Source: Eledone cirrhosa (Eukaryota). From it: DNA of 64,000 bases. The stretch is taken from contig CAXHJY010000093.1 of assembly GCA_964016885.1 (NCBI GenBank), positions 62,001-126,000 on the forward strand, given 5' to 3'. The position numbers and the translations under genes were made by a program. Below are positions 1-64,000 of this stretch, in pieces. The notes beneath the pieces were generated by a model that was not told the DNA's origin, did not search any database, and was given only the letters and a program-made list of their open reading frames with translations. How positions within the stretch are numbered: position 1 is the first letter of the stretch; the number at the start of each line of letters is the position of its first letter.

Positions 1-480
1 CCCATGTGGCCCTCAGACAATACATATGTAACCCATGTGGCCCTCAGACAACACATATGTGGCCCATGTGGCCCTCAGACAATACATATGTGACGCATGT
101 GGCCCTCAGACGACATATGTGGCCCTCAGACAACACATATGACCCATGTGGCCCTCAGACAATACATATGTGACCCATGTGGCCCTCAGACAACATATGT
201 GACTCATGTGGCCCTCAGACAACACATATGTGACGCATGTGGCCCTCAGACAATACATATATGACCCATGTGGCCCTCAGACAATACATATATGACCCAT
301 GTGGCCCTCAGACAACACATATGTGACCCATGTGGCCCTCAGACAATACATATGTGATCCATGTGGCCCTCAGACAACACATGTGACGCATGTGGCTCTC
401 AGACGACATATATGACCCATGTGGCCCTCAGACAATACATATATGACCCATGTGGCCCTCAGACAATACATATGTGGCCC
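1..480. repeat. Minisatellite, ~29-31 bp unit
   Basis: gacccatgtggccctcagacaatacatat(gt) in tandem. Confidence 0.95.
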
Positions 481-895
481 TCGAGGGACCCTAGTTTGAC
501 ATACCTGGGCTCTATACTGCCATATATAATTGCTCTGTCTGTGGTAGTGTGACTATCTGGGTGTATAGGAACTGATCCTTACATACTTGTGGGTGGATAT
601 TTGCTGGGATCTGAGGGAAACTATTCCCCCCCCCCCAAAAAAAAAACCCTGAACACCATTGAAGATAACAATGGAAGGGGACCATTCCTATCTTCATTGA
701 GCGGCAGGTTGTTGTGTCTGTGTGTATATAAACAGCAAGAGAGACTTCCAATATAAATACATGTGTATGTATGTGTGTATGTATGTGTGTATGCATATAT
801 AACCAACAACAGCAAGAGAGAGTTCCACTGTAAATACATGTATGTATGTATGTGTATATAACCAACAGCAAGAGAGTTACACTGTAAATACATGT

Positions 896-934
<39 letters not shown>

Positions 935-1204
935 ACCAACAGCAAGAGAGAGTTCCACTATAAATACATGTGTGTATGTATGTGTGTATGTATATATATA
1001 ACCAACAGCAAGAGAGTTCCAGTGTAAATATATGTGTGTGTGTGTGTGTGTGTGTGTTAGGATGAAATAATAACAGCTAAACTATCAGATTTAAGCCGGG
1101 GTGTCTGCCTTTGAAACCCGACACACCGGATGATGGAACACATGATACCAGTCATATGTTGGTAAGGAAGGAAATGTATTTAAACCTTCTGTAGGTGTCT
1201 TGGA

Positions 1205-1385
1205 TGGGAGTCGGGGTGTTGGGGTGGAACGGGGTGTCGGGGTGTCTTGTATGAGGGTTGGGGTAGAATGGGGTCTTGTATGGGGGTTGGGGTAGAATGG
1301 GGTCTTGTATGGGGGTTGGGGTAGAATGGGGTCTTGTATGGGGGTTGGGGTAGAATGGGGTCTTGTATGGGTGTCGGGGTGGAAA
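1205..1385. repeat. G-rich minisatellite, 29-bp unit
   Basis: gggggttggggtagaatggggtcttgtat in tandem. Confidence 0.9.
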
Positions 1386-2104
1386 ACACTTCCTTGAACA
1401 CTTACAAACATTTCACTCTGATGAGAGAAAAAACTGTGGGGCACTACACATTAATAGCATATGAATACATTTATGTACACACAAACATATGTACATGTAC
1501 ACACACACATATATATGTGCATGTACACAGACACTCACACACACATATATGTACATGTACACACACACACACCTATGCACATGTACACACACACGCATAC
1601 TCACACACATTAAGAGCAAAAACAAATATTTCATCATTTTCTGCAAAGCCAGTCGTAAAATCACTCAGTATTCAAATGAGGTTAATCAGCCATTGTATAC
1701 ATTTGAGAATACTATATATTCTCAGCAGGTGGCAGTGACAAGAGAATACAGTTTCGATAAGGTACAAAAACTCTGAAACAATTGTCAATTCTTTTCTCTC
1801 AGCTACTACTGGAACAAAAGATGACATTTGTGATCTAACACATATGGTGTTAGTGAGGCTGTTTATTTGCAAACAAACCAAATATTAATAATCGTTTCTA
1901 CTTTTGGCACGAGGCCAGCAATCATCCCAGTACATTACTGGTACTTTATTTTATCGACCCCGTAAGGATGAATATCAATAATACTATGATATTATTCACT
2001 CATGAAAACATTTTGGTATCCACCATGTTAAGAGCAAAAACAAATTTTGTTATATATATATATATATAAAAAACATTATATATATATATATACACATATA
2101 TATA

Positions 2105-2360
2105 TAATCTGGTTCTCCCATGCTTGCATGGGTTGGATGGGTCCTTCTCAGCACAGCATCTCTCCACTGCCCATATTTCTTCTTCATCTCCTCACCACCT
2201 CTGCCGAGGTCTTTATTGATCTACCTCTACTGCAGCTTCCTTCCTCCCACAGAGATTACTTGGCATTTTTTCACTCAGCAGTTACCAACCATGTGCATCA
2301 CATGTCGATACCAACAGAGTCTCCTCTCTTGTACACCTCTTCTAATTCCTCTTATATAAT
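2105..2360 (-). mobile_element. RTE-clade LINE 3' fragment
   Basis: Minus strand IRGIRRGVQERRLCWYRHVMHM...RGRSIKT (degenerate RRLRWYGHVxRM/GRPxKTW), plus tail cccatgcaagcatgg. Confidence 0.7.
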
Positions 2361-3230
2361 ATATTGAGGTTAAGTGTTTGCTATGTCCTTCCCGACACTT
2401 CCTCTGCAATAGAGTCAATCTTGTTAAGATTACACCACTGACATTGTTTGTCTACAGTGGTAGCTGATCACATCTAATGCTCATGTGCATGTATGTATGT
2501 GTGTGTGTGTATATATATATATGTGTATGTATGTATATATGTGTATGTGTGTGTATATATATGTGTGTGTGTGTGTGTCTGTGTGTGTGTGTCAGTGTGT
2601 GTTTTTTACTCACAGAAATATAAATATACACACACACCACACACACAGATATATACACACACTAGTGGCTTGTGTGTCAGTGTGTACCTTGTCAGTGTGT
2701 GTGTGTGTACGTGTTTAGTGTGTACGTGTTTAGTGTGTGTATGTCAGTGTGTACGTGTTTAGTATGTGTGTGTCAGTGTGTACGTGTTTAGTATGTGTGT
2801 GTCAGTGTGTACGTGTTTAGTATGTGTATGTCAGTGTGTACGTGTTTAGTATGTGTATGTCAGTGTGTACGTGTTTAGTATGTGTGTGTATGTGTGTGTC
2901 AGTGTGTACGTGTTTAGTATGTGTGTCAAACAATTGTATTAAATAACAGTACAAACAAAATATTGAATGATTATAAGTACTTGTAGATTGCTTGTGAGTG
3001 TATTAGTGTGTCAGTGGATGTGTTAGTGTGTCGGTAGGTGTGACTGTGTGTTGGTAGGTGTCAGTGTCAGTGTCAGTGTCATTATGTGTGGGTCTGTGTA
3101 TGTCAGTAGGTGTATCAGTATGTGTATGTGTGCAAACATTTAAATTATACATACTTTTACACACACACACTCATGATTACACAAGCCACACATGTATTTA
3201 TATACACATTTACATGGTGTGTGTATATAT

Positions 3231-3262
<32 letters not shown>

Positions 3263-3653
3263 GTATGTATATATATATGTATGTATGTATATATATATAC
3301 ACACACACCCACACTTAGCAAGAAGTAGAACAGCTGAGAGAGATTCATTCAGTAAATTATTTAGGTCAGTGAAATGACCTCAAGTTTAATCAGTGGACAT
3401 TCTCTACATTCTCAATGTAGTCTCAACTCATGAATTGTGTGTGGGTGTGTGGGTGGGTGTGTCTGTCTGTGTGTGTGTGGGTGGAGGTTTCTTTTTGCAT
3501 GTGTGGGAGTGTGTGTGGATGCTTGTGTGTGTTTATATATATATATGCATATATATGTATATGTATGTAAAAGGTAAACAGAAATATCAACACAATCGGT
3601 ACAGTATATGGAAGGGATATATTAGGTTAACGCTTGATATAGCAGGAGGAAGG

Positions 3654-3689
3654 TCTTAACGTTTCGGACTCTAGTCTTTCATCAGAAGA
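3654..3689 (-). ncRNA. Minimal type-I hammerhead ribozyme motif (family A)
   Basis: Minus strand: tctt-CTGATGA-A-AGAC taga GTCC-GAAA-CGT-T-aaga. Stem I tctt/aaga, palindromic ACGT helix III, A.C mismatch at the stem II closing pair. A ~85-nt tail shared with 48023-48112 runs into TA-rich microsatellite. Confidence 0.75.
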
Positions 3690-3966
3690 AAGAATGAGAA
3701 ATAAGATAGATTGAGGGGACGGGTGGGGTGGAATTGGAAAAAAGTCTTTAGATAAAAATAATAGGTCCATTAATGTTGACATCTCTAACGAAGGAAGTGT
3801 GGTAAGGAACCAGGTGGACCATAACGCACCAGAGTACTCAATACTTAGGGTAGTAAAGTGGGAAATAGGAAATAGTTCAAGACCCCGATGGCAGAGCTCA
3901 AGCCGTTTCGGCGGCTATTTCTGGACTGAAATAGCCGTGGAAACGGTTTGAGCTCTTGAACATTTT

Positions 3967-4039
<73 letters not shown>

Positions 4040-4225
4040 CGAAGGAAATGTGGTAAGGAACCAGATGGACCATAACGTACCAAAGTACTCAATATTTAGG
4101 GTAGTAGAGTGGGTAATAGGAACGAGTAGGACCCCGACGGCTGAGCTGAAGCCGTTTCGACGGCTAATTCGGGGTCCTACTCGTTCCTATATATATATAT
4201 ATACATATATATATATACATTTTCC

Positions 4226-4273
<48 letters not shown>

Positions 4274-4324
4274 TGCTTATATGTAAACAGTCTAAGTATT
4301 TTCTCAAACATAACACAGATATTT

Positions 4325-4500
4325 CTGGACACAGTTTGGCAGAATGGTTAATGAGTTCACTTTGCAATCAATCATAAGGTGCTGGGTTCAATTCCAGGGT
4401 ATGTAATCTAGAGCAAGTGTCATTTACCATAGCCTCAGGTCAGCCCAAGCCTTGTCAGTGACATTTGGTAGACAGAAACTGCATGGAAGCCTGTCAGATA
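4325..4500 (+). mobile_element. tRNA-derived SINE, family 2
   Basis: tggcagaatggttaa...gggttcaattcc, body gcaagtgtc..atagcct..agccttgt..gtagacagaaact. A decayed minus-strand relative lies at ~23250-23385. Confidence 0.7.
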
Positions 4501-5107
4501 GACTGTAACTGTAATTTGAAGTGCCAGCTTTGTGACATGCTGAATCTCCCTTAGAATTACGTTAAAGGTACACGTGTCTGTAGAATGCTCAGCCACTTAT
4601 ACTATAATACACAATGGACTGCAACTGTAATTCAAAAGGCCAGTTTTGACACAGTGTGTCATGTTGGATTTCCCTGAGAATTATGTTATGGGTTCACATG
4701 TCTGTGGAATGCTCAGCCACTTACCTGTTAATTTCATGAGCAGGCTGTTCTGTCTACCAAACAACTAGAACACAGGTTCATTCCATTCTCCATCTTTACA
4801 TACTGAGTCTGTTCTTTCTAAATATTTCAGAAACATATACACACATCTCATTATTACATATAAAAGATATACATCATCATCATCGTTTAACGTCCATCTT
4901 CCACGCTAGCATGGGTAGGACGGTTGACCCTTAGGGAGAGAATCAATCAGGGGACCATGTTTAGCTCATATATAAAAACAAACACACACAAGACACATGC
5001 TTCACTTTGGTTTCATGCTGTTGAGTAGATGAGAGATGAAATTCTTCCTGGATAAATTCTAGGTCTTCCCCCACCATAACTAATATTCCTAGATTATCTA
5101 CAATTAT

Positions 5108-5303
5108 GTGGCGGTGGATTGGCAGTATCGGTAGAGAGTCGGACACCATGCTTTGCAGCAAAGAGTTACGGCCCTTTATGATCTGAGTTCAAATCCCGCC
5201 GAGGTTAACTTTGCCTTTCATCTTTACAGGGTCGATAAAATATAAAATAAAGTACCAGTAATACACTGGCATAATTGTTGGCCTTGTGCCAAAAATAGAT
5301 ACA
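5108..5303 (+). mobile_element. tRNA-derived SINE, family 1
   Basis: A-box-like tggcagtatcggtag, B-box gagttcaaatcc, body gccgaggttaactttgcctttcatc..gtcgataaaa..gtaccag. 15-bp TSD attatctacaattat at 5093-5107 and 5304-5318. Confidence 0.9.
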
Positions 5304-5349
5304 ATTATCTACAATTATATTGGTTGTCTAATAAACATGCTATCACAGC

Positions 5350-6200
5350 AGCTGAAAAGTTGTATTTAAGCCCGATGGATGTAACAAATATATTGTTGAT
5401 GGCATGATTTGATCCATTGACTCTTCATTCAGAGAATCTGTACAGTGTATAGAGACAAGCTTTGTATGTTCAACTCTGGTTAGTCATTAATGATTTAACG
5501 TTTTAGCTAGCTTGACCTTTCATGTGTTAGTTTATATAGCAACCCATTATACAGCCAACACTCACCTCTATGCCAACAATGGCATTATTGTTCCTTAATC
5601 TATTCTTGCTGCAGTAGCCACAGTAATGGTGACTACTTCAAATTTCTATTAGTTTCTGACCCACATTACTGACAGTGTTATAACATAAAACAATATTTGT
5701 GACCACAGTTACCTGTGGCATGGCAAAGGTTAAAATTTGAAGACACTGTGAACCATTCACCTTTAGTAGTGTTTATGTTCATCTTAAATTGCTTGTGTTT
5801 CTGTGTAATCAATGACTTCATAATTCTATTAAAGCGTCTGTTAGCTGAAAGAACTACCATTAATATGATATAATGTTTGGTTAGGTAGTAAAATGTTAAC
5901 CCAGTCTTTCAGAAGAACCCCCATGTGTGTGTCGGTAGATGGTTGTGGTGTGGAGCGGGTAATTAATTTTATTTTCTCTAATGTTTGGTAGATAAGTGGC
6001 ATCTCTTCTTCTTGGAGAAGATTGTAATCTAAGGAAGGTGGAGATGGTTAGTTTATTCAAATTCTCTGTAAGTGTTGGTAGATGAGGGTAAGATAGATGT
6101 GAGATATGCCCCTGGATAGCAAGCTAATCCCCAAACAGTAATGTAGAATCAAGTCCATTATAAGTGTCTAGCCTAGAGCCACCATGAAACATTTGCTGTT
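5350..6200 (-). mobile_element. Highly decayed Penelope-like element ORF remnant (linker plus GIY-YIG endonuclease)
   Basis: Frameshifted minus-strand pieces in the expected order: LTLIYQHL..YNLLQEE, TKGEWFTVSSNFNLCHATGN..YCF..HC, VG(Q/E)TNRNLK, QWIK, LHPSGLN. These resemble the PLE endonuclease motifs FTCxSxNxIYxIxCxxC..YVGET..ExxWI..PxGLN. Confidence 0.5.
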
Positions 6201-6317
6201 AGTCTAAATATCTCATGTAAATCTAATGTAAATATATGTCTCCTTAACCCCCATGTGGCTTTTAAACACTGTAGCTTTGATTTGGTTTCATACATAATGT
6301 TAGGTGGGAGGATAAAT

Positions 6318-6376
<59 letters not shown>

Positions 6377-6504
6377 CTATCTATCTCATTCTCTCTCTCT
6401 CTCTCTCTCTCCCTATGTATGTCTCTCATCTTATTCTCTCTCTCATCTGTCTCCCATCTCTCTATCTTTCTCTCTCCATATGTGTGTCTCTTATTCTCAC
6501 TCTC

Positions 6505-6559
<55 letters not shown>

Positions 6560-6766
6560 GAAGCACCAGTCTCCCCTTTAAGTTAATACAGAAGAACACC
6601 TAGTTAACTAGGTACATAACTGTGGACCAATAAAATAAAATACCAGTAATGCACTGGTGTCAATTTAATCACCCCCCCCCCCTAAAATTGTTGTCCTTAT
6701 GTCTCTATCAGAAACCATTATAATGCAGATATTTATCTATATATTCCTTTTAAATCTCTCTTCCAG

Positions 6767-6952
6767 ACCCTCCAAATTGATGACAATTACTGTGGAACTC
6801 TAGATATTAATACACCAATAGCTGGTACTGTACCAGTGGAGGTTCTCATTACACAGGAATTCCCTTCCATTATAGCTTCTGCTGTAGCCGTATCGGTAAC
6901 TTATGATTATACTGTGGCTTTCATTGGAACTACCGTTGGAACCATTATCAAA
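6767..6952 (+). CDS. PlexB: Plexin internal coding exon (Sema domain, C-terminal part), 62 codons, phase 0/0
   Basis: Acceptor tctctcttccag| and donor |gtaagt bound a stop-free 186-bp frame: TLQIDDNYCGTLDINTPIAGTVPVEVLITQEFPSIIASAVAVSVTYDYTVAFIGTTVGTIIK. This matches the plexin Sema motif IDDxFCGxDxNxPxxG...TVxFxGTxxGxxxK. From recalled alignments it is closest to invertebrate PlexB-type plexins; the A vs B assignment needs a phylogeny. Confidence 0.9.
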
Positions 6953-7030
6953 GTAAGTACAGAGTTTTTAAATTTTATTTTATTGTCAGTCTTGAAATTT
7001 TAATTTGGGATCTGAAAAATAATAGTTTAA

Positions 7031-7226
7031 ACCTTTAGCATTTACATTACCCTATATTTACTATTGTATTTTCATAATATCGAATCTGCAAGATTTTGAT
7101 ATTATTTATTTTGAGAACAATACCTTAACATAAGTATGAGCTGCCAGTTACAGCTGGTTTGAACAGAAAGAGGTGAGAGAATTCTGGCTGGATATGGCGG
7201 CCGGTTTAAAATTGAATGCTAAAGGG
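7031..7226. mobile_element. piggyBac-like MITE
   Basis: TTAA|acctttagcatt...aatgctaaaggg|TTAA. Homologous copies at 54711-54930 and 34937-35095. Confidence 0.8.
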
Positions 7227-7310
7227 TTAAGCTCTCATTCCATCCTGTAAAGTGCCACCTGCTGGTGACATGATAGAAAGTACTCGCTCCACCCAGTAAG
7301 GGGGTAATAA

Positions 7311-7368
<58 letters not shown>

Positions 7369-7893
7369 TTATCATCACTTAATGTCCATTCTCTCTGTTA
7401 GTGTGAGTATATGTAAATATGAATATGAAAGTGGAACACTGGACATAAAATGATGACGATGATGATGATGATGATGATGATGCATATATAACTCTAAATG
7501 TGTGTGGGTGTGTGTATGTTTGAGGTTGTGTCAACATGAAATATGATTTTGCATGTTATATAAGTGTTGCACAAACAGAGAAAGATAAACATGAGACAAA
7601 AATCTTGCTGCAAGCAAGTTGAAGTCTGGTTTGAACAATTGTCTTACATGCAAGGGACACCTGTTTTGTTAAAAGCTTCGCTGACTTCTCATCAATAGCA
7701 TCAGTCTTAAATTGCATTGGAAATGTTGCTAGAGGAGGTGGGGTGGATAATAAGGCAGGAAAAGGTGAGATGTTATAACCTAGGTGAAAACTAAAGTGCT
7801 TACTACAACTGTTTGATTCCTTTTCTTTCTTATTTTCTTCTAAATTACCCAGAGACGTGTAAAAACAGCGCAGCATTAAATATATGTTATGTA

Positions 7894-7927
<34 letters not shown>

Positions 7928-8499
7928 AGTACGTATGAAGTAGTGTATGTATATATGTAGTGTGTATGTATGTGTGTAGTGTATATAGCAGTATGTATGC
8001 AGTGTATATTAAAGCACCTCGAGATGAACAGAGGGGTTAGAGTGGTGGGGGTTGTGAGAGCAATGTTGGCGGGGGGGGGGGCAAGGTAATTGATGGTGTG
8101 GTGAAGAAGAAAGAAAGAGGGTAATGGTTAGATTAGTGGGTTTCTTTATTTTTCTCTTTTTTTTTTAATGTGAGATTTGCTGTAATTTGCTTGAAACCTG
8201 TTTGTTTCCCTCTCTGAAAAATAACGGCTCTATCATTAATACCATCATCATCACCATCACCATCACCACCTTCATCATTACCATCATCATCACCATCATC
8301 ATCACCATCATCATCATCATCACCATCATCATCATTACCATCATCATCACCACCATCATCATCACCATCATCATCACCATCATCATCATCACCATCATCA
8401 TCACCATCATCAGAAAAATAAAAATAAAATGAGATAAAACTATCCACAGAAAATGGAGAAAACATGTTTTTTTCTTCTTCTCTCCTTCCTCCTGTACAT

Positions 8500-9330
8500 C
8501 ATCATCATCATCATCATCATCATCACCATCACCATTACTGTGTTAGTACCATCAGATCATCACCATCACCATCACCATTACTGTGTTGGCACCATCAGAT
8601 CATCATCATCACCATCACCATCACCATTACTGTGTTAGCACCATCAGATCATCATCATCACCATCACCATCACCATTACTGTGTTGGCACCATCAGATCA
8701 TCATCATCACCATCACCATCACCATTACTGTGTTGGCACCATCAGATCATCATCATCACCATCACCATCACCACTACTGTGTTGGCACCATCAGACCATC
8801 ACCATCACCATTACCACTATTGTGTTAGCACCATCAGATCATCATCATCACCATCACCATTACCACTATTGTGTTAGCACCATCAGATCATCATCATCAC
8901 CATCACCATCACCACTATTGTGTTGGCACCATCAGATCATCATCATCACCATCACCACTACTGTGTTGGCACCATCAGACCATCACCATCACCATTACCA
9001 CTATTGTGTTAGCACCATCAGATCATCATCATCACCATCACCATCACCACTACTGTGTTGGCACCATCAGACCATCATCATCACCATTACCACTATTGTG
9101 TTAGCACCATCAGATCATCATCATCACCATCACCATCACCACTACTGTGTTGGCACCATCAGACCATCACCATCACCATTACCACTACTGTGTTGGCACC
9201 ATCAGATCATCATCATCACCATCACCATTACCACTACTGTGTTGGCACCATCAGATCATCATCATCACCATCACCATTACCACTACTGTATTGGCACCAT
9301 CAGATCATCATCATCACCATTGTCATTCAA
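8500..9330. repeat. Minisatellite, ~43-49 bp unit built on (CAT/CAC)n
   Basis: ctgtgttggcaccatcagatcatcatcatcaccatcaccatcaccatta in tandem. Confidence 0.95.
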
Positions 9331-9432
9331 TGTTGTCATACCAACCAATTTCTGTTTACCATCAAATAATGTTTATTTTGTGTCCTCCTGTCTCTTGAAA
9401 ACTGGCCATTTATAGTTGGTTTGCTGGTGTCA

Positions 9433-9500
<68 letters not shown>

Positions 9501-9767
9501 ACTCCAAACAAGCCCACCTCCACCCATCACAGCCAATAATCCTAACCTCAATCAGGTCAGCAGTTTTCGGAAAACAACACTGCAGGTGTTTGAAAATTGT
9601 TCTTGGTCTCTCTCTCTCTGCCCCTCTCTCTGTCTCTCTCTGTCTCTCTCTCTCTCTCTCTCTTCTATAAATAGGTGCATGTTAAACATTACTTATATAT
9701 ATATATATATCATCATCATCATCGTTTAACATCTATCTTCCATGCTACATGCTAACATGTATATATA

Positions 9768-9840
<73 letters not shown>

Positions 9841-9937
9841 TGTTTAGGTTGAATTCTTATCTGATTGCAAATCTTGTAAATTGTGTTTTCTTTTTCATAG
9901 TTGCATATTTTTCTTTATATCTTGGTATTTTTATTAA

Positions 9938-10125
9938 CCTCTCAGCAGCCATAGCTGTGACATGGAAGGTTTTAAAAACAAACTTTACTTCTCTTAAAAA
10001 CCAAAGCTAGATAGTGGTTTACAAATCTGTTTCTTATAGTAAAGAATTTATATGCTATCTAATGCGTGTGTGTGTACCTATATGTTATAATGTAAGGGTT
10101 ATAGAAAGATATGCCAGACTGAGGG
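9938..10125. mobile_element. Possible piggyBac-like MITE
   Basis: TTAA|cctctcag...ctgaggg|TTAA; only short imperfect TIRs. Confidence 0.45.
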
Positions 10126-10139
10126 TTAAGTAGTATTAA

Positions 10140-10418
10140 AATAATAATAATATTGAAATTATTGTGTACAGTGTTCAGGTGCACTACAACTCATGAAAGG
10201 TGTATGTATAGTACATAGAATAATATACAAATGTCAGGAAAATGAACAGTATATGAGTCATGATATACATGTGTGTGTGTGTGTGTGTGTGTGTATGGAG
10301 GGGGAATATCAGGTGTAGTGTTGGCGAATCTCAGGAAGTATGGAGGTTTTAAAGGATGCAGTGTCTCAACAGCTAACAACTGATGCAGGTAGTTTGTTCC
10401 ATGCTTCATCAACTCTGA
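10140..10418 (-). mobile_element. CR1/L2-clade LINE 3' fragment
   Basis: Minus strand RVDEAWNKLPASVVSC*DTASFK (the WNxLP...FK C-terminal motif), 3' UTR and (ATT)n tail. Confidence 0.7.
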
Positions 10419-11357
10419 TAAATCAGGGCTGTGTATGTGGTAGTTATAGAAAGACATCCTAAACTAAGGGTTTTAGTCAGTGTTTAGTGAATGGTTAGTA
10501 ATATTAAATTAGTAAATCAGGGCTGTGTGTGTGGTAATTATAGAAAGACATCCTAAACTAAGGGTTTTAGTCAGTGTTTAGTGAATGGTTAGTAATATTA
10601 AATTAGTAAATCAGGGCTGTCTATGTGGCAATTATAGAAAGACATCCTAAACTAAGGGTTTTAGTCAGTGTTTAGTGAATGGTTAGTAATATTAAATTAG
10701 TAAATCAGGGCTGTCTATGTGGTAGTTATAGAAAGACATCCTAAACTAAGGGTTTTAGTCAGTGTTTAGTGAATGGTTAGTAATATTAAATTAGTAAATT
10801 AGGGCTGTGTATGTGGTAGTTATAGAAAGACATCCTAAACTAAGGGTTTTAGTCAGTGTTTAGTGAATGGTTAGTAATATTAAATTAGTAAATCAGGGCT
10901 GTGTGTGTGGTAGTTATAGAAAGACATCCTAAACTAAGGGTTTTAGTCAGTGTTTAGTGAATGGTTAGTAATATTAAATTAGTAAATCAGGGCTGTGTGT
11001 GTGGTAGTTATAGAAAGACATCCTAAACTAAGGGTTTTAGTCAGTGTTTAGTGAATGGTTAGTAATATTAAATTAGTAAATCAGGGTGTCTATGTGGTAG
11101 TTACAGAAAGACATCCTAAACTAAGTGTTTTAGTCAGTGTTTAGTGAATGGTTAGTAATATTAAATTAGTAAATCAGGGTTGTGTATGTAGTAGTTATAG
11201 AAAGACATCCTAAACTAAGGGTTTTAGTCAGTGTTTAGTGAATGGTTAGTAATATTAAATTAGTAAATCAGGGCTGTCTATGTGGTAGTTATAGAAAGAC
11301 ATCCTAAACTAAGGGTTTTAGTCAGTGTTTAGTGAGTATTTAGTAATATTAAATCAT
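10419..11357. repeat. Minisatellite, 94-bp unit, ~10 copies
   Basis: taaatcagggctgtg...gttagtaatattaaattag with period 94 (10419, 10513, ...). Confidence 0.95.
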
Positions 11358-11516
11358 GTTCATATATTTGTGTCCTTTACTAGTTTTAGTCATTAGCCTA
11401 TGATGTAGGGACACTATCTTCGAAGAGTATAATTGTTCATATTGACCCAGTATTGACTCATCCTTACCTTATTGATCCCTAAAGCTGAAAGGCAGAGTTA
11501 ACCTGGCCTGTATTTC

Positions 11517-13297
11517 ACCTTGACCACCATAGTATTACTATATTTCAGTACAGTATATATATAACCTTGACCACCATAGTATTACTATATTTCAGTACAG
11601 TATATATATAACCTTGACCACCATAGTATTACTATATTTCAGTACAGTTTATATATAACCTTGACCACCATAGTATTACTATATTTCAGTACAGTATATA
11701 TATAACCTTGACCACCATAGTGTTACTATATTTCAGTACAGTATATATATAACCTTGACCACCATAGTATTACTATATTTCAGTACAGTATATATATAAC
11801 CTTGACCACCATAGTATTACAATATTTCAGTACAGTATATATATAACCTTGACCTCCATAGTATTACTATATTTCAGTACAGTATATATATAACCTTGAC
11901 CACCATAGTGTTACTATATTTCAGTACAGTATATATATAACCTTGACCACCATAGTGTTACTATATTTCAGTACAGTATATATATAACCTTGACCACCAT
12001 AGTGTTACTATATTTCAGTACAGTATATATATAACCTTGACCACCATAGTGTTACTATATTTCAGTACAGTATATATATAACCTTGACCACCATAGTGTT
12101 ACTATATTTCAGTACAGTTTATATATAACCTTGACCACCATAGTATTACTATATTTCAGTACAGTATATATATAACCTTGACCACCATAGTGTTACTATA
12201 TTTCAGTACAGTATATATATAACCTTGACCACCATAGTGTTACTATATTTCAGTACAGTATATATATAACCTTGACCACCATAGTGTTACTATATTTCAG
12301 TACAGTATATATATATAACCTTGACCACCATAGTGTTACTATATTTCAGTACAGTATATATATAACCTTGACCACCATAGTATTACTATATTTCAGTACA
12401 GTATATATATAACCTTGACCACCATAGTGTTACTATATTTCAGTACAGTATATATATAACCTTGACCACCATAGTGTTACTATATTTCAGTACAGTATAT
12501 ATATAACCTTGACCACCATAGTGTTACTATATTTCAGTACAGTATATATATAACCTTGACCACCATAGTGTTACTATATTTCAGTACAGTATATATATAA
12601 CCTTGACCACCATAGTATTACTATATTTCAGTACAGTATATATATAACCTTGACCACCATAGTGTTACTATATTTCAGTACAGTATATATATAACCTTGA
12701 CCACCATAGTGTTACTATATTTCAGTACAGTATATATATAACCTTGACCACCATAGTGTTACTATATTTCAGTACAGTATATATAAAACCTTGACCACCA
12801 TAGTGTTACTATATTTCAGTACAGTATATATATAACCTTGACCACCATAGTGTTACTATATTTCAGTACAGTATATATATAACCTTGACCACCATAGTGT
12901 TACTATATTTCAGTACAGTATATATATAACCTTGACCACCATAGTGTTACTATATTTCAGTACAGTATATATATAACCTTGACCACCATAGTGTTACTAT
13001 ATTTCAGTACAGTATATATAACCTTGACCACCATAGTGTTACTATATTTCAGTACAGTATATATATAACCTTGACCACCATAGTATTACTATATTTCAGT
13101 ACAGTATATATATAACCTTGACCACCATAGTATTACTATATTTCAGTACAGTATATATATAATCTTGACCACCATAGTGTTACTATATTTCAGTACAGTA
13201 TATATATAACCTTGACCACCATAGTGTTACTATATTTCAGTACAGTATATATATAACCTTGACCACCATAGTATTACTATATTTCAGTACAGTATAT
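11517..13297. repeat. Minisatellite, 47-bp unit, ~38 copies
   Basis: aaccttgaccaccatagt(g/a)ttactatatttcagtacagtatatatat in tandem. Confidence 0.97.
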
Positions 13298-13430
13298 GTA
13301 GAATTGGTTTTGTTATTGTAAACTGTGTAAGAAGACAATGTTTCTTTTGTTATGTTGAAGGGTGAAAGACCATGGTTAGAGCTTGACAGGGGGCAGGGGA
13401 ACAGAAATTTAGATATATCCCCCCTCCCTC

Positions 13431-13466
<36 letters not shown>

Positions 13467-13939
13467 ACTGATGACAAAGATGACAACCACATCAAAACAA
13501 CAACCACCATTGTTTAGACATGTAAGTGGGGGTAGTGGTAGTGATGTTAATGAAATGGTAGTGGTGGTGGTGGTGGTGGTGCTAGTAGTGGTGGTGGTGG
13601 TGGTAGTATTGGTGGGGGTGTCAGTGCAGTGGTGGGGAATGGTAAACATACTATCCATCCTTGTTATACCACCACTAGTGGTATTGGTGACAGTAATAGC
13701 AATGGTGGTGGTGGTGGTGGTGGTGGTGACTATAGTGGTGTTGGTGACAGTAATAGTGGTGTTGGTGGCCATGACTATACTGGTATTGGTGACAGTAATA
13801 GCAGTGGTGGTGGTGGTGGCAGGGATGATGACAAAGATTAACATAGTCAAAATGAAATAAGACAGCAGAGGTGGGTGATGGATGGTCTATGGCTGGGAAG
13901 AATGTCAGACCAGCTCCAGAATAGGTTTCCACAGTTATA

Positions 13940-15145
13940 TGAGACACACACCCCTACCACATATCCCAGCTACACACACATACACACACTCCTACCACAT
14001 ATCCCAGCTACACACACATACACACACTCCTACCACATATCCCAGCTACACACACATACACACACCCCTACCACATATCCCAGCTATCAGCACACATTAC
14101 ACACACACACCCATACCACGTTTTCCCCCATCCCAGCTACCACTACACACACACACACACACACACACACTTACATTTGTCACATTTCAATCACCATATC
14201 ACACACACACATCCTTTCTACACATGTGCCATCCCAACCACTACACATCTCTCAGACACACACTACTCTACATGTCCCATCACAGCCATCACCACTACAC
14301 ACACACACACACCACGACACACGCAGACCACGGCACACAAACATACACACCACGACACTCAGACCACGGCACACAAACATACACACCACCACACACACCA
14401 CGACACACACACACAAACACACACACCACGACACACAAACATACACACCACGACACACAAACATACACACCACCATGGCACACAAACATACACACACACC
14501 ACGACACACCACGGCACACAAACATACACACCACGACACTCAGACCACGGCACACAAACACACACCACCATGGCACACAAACATACACACCACCACACAC
14601 CATGGCACACAAACATACACCACGACACACAGACCACGGCACACAAACATACACACCACGACACACAGACCACGGCACACAAACATACACACCACGACAC
14701 AGACCACGGCACACAAACATACACACCACCATGGCACACAAACATACACACCACCACACACCACAGCACACAAACATACACACCACGACACACAGACACA
14801 GACACACAAAGAGTTAGATGAGAGAGGCCATGTTTAGGTGACATGCTATTTACATTGGCTTCGTTTTGAGAAACAGAGAAGACAGAATCCTTTTCTGGTA
14901 AAATAGCCCCAAGTCTTCTGTTGTAGCAATAATAATACCACCACATAATAATAATACCACCACATAGTAATAATACCACCACATAATAATAATACCACCA
15001 CATAATAATAATACCACCACATAATAATAATACCACCACATAATAATAATACCACCACATAATGATAATACCACCACATAATAATAATACCACCACATAA
15101 TAATAATACCACCACATAATGATAATACCACCACATAATAATAAT
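13940..15145. repeat. Cluster of CA-rich minisatellites and a 19-bp array
   Basis: ctaccacatatcccagctacacacac x4; accacggcacacaaacatacacac repeats; aataataataccaccacat array at 14925-15145. Confidence 0.9.
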
Positions 15146-15175
15146 GATATATCAAACGACGACCACCACTACAGA

Positions 15176-15335
15176 ATAATTGTTTCTACGTTAGGCACAA
15201 GGCCAGCAATTACCCAAGTGTATTACTGGTACATTATTTTATCGACCCCGTAAGGATGAAAGGCAAAGTTAACCTCGACGGGATTTGAACTCCGACCGTA
15301 AAGGGACGTAACTCTGCTGGAAAGCATGGCGTCCA
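15176..15335 (-). mobile_element. SINE family 1
   Basis: Reverse-complement match to 29208-29394. Confidence 0.85.
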
Positions 15336-16572
15336 ATAATAATAATGATATTGGTGATAATAGAAAAAATAATAATGGTGTAGTGTGTTGTGGAGGCGAA
15401 ATATAGTGTGTGTGTATTTGGTATATTATATGTGTGTGTGTGTGTGTGTGTATTTGGTGTAGTGTGTGTGTATTTGGTATATTATAATATGTGTGTGTGT
15501 GTGTGTGTATTTGGTGTAGTGTGTGTGTGTGTGTGTGTGTATTTGGTGTAGTGTGTGTGTGTGTGTAAAGGAAGCTGTCTGCTGTTACAAAGATATGTCG
15601 TTAAGATTGGGTTTTGTCTTTGTGTCACTTCTGTCTTGTATGGCTCAGCTTTCTTCCAGTATTACCCCCCCCCCTCTCTAGATGTCCCCACTCTCTTTCT
15701 AGATGCCCCCCCCGCTCCATCACACTCTCTCTCTAGATGTTCCCCCCACTCCCTCTAGATGTCCTCCCCCCACTCTCTAACCTCTCCATCCATCTTGTGA
15801 AATTCTTCTTCTCTGGTTTGTTAGTTTACTCCAGAATAGGTTTCCAGAGTTACGACACACACGCACGCACACACACACACATACACACACATAAACATAG
15901 GCTGACCAAGATACTCTCATGGAATGACCAACAAATGTTGTTTGGAAGGGGAATATTCCTTTCGAGTTAATATATAGGAATAAAGAGTGTGTGTGTGTGT
16001 GTGTGTGTAGATTGAATTGCATATGTGTGTGTGTGATTTCTCATTTAGTGTGAGTATGTAACCATCTAATGAAACCTGTGTACGTGTGTGTACATACACG
16101 TACACACACATACATGTACACACACACACGTACATACACATACATGTACACACACGTACATACACACACATGCACGTACACACACACACGTACACACACA
16201 CGTACACACACACATTCACACACATGTACACATACATGTTCACACACACATACGCGTATACACACGTACACATACACACACACATACATATACACACATA
16301 CATACATACACGTACACAGACATGACATTGTTGAAATACCTTGTAGGAAAGGTGATAGCCAAGTGTGGTGGTTTTTGTGTCAACTGCTGAATCTACTGGC
16401 AAATCACTTTACGCCATCTGTGATTCTCGTTTGGTCATGTGACCAGTTCTGTTCCCCCCCACCCCTGTTGTGTTATATGTAGATGTAATGTTATGGTTAC
16501 TGGTCTATAGGTGTGGTAGATGTACTTTTAAGATTACAATCAGTGTTCTTAAATTGTCACCATCCACAAGTC

Positions 16573-16760
16573 TGTTAGCCATCACCATCCATTACCATCC
16601 ATTAGCCATCACCATCCATACCATATGTTAGCCATCACCATCCATTACCATCCGTTAGCCATCACCATCCATTACCATCCGTTAGCCATCACCATCCATT
16701 ACCATCCGTTAGCAATCACCATCCATTACCATCCACCATCTGTTAGCCATCACCATCTGT
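16573..16760. repeat. Minisatellite, 27-bp unit
   Basis: gttagccatcaccatccattaccatcc in tandem. Confidence 0.9.
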
Positions 16761-16889
16761 TGAAACTGCAAGAGCTCAGCCGTCGGGTCTCAACTCTTTA
16801 TAATATAACCATACTCTACTACTCCATGTATTGAGTTCTCTGGTGAGTAATGGTCTAACTAGTTTAAAACTGAATTCATCCTGATGTGT

Positions 16890-17067
16890 ATATATAAATA
16901 TACATATGTCCCAAGGCTCTGATACCATCAACACTATAAACACAGAGCTGGCATATCTAAGAACTGACTAACTGCCTGATGAGGTCATAGCCATTCAATG
17001 GCTATCATCGAAATATATATAGCAGTAAATAAAGGATTATGAGTTCATGCAATTGACTTCTGTTTCG

Positions 17068-17071
<4 letters not shown>
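16890..17071 (+). mobile_element. ~180-bp hammerhead-bearing non-autonomous element inserted in (TA)n
   Basis: Near-identical end to end to 25286-25465 (one 2-nt indel, two substitutions seen). Order is HHR, AATAAA, short tail, (TA)n. Confidence 0.75.
16971..17026 (+). ncRNA. Type-I hammerhead ribozyme motif (family B), intact core
   Basis: actgc-CTGATGA-GGT c ATAGCCAT tca ATGGCTAT c ATC-GAAA-TATATA-TA-gcagt. 5-bp stem I, G-C-closed long stem II, palindromic ATATATAT helix III. Predicted cleavage after 17021. Confidence 0.85.
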
Positions 17072-17147
<76 letters not shown>

Positions 17148-17354
17148 CCCAGGAGGTGTAACTAGGAGTTACTGCAGGTTCACCCGGGAGATATATATAT
17201 ATATATCATCATCATTTTACGTCCGCTTTGCCCTGCTTGCAAATATATATATATATATATTTCATTTGCACCGTTTCCTCTCACCCCCTTTTTTCTATAT
17301 GTCTCTCCACCACTCCCCTACACACCCTTGGAACTCTCTTCCCACACACTTTTC

Positions 17355-17386
17355 GCCTGAAGAAGGGCTTATGCCCGAAACGTCGT
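17355..17386 (+). ncRNA. Minimal hammerhead ribozyme motif (family A-related)
   Basis: gc-CTGAAGA-A-GGGC ttat GCCC-GAAA-CGT-C-gt. Perfect core and stem II, ACGT palindrome, GUC site; stem I is only ~2 bp. The tail (agcgtgaaactaataaa...gtactg) resembles family A and ends in (TA)n at ~17480. Confidence 0.7.
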
Positions 17387-17474
17387 TCCCCACCACCACC
17401 CCACTCTCAAGAGCGTGAAACTAATAAACCTTTGTTCGTACTGCCTCTCTGTTTTGTTCCCGTTCAATTTTTTA

Positions 17475-17544
<70 letters not shown>

Positions 17545-17603
17545 GTTGATTTAAAACTGCACTATCCACAAGTGTTTTTTAGCCTTCATATCATGTTCTC
17601 CTG

Positions 17604-17670
17604 TTTTATCTGATGAAAACACAAATATTATTGCATGATGATGTTTGTTTTTGAAATGCGCATAATAAAA
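17604..17670 (+). ncRNA. Type-I hammerhead ribozyme motif (family C)
   Basis: ttttat-CTGATGA-[15-bp stem II aaacacaaatattat/atgatgtttgttttt, 1 mismatch, loop tgcatg]-GAAA-TGCGCA-TA-ataaaa. 6-bp stem I, palindromic ATGCGCAT helix III. Confidence 0.8.
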
Positions 17671-17700
17671 TACATGGAACTCCTTTAACCATCTTTTGAT

Positions 17701-17757
<57 letters not shown>

Positions 17758-17887
17758 GTGAGGTTTTTTTACAAAATGAAAAATAACCGAGGTGTCCTAC
17801 ACGAGTAAAAGTATAAAGAAAAAAAGATGAAATCGAAAATGCAACTGGAGTCTTATTTATAAAAATATATATATATTTATTTGGTTC

Positions 17888-17923
17888 CTTTACCGGTTTC
17901 GCAGTTCTTCTGCTTTTCAAAAG
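17888..17923 (-). ncRNA. Minimal type-I hammerhead motif with U3-A8 core variant (family D)
   Basis: Minus strand: ctt-TTGAAAA-GCAG aagaa CTGC-GAAA-CCGG-TA-aag. Followed by AATAAA and a tail ending at the (TA)n at 17703-17750. Confidence 0.65.
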
Positions 17924-18014
17924 TAGAGTTGAGATGGAGGGTCTGTGGTTTTTCTCACTGTTGAAACTACAAGAACTCAGCTGTCGGGTCCCAACTTTTT
18001 ATAATATAACCTTA

Positions 18015-18064
<50 letters not shown>

Positions 18065-18225
18065 ACCTGAATGTGTAGTTGTAATCACTAAAGGAAGACC
18101 CCTCAACATGTAATCATAGAGGTAAATATACTATACTAATATAAGATACATGGCCGACTGGTGTATACCTTCCTAGGTACTCACAGTTTCCCAAAGCAAG
18201 TTGATGTTACTTCATTCCTCATATA

Positions 18226-18258
<33 letters not shown>

Positions 18259-18608
18259 TTGTGTATATATGTATGTGTATGTATATATTTGTGTATATGT
18301 ATGTATATATGTGTGTATATGTATGTATATATTTGTGTATATATGTATGTGTATATTTGTGTATATATGTATGTGTATATTTGTGTATATATGTATGTGT
18401 ATATTTGTGTATATATGTATGTATATATTTGTGTATATGTATGTATATATGTGTGTATATGTATGTATATATGTGTGTATATATGTATGTGTATGTATAT
18501 ATTTGTATATATGTATGTATGTATATATTTGTGCATATATGTATGTGTATGTATATATTTGTGTATATATGTATGTGTATGTATATATTTGTGTATATGT
18601 ATGTATAT

Positions 18609-18815
18609 GATCTGGAGATCTCTCTGCACTTGCCGTCACATGGTACCATGGGCCCAGCACTATGTGTCAATAATTGTCACAAGTGTAGTGTTTGTACCAG
18701 AGTTTTCAAGTCGCTGGCTGGACTGAAAAGTCACACTCGTTCAGCGCATCGGTAGGGGTTCTCCTACATGGATATAAAGTAGTGACCGTACTCGAAAACG
18801 AGTTGGCAGCCACCA
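18609..18815 (+). mobile_element. LINE (probably RTE) 3' end with a C-terminal C2H2 zinc finger
   Basis: CSVCTRVFKSLAGLKSHTRSAHR* (stop at 18755), then a short 3' UTR with hairpin ctcg-aaaa-cgag ending in (TATG)n. No splice context. Confidence 0.6.
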
Positions 18816-19043
18816 TATGTATGTATGTATATATATGTGTGTGTGTGTGTCAGTATTTTTTGTTCTAAATGATGATGGTAGTAGTGTTGGTGGTGATTGT
18901 GTATACATGTGCATGTGTGACTGTAGACATGCCTATCTGTCCATGTGGACATGTGTTACTATGTCCCAGACAGCCATGTTTCTTTAATAGTACACCCTCC
19001 CCTTCTCTCTAGCCCCAGTTTTATCATTATTGCTGTATTCCAG

Positions 19044-19077
<34 letters not shown>

Positions 19078-19914
19078 CAACTCAGAACACACCCACTCCC
19101 AATCTTTTACTCCCCCCCCCCTCCCTCAATCTGTTCTGCTCCATCAATCACGCAATACTGTGCACGATTCCAGTTGTAATAAACTTAGCTGGAGAGGCAG
19201 AACATTCTTTAGAATTAGGGTGTGTTTGTGGTGGTGGTGGTGAGGATATGGTGGTGGTGGTGGTGGTGGGGATATGGTGGTGGTGGTGGTGGTGGGGATA
19301 TGGGAGGGAGGGAGAGAGAGAGAGTCCCAAGTTAAGAGAGAGGTAAAACCCTAGTAATAGTGAAGATGATACGGTGGTGTGGTGGTGGTGGGTTTGTTTT
19401 TTTTTTCATTGATATGAAGGGTTTTCGAATCATAGATAGGGTGGGGTGGGGTGGAATATGACGTTGACGATGATGGTGATGGTGGTGATATCGACGACGA
19501 CGACGACGATGATGGTGATGGTGATATCGACGACGACGATGATGATGATGGTGATGATGGTGATATCGACGATGACGACGACGATGATGATGATATCGAC
19601 GACGACGACAAGATGGTCGCCGCCCCCTCCCCCAACAATGGCAGCTGAACGATGAAGTCTAAATCCTTCTTTACCGTCTTTCATAGACTCCAGCAACTTT
19701 TTCACATTTGAAGCATTTTGACAGCAGCTTTGCATTTCATGCTTGGCTATAGATGTCTGTGTGTCTCTGTCTCTCTGTCTGTGTCTCTCTGTCTGTCTGT
19801 CTGTCTCTGTCTGTGTCTCTGTCTGTCTCTGTCTCTCTGTCTGTCTCTGTCTGTGTGTCTCTGTCTGTCTGTGTGTGTCTCTCTGTCTGTGTATGTGTGT
19901 GTCTGTGTGTATGT

Positions 19915-19953
<39 letters not shown>

Positions 19954-20319
19954 TGTCTGCCTGTGTGTGTGTGTGTATGTCTGTGTGTGTGTGTATGTCT
20001 GTGTGTGTAATATCACACATGGATTGTATATATATATATATATATATGCGTGTGTGTGTATAGTTATATATATGTGTGTGTGTGTGTATAGTTATATATA
20101 TGTGTGTGTGTGTGTGTTATATGTGCACACATGTATGTGGGGGTATATATATATGGTGGTAGTGTAGGTGAAGGTGGCGGCAGTGTGACTAACAAACACC
20201 CCCCCCCCCTCGTATGTCCTTCTGGCCATCAGCAGCAGTTATTATATATTTCAGCATTTCTTTTGCTATGACATTTCTTAATTATCTTTTACATGGAATG
20301 GTGTTATTATTGTCAGTTA

Positions 20320-20540
20320 GGGTGGCGGAGTGGCAGTGTCGGTAGAGCGGCGGACAGCATGCTTAGTAGCATAGAGTTGCGTCCCTTTATGATCTGAGTT
20401 CAAATCCTGTTGAGGTTAGCTTTCCCTTTCAACCTTTCGGGGTCGATAAAATAAAGTACCAGTAACACACTGGGGTTGATTTAATCGACTTCCCCCTCTC
20501 CCCAAATTGCTGGCCTTGTGTCTAAAGTAGAAACCATTAT
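20320..20540 (+). mobile_element. SINE family 1, long-tail variant
   Basis: Same head and body, plus an extra gttgatttaatcgacttcccc segment. Confidence 0.85.
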
Positions 20541-20555
20541 TATCTCTACTACAGA

Positions 20556-21045
20556 TGTTGTTCCTCTCTAAATTTCTGTGGCATTGTGGCACCAGTTATA
20601 TACTGAGGTTCAACTAAATCATCTCTGTATATATTGTTCTCCTCTAAATTTCTGTGGCATTGTGGCACCAGTTATATACTGGGGTTCAACTAAATCATCT
20701 CTATATATATTGTTCTCCTCTAAATTTCTGTGGCATTGTGGTACCAGTTATATACTGGGGTTCAACTAAATCATCTCTATATATATTGTTCTCCTCTAAA
20801 TTTCTGTGGCATTGTGGTACCAGTTATATACTGAGGTTCAACTAAATCATCTCTATATATATTGTTCTCCTCTAAATTTCTGTGGCATTGTGGCACCAGT
20901 TATATACTGGGGTTCAACTAAATCATCTCTATATATATTGTTCTCCTCTAAATTTCTGTGGCATTGTGGTACCAGTTATATACTGGGGTTCAACTAAATC
21001 ATCTCTATATATATTGTTCTTCTCTAAATTTCTGTGGCATTATGC
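20556..21045. repeat. Minisatellite, 76-bp unit, ~6 copies
   Basis: ttgttctcctctaaatttctgtggcattgtgg(c/t)accagttatatactg(g/a)ggttcaactaaatcatctctatatata in tandem. Confidence 0.95.
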
Positions 21046-22534
21046 CAACTGAAAGAAAAAAATCTTTAAAATTTCTTTTTGTTGCTATTTTGGAGCTCTC
21101 CTTCCGAAGTTGTCTGTTAGGGAACTCTCCATAATAATACCAGTGGTGTTATTTTCTTTTATTAAAGTTGTTTCAGTCTTTAGACAGAATAAGAGTGTGT
21201 GGTTCTAAATAGAATCTAGAACCATAACAGCCGCCAGCTCCTGATTATGGTGAAAGAGAGGAGGAGGTTTTTCTAGTTTCTTTATATCACTCCCTACCTA
21301 AGGAAAGAAGGGATGTGATGGTGGCGGTGGTGCTGGTAGTGGTAGTGGTGGTGGTGGTGGTGGTGGTTGTAATGCTGGTGGTAGTGGTAGTAGTGGTGGT
21401 GCTCGTAGTGCTGGTGATAATGATGATGGTGGTGGTGGTGGCAGTGCTGGTAGTGGTGGAGGTGATGGTGGTGGTCGTAATGCTGGAAGTAGTGGTGGTT
21501 GTAGTAGTGCTGGTGGTGGTGGTGGTGGTGGTTGTGGTGGTAGTGGTGATGGTGGTGGTGGTTGTGGTGGTGGTGATAGTGGTGGTGGTAGTGGTGGTGA
21601 TAATGGTGATGGTGGTGGTAGTGGTGGTGATAATGATGGTGGTGGTGGTGATAGTGGTGGTAGTAGTGGTGGTAATAATGGTGGTGGTGGTGATTACCAT
21701 GATGCTATTACAGACAGTTACAATAAACTCTATAACTAAATAAACTCTGTATGGAGGCAGTTGTAATAACTTAATCATTCCCTGACATCAACTATTACCA
21801 ATTTGTAAATATATCTCCCTTATAATACAGCAGATTTCATACTTATACACTCTTAATAGCCCCACCACCACCATTATCATTATCATCACACCACCACCAC
21901 CATCATTATCACCACCATCATCATCATTATCATCACCTCACCACCATCATCATTATCATCACCACCACCACCACTACCATCATTATCACCACCACCATCA
22001 TCATTATCATCACACCACCACCACCACCACCACCACCACCACACCCCTCCCAGGAATAAGTGAGTGAAGAAGATGATAATATCAAGCAGTCACAACTCTT
22101 GGCAGAAACGTAAAATAAAGTGTCTTGCTGAAGGACATAATGCACATCAGCTGATCTGGGAACCAACCTCACAACCTCACAATTCTGAATCCAATTCTCT
22201 AACCACTAAGCTACAAGTCTTTACTATGTAACTGAGTTTAATTTCATATATATATGATTATAATATAATGTAAATGTTGGAAACCCTATTCCTTTTTTCC
22301 ACAGAAACTGAAAACAGTTAAATATGTTCGTGAGAGTCTGGTTGCAGAAATGTGTTTATTAAATACTGTTTTTATATATATTTATATATATTTTATATAT
22401 TTTTATATATATTTTATATATATATATATATATGCAACACATAACTGATTGAATATATCGAAGTGTAAACTTCAATATGTATGTATGTATATGTACGTAT
22501 GTGTATATATACATGTGTATGTGTATGTGTGTAT

Positions 22535-22603
<69 letters not shown>

Positions 22604-22707
22604 ACACATAACTGATTGAATATATTGAAGTGTAAACTTCAATATATATGTATGTATGTATATGTATGTATGTGCATATATACATGTGTATGTGTGTGTG
22701 TGTGTAT

Positions 22708-22748
<41 letters not shown>

Positions 22749-22754
22749 TACATA

Positions 22755-22853
22755 CAGAGTATCCCAAAAAAATATATACACTTTGATTATCTGCCCAGGC
22801 AATATTTATTAGGATGCTGATGAAGTGTATTTACATTTTTGGGGGACACCCTG
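22755..22853. mobile_element. Tc1/mariner-like MITE (99 bp)
   Basis: TA|cagagtatcccaaaaa..atacactt...aagtgtat..tttttgggggacaccctg|TA. Confidence 0.75.
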
Positions 22854-22855
22854 TA

Positions 22856-23009
<154 letters not shown>

Positions 23010-23544
23010 AATCTAGATTGCTTTTCGGAAATGAATGAATATTACAACAAACCTTTAGGCCTGGTGTTTAATTTAAAAGCAAATGTATTTTCACGAATCA
23101 GTAAAAGTGCAAGTTTGTTCTAAACCCTCTCCACCACAACTACCACTATATCCCTCATTGTCATTTGGTTACACACACACACATGCATATATATATACAC
23201 ACACACACACTCACACATATATATATATACACACACACTCACACTCACACGAGTGCCTTTGGACTGTTTCTGTCAACTAAATTCATTTACAAGCCATTCA
23301 TCAGCCAAGGGCTATAGAAGGAGAGAAGACACTTGCTCAAGGGTGCCATGTAGTTGTAAAACAAACGTCATAACCACATTGCCAATGTCTGCCTTTCTTT
23401 GATTAAAATGAATTTAAAAAGAAAACCAATATCTGGTTCCTAACAATGGACGACTCTTTATTTTGCTTCCCCTTGTTTGTTGTGTTATGATTATATCTGA
23501 ATACAGCTCAAGTCAGTTGTAATATTATAATAGATTCGAGTGTG

Positions 23545-23900
23545 GTGGATCGGTAGAGGGTCGGAGACCATGGTCCTTATTGTCTTGGCAGTATCGGTAG
23601 AGGGTCGGACACCATGCTTTAACGCATAGTTATGGCCCTTGCTATTCTGAGTTCAAATCCCGCCGAGATTAACTTTGCCTTTCATCCTTACATGGTCGAT
23701 AAAATAAAGTACCAGTAATACACTGGGTAATTGCTGGCCTTGTGCCAAAAGTAGAAACAATTATTACCGTACAGGGGTGGTGGAGTGACGGTATTGGTAG
23801 AGTGTTGGACACCATGCTTTGCTGTTTATAGTTCAGCTTCTTTACATTCTGAGCTCTATTGGCAGTAGAATCGGTAGAGTGTCGGACATCATGCTCATTT
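23545..23900 (+). mobile_element. SINE family 1 full copy with three additional head fragments
   Basis: Head motif (t)cggtagag.gtcggacaccatg at ~23549, 23594, 23793 and 23870; full body at ~23587-23762. Confidence 0.8.
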
Positions 23901-24309
23901 TTGAGGCAATAAAAATTCAGCGAAATACACTCCCCTCCTCCCCTTCCTCTTCCCAAGCCCTGGATTGCTTTACAACTCCTCATTGATCCATCATCTCCAC
24001 CACTCCACTACCCCATCTCCACCACTCCACTACCCCATCTCCACCACTCAACGACCCCTCCCCATCTCCACCACTCAACGACCCCTCCCTCATCTCCACC
24101 ACTCAACGACCCCTCCCCCATATCCACCACTCCACTCAACTCCCCCACCCCACCTCTCCACCACTCAACAACCCCCACCACTCAACAACCCCCACCACAC
24201 CCCACTACTCAACAACTCCCCCACCCTCTCCATCACTCAACAACTTCTGCAACTCTTTTATAAGGGATTAAAAGAGATAATATCCTCATGAAAAAATGTT
24301 AGTCTGCTG

Positions 24310-24610
24310 CTGTTGACAGTGTGTATATAGTATTGACAGTGTGTATATGATGTTGACAGTGTGTATATGATGTTGACAGTGTGTATATAGTATTGACAGT
24401 GTGTATATAGTATTGACAGTGTGTATATAGTATTGACTGTGTGTATAGAGTATTGACTGTGTGTATAGAGTATTGACTGTGTGTATAGAGTATTGACAGT
24501 GTGTGTATGATCTTGACAGTGTGTATATAGTATTGACAGTGTGTATATAGTATTGACTGTGTGTGTATGTGATGTTGACAGTGTGCGTGTGCATGCGATG
24601 TTGACTGTGT
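24310..24610. repeat. Minisatellite, 20-bp unit
   Basis: tattgacagtgtgtatatag in tandem. Confidence 0.9.
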
Positions 24611-25285
24611 GTGTGTGAGTTGATGTGTAGTGTACACTTCAGTTAGTGTGTATGTGTACACTGTGTGGGTGGGGTGGTGTAAGTCATGTTGACACAACTA
24701 TCATGGCTTTTGTTGTTTTTTCCCCCCTATTTAAGTTGCTTGCTCTTTTCTGATGTTAAACTGTTACCATGGTGAGTGCCAGCTGCACCTCACCCCACCT
24801 ACACGCATGTGTGTGTATGTGTATCTGTGAATATATAAGTGTGTGTATGTGTATGTGAATATATATGTATGTGTATGTGTGTGAATGTGAATATATGTAT
24901 ATGTATGTGAATATATAAGAGTGTATATGTGTATCTGAATATATAAGTGTGTATGTGAATATATAAGTGTGTGTATATGTGTATTTGAATATGTGTGTGT
25001 GTGAATATAAGTGTGTGTATATGTGTGCTGTTATGGCTTTACACCTATGAAGGTTTAACTGTTCTTCCTGTCATTACATCTCATACGTTTCACATCAACT
25101 CTTAACTCCCTCAACTAATTTAAGAGAAAATAACTAAAAATATATTTGTTAATCCAAATGCTTATAGTGTTTTTAATACTGGACAGATGGCTGTGAACAT
25201 TTACAGTATGTGTTATTTACAATATTAAAATACAGATTGAAATTTATATTGTAATGATTTAGTAGAAAATGTCTAGAACCAAATC

Positions 25286-25465
25286 ATATATAAATATACA
25301 TATGTCCCAAGGCTCTGATACCATCAACACTATAAACACAGCTGGCATATCTAAGAACTGACTAACTGCCTGATGAGGTCATAGCCATTCAATGGCTATC
25401 ATCGAAATATATATAACAGTAAATAAAGGATTATGAGTTCATGCAATTGACTTATGTTTCGTCAC
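25286..25465 (+). mobile_element. Second copy of the ~180-bp hammerhead-bearing element
   Basis: Same boundaries and sequence as 16890-17071; flanked by TA-rich sequence on both sides. Confidence 0.75.
25365..25420 (+). ncRNA. Type-I hammerhead motif (family B, second copy)
   Basis: Identical to 16971-17026 except G>A at the first 3' base of stem I (acagt vs gcagt). Confidence 0.8.
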
Positions 25466-25467
25466 TA

Positions 25468-25503
<36 letters not shown>

Positions 25504-25552
25504 GTAATAATAATAAATATAAATAATAAAATCCGAAGAGGGCTCGATAAGG

Positions 25553-25603
<51 letters not shown>

Positions 25604-25719
25604 TAAAAACCATAGAGCAAATATTTATTAAAATAACAGATTAAAGTTTAAGGGTGAAAGCACCAATTCTTTGCTTAAACTCTAATCTGTTATTTTTATA
25701 TATATATATATAAGTCCTA

Positions 25720-25959
25720 AATAAATGAGGTCGTGTAGGTGTCACGACAAAAAAACACACAGTCCACGCTGTAATGTGGCCGTGTAGGTAACGCGGTAAA
25801 AACCTCCCAGTCCACACTGTAAACATGGTTGGTGTTAGGAAGGGCATCCAGCTGTAGAAAACCCACTAGACAGTCCTATGCAAGCAAGACAACCAATCTT
25901 GCCTCAAGTGGGAAAATTCCCGTTTAAACCCATGCAAGCGTGGAAGATGGACGTTAAAC

Positions 25960-26000
<41 letters not shown>
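25720..26000 (+). mobile_element. SINE/LINE 3' part with an RTE-type tail and (GAT)n
   Basis: ggtgttaggaagggcatccagc.gtagaaa...catgcaagcgtggaagatggacgttaaacgatgatgat. Minus-strand copies at ~47350-47550 and ~57650-57820. Confidence 0.8.
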
Positions 26001-26001
<1 letters not shown>

Positions 26002-26155
26002 ATATATATGATGGCTGCAACTTGATTTCAAGAAATGCCATTGCTTGATACTTAAGTATGAGCATTACAGTTATGGCTTTGTTGTCTTGGTAGGGACTTG
26101 CCTATGGCCAGCCATACCATGCATTGCAAAAAAATGTCACATATCAAGTGGTGCA

Positions 26156-26209
<54 letters not shown>

Positions 26210-27082
26210 GACACAAAAATATAACATATTTTCATACACATACAAGCAAAGATGTTGTGAAAGCTCTATACATCATTCTGTCTCTGTATGATTGAGTGTG
26301 TGTGTGTGTGTGTGTGGTAGTTTGTGTCTGTGTGATTGTGTGTGTGTGCATCGCTGCACATGTGTGTGTGTGCATCGCTGCACATGTGTGTGTGTGTGCA
26401 TCGCTGCACATGTGTGTGTGGAGAAACTGTGGTATACACACATATATGTACACACACACACACACATATATATATACACACATATATATATATACATGCA
26501 TATATGTACACATGCATATATATATACATGCATATATGTACACATATATATATATATATATATATACAAGCATATATGTAGACATATATATATACATATA
26601 TACACACATATATGTACACATTGTGAGTAGGGGAGATGTGGGGTAGATATACACACATATATACACACATATGTACACAGAAAGCATTAATTTGTAATTA
26701 TGTAAAGGTCAGCATGGTGACCTTTATTTCTCTGTCTCTTTCTATGGCAGACATCAACAAATTACTGTCTGTTTTATGGGGTTGAGAGGGAGATCAACCT
26801 CATCCTTGACAGGGGATCTCTATTTAGACATTAATCTCCACACCTCACCTCTGCCAATCACACCTCACTGTTTAAATAATATCATCACACCCCATCCCAC
26901 CCCAAATAAATGCCCACAGCCCCTAAATGTTTATTTCCCCTGCTCTTCTCCAATTGCTCCCACCATCGCAACTAACTATTGTAAAATGCCCTCCGTTCCT
27001 TTCACTCACTCTACAGTTCATCTTTCACAGTTGTTTCAACTTTGCCTTTTATCAACAGTGACAATGGGGGGCAAATGAGGGC

Positions 27083-27542
27083 CAGGTTTACCAATAGGTG
27101 TAGTAGGCTATTGACCTAGGGTCCTTAGTAGGCACCAGTAGGGTCAGGTTTACCAATAGGTACAGTAGGCTATTGACCTAGGGTCCTTAGTAGGCACCAG
27201 TAGGGTCAGGTTTACCAATAGGTACAGTAGGCTATTGACCTAGGGTCCTTAGTAGGCACCAGTAGGGTCAGGTTTACCAATAGATGTAGTAGGCTATTGA
27301 CCTAGGGTCCTTAGTAGGTACCAGTAGGGTCAGGTTTACCAATAGGTGTAGTAGGCTATTGACCTAGGGTCCTTAGTAGGCACCAGTAGGGTCAGGTTTA
27401 CCAATAGGTACAGTAGGCTATTGACCTAGGGTCCTTAGTAGGTACCAGTAGGGTCAGGTTTACCAATAGGTGTAGTAGGCTATTGACCTAGGGTCCTTAG
27501 TAGGCACCAGTAGGGTCAGGTTTATCAATAGGTGCAGTAGGC
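27083..27542. repeat. Minisatellite, 62-bp unit, ~7 copies
   Basis: caggtttaccaataggtgtagtaggctattgacctagggtccttagtaggcaccagtagggt in tandem. Confidence 0.95.
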
Positions 27543-28135
27543 ATGTGGTTAGATTGTCTCAGAAAAGAATTGCTAGACAGGTGGTGGTGGAGGTGGGGTG
27601 ATAGCGGGGTATGTGATGGAGGAGGAGGTGGTGAGGGAGGTGATGGTGATGATGAGGGTGGTGATGGGGTTGTGATGGTTGTGGAGGGAGAGAGGTATGT
27701 GATGGTTGTGGAGGTGATGATGAGGGTGGTGGCAGCAGCAGCCAGTAGTGATAGTCATGGTGGGAGCAATTATTTCTGGTTTAGTTAAATATTTTAATAA
27801 TTCCAAAAAATATTTTTTTTAAAATTAAAAAGAAAAGAAAAGAAAGAAGCCATCTGCCAAACCCATATTCTGACTTTAAGAGTTTGTTCTAGTGGAAGAA
27901 GGTGCTTCTACCCTCACCCCCAGTAGTTTCTGTGATACCTCTTGTGATTTTAACTACCTAGGCAATGGTACCAACTCACCCCTATCTCTCCTCCACCCAC
28001 CCTTATCTCCCCCATCCTGATGTACTCTAGATGCAGCACTTCATATTTTAAAAAGAAAATAAAACAATATTTGAAATAATTCCCTTTTACAGCTGATGTG
28101 ATTTATTACATTATTTTACAAGAGAATCCATAATG

Positions 28136-28168
<33 letters not shown>

Positions 28169-29029
28169 GTCTGGCTGTCTGTCTCTCTCTCTGTCTATCT
28201 CTCTGTCTGTCTGTCTGTCTCTCTCTCTGTCTGTCAGTCTGTCAGTCAGTCTGTCTCTCTGTCTGTCTGTCTGTCAGTCTGTCTCTCTCTGTCTGTCTCT
28301 CTGTCTAGCTGTCTGTCTGTGTGATTGCTATCAGTCTCCAACTATCTCTATCTTCTCAATTATCTCTCTCTCTTACCTATCTCTCTCCCTCTTAGTCTCT
28401 TTCTCTCCATCCACCTGTCTCATTTTTCTCCTTCTCTAACTCTCCCTCTCTCTCTCCCTGTGTCTTTCACTCTCACCCTCTCAGTATCTCTCTATCCCTC
28501 TACCTCACTCTTTCTGTCCTTCACTGCACCTCCCACAATTCTGATAAAGAAATTATTTAAGTTTTCGTTTTGTTTGTTGTTGTTGTTGTTTGGTCCCCTT
28601 GTTTGCACTTTTAAAAATAAACAAACAGCCCCTATATTAGAGTTAGATGTTGTAGTGAGGACATTGTGTGTAGTGGAGATGTGGGGTAGATGTGGATAAA
28701 CTTTAGACTAAACTTTCTACTCCACTCTTGCCCCACCCCTGCTAGCTCCCATCTTGTAATCTCATTCTCTGCACACAATCTCTCCCCACACCCCACCATC
28801 TGTGGGGTGTGGGGAGGACACGGTGTAGCAATAAAAGACATAAGACACTCCACTATCTTACAATGTTTAGCTATGTTACACAAACCACAAGGGGTTTCCA
28901 CTCCTTCAATACACAGTCTCAGGTTTTTTACAGTTTAAAACCCCCCACACTCCCCCGCTCTGCAAAGTAGTAGTGGTGGTGGTAGTAGTATTCGTGGTGG
29001 TTGTGGTAGTAGTATTAGTGTTAGTACTG

Positions 29030-29095
<66 letters not shown>

Positions 29096-29207
29096 TTGGT
29101 GGTGGTAGTAGTGGTGTTGGTGGTAGTGGTAGTGGCGGTGGTGGTAGTACTGGTGGTGGTGGTAATTGTGATAATGAAAATGTTACCTTGCATTATGTTT
29201 AATCTTA

Positions 29208-29394
29208 ACGGTGGTGGATTGGCAGTATCGGTAGAGGGTCGGACGCCATGCTTTCCAGCATAGTTACGTCCCTTTACGATCTGAGTTCAAATCCCGCCGA
29301 GGTTGACTTTGCCTTTCATCCTTACGGGGTCAATAAAATAAAGTACCAGTAATGTACTGGGTTATTGCTGGCCTTGTGCCTAAAGTAGAAACAG
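29208..29394 (+). mobile_element. tRNA-derived SINE, family 1
   Basis: Full-length copy with a 15-bp TSD ttatgtttaatctta at 29193-29207 and 29395-29409. Confidence 0.9.
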
Positions 29395-29971
29395 TTATGT
29401 TTAATCTTATTTATTTATTTATTTTGGTAGCCTGATAGGTTGGTTGGTTGGTAGGTTGGTAGGTAGGTTGGTTGGTTGGTAGGTTGGTAGGTAGGTAGGT
29501 TGGTTGGTTGGTTGGTAGGTAGGTAGGCTGGTATATATAGTAATAATAATAAATTTGAAGACTAAAATCCAAAGAGGGCTCGATAAGGATAAATATATAT
29601 CAAATATATATTTAGTTTCAGAAGATCCCGTTAAGGGTGAAAGCAGCGATTCTTTGCTTAAACTTTAATCTGTTATTTTAATCTGCTCCAGTTTACTCAT
29701 CTGTAGAAATGAGATGATAGGGACTATCATTCCACTGCAAAGTGGTCATGGAAAAAAGTACCCAGCACTCACTGTAAATGGGGTTGGTGTTATGAAGGGC
29801 ATCCAGCTGTAGAAATGAAGCCAGAATCAGTTCCCGCCCCACCCTTGCAAGCAGGGAAAAAGCGGACGAAAAATGAAATGAAATGAAATGTATGCTATGT
29901 ATTGAGTACCTTACTTACTGCGGTTACCCCTGATTGAACGCGAGATAAACACACACATACACACACACATG

Positions 29972-30010
<39 letters not shown>

Positions 30011-30021
30011 ATTTAAACCTT

Positions 30022-30054
<33 letters not shown>

Positions 30055-30386
30055 GGTGAGGAATTAGGGTGGAGAAATATGTATATATATAGAGAGGGAT
30101 AGGTGTAGTGATTAGTTCTTTCGTTGTTTTTGGTACTGGGTGGTTGGGTTTTGCCTACCGCAATTTTCAATTTGTCAAGCTATTTAAACGTAATATTATT
30201 ACTCTAAGGACCTCGTACCCTTATTGAGTGCTTTGCTACTCATTCCTTATTGTAGGTCGACTTTGCTTGGCCACAGCCAAGGCTTCGATTTTACTAAGCT
30301 TCCACTTGTATATATATATGTATATGTATATCTATATATGTATATGTATATATATGTATATGTATATATGTATATGTATATGTATA

Positions 30387-30425
<39 letters not shown>

Positions 30426-31255
30426 GTATATATATGTATATGTATATATATATGTGTGTAGATATGCGTGTGTGTGTGTTTGTGTCTATCGTTCATTCTC
30501 TAACACGTTCTAGAGAGATGTCTTTTCCAGCAATAAGTTGTTGTTGCAATGTGCATTGAACTATCTAAGCAGCAGTGTTGTGCACCATTGCTGAGTTGGC
30601 TAACATTGCAATAATGTGATGCAGCATGCAGCAGTCAACCTCTGCAACCTCATTTCCCTTCTCCCGCTGTCCAGGCATTCGTTAAAGACGAGAGTGCAGC
30701 GTAGTTAATGAGACCAGCATGCCTCACTATCTTCCCCAAAGTGAACTCAGTGTCTGTGTGGAACTTCAGTGTACCATGAGAAGATGCTAGTATATGGATG
30801 GATGGCTACTTTTGACCTGAGGGGCTGGGGGAGGAGGTGGGAGGGTATTACTGGTGAGAGTGGGGGAGAGAGTGAGAGGGGAATAGAGAGTGGTTGGCTG
30901 AGAGGGGATAGGTAGAGATGGGAAGGGAAGAGAGTGGGGGAAATAGGCAGAGGACAGGTGGAGAGAGGCATATATACTGGTATATAGAGAAATAACTAGA
31001 CATATTTAGAGAGAGGGAGAGAACATGTATCAAGAGCGAGAGAGTCAGACATATTGGTATATAGAGAGATAACCAGACATATTTAGAGAGAGAAAGAGAG
31101 AGAGAGACAAAGTAGATAGAGAGGGACAGAAAGACATACAATTAGCATGATAGACATGTCAACAGAGAGACAAACTGTTTGCTAAGCATATTTAAAGACA
31201 TGAAAATCCAGAAACCCAAGAGACTACCGGTACTCTACATCAATTGTATTTATTG

Positions 31256-31458
31256 ATAAAGTGTAAAGTTTCTTAAGCTTGGATTCCGTTGGGAGAAGAT
31301 TTTTGGTGAAAGTCTTTTTCCTTGAAAGAACGAAGACTTTCTACATTTGAAGTTCTGTGGCAAAGGAAAAAGTTGTGTTATTTCCCCAGGAGAACTTTGT
31401 CCAAAACGTTGGAAACTCTTCCCAATGGTGCACAAATTTAAGAAACTTTACACTTTAT
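31256..31458. mobile_element. MITE-like element with perfect 21-bp terminal inverted repeats
   Basis: ATAAAGTGTAAAGTTTCTTAA (31256-31276) / TTAAGAAACTTTACACTTTAT (31438-31458), with imperfect internal continuation (ccgttgggag / cttcccaatgg). Confidence 0.65.
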
Positions 31459-31787
31459 AAATATTTATGTTAAGTCAGACACACAGACAGCTAAAGACAC
31501 AAATAATACTGTCCCATTTCTGCCATCCCAAACCCCTTGGAATTTAATTAAGATTTTATTTTTTTAAGGGAATTATACGTTTTGGCTTAATCTCATTAAA
31601 AGGCAAAAAAGAAAAAGCAAAGTAAAATTTGTCCTTGCTAAAAATTTCAAGAAAGAATTATGTTACACAGAGAAACAGTGTTTTATAGCTTTGTATATTG
31701 CCACAATATTTATTGTATAGTGGCTTGTGTTATGTATTGATATCAGATGTATTGTGTAAGGTTTTACATGTAATAATATAGTATAAT

Positions 31788-31950
31788 AATTGTTTCTACT
31801 TTTGGCACAAGGCCAGCAATTATCCAGTACATTACTGGTACTTTATTTTATCGACCTTGTAAGGATGAAAGGCAAAGTTAACCTCGGAGGGATTTGAACT
31901 CAGACCGTAAAGGGATGTAACTCTATGCTGGAAGGCATGGTAACCGACCC
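31788..31950 (-). mobile_element. SINE family 1
   Basis: Reverse-complement match to the family consensus. Confidence 0.85.
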
Positions 31951-32737
31951 TCCAATGATAATAAAACAATACTATTGTTTCTTTCTGTCTGTATATAATC
32001 TTCCCGTCTGTCACTCTCTCTGTTTATATGTCTGTCTGTGTATAGTGTTCCCGTCTGTCAGTCTGTCTGTGTATAGTGTTCCCGTCTGTCAGTCTGTCTG
32101 TGTATAGTGTTCCCGTCTGTCAGTCTGTCTGTCACTCTCTCTCTCTCTCTCTGTCTGTCTGTCTAATGTTCCCATCTGTCAGTCTCTCTGTCTGTCTGTC
32201 TAATGTTCCCGTCTGTCAGTCTCTCTGTCACTCTCTCTCTCTCTGTCTGTCAGTCTCTCTGTCTGTCTGTCTGTCAGTCTAATATTCCTGCTAGAACCAA
32301 AGGTCAACTATGGTCATCTATAAACCACACTTAATGAGGCTGTTTGCTTGCAAATGAATCAAATATTATTATTTGATATAAAACTCATGAATACTATTGT
32401 GTATTATTTTTAGTGGTGGCAATATACTATGTAATATTGACTAGATGATGTTAGTATTGACTGTATATTATACAATATTGTCTATTATAAAGTCAGTATT
32501 ATATTATACAATATTGTCTATTATTATGTGATGACAGCGGATTACAGAATATTTTGTCTGCGGAAAAAAAAAAAAACGTAAAAAAAAAGAGGTGGACAAC
32601 AAAAGAAGCGATTGTTTGAAACTGTATCCATTGTTAATGATATACCAGGGTGACACTTCTTGTGGGGGGGGGGGGGGGCTGATATATACCCCTATTAAAG
32701 ATGGTGGAGGGTGGACTATTGCAAAGTACACACACAC

Positions 32738-32826
<89 letters not shown>

Positions 32827-33830
32827 CACATTTATATATATATACACACATATATATATATGTAAATATATATATATATATACACTCACACTGATATATA
32901 CCCCTATTAAAGATGGTGGAGGGTGGACTATTGCAAAGTACACACACACTCACATATACACTTAACACACACATACACACATATACACACACCCACACTC
33001 CACACACACACACACACACGCACACACACACACACACACACATACTCGCAAACACACATACACACACAGATATACACACAATAACTTACATAAACACATA
33101 CACCCACCTGCACACACAACACATAGACAGAGAAACCCACTCCCCCAGAATACTAATTGGGTATGTTATGCCCCCCCCCCCTCTCCACCCCCCACCCTCC
33201 CCAACCACTCTACTCTACCCCCCCCCACCATTATGCTGTAATACTCATTTAACTCGTTCCCCTTTTTTCACTCAATTTTTCTTTGTAGAGTTAACTGAGA
33301 GAGGGGGGGGGTGATAATGTTATATCCCCCACCATCACTCCTCCCCCCTTCCTCCTGTCCCTTCTTTTTTTTAATTTCCTTCAACAAATATCCCCCTCCC
33401 CCCCTTGCTATAATCTTCCCTTTTATTTCTGTCACGCTGTCCTCCTGTGCACCTCCTTATATAAACACACGTGCACACACATGCACATACACACATACTA
33501 CATGTGCACATACGCACACATAACACATATACACACATAAAAGATGTGCATGCATAGACAACAATACATATACATATATATATATACATCACACGCACAC
33601 AGGCAGTAATACATATATACATACACAAACACACAAGACATGTGAACATATGCACACACACACAAATACACACATGCATGTATGCACAGACAGCAATACA
33701 TTATACACACACAAACACTCATGTTTGCATGCATATATATATACATATATATATATACATATATACATATATATATATACATATATATACATATACATAT
33801 ATATACATATATATATATACATATATATAC

Positions 33831-33869
<39 letters not shown>

Positions 33870-33916
33870 TATACATATATATACATATACATATATATAC
33901 ATATACGTATATATAC

Positions 33917-33973
<57 letters not shown>

Positions 33974-34285
33974 CACATTACACATTAGCAATACTCTCTA
34001 CCTGTCATCTTCATCATTACTTTATCTTTCTCCCCTTCACCATCTTTCCTGCTACCACTTCATACCTTACTACTCTCACCTCCTCTCTCTCCCACTCCTT
34101 CTCTCCCTCCCTCCCTCTCCCTCAAGACTGATAGATAGAGAATAGGAGTCTAGGGAGGCCCTCATCTTTTCTATATGCAGGTTGTGCTTCCTTTTTTAAA
34201 ATGATAAATTTGAATATGAAAGAATTTAGCTACCACATCTAGTAGGTTTATTAATCACATAGGACTCCCTTGTTGACTTCTAAAG

Positions 34286-34609
34286 CAGGGGTTCTCAACC
34301 TTTATTTTGCTATGGACCACCAAAATAAGTAATTTTTTCCTGTGGACTACCTTAACTTTTAAATCTTTTGTAATAGAGCTGCTACTTATAAGCATCAGTA
34401 GATGTTTGTTTGTCTTTCAATGAATTAGAAAATGCTATTATCATGTCGCAGTGGCTAAAAATCTACACAAATTAACAGCTGATGTCGTACTCATGCGAAG
34501 AATAAGAACAGCGCTTTAAGTCAAATGCATGGATCAAAAAAGAATTTGCTATTGAAAATTTTCTGTGGACCACTAGGGGTCCACATGGACCAGGTTGAGA
34601 AAAGCCCTG
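34286..34609. mobile_element. hAT (Charlie-like) MITE
   Basis: TIRs caggggttctcaacct / aggttgagaaaagccctg and an exact 8-bp TSD ttctaaag at 34278-34285 and 34610-34617. Confidence 0.9.
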
Positions 34610-35104
34610 TTCTAAAGTATAGTTGTGAGGCAGGTGGGATTCAACTCATCCTGTTTAAACTTTAGTGACTTTAATGAAGGTGGTGAGAACTGATCTCAGA
34701 TAGGTGAGGTTCACAGAGAGAGATGCTGTATTAAGAAGGATCTGTCAAACCCATGCTAGCGTGGAACAAGGGATGTAAAATAATGACGATGATGATGAGG
34801 ATTGTACCATATTCCTCAGTGTCTGCCAATTCCCCATTCCTTTGTAAATGTTGTTAGGGTCTCATAGTTTTTAAAAACAAAACAATTAAGGGTTTTAATG
34901 CTAGACTATAAACGACATTGCAAGAGGTGACAACTTATTTAAACCGGCCAGGATTCTCTCACCTTTTCCTGTTCAAACTGACCCTAACTGGCCACTCATA
35001 CTTATGTTAAGGTATTGTTCTCAAAATAAATAATATCAAAATCTCATAGATTCGATATTATGTGAGATAATTAGGTGAAAATACAGTAGTATATATAGAA
35101 TAAT

Positions 35105-35267
35105 TGTTTCTATTTTTGGCACAAGGTCAGCAATTAACCCAGTACATTACTGGTACTTTATTTTATCAACCCCGTAAGGATGAAAGGCAAAGTTAACCTC
35201 GGTGGGATTCGAACTCAGAATGGCAAGGGCCGTAACTCTATGCTGCAAAGCATGGTGTCCGACCCTG
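35105..35267 (-). mobile_element. 5'-truncated SINE family 1 nested in a piggyBac-like MITE
   Basis: 9-bp TSD tagaataat at 35096-35104 and 35268-35276; the left flank 34937-35095 matches the MITE at 7031-7226. Confidence 0.8.
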
Positions 35268-36038
35268 TAGAATAATGTAAATACTTGTTGGTGTGGTGGT
35301 GGTGGTGGTGGTGGTGGTGGTGGTGGTTTGTAATATTTGCAGACTTTTGCAGTATGGCATTCCACTGATTCCTTAATAATAATAATAATAACTAAAGCAA
35401 TATAATAAACCTATTCCTAATAATAATAATAATAATGATATTGATAACAACAATGATGATGATGACGGTAATAATATTGATAATATGAATAGAATAAAAG
35501 GAATATATTATTATTATTATTGATAATAATAATAATAGAATATCTTAATAGCTTCTTTTTTCCTTTTGCTACCAACTGCATTGGATATTAAGAAGGGTTA
35601 TTAGAACTGTGAGGTAAAAAGGCAGACAAAATTAATTTGAAAATACAATTGGGACTGAAGATTACGAGCTGTAATTTGTTCTCAAAGACAGCAATGTCTG
35701 ATCTGGTCTGGTCTATTAACATTAAAAAAAAACTACAACAGCTGAAGAGACAGATATGATGGTGGTGGTGGTGGTGGTGGTAGTAATAATAATAATAGTA
35801 ATATTAATAAGGAGCAGGAGGAATAAATTGTTTTTAACTTTTCGAGAAATTCTTCAGACTATTAAAGAAGAAAAACATATCAGAAATTTGATTCCTTGTT
35901 TCACTTTCAATGATTTCTTTATTATTGTTGTTGTCGTTGTCATCATCATCATCATCATCGTTCAATGAATTTTTTTCATTTTGTTGTGGCAGTCTCTAGT
36001 GATTGATAGAGCTTTGTTAGCGCTGCTCCAATTTCTGT

Positions 36039-36069
<31 letters not shown>

Positions 36070-36789
36070 ATTTGATGTGATTTTTAATATTCAATATTCG
36101 TTTTTTGTTTGTTCCCAGAATATTATCATTATAATAATCACTTTTTGTGTCTGTTAATTAATACTATTTATTATTTTTTGCTAGTTATCCTTGAAAAAGT
36201 TGCTCTCAGATTTCTATTCTCTATTGGCATTAAAATATTCTCATAAAAATTCATATTTAAAATATGTCTTCTATTCAATCATAGATTGGTCTCCAAACTA
36301 AATTTTGATTTAATATTTTTTAGATTTAATTCAATTTAATAATTTAACTTTATAGACGGTATCTATAAGATCTTTTTTCCAAGTTTGGACAAATTGGTTT
36401 GACATTCTGTTGTAATAGAAAGAACTGTTGTTGCCAACTGACAAATTAATCAGTTTAGAAATTAAACAAAATAGTTTGTTCAATTTTCTTCTTTTCCTAA
36501 GTCAGGAGAGTTCACTTTGTAAGAATACAACTGGAAGTGATATCAGAAAAATTGTCTAATTTTCTTGTTTTCCAAAGTCAGGAGAGTTCATTTTGTAAAA
36601 ATACAGTTGGAAGTGATATCAGAAAAATGTGATTTTTGTTTTAGCTTTGTCATTGTTTTTACTTCTACTTTTTTTTGTGGTTGGTTTAGCTGAGAGTTTT
36701 CTGAAGTACTGTTACTACCCTACAGGGGATCTTGTTAGGGGTTAACTCTTCTTTTCTGTCTTTTGTAAGATATTGATCTTTCCATATTG

Positions 36790-37620
36790 AACTGCCATTG
36801 ACATGATAAAACCTTTCCATCTGACACAATCCAACATTAACAGCCTCAGTTCTTCAGACAGTTCTGTATCTTCCTCAATGACTCTCTTTAATGTCTTGAG
36901 AGGTGTTCTGTGTTTGTGTTTTGCTGTGGTTGTGTTTTGTTAGCAGGTTTCATTGCCACTCATGATATGACCTGCAAATTGGAGACACTTGACACAGACG
37001 GTATGGCTAATGGTTGGGAGGTTGTATAGCTAATGGTTGGGAGGTTGTATGGCTAATAGTTGGGAGTTTGTTTAGCTAATGGTTGGGAGGTTGTATGGCT
37101 AATGGTTGGGAGGTTGTATTGCTAATGCTTGGGAGTTTGTTTAGCTAATGGTTGGGAGGTTGTATGGCTAATGGTTGGGAGTTTGTATGGCTAATGGTTG
37201 GGAGGTTGTATGGCTAATGCTTGGGAGTTTGTTCAGCTAATGGTTAGGAGGTTGTATGGCTAATGGTTGGGAGGTTGTGTGGCTAATGGTTGGGAGGTTG
37301 TATGGCTAATGGTTGGGAGGTTGTATGGCTAATGGTTGGGAGGTTGTATGGCTAATGGTTGGGAGGTTGTATGGCTAATGGTTGGGAGGTTGTATGGCTA
37401 ATGGCTGGGAGGTTGTATGGCTAATGGTTGGGAGGTTGTATGGCTAATGCTTGGGAGTTTGTTTAGCTAATGGTTGGGAGGTTGTATGGCTAATGGTTGG
37501 GAGGTTGTATGGCTAATGGGAAGATGGTTGCCCATAGAGAATTGTATTTGTGACAGGACAGTCAGTGGAGAGGTTGGCATGTATCGATGTAGATAAGTGT
37601 AAACTGTGTAAAACAAACAG
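36790..37620 (-). mobile_element. RTE-like LINE 3' fragment interrupted by an internal 23-bp minisatellite
   Basis: Minus strand VTNTILYG..NLPTISHTVCVKCLQFAGHIM...RTPLKTLKRVIEEDTELSEELRLLMLDCVRWK. Confidence 0.65.
37001..37518. repeat. Minisatellite, 23-bp unit, ~22 copies
   Basis: tatggctaatggttgggaggttg in tandem. Confidence 0.95.
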
Positions 37621-38128
37621 TTTTGTATTGCAGAAGATGGGGTAGTTTGATATCGAAAGGATTAAGACATATTTTAATTGAATATAGCTTAAAACTGTAA
37701 ACAAGAAATAAGAAAGTTTTTACTTAGAACTTCATTTCTATCTTCAAACAAATTGTATTAAATAGAAAGTTGTTAAGGCTACTCAAAGGTCACAGTCTGA
37801 TTTGGGGAAAATTATTGAAAATATTCAATGTTTTGAGATGTAAAACTTTAAAATTAAGAAATCCCACAAATGTCAAGATTTTCATACTTTGCAATTATTA
37901 TTAATTTTTTCAATTAGTGAATATTTACAAATTGTGTATTTTATTGATGTTGTTTTAGTGTAAGTGTGTGTTGTTGTATATATGTGTTAATGTGAGTGTG
38001 TGCAAATAAATGTATGTATGTATATATATATATTTATGTGTGTGTGTGTGTGTAAATATATGTATATAGATATATATATATGTGTATGAGTGTGTGTGTT
38101 TATATGTATGCATATGAGTGTGTGCAAA

Positions 38129-38161
<33 letters not shown>

Positions 38162-39502
38162 GTCTGTGTGTATATGTATGCATATGAGTGTGTGTGTGTA
38201 TATGTATGTGTGTGTATGTACATATATGTATGAGTGATTTTCTTTGAAATTTAAGTATTTATGTTCTTTTCAGAATACAAAACGAATCGCTAGCGAAGTG
38301 GCAAAGCTTTTTAGTTTAAGTCAAGATATTTCCAGAACTCTATATGTGTGTGATTGTGTGTGTGTGTGTGTGTTAGTAGATATACTTGTATACATGTTTA
38401 GTACATGTGTGCGTTTACTCTTCATGTATATGTGTTAGTGGATATATTTGTATACATGTTTAGTACATGTGTGCGTTTCTTCATGTATGTGTGTGTGCGC
38501 CATACATACACATGTGATTGTGTGCGTATGTTCATCCCAGGAAATTCAAAAGAAGTATGTTTAGAATATTTAATAAATATTCACTCTACTTACTAATCTA
38601 TTTGATTTGGGGGGAGTGAGTCAGTTTGCTTTTTTCATGCTCGATAAACTACAGTAGTTTCAGACTTTTATGTAAATATATGATTACATATATTTTATGC
38701 AAATATACAATTATATATATATACACAGGGCATCAATAATAATAGCTACATATAAAAAATCTATAGCCTGGACACAATCCCTGTAAGTTCTTCATTAGTT
38801 CATTACGGTTGTCCTTTTTTTCTTCTCAAATTATTACATAATATGTACACATCTGCTGGGCAGCTGCCTTTTGTATTGTATCCTATAATAGTACAGGGGT
38901 CTCACACTCGGGGCCTCAAAAGGGCCATTAAATCCTTGCAGCAGGCCAAAAGTAAGGGTGTGAGGCGTGATATCCACCAGTTATGCTAATCTGCAATGCA
39001 GCTGATCAAAGCTACTTTTATTAGTTTTTCTTTTCATCAACATGAATACATATATGATACTAAGTAAGATATGTGAATTAGTACAAAATATAACGGGGAC
39101 AAATTATTAATTGTTAGGGAAACATTAGCCATGAATATTGTTCAGTCACAGACCATAAAGAAGTTGTTATGAGACACGTGTTTCACCTGCTTTGAATAAT
39201 ATCAGATCTTTTGTGTTTAGCTTGAGTCAGTGTTGTACTGTTGTGTGGATATATTCCAGTTCTGGTCTAGTCCTACTTGTACACACGTGTGTAAAACATA
39301 TATATACTCACATGTGTGTGGACATACATACACTCACAAGTGTGTAACCATATATACACTGTATTTTATTTTGCTTCGAAATTTACGTGTTTTTTTTTAT
39401 CGTTTCTTTCTCTTTTTTGTGCTTAGTTACCAATAGTGATGTATGTAGGTCAACTTCCTGATTTGATGACAAACTATTTGACATGAACTAAATTCTGACA
39501 AG

Positions 39503-39540
<38 letters not shown>

Positions 39541-40082
39541 AATATAAATTTAGCGAGAATCGCATTTCGGCGAGTAGAAATTAGCGAAACGCAACTTCCA
39601 TATTGTGCAGACAAGCGCTCCATGGATCTGAAGAAGATACCAGAGCTATAAACATAAGTTAAAATGGTCATACACGCTGAGACGATGGTTAAGAAGCCAT
39701 TAACCACCATAGCCAAAAAAGCGAACAAGCTAAACGGGTCAAACAAAATGAGATATGATTGAAATATTTACCCGGACCCTCGGGGAAGATGGAATACTCC
39801 GAAATTTGGTTTCTGCAACACCTAAATCAATAAAACTGTCTGCTTATAAAAAATAAGCTTTTGGTATAATGATCGAACAAGGCATCGCTTTCTCAACAGG
39901 TTTTTGTTCTTCTTGCGCCAGAATCTCGCAGGTTATGAAACCACATGTGAGGTTCAAAGGGGAGAAAACCCCTATTTTGGCCAGTGAATTCAGCATGTGT
40001 AGTTATTGCAAAAATTTGCAAAATCTGCACAAAACAAATTAAACTCTCGACAGAGTTGTATATATATATATATGTATATATA

Positions 40083-40158
40083 AAGGGTGCAGAAAAAATA
40101 CCTCCCCTATTTTAATGGCTAATCTAGTAGAATATGGGAGATTTTTCTGCCGCACCTG
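40083..40158. mobile_element. Small Tc1/mariner-like MITE, decayed
   Basis: Imperfect TIRs agggtgcagaaaaaatacctccc / gggagatttttctgccgcacctg. Confidence 0.45.
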
Positions 40159-40176
40159 TTTGTGTGTGTATGTGTG

Positions 40177-40225
<49 letters not shown>

Positions 40226-43200
40226 TCTGGGCACTTTATAGTGAAGGTTCGAATGTACAGTCTTACAGAACAAGAGAGAGAGAGAGAGTGGGGGGGATAA
40301 AGAGAGAGTGTGGGGAGGGGGGTAGAGAGAGAGAAAGGAAGAAAAGACTTGTTCTTTATTCTTTAAAAGTTATTTTAAAGAATTTGGTTACTTGTTCAAC
40401 ATATATCTTAGCAAACAAAAGCCAAAACCACACACTTTTAGACACTCATACACACACTATATATATATATAGAGAGAGAGGGAGAGAGAGAGAGATATGG
40501 ATATATATAGAGAGAGATATGGATATATAGAGAGAGAGAGATGGATATATAGAGAGAGAGAGATGGATATAGAGAGAGAGAGATATGGATATATAGAGAG
40601 AGAGATATGGATATATAAACATATATATATATATAGAGAGAGAGAGAGATAGACATATATAGAGAGAGGGAGAGATATAGATATTATTATTTCTGTTATT
40701 GTCGATAAAATAAAGTAGCAGTAATACACTGGGGTTGATTTAATCAACTTTCCGCTCCCCCAAAATTGCTGGCTTTGTGTCTAATGTAGAAACAAGTACT
40801 AGCAGTAGTAGTAGTAGTGGTGGTGGTGGCAGTAGTGGTAGTGGTGGTGGTGGTGGCAGTAGTAGTGGTGGTGGTGGTGGTGGCAGTAGTGGTAGTGGTG
40901 GTGGTGGTGGTGGCAGTAGTAGTGGTGGTGGTGGTGGCAGTAGTGGTGGTGGTGGTGGTGGTGGTGGTGGTGGTGGCAGTAGTGGTGGTGGTGTTTTACG
41001 ATGTTTCCAGTCGAAGAGTTTTTATTTGACAGCAATGTTTGGCATTTAAACTACTGAGTAAAATTTAGTTTGTCCAGTAATTAGTATTTGTTGGCCTTTT
41101 TCTAAACAATCAACACAATCAACAGACCTACCCACTAACCACCACTAACCACTACTAACCACTACTAACGACTAACAAATTAAAACCAAACTAAATGCTC
41201 CCCCCCCTCTCTCCCTTACAATGTAATAACCTGTAGATGACTGACCACTCACTGATGTGTTAATATCATTGTTCTGTTACACTCTTCTGATCTCAGTCAT
41301 TGAATAACACTTTACACCTACTGTTGTTGTTGGTGGTGGTGTAGTGGTGTGGTGGTGGTGGTGGTGGTTGGTGGTGGTGTAGTGGTGATGGTGTGGTGGT
41401 GTAGTGGTGATGGTGTGGTGGTGGTGGTGGTGGTGGTTGGTGGCATGGTGGTGGTGTAGTGGTGATGGTGTGGTGGTTGTGGTGTTAGTGTTGGTGGTGG
41501 TTGTGGTGGTGGTGGTAATTGAGAATTGTTAATCCTACACCAAGCCAGTCTAGCTTGACCACATGGAGCCACTGTGTACAAGTGTGTGTATGTGTGCTGT
41601 ATGTGTGTGTGCTGTATGTATGTGTGCTGTGCTGTATGTGTGTGTGTTAGCTATAACTTGTACTGACCTCTCTATTGTCCAGTCCACTGGTAACAGGAGT
41701 TATTGACCATTACTAACTACTGTTTAGTAACTTCTTAATAGGTCAGAATTTTACTGAGGTGGGCAGGGGAAGGGGTATGAAGTTGACACGCACACATACA
41801 CATACAGACTGACACACACATACACACATACAGACTGACACACACATAGACAGACATATATACAGGCACTCAAACACATATACATACAGACTGACACACA
41901 CAGGCACAAACACATGGGCAGACACATACACAGACTAATGTATACACACACAGACATACACACACAGACATACACACACATCTGATATTAAAGAATTTAA
42001 TATTAGAGATCATTGATATATTGTTTATATATAAAGATGGCAGCAGCCACCATTCTATTCCACTCCAATATTCCCCTTCTAATCCACCACCCCCTCTATA
42101 CAACTCTATTTATTTTCCACCCTGCTTTTCTCACCCCTATGTTCCACACCTCTCCCCACCCCTCTCCACCACCCTTATATCTACCCCTCTCCCCCCGTCG
42201 CTCTTCCCCACCCGTCTCCACCACCCCTATATACACCCGTCTCCCCACCCTCTCCACAACACCCACCCCCTCCACCGCCCCTATATCCACCCTCTCCCCC
42301 CATCTCCCCCCACCCACCCATCCCCCCACCCATCTACCCCCCACCCCCACCCCATATATTCCACTCTATTAAACAACAACAGTAATTCACATTTCTTAAC
42401 ATTTTCAAAAGATTCAACTTCTTTTCTTTTCAGTTTTATTCTCCTACTCTACCCAACGCTTTTCTTTACATGCACACACACACACACACACTCATACACA
42501 TACACACACACACACATCCATACATACACACACATCCATACATACACATACACACACACATCCATACATACACACACATCCATACATACACACACACATC
42601 CACACATACACACACATCCATACATACACACACACATCCACACATCCATACATACACACACATCCACACATACGCATACACATACACACACCCATCCATA
42701 CCCACACACACACATCAGCCCCCCCCCCCCCCGGTGATGTGGGTTAATGAATTCTTTAACATAACTTTGCCCTGTCTCCTCACAGCCACAAAACACCGAC
42801 ATTGACAAAACAAAAGAAATCTTTTTCGGTTTTATTTTTCCCTTTTTTCCCCCCTTTTTGGTTCCTTTTGTTTTGTTTTTTTTTGTTTTTCCTGTTTTGA
42901 AAAAAATTGTTTTTCTTTTACCTTAATTTTTCTTCTTCCAAAGAAGGATCTTAGCATTTCTTTAGCAACAACAACAACATTCTATCTTCATCTTCAGTTC
43001 TTGCCTACAGAAGTAGTCTGGGGGGTGGGGGTGGCGACGTTAAATTTAAGTTGTACTTTCCTCTAACTGATGCTGGTGGTGGTTGTTGTGGTGGTGGTTG
43101 TTGTTGTGGTGGTAGCTGTTTGTTGTGGTGGTTGTGGTTGTTGTTGTTGTGGTGGTGGTGGTGGTTGTGGTTGTTGTTGTTGTTGTAGTTGTGGTTGTGG

Positions 43201-43605
43201 TGGTAGCTGTTTGTTGTGGTGGTGGTGGTTGTGGTTGTGGTATTAGTAGTCGTATATTTTCTGGGGTTTTTTTCTTTAAGTTGTTATTCCTTCATTGTAT
43301 TTCAAGTTTTGCTGTAATATGTGGAGGTTACGTGTGTTTGTGTGTGTGTGTCGGTGTGTTTGTGTGTGTGTGTGTGTGATTGTATCTGTGTTTGTGTGTG
43401 TCCGTGTGGTTGTATTCATCTACAGAATGCGTGTATGTTTGTATATGTATGTGTGTGTGTTTATTCTCATCATCTTTATAGGAGTTTTAAAGTATGTGTT
43501 GTTGTTGGGTAATGTAATGTGTTGTTGTTGTGTGTTGTTGGGTAATGTAATGTGTTGTTGTTGTGTGTTGTTGGGTAATGTAATGTGTGTCCTTGTGTAT
43601 GTGTT

Positions 43606-44105
43606 GTTATACTAACAATACCAAGGGTACTACTTAGTTATACTAACAATACCAGTGCTACTACTCAGTTATACTAACAATACCAAGAGTACTACTTAGT
43701 TATACTAACAATACCAATAGTACTACTCAGTTATACTAACAATACCAAGAGTACTACTCAGTTATACTAACAATACCAAGAGTACTACTTAGTTATACTA
43801 ACAATACCAAGGGTACTACTCAGTTATACTAACAATACCAAGAGTACTACTCAGTTATACTAACAATACCAAGGGTACTACTCAGTTATACTAACAATAC
43901 CAAGAGTACTACTCAGTTATACTAACAATACCAAGAGTACTACTCAGTTATACTAACAATACCAAGGGTACTACTCAGTTATACTAACAATACCAAGAGT
44001 ACTACTCAGTTATACTAACAATACCAGTGCTACTACTCAGTTATACTAACAATACCAGTGCTACTACTCAAGTTATACTAACAATACCAAGGGTACTACT
44101 CAGTT
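43606..44105. repeat. Minisatellite, 31-bp unit
   Basis: gttatactaacaataccaagagtactactca in tandem. Confidence 0.95.
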
Positions 44106-45347
44106 GATGACAAAAATATATAACTTTGCCCATATATGGTAATTTATTAAAATACTTATTCTATATATTTTATTTTTATTTTATTGTGATTGGATTTTTT
44201 TTTGTTTACTTTTGTTTTTGTCCTAAAATTTAATTAAAAAAACAAAACTAAATAAATTCTAGAAAGTTCTTTGATAAAAATGTTTTATCGTTTCTTCCTG
44301 CGAGAATTACAGTTTTTCTTCATGAGAGAAAATAAAAAATACAAGACTGCAAGTGACAAACTACTGTCTTTATTGTGGCAATATCTCTCTCTCCCCCCTT
44401 CCCCCTTTCTCTCATCCCCCCTGCCCCCTCTCTATCATTCCCCTGCCCCCTCTCTTTCTTGCTCTATCCTTCAATATTTCCATAGTGTCTTCTGCATTTC
44501 CTTAGACTGATGATGATGACTATAGGTGGTGGTCGGTGGTGATGGCGGTAGGTGGTGGTGGAGAGTGATGGTTGGTGGTGGTGGTGGTGGTGGTGGTAGG
44601 TGGTGATGGAGAGTGGCAGTAGTAGTGGTCGGTGGAGAGTGATGGTTGGTGGTGGTGGCGGTGGTGATGTCACAAAAGCTGTTTAGGATAAAGAAACAAA
44701 GCTAAATACAGAATCTATTACAATATGGAATATCTTGTTTCTGGTCCCAGTGAGACTGTGGTAATTGGGTGAGGGGTTTAAATGCTAACTAGTTAATTAC
44801 TATATATACTGACATCCCTGTAGGGGATTCCCACAGGACCACTGAGTTCAGTGTCAACTTTGAATGTCAGTGAGCATGTCCAGCTAACCTCAGTCTCCTC
44901 TGTGTCACTTTCAAGCTGACTTTTGGGAGGCTCCTGTACAGCTTTGAGTTCTTCATGCTCAGTACACTCTGATATATACAGGAGTTAATTAGATTTTCTT
45001 TCCAATGAAGAATATCTGAGGTCTGGGTGTTGTGTAACCTTTACTTTCTACAATATTAAGTAGAGAGATAAATCCTACTTTGGATAAATTAGTCTAAAAT
45101 AGATTAAAGTTAAATATAAATTCTTCTCTTAGAAATAATGTATTATTCATATGATCTATACACTATGGTAACGTGATGTAATTTTTCTCAGAACTTACTT
45201 AGAACTGAATCTATAGAATAAGATGATTTATTCTGGAATTAGAAATGAACAATTTGTGATTTTGTCTGCAATCAGGCTGAACAAGACACGACTAAATCAT
45301 AATGGTAATTCTTTTGTTGCTAGAATTTTGTGTCATTTGCATTTATT

Positions 45348-46000
45348 TAGCCTCTGAAGTTAGCCTACGAGGTTAGCCTCTGAAGTTAGCCTACAAAGTT
45401 AGCCTACGAAGTTAGCCTACGAAGTTAACCTACGAAGTTAACCTACGAAGTTAGCCTACGAAGTTAGCCTCCGAAGTTAGCCTACGAAGTTAGCCTACGA
45501 AGTTAACCTACGAAGTTAGCCTCCGAAGTTAGCCTACGAAGTTAGCCTACGAGGTTAGCCTCTGAAGTTAGCCTACGAAGTTAGCCTACGAAGTTAGCCT
45601 CCGAAGTTAGCCTACGAAGTTAGCCTACGAAGTTAGCCTACGAAGTTAGCCTACGAAGTTAACCTACGAAGTTAGCCTACGAAGTTAGCCTCCGAAGTTA
45701 GCCTCCGAAGTTAGCCTACGAAGTTAGCCTACGAAGTTAGCCTACGAAGTTAGCCTCCGAAGTTAGCCTACGAAGTTAGCCTACGAAGTTAGCCTACGAA
45801 GTTTGCCTACGAAGTTAGCCTACGAAGTTAGCCTACGAAGTTAACCTACGAAGTTAGCCTACGAAGTTAGCCTACGAAGTTAGCCTACGAAGTTAGCCTA
45901 CGAAGTTAGCCTACGAAGTTAGCCTACGAAGTTACCCTCCGAAGTTAACCTACGAAGTTAGCCTACGAAGTTAGCCTACGAAGTTAGCCTACGAAGTTTG
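45348..46000. repeat. Minisatellite, 13-bp unit, ~50 copies
   Basis: gaagttagcctac in tandem. Confidence 0.97.
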
Positions 46001-46071
46001 TCTCTGTTCAGCCTCATGGTAACAAGAAAAATATTTTTTAAAAAAATTTCTGTCAGAATCTGCAAGTTAGA

Positions 46072-46352
46072 AGAGTGATCTCAGAGGAGAGTGATCTCAG
46101 GAGAGAGTGATCTCAGGGGAGAGTGATCTCAGGAGAGAGTGATCTCAGGGGAGAGTGATCTCAGGGGAGAGTGATCTCAGGAGAGAGTGATCTCAGGAGA
46201 GAGTGATCTCAGGGGAGAGTGATCTCAGGAGAGAGTGATCTCAGGGGAGAGTGATCTCAGGGGAGAGTGATCTCAGGGGAGAGTGATCTCAGGAGAGAGT
46301 GATCTCAGGGGAGAGTGATCTCAGGGGAGAGTGATCTCAGGGGAGAGTGATC
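46072..46352. repeat. Minisatellite, 16-bp unit
   Basis: gagagtgatctcagg(g/a) in tandem. Confidence 0.95.
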
Positions 46353-47167
46353 TAAAAACCTTCAAGGTGACACTATTCAAGGCTGTGATTCATAAGTTTC
46401 TGTCTTCACAGTTCTCACATTAATTTCAACAGAGTTCTTTCTCACAAGAACGTTTAGCTGTTATTCCAGTTGTTGTTGTTGTTGTTGTTGTTGTTGGTCG
46501 TATTGTTGTTGTTGTTTCATTCTATACACCTCTCTCTCAACGTCAAGGGTTGTAGCTAGTAATATATACACACATAAACATACACACATATAAACACCAC
46601 ACACACACATACATATATTGTTCTCTCTATCTTTTTCCTTCCACATAATTAAGAGTTTGAGCATGGTCAGTGTTCTTGGTGTGGTGGTGGTGGTGGTGGT
46701 GGTGGTAACAGTGGTGGTGGTGGTGATGGTGACAGTGGTGGTGGTGGTGGTCGTGACAGTGGTGGTGGTGGTGGTGGTAACAGTGGTGGTGGTGGTGATG
46801 GTGACAGTGGTGGTGGTGGTGATGGTGACAGTGGTGGTGGTGGTGGTGGTAACAGTGGTGGTGGTGGTGATGGTGACAGTGGTGGTGGTGGTGGTGGTCG
46901 TGACAGTGGCGGTGGTGGTGGTGGCAGTGGCGGTGGTGGTGGTGGTAGTGGTGGCGACAGTGGTGGTTACAGTGGTGGTGGTGATAGTGGTGGTTACAGT
47001 GGTGGTGGTGGTGGTGGTGGTGATAGTGGTGGTTACAGTGGTGGTGGTGGTATGAATGGTGTGGTGGTGGCGACATGGATGGTGTGGTGGTGGTGACAGT
47101 GGTGGTGGCAAGGATGGTGTGGTGGTATGATTGGTGTGGTGGCAGTGACCTATAAACTTAACATGCC

Positions 47168-47217
<50 letters not shown>

Positions 47218-47728
47218 CCAGTAGTGAAGCTTGTGTTTCTCATTACTAGATATATTTAGAGCCTCAACAAACAAAGTTAGCCAATCAAATATTAACACTA
47301 GTCTCTGACACACACTACAATACATACCACTATATATATATATATATATCATCATCATCATCATCTTCGTTCAACATCCATCTTCCACGCTAGCATGGGT
47401 TAGACGGGAGTTGTCCCATTTGAGGCAAGGCTGGTCGGGTGACCGTGTCTCGCTCATATAAGACTGTCTGGCAGGTTTTCTACGGCTGGATGCCCTTCCT
47501 AATACCAACCACATTTACAGTGTGGAACTGGGAACTTTTTACTGTGTTACCTACATATATATATATAGGAATGTATGTAGAGTATATTTGGCAATATACA
47601 GTATGTTTAAAAACATTTAGAAGACCATTCACTATCAGTTTTGAAGTAGTGACTATGTCACTTATTCAGCCAAGAGCCAAATATACTATACATACATTCA
47701 TGTATATATCGCTATTTCAGAGCGCGTG

Positions 47729-47883
<155 letters not shown>

Positions 47884-47986
47884 GGCCAACTGAATACGCT
47901 CGTGTGTTTTCTTTTTTTCTCATATTTCCCCCGTTCTTTCCTCTTATCACTTTTTACTTTCTATTTGTCTTCTGTTTCTAACTCTA

Positions 47987-48022
47987 TCTTCTGATGAAGG
48001 ACTAGTGTCTGAAACCTTAAGA
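47987..48022 (+). ncRNA. Minimal type-I hammerhead motif (family A, decayed)
   Basis: tctt-CTGATGA-A-GGAC tagt GTCT-GAAA-CCT-T-aaga. Homologous to 3654-3689, including the downstream tail; the palindrome is mutated ACGT>ACCT. Confidence 0.65.
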
Positions 48023-49479
48023 CTCTCTTCCTGCTATTCCAAGCATTAAACTAATATATTTCTTCCATGTACTGTGGTGTTTTGTTTTGTTATTTCTGTT
48101 ATTTCTGTTTACTATATATTTATATATATGTGTGTGTGTGAAGAGAGAGAGGGGGGTACTGTTATTTATTTACAGAGAAGCTTGTACAGATTATGGACAA
48201 TAAGATGTGAGATGTGTAATAATAGAGACAGACAGACAGCCAGACTGGGTGGAGTGGTGATAAGAGAGAAAGGAGAGCTCATCATTAGATAGATACAGTG
48301 AAATAAGGGAGGGAGACGACAACAAAAGAAGAAAAATGATGGAGATGGTTTTGTGACATTTTGATGGGGGTAACAGATAAAATAAAGTGATTGATTATTG
48401 AATAATATATTAGACTTGAGGACATAGTTGTCATATTTGGCTCATAACCCTCTCAACTCTATTTTCCCCATCTCAGCACCACACCACATAATCTGTGTGG
48501 TTAGCGGGGACAGATAGCAAGGCAGGGGCCATCGCTGTCCACATTTAACCCTCCTCAGTAAACTGAACCCTACACAAACATGACAAACACACATGGTGTC
48601 TCAAGGGACTGACACAGACAGATGGACATGAATGGTGACATACACACACAGACATACACATACAGACATACACATACAGACATACACACACAGACATACA
48701 CACACAGACATACACACACAGACATACACACACAGACATACACACAGACAGATGGACATGAATGGTGACATACACACACAGACATACACACAGACAGATG
48801 GACATGAATGGTGACACACAGACATAGACACACACACACACACAGAGACATGAATGGTGACACACACACACATGACCCCCCCCCCCATCCACAGACAACC
48901 ATAAAAAGCCAAGCCTGGTTGGGTCACCTTGACCCTGTATCTATGTCACTTTATAATGTTTGTGTCAAGACAGTGTCACATTGATCTATGATGAGTGTCA
49001 TCAAGACAGCCAGCCACAGTGAGTGAGACAGCCAGCCACAGACAGACATTGAGACAGGCAGACATTGAGACAGACAGACAGACACTGGAGTAGGTAGGGT
49101 GGTAGTATGTCTTGTGGTTGTTATATGAACAACCATTAGTCTAGGACATTCTCAATACATCACTTTTTCCATTCCATACTTTGGCCCATTACTTTCTTTG
49201 TCTCTCTTTTATTTCCTATTCTTCTGTGGTTCTAGAATCCTTGCTTTTCCCCTTCCCTCTCATGTCTTTTATAGTCCCTTTCCTTCCCCATACAACCCAG
49301 ACATGCCCTTCCCCTCACAGAAAGGTTTACCTACTCCCCTTCCATCCACTTCCAATAACAACTGCATTGTTTAGGCTAAATTTATATCTGACAGCAGACT
49401 ATCTTTATCACACTGTCTCTGTCTGCCTGTCTCTCTCTCTCTCCTTTTGTCTGTCTGTCTGTCTCTGTCTGCCTGTCTC

Positions 49480-49516
<37 letters not shown>

Positions 49517-49573
49517 GCCCACCTTATCTATGCAATCTTTCTCTGTCTCTATATCTATCTATATATCTGTCAG

Positions 49574-49682
<109 letters not shown>

Positions 49683-50168
49683 ATGTCTATCTATGTCTGT
49701 ATTTATTTATTTATTTATTTATTTATGTCTATCCATCTATCTGCCTGCCTGTCTCTTTCTCCCTACCTCACCCCCTCTATTTATCTCAGTTCTCTTGGTG
49801 GTGGTGGTAGTGATCATGGTAGTAGTGGTGTTGTTAGTGGTGGTAGTGGTGTTGTTAGTGGTAGTAGTGGTGTTGTTAGTGGTAGTAGTGGTGTTGTTAG
49901 TGGTGGTAGTGGTGGTGGTAGTAGTGGTAGTGGTGTTGGGGAGGTCCATTCTCTCTATTGTTCAGAACTGATCCTCTTTGCCCTCATTATTCTCTCTAAA
50001 TCAACTTTGCCTTTCATCCTTACGGGGTCCATAAAATAAAGTACCAGTAATGCACTGGGTCATTGCTGGCCTTGTGCCTAAAGTAGAAACAATTATTATT
50101 TCTAAATGGTTAAATAACTTTGCTGCTACTCAAATGTCCACAAGCTTATCTTTTCTATCTCTCTATCA

Positions 50169-50242
<74 letters not shown>

Positions 50243-50247
50243 TTCTT

Positions 50248-50345
<98 letters not shown>

Positions 50346-50405
50346 ATATATATATATATATATATAAAGATGAAATAAAGATGGTTATAAGAGTTCCATA
50401 TATTA

Positions 50406-50462
50406 TATTATACATATTTCGAATACAAAATCATCCTGGGACAGATGTGTTCTCTTCAGATA
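50406..50462 (-). ncRNA. Type-I hammerhead motif (family C)
   Basis: Minus strand: tat-CTGAAGA-GAAcACA...TGTaTTC-GAAA-TATGTA-TA-ata. Upstream (caagtg...catatcat) and downstream (tggaactc..taaccatcttt) flanks are homologous to the 17604 copy. Confidence 0.7.
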
Positions 50463-51049
50463 GGTTCAATGATATGAGGCATAATAGCACTTGTTTATAC
50501 GTATAATAAAATATATGGAACTCTTATAACCATCTTTATTTCATCTTTATTATATACTCCAGTTCTACCAACTGTTGAGTGCTACTTATCTGATATAGAT
50601 GTATAGTTTTATTGTTCTTCAATATTACTCCCCTTCTATATATATATATATATATATTACTCTCTCACTCTCTCATTCTCTATCAACCTATCTATCTTTA
50701 TGCCACTTTCTCCCACTCCCCATTTGTCTTCTTTCTCAGTTCCTTTGTTACATCATCTTCAATGGTAGTTCACACCATTGGAGCTCAGGCACTCCCTCTC
50801 TCACTCCCCACTCTCTACCCCTCACTCTCTCTCTCTCTCTCTAGGCATACAAAAAACAAGAAATGGCGTCTACAGGATTAGACATGTTTCCTGATGATTT
50901 CTTTTGAATGAAACCATTTCTATACTAAACACGGTGTTTACAATCTGCTAATGTATTGAGTACCTTACTGTGGTTACCTCCGATTGAACCCAGGACTTAC
51001 ACACACACACATATATATCATCATCATCAACGTTTAACCTCTATCTTCC

Positions 51050-51200
51050 AGGCTTAGTGGTTAGAGCATTGGGCTTGCAATCGAAAGGTTGTGAGTTCAA
51101 TTCTCGGACCGGGTGATGTGTTGTTTCCTTGAGCAAGACACTTTATTTTACATTGCTCCAGTTTACTCAGCTGTAGAAATGAGATGATAGGACTGGGGTC
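51050..51200 (+). mobile_element. tRNA-derived SINE, family 3
   Basis: ggcttagtggttagagc...gagttcaattct, body ccttgagcaagacactttattt..tgctccagtttactcagctg. Related pieces at ~22090-22210(-) and 29683-29730. Confidence 0.7.
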
Positions 51201-51269
51201 CCTATCATTAAATCACCCAAGACACCTCCAACGAGATATACCTTGGAGGAGGCCAGCTAAACCTGCAGA

Positions 51270-51354
51270 GGTGTGAGGTGTGTGTGTAGAGAGAGAGAGA
51301 GCTGTGGTGTATATGTGTGTGTGTGTAGAGAGAGAGAGGGAGCTGTGGTGTACA

Positions 51355-51385
<31 letters not shown>

Positions 51386-51397
51386 CTGTGGTGTACA

Positions 51398-51428
<31 letters not shown>

Positions 51429-51440
51429 CTGTGGTGTACA

Positions 51441-51474
<34 letters not shown>

Positions 51475-51735
51475 TGTGGTGTACATGTGTGTGTGTGTGT
51501 AGAGAGAGAGAGAGCTGTAGTGTATATGTATGTGTGTGTAGAGTGAGAGAGAGAGAGCTGTGGTGTATATGTGTGTGTGTGTAGAGAGAGAGAGAGAGCT
51601 GTAGTGTATATGTATGTGTGTGTAGAGTGAGAGAGAGAGAGCTGTGGTGTATATGTGTGTGTGTGTAGAGAGAGAGAGAGCTGTAGTGTATATGTATGTG
51701 TGTGTAGAGTGAGAGAGAGAGAGCTGTGGTGTATA

Positions 51736-51766
<31 letters not shown>

Positions 51767-52025
51767 CTGTAGTGTATATGTATGTGTGTGTGTAGAGAGA
51801 GAGAGAGAGCTGTGGTGTATATGTGTGTGTGTGTAGAGAGAGAGAGAGAGCTATGGTGTACATGTGTGTGTGTGTAGAGAGAGAGAGAGAGCTGTAGTGT
51901 ACATGTGTGTGTGTAGAGAGAAAGAGAGAGCTATGGTGTATATGTGTGTGTGTAGAGAGAGAGAGAGAGAGCTGTAGTGTACATGTGTGTGTGTGTAGAG
52001 TGAGAGAGAGAGAGCTGTGGTGTAC

Positions 52026-52059
<34 letters not shown>

Positions 52060-52071
52060 CTGTGGTGTACA

Positions 52072-52102
<31 letters not shown>

Positions 52103-52114
52103 CTGTGGTGTACA

Positions 52115-52145
<31 letters not shown>

Positions 52146-52194
52146 CTGTAGTGTACATGTGTGTGTGTAGAGAGAGAGAGAGAGCTATGGTGTA

Positions 52195-52227
<33 letters not shown>

Positions 52228-52286
52228 CTGTAGTGTACATGTATGTGTGTGTAGAGTGAGAGAGAGAGAGCTGTGGTGTATATGTG

Positions 52287-52317
<31 letters not shown>

Positions 52318-52905
52318 GGAGAGATGTGGTGTACATGTGTGTGTGTAGAGAGAGAGAGAGAGCTATGGTGTATATGTGTGTGTGTAGAGAGAGAGAGAGA
52401 GAGCTGTAGTGTACATGTGTGTGTGTGTAGAGTGAGAGAGAGAGAGCTGTGGTGTATATGTGAGTGTGTGTGTAGAGAGAGAGAGAGGGAGAGATGTGGT
52501 GTATATATATGTATGTAGAGAGAGAGGGAGATGTGGTGTATATATATGTGTGTAGAGAGAGAGGGAAATGTGGTGTATATATATATATATGTGTGTGTGT
52601 AGAGAGAGATAGAGAGAGAGGGAGATGTGGTGTATATGTGTGTGTGTAGAGAGAGAGGGAGATGTGGTGTATATATATATATGTGTGTGTGTATGTAGAG
52701 GGAGATGTGGTATATATATATATGTAGAGAGAGAGAGATGTGGTGTATATATATATATATATATATGTGTAGAGAGAGAGAGATGTGGTGTATATATATG
52801 TATGTAGAGAGAGAGGGAGATGTGGTATATATATATATGTATGTAGAGAGAGAGAGAGATGTGGTGTATATATATATATGTAGAGAGAGAGAGATGTGGT
52901 GTATA
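51270..52905. repeat. Compound minisatellite (GA)n-gctgtggtgtacat-(GT)n
   Basis: Fixed core with variable-length GA and GT tracts; the core drifts to gatgtggtgta(TA)n in the distal part. Confidence 0.9.
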
Positions 52906-53046
52906 TAACTGAGCTAATGAAGTAGCCGTTATTTCTAGTGTCATGAAGTTTATGGTGTAATTTGTTAGTTGTGGTTCTTACAGAGAAAAGACTAGCAATA
53001 AAGCTTTGGAGTGTAAACCTTCGCATGTGTCTGTATATATATAAGG

Positions 53047-53085
<39 letters not shown>

Positions 53086-53811
53086 AGGGTGTGTGTGTGT
53101 CTGTATATATATATATAAGGGTGTGTGTGTATCTGTATACATGTGTGTGTGTGTCTGTATATATACACACATGCACCCTCACACACACACACATACAGCC
53201 ATGTGTGAGAGATCCATCCCAAATTACATTGACATGTTAATTAGAGACATGGGTCATAACCATAACAAAATTGATACTTTTGCTTTCATCTTTACCACTG
53301 CCCACTCTTCTCTCAAATACTAAACTTAACTTCTCCCTAACCCCCTCTCTAACTCCCTCTCTCTCTTGTCTTTGACCCTCTCACTCTTTCCCTAACTCCC
53401 TCTCACTCTCTCCCTAACTGCCCCTCTCATGTCTTTGACACCCTCTCTCTCCCTACCCCCATAACCCCCACCCCCTCCCATCATGTCTTTGACTTGGTCT
53501 CATAATTTATTCTTCTTCCAGTCTATAACTGATTCCAATCAAACTGTTCTGTCTTTTATTGCTCTATTTACATGGACGTGGTCCTCGGTCCTCTTCGCCA
53601 TATTGTTGTATTTGTTGTCCCTGTCTGTCTTATCTGTCTAGCTGTATCTCACTGTACCAGTAATTTATAATCAACCTGAGAGATACTGATAATGATATAC
53701 TCTCTCTCCTGGTTTTTAATTTCTCAGCAAGATGTTTCCATCATGTTTGGAACATTTTGAAAAATTAACAAAATAATATAAATAAATAAATAATAATGAT
53801 AAAAAATCAAA

Positions 53812-54150
53812 AACACTGCAGCCTCCCACATCTCTACAAAAACACTGCAGCATCTCATCTCTTCCCACAAAAAACATTGCAGCCTCTCACTTCTTCCCAC
53901 AAAACCACTGAAACCTCTCACTTCTTCCCACAAAAACACTGAAACCTCTCACTTCTTCCCACAAAACCACTGAAACCTCTCACTTCTTCCCACAAAACCA
54001 CTGAAACCTCTCACTTCTTCCCACAAAACCAATGAAACCCCTCACTTCTTCCCACAAAAACACTGAAACCTGTCATCCCTTCCCACAAAACCAATGAAAC
54101 CCCTCACTTCTTCCCACAAAACACTGAAACCTCTCATCTCTTCCCACAAA
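53812..54150. repeat. Minisatellite, ~31-bp unit
   Basis: ctgaaacctctcacttcttcccacaaaacca in tandem. Confidence 0.9.
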
Positions 54151-54497
54151 CCACAGTATTATTGTATGGTAGTTCTTCAGAGCTTAAGCAGAGTTGATTA
54201 ATGAGTCTGTAAAGCTGATCATCATCATCATCACCACCACCACCACCACCATCGTCATCATCATCATCATCACCACCACCATCATCATCATCATCACCAC
54301 CATCATCACCATCACTACCACCACTACCATCATTATCATCACCATACAAGGTATTGCTGATGACAAGGTGTGAACTATCAATCACTTTGCTATGATATCT
54401 TTGATTATACAATAACAGTGGTAATTCATTTCCCCTTCATTGAAGCAACCGAGAGACCCTTACACAGTCATCTGAAATTACACCTTACTGTGTTTAA

Positions 54498-54930
54498 CCC
54501 TTTCATTACTAGATTTCTAATAAAACACTGTCTATGATTTTTAATTAATGTTTAAACTAATAAAAAATGTGAAGAGGCTTAGTAATTAATATAACTTAAT
54601 TTTCTCATTATTTAGTTGGTGTTTAGAACATAACAAAGCTTTAATTTAAAAATTTAAGGTTCTAACATAAAATTATAATGGAAGGTTAATTTTAAACAGC
54701 AACATATTAACCCTTTAGCATTTAAACCAGCCATATCTGGCCAGAATTATCTCACCTCATTCTGTTCAAACCAGACGTAACTGGCCACTCATACTGATGT
54801 TAAGGTATTGTTCTCAAAATAAATAACATCGAAATATCATTGATTCAATATTATGTGAGATAAATATGTAAGGTAAAGCCTTTACCACAAAAATACAATA
54901 GTAAATATAGACTAATGGAAATGTTAAAAC
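54498..54930. mobile_element. Two adjacent piggyBac-like MITEs
   Basis: TTAA|ccctttcatta...taatggaagg|TTAA (54498-54685), then TTAA|ccctttagcattt... (from 54711), which matches 7031-7226 in reverse orientation. Confidence 0.65.
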
Positions 54931-55446
54931 AAATATATATATTTTTTTTGTTATCATGGAATTAGAGGTGGCTTTAGGCAGGTGGGTGTGGAAAGGATAG
55001 AAAGACAAGAAAGAGATAAAGGGAACATTAGGAAATGGAATTCTGGGTAGACTATCTGGGGAAAAAACAATAAAGTTTATCATGGTTGTTACTCTAAGTT
55101 TCTCGAGGAATCGAACTGTGTATCAAAGATGGAAAAAGAAGTTGGCATCAACCAATACAAGGAATCTAACTTCATATTTCTGGGAGGTGACAACTTCTTT
55201 TACCCATCTTTAAGGGTCTTCCCCTATTTTATAACATCTCCACACATGAACACTCACCATTCTTTATATTAAACATATGTATAAGAAAGTTTACACATTA
55301 AGTTTCTTCTTCATATCATCTTGAATAAAAATAATAATAATTTGGGTAAGGTCTGTTGCAGGTGATGTTAGGGGTGGATAAATGGAGCAGAAGTTTTATA
55401 TATATATATATGTGTGTATGTATATATATTTATATATATATGTGTG

Positions 55447-55526
<80 letters not shown>

Positions 55527-56159
55527 CATTTAACTCTTGCACTACTTATTTATTCCATGCTAGAATTACTCTCCAGAAATGGTGGAAGTATTTCAACAGC
55601 CATCTCCATTTCACCCTCTTCACCCCCCCCCCCCTCTCTCATGCACTTCCTTCCTCAATAGTTACACCCTTCCATGCATATATCAGTATACTTACCACAC
55701 ATGCACACACACACATACACACACGCATACATACACACATCTTTTGTTATCTGTCCCCTTGTTCATTCATTCATCAAGCTAACACGCATCTCAGGAAGTT
55801 TACACTCACTCATACACATACTCACACTCATACACACACACTCACAGTCACACATACACACATCTTTTATCTGTCACCTTGTTCATCCATTTTTCAACCC
55901 CCCACATATACCCAGGAAGTTTATACACACACATATACATATATACATATACATACATACATATACATACACACATATATATATACACATATATACACAC
56001 ATATATATATATAGATATACACACATATATACACACACACACATATATATACACACACCTAATGTCTTGAGTATCCATCCAAACATCCATTCTTCAACCC
56101 AACACATTTACTCAGGCAGCTTATATACAGATACATATATAAACACATACACACACATA

Positions 56160-56900
56160 CACACACACACACGGTTTTATATATATAAACACACACACAC
56201 ACAGCTTTATATATATATATATAAACACACACACACACAGCTTTATATAGATATATAAACACACATATACACAGCTTTATATATATATATAAACACACAC
56301 ACACACACACACACAGTTTTATATATATATATATAAACACATACACACACAGCTTTATATATATATATATAAACACACACACACATAGCTTCATATATAT
56401 ATATAAACACACACACACACACAGCTTTATATATATATAAACACATACACACACAGCTTTATATATATATATATATATATATAAACACACACACACAATT
56501 TTATATATATATATAAACACACACACATGGCTTTAGATATATATATATACACACACAGCTTTATATATATATAAACACACACACACACACACACACACAC
56601 AGCTTTATATATATATATATATAAACACATACACACAGCTTTATATATATATAAACACACACACAGCTTTAGATATATATAAACACACACACACACACAG
56701 CTTTATATATATATAAACACATACACACAGCTTTATATATATATATATAAACACATACACACAGCTTTATATATAAACACACACACAGCTTTAGATATAT
56801 ATAAACACACACACAGCTTTAGATATATATATAAACACACACACACAGCTTTATATATATATATATACACACACACAGCTTTAGATATATATACACACAT
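56160..56900. repeat. Compound minisatellite (CA)n-gcttt-(AT)n-aa
   Basis: cacagctttatatatataaacacac in tandem. Confidence 0.9.
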
Positions 56901-57094
56901 GTCTACAAAGATATTTCTAACACTTCAGTAACTTATGTGATTTTAATTCTACTTTATAATATTCGACAGACAAGTTATTGTAGTTCTGGGATATTTCCAC
57001 TTTCCTCGGAAAATTCCGTATTATTTTCCTTGGATTTTTTTCCTTGGACAATTCTGTTATTGTTCCAGGATTTTTCCACTGTCCTCAGACAATT

Positions 57095-57350
57095 TCATGT
57101 TAGATACTTCCCATTCCTCAGATAACCCCATGTTGTTGTTACATATGTAGCAGATAGTGTTTATACATATTTCCCATTCCTCAGATAACCCCCATGTTGT
57201 TGTTGGATACTTCCCATTCCTCAGATAACCCCCATGTTGTTGTTAGATACTTCCAATTCCTCAGATAACCCCATGTTATTGTTCTTGGATGTTTCCACTT
57301 TTTTGGACAATTCCATGTTGTTGGATATTTCCCATTCCTCGGATTACTCT
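57095..57350. repeat. Degenerate ~40-bp minisatellite
   Basis: gatacttcccattcctcagataaccccatgttgttgtt copies. Confidence 0.8.
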
Positions 57351-57550
57351 CATGTTGTTGTTGTTGTTGGGTCTTTCCTCTTTCCCCAGACTCTGAGATA
57401 ATCTTTTTCTTGTCCATCTTCATAATTTCCTGTCTCTTATTTTTCTTATCTAATTTCTCTTTCATTCAATTTACATTGTTGTTGTTATTGTTGTTGTTTT
57501 GACATTTTTTTTACCTTGCATCTTATTTTTGTCTCTCTCTCTCTCTCTCT

Positions 57551-57611
<61 letters not shown>

Positions 57612-57944
57612 TCTCTCTCGATATATATATATATATATATATATATCATCATCATCATCATCATCATCATCGTTTAACGTCCATCTTCCACGCTTGCATG
57701 GGTTTGGACGGGAGTTTTCCCACTTGTGGCAAGATTGGTTGTCTTGCTCGTATAGGACTGTCTGGCGGGGTTTTCTACGGCTGGATGCCCTTCCTAACAC
57801 CTACACGACCTCATTTGTTTCTGACTGGATGTTGTGGTACCAACATAACTTCACATTTAAGGGGGTGGTGTGGATGGGGTGGGGGTAGTGGGACGGGGGT
57901 GTATTTTTGTTAGAGGTGCCTACTGACTGTAGGTTTCGCTTTGT

Positions 57945-58225
57945 ACTTAGGCAAGGCAGGTCTTCTGTATGACTGTGTAGCGCCAAAGATCTCGGTCCAG
58001 TGACATTGTCTTGGAGAGATGTAAGTGTGTGAGGTCAGAATTTATCAAGTCGTCCCAGGTTTTTCTGGGTCTGCCTACTCCGTGGCTACCGTCTATTTTT
58101 ATCGCCTGCACTTTTTTATACAGCTGTCGTCTTTCATGCGCATCACGTGACCATACCAACGTAGTCTTCTCTCGAGTAAACAACATCTGATCCCTCTTAT
58201 TCCTAATTTCTCCCTTAGTTCGTTT
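57945..58225 (-). mobile_element. RTE-clade LINE 3' fragment
   Basis: Minus strand ELREKLGIRGIRCCLLERRLRWYGHVMRM, a frameshift, then GVGRPRKTWDDLINSDL...DRDLWR. Confidence 0.85.
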
Positions 58226-58557
58226 ATGCTTTGCCGTTCACGTATATTACTATTACACATCCAGCGATATATATATATATATCTGTGTGTGTATATATAT
58301 ATATCTGTGTGTGTATATATATATATATATATCTGTGTGTGTATATGTTTATCAGGGGTTTCCCACCTGTATCTCTATCACATTTTTTGCTTATATAAAA
58401 ACAATATATAGTATCTTTCATCTAATTGTGTGTTTGTGTGTACATACATACATTCATACATACATACACATGTATATATATACGTACATGCATTTAAAGT
58501 AGTGGAAAACATAATTAAAAAGGACATCAACATTGGTAAAAGTTGTGAAATTGATAA

Positions 58558-59578
58558 TGGTGGTGGTGATAGTGTTGGTGGTGGTGGTGTTGGTGGTGGT
58601 GATAGTGTTGGTGGTGGTAGTGTTGGTGGTGGTAGTGTTGGTGGGGGTGGTGATAGTGTTGGTGGTGGTAGTGTTGGTGGTGGTGGTGGTAGTGTTGGTG
58701 GTGGTAGTGTTGGTGGTGGTGATAGTGTTGGTGGTGGTGATAGTGTTGGTGATGATAGTGTTGGTGGTGATAGTGTTGGTGGTGGTGATAGTGTTGGTGA
58801 TGATAGTGTTGGTGGTGGTGATAGTGTTGGTGGTGGTGATAGTGTTGGTGGTGATAGTGTTGGTGGTGGTGATAGTGTTGGTGGTGGTGGTAGTGTTGGT
58901 GGTGGTGATAGTGTTGGTGGTGGTAGTGTTGGTGGTGGTGATAGTGTTGGTGGTGATAGTGTTGGTGGTGGTGATAGTGTTGGTGGTGGTGATAGTGTTG
59001 GTGGTGGTGATAGTGTTGGTGGTGGTGATAGTGTTGGTGGTGGTGATAGTGTTGGTGGTGGTGATAGTGTTGGTGGTGATAGTGTTGGTGGTGGTGATAG
59101 TGTTGGTGGTGGTAGTGTTGGTGGTGATAGTGTTGGTGGTGGTGGTGATAGTGTTGGTGGTGATAGTGTTGGTGGTGGTAGTGTTGGTGGTGATAGTGTT
59201 GGTGGTGGTGATAGTGTTGGTGGTGGTGATAGTGTTGGTGGTGGTGATAGTGTTAGTGGTGATAGTGGTGGTGATAGTGTTGGTGGTGGTAGTGTTGGTG
59301 GTGGTGATAGTGTTGGTGGTGGTGGTAGTGTTGGTGGTGATAGTGTTGGTGGTGGTGATAGTGTTGGTGGTAGTAGTGTTGGTGGTGGTGGTAGTGTTGG
59401 TGGTGATAGTGGTGGTGATAGTGTTGGTGGTGGTGGTGGTAGTGTTGGTGGTGGTGATAGTGTTGGTGGTGGTAGTGTTGGTGGTGGTGGTAGTGTTGGT
59501 GGTGGTGATAGTAGCCAGTGGTGGTGATAGTGTTGGTGGTGGTGATAGTGTTGGTGGTGGTGATAGTAGCCAGTGGTG
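58558..59578. repeat. (GGT)n-gat-agt-gtt codon-phased repeat
   Basis: ggtggtggtgatagtgtt variants; this produces the spurious GGGDSV ORF. Confidence 0.95.
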
Positions 59579-60539
59579 AGGAGGCAGATTGTTATGTCAT
59601 TGATAATGTAGTGTGGAGGGGGGAGGTGACAGCAGTTTTGTATGTTATGTATAACAGTGGTGGTGGTGTAAGGTATGGGTGTTAATGGGTGATTGTGGTG
59701 GTGTGTGGTGGTGGTGGTGGTGGTGGCGTGCTGATGATGATGTGGTGTATGGGTGGGAGGTGGGGTGGTGTTAATGGCTGGCTGTGTGGTGGTGTGGTGA
59801 TGATGTGGTGGCGGTGGTGGCGGTGGGAATGTGATGTGATGATGGTGGTGGCAGTGGTGTATTGTGGGGAGGTGTTAATGGCTGGTGGTGGCGGTGTGGT
59901 GATGATGCGGTGGCGGTGGTGTATGGTGGTGGTGGCAGTGGTGTATTGTGGGGAGATGTTAATGGCTGGTGGAGGTGGTGTGGTGGTGTGGTGTGGTGGT
60001 GGGGAGGTGTTAATAGCTGGTGGTGTAAAGTGAAGGAATAATGCACATTTTCAGTAATAGTTTTCCTTTGAAGTATGTTGCACCTCCTGTGTGCATATGC
60101 ACACATGTGCATCAACACATACAATCAGTTACCATGAAACATATGCTGCACAATATCTTCTATTATAGATATGTGATCACCCTTACATGTGTGTGTGTGT
60201 CTGTCTGTGTGTGTGTGTGTGTGTGTATCTGTGTGCATGTCAGTGTGTCTGAGTATGTGTGTGTGTGTATATGACTATGTATGTATATCTGTACATGTGT
60301 ATGTGACTGTGTGTGTCTGTGTGGCTGTGTGTATGTGGCTGTGTATATGACTATGTATATCTGTATGTGTGTCTGTGTATGTAGCTATGTGTGTGTCTGT
60401 GCATGTAACTATGTGTGTGTCTGTGTGTGTAACTATGTGTGTGTCTGTGCATGTAACTATGTGTGTGTCTGTGTGTGTGTATACATGTACCCTTTTCTAT
60501 TTGTCATTTAATTGTAGACTACAGGCCAAACACATTTAG

Positions 60540-60601
<62 letters not shown>

Positions 60602-60756
60602 ACACTAACATATATATATACACATACACAAATATACACACACATACACACACACACATTGAGTTTCTCTTGAAATTGTGCAGATTGCGTGACATGTGCA
60701 TATTGCACGTGTGTGTGTGCATAGACAGTTTTTGCTGTTAGAATATTTATTCAACA

Positions 60757-60791
<35 letters not shown>

Positions 60792-60972
60792 GCTCATGTT
60801 TGTTCCTTCCACACACTCACGCACACACACACTGCTATTGATATGTCTCACATGGATACATACACACATGTATATACATACACACACATATATTTATATT
60901 TACATACACAACAGATATATATACATACCTACATATATATATATACATACCTACATATATATATATACACAC

Positions 60973-61007
<35 letters not shown>

Positions 61008-61138
61008 CATACATACACATGATTATATATATACATATGTACATATACACACACACACATATATACATATACATACATACTTGCAGAGATACATACATAC
61101 AAGCATGCACATTGTCTGGCACACACATACATATCGGT

Positions 61139-61172
<34 letters not shown>

Positions 61173-61427
61173 CATCGGTCTGATATTTCATTTGAAAAGC
61201 TGTTTCAAGTGCTCTATACAAAAGTCAGTGCCATATATGGTCATATGCAAATGTACATTGAAAGGGAGCCATCCCCAGTTGTATATTTTAATGATAGCTT
61301 TCATTGATAGAATGGTTCTCTCTGAGAACTGGTCCTTTATTTGATTCTGAGTAAATACAACAGAACCTTACATCTCTTTAACCCTTCTGTAACCATATTT
61401 CTGTTTAGAATTCTTTGGAAAATAATG

Positions 61428-61815
61428 TGCGGACGCCATGCTTTGATGCATAGAGTTACGGCCCTTGCCATTCTGAGTTCAAATCCCGCCGAGGTTAACT
61501 TTGCCTTTCATCCTTACGGGGTCGATAAAATAAAGTACCAGTAATACACTGGGTAATTGCTGGCCTTGTGCCAAAAGTAGAAACAATTATTTACTAAAGA
61601 GTGGATTGTCAGTATCAGTAGAGGGTTGGACGCCATGCTATGTAGCATAGAGTTACGGCCCTTTATGATCTGAGTTCAAATCCCGCCGAGGTTAACTTTG
61701 CCTTTCATCCTTACGTGTTCGATAAAATAAAGTACCAGTAATGCACTGAGGTCGATTTAATCGCCCCCCCCCCCCCCCATTGTTGGCCTTGTGCCTAAAT
61801 TAGAACTTTTTATTA
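61428..61815 (+). mobile_element. Two tandem SINE family 1 copies
   Basis: Two consecutive family-1 bodies (~61428-61590 and ~61600-61815). Further partial copies at ~1890-1975(-), 6625-6720, 40700-40795, 50000-50100 and 63920-64000. Confidence 0.85.
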
Positions 61816-62551
61816 CCAAATCCCTCCGATTATTTTCAAAAGGATCTCATTAGAAATATAATAATGGGTTCAGTAAGTACTTGATTCTGTGGAAATATTC
61901 TTTGTTAAGTCTGGACAAATATTTGTATTGTCTCCTTTATAGTTTATATTTCTTTGTAAATCTCCAATAATCACTGGAGGGGGGTGGTTGTGGTGTGATG
62001 GTGGTGGTTGTGGTGGTGTGGTGTTTGTGGTGACGGGGGTGGTGGTGTGTATGTGTATGTATGTGTGTATATATAGTGGTGTGATTGAGCATTTCTTACG
62101 TGTATGTATCAATAGCTCTTTGTGTATGTAGGTATATATGTATTTTCTGGTGTGTATGTACGTGTCTATAGGTCTTTATGTATATGTATGAGTGTGTCTT
62201 ACATACCAATAGGTTTTTGTGTATGTATATGTATGGCTGTGCTTTACATGTATGTATTTATACGTCTGTGTATGTCTTACATGTATATATCTATGTGTAT
62301 ATATGTGTATGTATGTCTTACATGTATATATCTATGTGTATATATGTATATATCTATGTATATATATATCTATGTATGTATGTCTATGGACTTCTATTGT
62401 CACAAGAACAAGTCACTATTTATCAAATTAGTTGCAGTAAATATTTGATAAAGTTTGTATTGTAAGGCAAATATTTCACCATCTATTTTTTTTGTACATT
62501 TATTTTCTTGGCACCACTGTATCTGTAGTGGTAGTAGTAGTGGTGGTGGTG

Positions 62552-62613
<62 letters not shown>

Positions 62614-62979
62614 GGTGGTTATGTAGTAGTTGCTGTGGTGGTAGTAGTAGTAGTAGTGGTGGTAGTGGTTATGTAGTAGGGTAGTAGTAGTGGTGGTGGT
62701 GATGTTATGTAGTAGTGGTGGTGGTGGTGATGTTATGTAGTAGTTGCTGTGGTAGTAGTGGTGATGGTAGTGTCATGTAGTAGTTGCTGTGGTAGTAGTG
62801 GTGATGGTGGTGTCATGTAGTAGTAGTGGTGGTGGTGGGGTGTCATGTAGTGGTTGCTGTGGTAGAAGTAGTAGTAGTGGTGGTGGTGTCATGTAGTAGT
62901 TGCTGTGGTAGTAGTTGTTTTGGTAGTGGCCATGTAGTAGCTGGTATGGTACACTAAGAACAATTTAATTTAACTGACC

Positions 62980-63570
62980 CTACATACCATCACTCTACAT
63001 AGCAACTCTCCATAGCAACTCTACATACCATCACTCTACATAGCAACTCTACATACCATCACTCTACATAGCAACTCTACATAGCAACTCTACATACCAT
63101 CACTCTACATAGCAACTCTACATACCATCACTCTACATAGCAACTCTACATACCATCACTCTACATACCATCACTCTACATAGCAACTCTACATACCATC
63201 ACTCTACATAGCAACTCTACATACCATCACTCTACATACCATCACTCTACATACCATCACTCTACATAGCAACTCTACATACCATCACTCTACATAGCAA
63301 CTCTACATAGCAACTCTACATACCATCACTCTACATAGCAACTCTACATACCATCACTCTACATAGCAACTCTACATACCATCACTCTACATACCATCAC
63401 TCTACATAGCAACTCTACATACCATCACTCTACATAGCAACTCTACATACCATCACTCTACATAGCAACTCTACATAGCAACTCTACATACCATCACTCT
63501 ACATAGCATCACTCTACATAGCAACTCTACATTCACTCTACATAGCAACTCTCCATACTAACTCTACATA
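62980..63570. repeat. Two-monomer minisatellite (13 bp and 15 bp)
   Basis: Interspersed ctctacatagcaa and ctctacataccatca units. Confidence 0.95.
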
Positions 63571-63677
63571 TATGTACCATGAAAATATAAATCTTCTATT
63601 TAGGAGGTAGACAATTATATTTTGCAATGTTATCAATTATTGGTTTGATATTAACCGAGTCCCTATTTCCTTTGCAG

Positions 63678-63806
63678 GTGTCCATTGAGTCAAGCCACTC
63701 CGCCATGCTTTATGAGACTATTCATGTGGCCCCTGACCAAAGGATCTTTCCTGATCTCTACTTTGATTTGGATAAGGAGCATTTATACGCCATGACCCCT
63801 ACTAAG
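63678..63806 (+). CDS. PlexB: Plexin next coding exon (end of Sema domain, before PSI), 43 codons, phase 0/0
   Basis: Acceptor ccctatttcctttgcag| and donor AAG|gtacgt. Translation VSIESSHSAMLYETIHVAPDQRIFPDLYFDLDKEHLYAMTPTK continues directly from the 6767-6952 exon (plexin ...GxxxKVxxES...Y...DLxFD...HLYxMT..KV). Confidence 0.9.
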
Positions 63807-64000
63807 GTACGTCCACTTCATTTAACCTCTTTTTTTCCTCTTCTTCCATGTATATTTCTTTCAGATGGTTCCGAAGTTTCACCAGAAATTTCGGTGGTTC
63901 TCAATATTCTCATTTAAAACTTCACCGAGGTCAACTTTGTCTTTTGATCCATAAAGTATCTGTCCTGGGCAGTGGATTGACCGAAATGTTAGAACTTTTG

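What the first reader, a model, noticed from the sequence alone, without database searches (positions are those of the whole stretch)
16890..18020. Ribozyme hotspot: four different hammerheads within ~1 kb, each separated by (TA)n
Seen: family B (16971,+), family A-related (17355,+), family C (17604,+) and family D (17888,-), plus tail-family fragments at 16760 and 17958. They alternate with TA tracts at ~17072, 17245, 17480, 17703 and 18020. Inference: one TA microsatellite acted as a landing pad for serial insertion, with each insertion leaving target on both sides. The result is an array of three sense ribozymes in one transcript.
Basis: partly seen in the sequence, partly recalled or inferred. 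Interest (0 to 1): 0.75.

Follow-up and report, generated by a model that had tools for sequence, protein, structure and literature searches.

The report
Penelope retroelement pile-up in plexin intron
Four real self-cutting-RNA (hammerhead) motifs sit within 1 kb because each is the short tail end of a different, very abundant jumping-gene family, and these most likely landed one after another in the same TA-repeat patch of a long intron of an octopus plexin gene; this is an ordinary pile-up, and the lone motifs are predicted to cut weakly or not at all.

Summary
The four type I hammerhead motifs are real, at the stated places, and the predicted cut sites are right. Each is the 3' pseudo-LTR end of its own Penelope-like retrotransposon (PLE) family, with 2,500-16,300 motif copies and longer copies encoding RT plus GIY-YIG endonuclease (B, C Hydra-like; A, D Neptune-like). 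The 'tails' are halves of a fifth hammerhead family. The landing-pad idea holds genome-wide: 153 of 162 element ends abut TA; the same C-(TA)n-D junction occurs at 22 other loci (about 2 expected); and neighbour enrichment equals that around random TA tracts. Four-family clusters are uncommon (0 of 162 anchors), but simulation gives about 2 (uniform) to 45-56 (TA-clustered) per genome. New: the cluster lies in a 56.7-kb intron of a plexin-A gene, so three motifs are sense to a real pre-mRNA. They are dimer-type minimal hammerheads with mutually incompatible helix III palindromes, so a working three-ribozyme array is not supported. Chimera and empty site could not be tested. This scan noted similar PLE pile-ups on other DNA.

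The parts
6767..6952 (+). Plexin-A coding exon (Sema domain), AG...GT bounded; residues 380-440 of the closest named protein
   Evidence: 56 of 61 residues identical
6953..63677 (+). 56.7-kb host intron that holds the cluster (between consecutive exons)
63678..63806 (+). Next plexin-A coding exon, residues 441-483
   Evidence: 40 of 43 identical
16757..16885 (+). T1: 3' half (end of helix II, GAAA, helix III, GUC site, 3' pLTR end) of a fifth hammerhead family T; no CUGANGA; 88-92% identical to other copies (oldest piece)
   Evidence: whole motif in L299, L302
16903..17071 (+). Family B pLTR end (Hydra-like PLE). Hammerhead 16971-17026, AUA site at 17021, helix II with a C-C mismatch, helix III palindrome all A/U
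17072..17147 (.). (TA)n tract
17148..17190 (.). 43-bp fragment of another repeat, with TA on both sides
   Evidence: one other copy, L058
17204..17243 (-). 38-bp end of a (CAT)n-tailed dispersed repeat (SINE/LINE-like; that label is recalled, not tested), with TA on both sides
   Evidence: 95-97% to several loci
17260..17475 (+). Family A pLTR end (Neptune-like PLE). Hammerhead 17355-17386, extra A after A9, GUC site at 17384, helix I only 2 bp with a private A>G at 17355
17476..17540 (.). (TA)n tract
17541..17702 (+). Family C pLTR end (Hydra-like PLE). Hammerhead 17602-17672, AUA site at 17664; 0 of 158 differences from the family majority (youngest)
17703..17751 (.). (TA)n tract shared tail-to-tail by C and D
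17752..17958 (-). Family D pLTR end (Neptune-like PLE). Hammerhead 17923-17888 with U3-A8 core, GUA site at 17891; antisense to the host gene
17958..18019 (+). T2: second family T half, joined to D's 5' end without TA; shares its 5' breakpoint and a rare T allele with T1 (55 of 61 identical)
18018..18046 (.). (TA)n tract
18065..18222 (-). Old repeat end (78-90% to other copies) with a decayed hammerhead-type motif (GAAA at 18190, H17 at 18178)
25301..25465 (+). B': second family B copy in the same intron and strand, 8.4 kb downstream; a G>A change breaks the first helix I pair next to its own cut site

Best explanation
The four motifs are minimal type I hammerheads at the 3' pseudo-LTR ends of four separate high-copy Penelope-like retrotransposon families, lying in a TA-rich patch of a plexin-A intron, most likely through independent serial insertions into that shared target, and they are predicted to cut weakly or not at all as lone copies. 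Shown: each piece ends at its family's exact 3' terminus next to TA; B, C and D begin at their family's common 5' truncation point, with short AT-rich microhomology; longer copies carry RT plus GIY-YIG ORFs. Inferred mechanism: the endonuclease nicks (TA)n, reverse transcription is primed there and stops after 160-220 nt; each insertion leaves or renews TA next to it, so later elements land alongside. Inferred order from divergence: T first, then D and A, then B and C. In the parent elements the hammerheads likely process tandem precursor RNA as same-family dimers; here they are passengers.
For: Copy counts with <=1 mismatch: B 3,744, A 2,549, C 13,070, D 16,310. RT and GIY-YIG ORFs lie upstream in long copies of all four families (Pfam RVT_1 and GIY-YIG above cut-off for the D ORF). 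3' ends abut TA in 153 of 162 complete-ended copies against 6.3% background. C-(TA)n-D tail-to-tail junctions: 22 other loci with different flanks and lengths, about 2 expected. C-(TA)n-B: 9 loci (about 0.45 expected, computed by hand). Other-family motifs within 1.4 kb of 162 anchors: 66 against 28 expected. Their density at 250-500 bp is 0.31/kb, the same as around random (TA)12+ tracts, 0.30/kb. Neighbours show no strand bias, 31 same and 35 opposite. Heterodimer helix III is impossible or unfavourable. PMC4209133 describes the same motif type; PMC8557442 describes TA targeting.
Against: Four families in 950 bp were seen at 0 of 162 anchors and 0 of 22 C-D junction loci; three families at 1 of 162, where the simulation expected 3.3-4.0, so it over-predicts. 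D's 5' end is not in TA. T1 and T2 look like one duplicated copy, which simple TA insertion does not explain. Pfam did not recognise the B and C RT ORFs or pass the A fragments at cut-off; their assignment rests on motifs and pairwise similarity. The C-B search with the window's own minority allele gave 0. No empty site and no spanning read were found. No RNA data.
Confidence: 0.88

Rival explanations
1. The sense motifs cut the plexin pre-mRNA during transcription and tune its output, for example B pairing with its second copy B' 8.4 kb downstream into a double hammerhead that would cut at 17021.
For: B, A, C and B' are all sense in one intron. The B:B' double-hammerhead fold scores -33.1 kcal/mol against -28.1 for the two separate folds, and the core that would cut B keeps all five helix I pairs. 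B and C keep 5-bp and 8-bp helix I.
Against: Helix III probability is about 0 for all three in the folded 16890-17720 transcript, and B's helix I is about 0; B's A/U palindrome can also pair with the adjacent UA tracts (the competition is inferred). Even dimeric PLE motifs cut poorly in PMC4209133. The copies are young and no more conserved than their families. About 170,000-190,000 such motifs lie in the genome, so sense intronic copies are expected in number.
Confidence: 0.05
2. The cluster is an assembly chimera joined through TA repeats.
For: It lies on a small 148-kb contig. No contig or read bridges the TA tracts.
Against: The left flank is single-copy, and a contig at single-copy depth covers 16684-16786 across the minisatellite/T1 joint with no differences. 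T1 and T2 at the two ends share a breakpoint and a rare allele. The plexin exons on both sides are consecutive and in order. The same junction type recurs at 22 other loci, all on the large chromosome-scale contigs.
Confidence: 0.04
3. The block moves as one composite, multi-ribozyme non-autonomous element (retrozyme-like) framed by the T1/T2 direct repeats.
For: A 61-bp direct repeat (90% identical) frames B to D.
Against: No other locus among the family hits carries the same neighbours. The pieces differ in age: 0 of 158 differences for C against about 8-12% for T. There are no tandem same-family units of the kind non-LTR retrozymes have.
Confidence: 0.02

Closest known systems
Minimal type I hammerheads of metazoan PLE pseudo-LTRs (Cervera and de la Pena 2014, PMC4209133; read parts 1-2 of 4: abstract, results, discussion)
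   Same: Palindromic short helix III, a long helix II or short helix I, an unpaired base after A9 (family A), the U3-A8 core variant (family D), mostly single motifs from truncated elements, and opposite-strand pairs 100-700 bp apart.
   Different: The sections read do not describe mixed-family pile-ups or octopods. Motif density here (38 per 600 kb) implies far more copies than the thousands per genome reported there.
Hydra-clade PLEs (Craig et al. 2021, PMC8557442; read passages and section 11)
   Same: [quoted passage not shown] Both carry a hammerhead and insert into (TA)n.
   Different: The RWK motif reads RWT or RWI in C. Full elements here run about 4 kb rather than under 3 kb. No phylogeny was built.
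Neptune-clade PLEs (motifs as given in PMC8557442)
   Same: D and A have the CX2-5CxxC linker and a CCHH-type endonuclease; D has DKG. Both show microsatellite bias.
   Different: The paper calls Neptune paraphyletic and Nematis shares the linker, so the clade label is motif-based only.
Non-LTR retrozymes (PMC7229834, passages; bioRxiv 10.64898/2026.07.22.740005, part 1 of 5)
   Same: Short units of 150-250 nt with a type I hammerhead, linked to PLEs.
   Different: Retrozymes are tandem repeats of one unit. Here the neighbours belong to different families, are separated by target TA and cannot form cross-family dimers.
Intronic self-cleaving ribozymes such as CPEB3 (PMC10919898, search listing only) and conserved amniote intronic hammerheads (mentioned in PMC7229834 passages)
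   Same: Located in an intron of a neural gene, sense to the pre-mRNA.
   Different: Those are conserved single loci that work as monomers; these are young copies of high-copy repeats with dimer-type motifs.

Membership tests
Type I hammerhead ribozyme | CUGANGA and GAAA boxes and an NUH site in type I order | tested here: met
   B, A and C canonical; D has the U3-A8 swap in 100 of 100 listed family matches, a natural covariant per PMC3088659 (passage) and PMC4209133
Type I hammerhead ribozyme | Helices I and II can form | tested here: met
   Helix I: B 5, C 8, D 3, A 2 bp; helix II 4-15 bp. Weak for A and D.
Type I hammerhead ribozyme | Stable helix III as a monomer | tested here: not met
   0-2 bp in the monomers; the catalytic fold is 2-9 kcal/mol above the MFE; probability about 0 in the transcript
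Type I hammerhead ribozyme | Self-cleavage | not testable with these tools
   Needs in vitro transcription
PLE minimal hammerhead (dimer type) | Palindromic helix III allowing a same-family dimer | tested here: met
   Perfect palindromes of 8, 4, 8 and 6 nt; homodimer helices -3.7 to -12.5 kcal/mol; heterodimers fail
EN+ Penelope-like element | [quoted passage not shown] | tested here: met
   L314 (D, Pfam RVT_1 and GIY-YIG above cut-off), L119-L126 (C), L318-L319 (B), L138 and L321-L322 (A); B, C and A by motif and similarity
EN+ Penelope-like element | pLTRs in partial tandem, 5' truncation, inverted 5' copies, short tail extension | tested here: met
   Tandem pLTR-ORF-pLTR in L121, L317, L319, L321, L322; inverted copies in B, C, D; native TATA-like run and tail after the pLTR end
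EN+ Penelope-like element | Family T (tails) has its own RT-EN ORF | tested here: inconclusive
   Whole hammerheads found, but no ORF in two 6.4-kb stretches
Hydra clade (B, C) | DKT, CxCx5C linker, no CCHH, CxxC and CxH, (TA)n insertion | tested here: met
   Read from the ORFs against PMC8557442 section 11; DKT was seen only for C, as the B fragments read do not reach it
Hydra clade (B, C) | RWK motif and phylogenetic placement | tested here: inconclusive
   C reads RWT or RWI; no tree was built
Neptune clade (A, D) | CX2-5CxxC linker plus CCHH endonuclease; DKG | tested here: met
   DKG seen in D only; the linker is shared with Nematis
Neptune clade (A, D) | RT phylogeny | not tested
   No reference PLE set was on hand
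Non-LTR retrozyme | Tandem repeats of one hammerhead-bearing unit | tested here: not met
   Four unrelated units, one copy each
Host-conserved intronic ribozyme | Conserved at the orthologous site beyond neutral expectation | tested here: inconclusive
   Runs of two related organisms hold the families but not the unique flank; no related genome is held

The most novel reading that the evidence does not exclude
TA-targeting Penelope ends piled into a long octopus intron give the plexin-A pre-mRNA a working cut site: two copies of one family 8.4 kb apart fold into a double hammerhead in cis and cleave the intron at 17021. Tens of thousands of such intronic motifs could then act as a genome-wide, polymorphic layer of co-transcriptional control.
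Probability: 0.04. Interest if true: 0.7.

Novelty: new member of a known kind. Interest (0 to 1): 0.2.

Why it matters
As it stands it is a clear worked example of known biology. Several PLE clades compete for the same (TA)n targets in a genome with a TA tract every 650 bp and roughly 170,000-190,000 hammerhead motifs from about 40 families. It offers a ready substrate for two open questions: whether PLE minimal hammerheads ever cut host pre-mRNA, and how PLE 5' junctions form (fixed truncation points at AT microhomology; a possible duplication of over 100 bp next to D). If cleavage in the plexin intron were shown, it would link a retroelement ribozyme to control of an axon-guidance gene.

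Tried and rejected
Rfam: no hammerhead match; its hits were TA artefacts. A DNA search for family C returned nothing because its words are too common; the pattern search replaced it. Empty site: the left flank is single-copy, the right flank is itself a repeat, and runs of two related organisms and two RAD runs did not cover the unique flank. Chimera test: contigs and short reads cannot bridge the TA tracts. Expression: no RNA holder listed. Pfam missed the C, B and A RT ORFs; PDB had no match to the D ORF; the second exon alone matched neither PDB nor Pfam and was placed by pairwise comparison. An apparent 105-bp flank duplication at L246 turned out to be a duplication of the element's own sequence and was dropped. 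No long flank duplication like T1/T2 was found at other loci (400 bp searched for A, B, C; 900 bp for D). The 5'-flank count for B's 'inverted' class was dropped because the reference copy carried other insertions. A likeness of 16917-16928 to an LTR primer-binding site (recalled motif) was set aside: it is ordinary family B sequence inside a PLE end. Composite-element and cross-family dimer ideas were rejected. Paper searches listed no study of hammerheads in octopus PLEs or of mixed-family pile-ups; the library is partial and no supplements were read, where octopus families may be listed.

Full report
Observation. The sequence and a motif scan show four type I hammerhead motifs: B (core 16976, +), A (17357, +), C (17610, +) and D (17920, -). 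Their H17 positions are 17021, 17384, 17664 and 17891. TA tracts lie where stated. In 60 grid-sampled 10-kb stretches of the genome the strict scan gave 17 hits, against 2 in reversed sequence and 0, 1, 1 in shuffles; a relaxed scan gave 38 against 2. Rfam does not detect them. The genome is 3.0 Gb and holds 928 (TA)6+ tracts per 600 kb; the window has the same density.

What each piece is. Each motif lies 90-170 nt from the fixed 3' end of a dispersed repeat. Pattern counts with up to one mismatch were B 3,744, A 2,549, C 13,070 and D 16,310. All 100 listed D matches have the U3-A8 core although the pattern allowed C3-G8. Long copies carry RT plus GIY-YIG ORFs upstream, with tandem or inverted pLTRs. 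The D ORF passes Pfam cut-offs for RVT_1 and GIY-YIG; B's endonuclease fragment hits GIY-YIG below cut-off; A's fragments hit only weakly; C has no Pfam hit. B is 50% identical to C over 193 residues and C aligns to D's RT at 23%. C and B carry the Hydra-clade motifs listed in PMC8557442 section 11, a clade reported to insert into (TA)n. A and D carry the Neptune-type linker and CCHH. These labels rest on motifs; no tree was built. The two tails are 3' halves of a fifth hammerhead family, whole in L299 and L302. A decayed sixth motif lies at 18065-18222, and two other repeat scraps sit between B and A.

Junctions. Of 182 copies analysed, 162 had a complete 3' end and 153 of these abut TA, against 6.3% of random positions. 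At the 5' end only 38 of 102 truncated copies abut TA. In pattern-picked copies the 5' ends cluster: B at 69-74 nt upstream of the core in 15 of 30, D at 32-43 in 15 of 22, C at 65-70 in 6 of 21. The window copies fall at 73, 38 and 69; A (104) has no peak. The family sequence at these points is AT-rich, and each element's own sequence continues with a TATA-like run after the pLTR end. This fits nicking and priming at TA and joining by microhomology (inference). Divergence from the family majority: C 0 of 158, B 1 of 164, A 3 of 213, D 9 of 206 (some in a homopolymer run; nearest copy 2 of 206); T copies are 88-92% alike. The pieces therefore arrived at different times.

Is the clustering more than chance? 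I started from 205 family loci, dropped 22 as overlapping or partial and 21 without an intact central motif, and kept 162 anchors. The pattern-picked ones come from the first part of the largest contig and the others are best BLAST hits, so the set is not a random sample. Other-family motifs within 1.4 kb numbered 66 against 28 expected, peaking at 250-500 bp (25 against 5). The density there, 0.31/kb, equals that around random (TA)12+ tracts, 0.30/kb. Neighbours were 31 same-strand and 35 opposite. A direct genome search found the C-(TA)n-D tail-to-tail junction at 23 loci including this one, all with TA spacers and different flanks, with about 2 expected. C-(TA)n-B gave 0 with the window's minority allele and 9 with a shorter motif. 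Four families within 950 bp occurred at 0 of 162 anchors and 0 of 22 junction loci; three families at 1 of 162. Simulation gives about 2 four-family clusters per genome under uniform placement and 45-56 under the observed local density, but it over-predicts three-family spans (3.3-4.0 against 1), so the true number is likely lower. The site is a tail event of an ordinary process.

Host transcript. A Sema-domain exon at 6767-6952 and an exon at 63678-63806 match consecutive residues 380-440 and 441-483 of a protein named plexin-A1 of Octopus sinensis at 92-93%. Earlier coding sequence lies 30 kb upstream on the same contig and strand. So the animal is an octopod and the cluster lies in a 56.7-kb intron, with B, A and C sense and D antisense. 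A second B copy lies in sense 8.4 kb downstream.

Would they cut? Monomer helix III is 0-2 bp; the catalytic folds are 2-9 kcal/mol above the MFE; in the folded 16890-17720 transcript helix III probability is about 0 for all three, and helix I is about 0 for B and A and about 0.6 for C. The palindromes differ in length or mismatch (B with C: +3.7 kcal/mol), so neighbours cannot complete each other. A has a private change that weakens a 2-bp helix I. PMC4209133 reports no cleavage for a single PLE motif and low cleavage for dimers. A B:B' dimer is feasible in isolation (-33.1 against -28.1 kcal/mol), which keeps a small chance for the regulatory reading.

Unresolved. T1 and T2 begin at the same base, where all 14 other copies read on upstream. 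They share a T at 16767/17968 that is G or A in 14 of 14 copies and G in about 90% of family reads. D's own upstream sequence shares a 6-nt word with the minisatellite/T1 joint. This suggests that T2 duplicates T1, possibly as a long target duplication made with D. Against this, T1 and T2 differ at 6 of 61 sites while D is only 1-4% from its family (P 0.001-0.36 across that range), and no similar duplication was seen at other loci. An older duplication is equally possible. No read bridges the block; a chimera is unlikely on internal evidence but is not excluded.

Comparison and verdict. The motifs are the known minimal PLE hammerheads, including the extra-A and U3-A8 variants (PMC4209133; PMC3088659 passage), and TA targeting is known for Hydra and Neptune elements (PMC8557442). 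They are not tandem retrozymes (PMC7229834 passages; bioRxiv 10.64898/2026.07.22.740005 part 1). PMC13282606 (passages) reports PLE activity and TE hotspots in an octopus at 100-kb scale. My searches listed no paper on this in octopods; supplements were not read. Earlier notes of this scan, seen after my reading was formed, reach the same class of answer on other DNA. New member of a known kind; interest 0.2.

Noticed in passing
window 6767-6952 and 63678-63806 (+); contig C120 about 31.3-32.4 kb: Plexin-A gene spread over the small contig, with a first coding exon of over 1.1 kb and introns of 36 and 57 kb.
   Followed up: yes
window 25301-25465 (+): Second family B copy in the same intron and strand, with a helix I change next to its cut site; a possible dimer partner of B.
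   Followed up: partly
window 16757-16818 and 17958-18019: Direct repeat framing the block, with a shared breakpoint and rare allele: a possible long target duplication or an older duplication.
   Followed up: partly
genome-wide sample: About 39 hammerhead sequence groups among 418 hits; the U3-A8 core recurs in several unrelated groups; several groups (including B and C) have a mismatch at the fourth pair of helix II.
   Followed up: partly
L314:4770-4880; L317; L315: Family D pLTRs are often cut at an internal TTTATA site and continue as microsatellite; inverted arms of D and T stop at the same kind of site.
   Followed up: no
L008, L025, L026, L163, L195, L228, L241: A very common T-related mini fold-back element: TA, a 35-50 bp inverted arm, a break inside helix II, then the 3' end; it lacks the first core box in the copies read.
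   Followed up: no
L003 and L037 flanks: Inverted duplications of flanking DNA around TA tracts, suggesting that the tracts are break-and-fold-back sites.
   Followed up: no
window 3685 (-), 47991 (+), 50459 (-), 50497-50537 (+), 50891 (+), 3808-4161 (-): Other whole or decayed PLE hammerhead ends in the window, including an inverted C-like pair and T-related pieces.
   Followed up: partly
window 10419-11354, 11517-13297, 20558-21041, about 45230-46000: Young minisatellite arrays (94, 47, 76 and 13 bp units); the 47-bp unit ends in a TA run.
   Followed up: no
L313, L315, L321: Other elements nested between the pLTRs of full-length copies (family C inside D; a Neptune-like ORF in antisense before A).
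   Followed up: no
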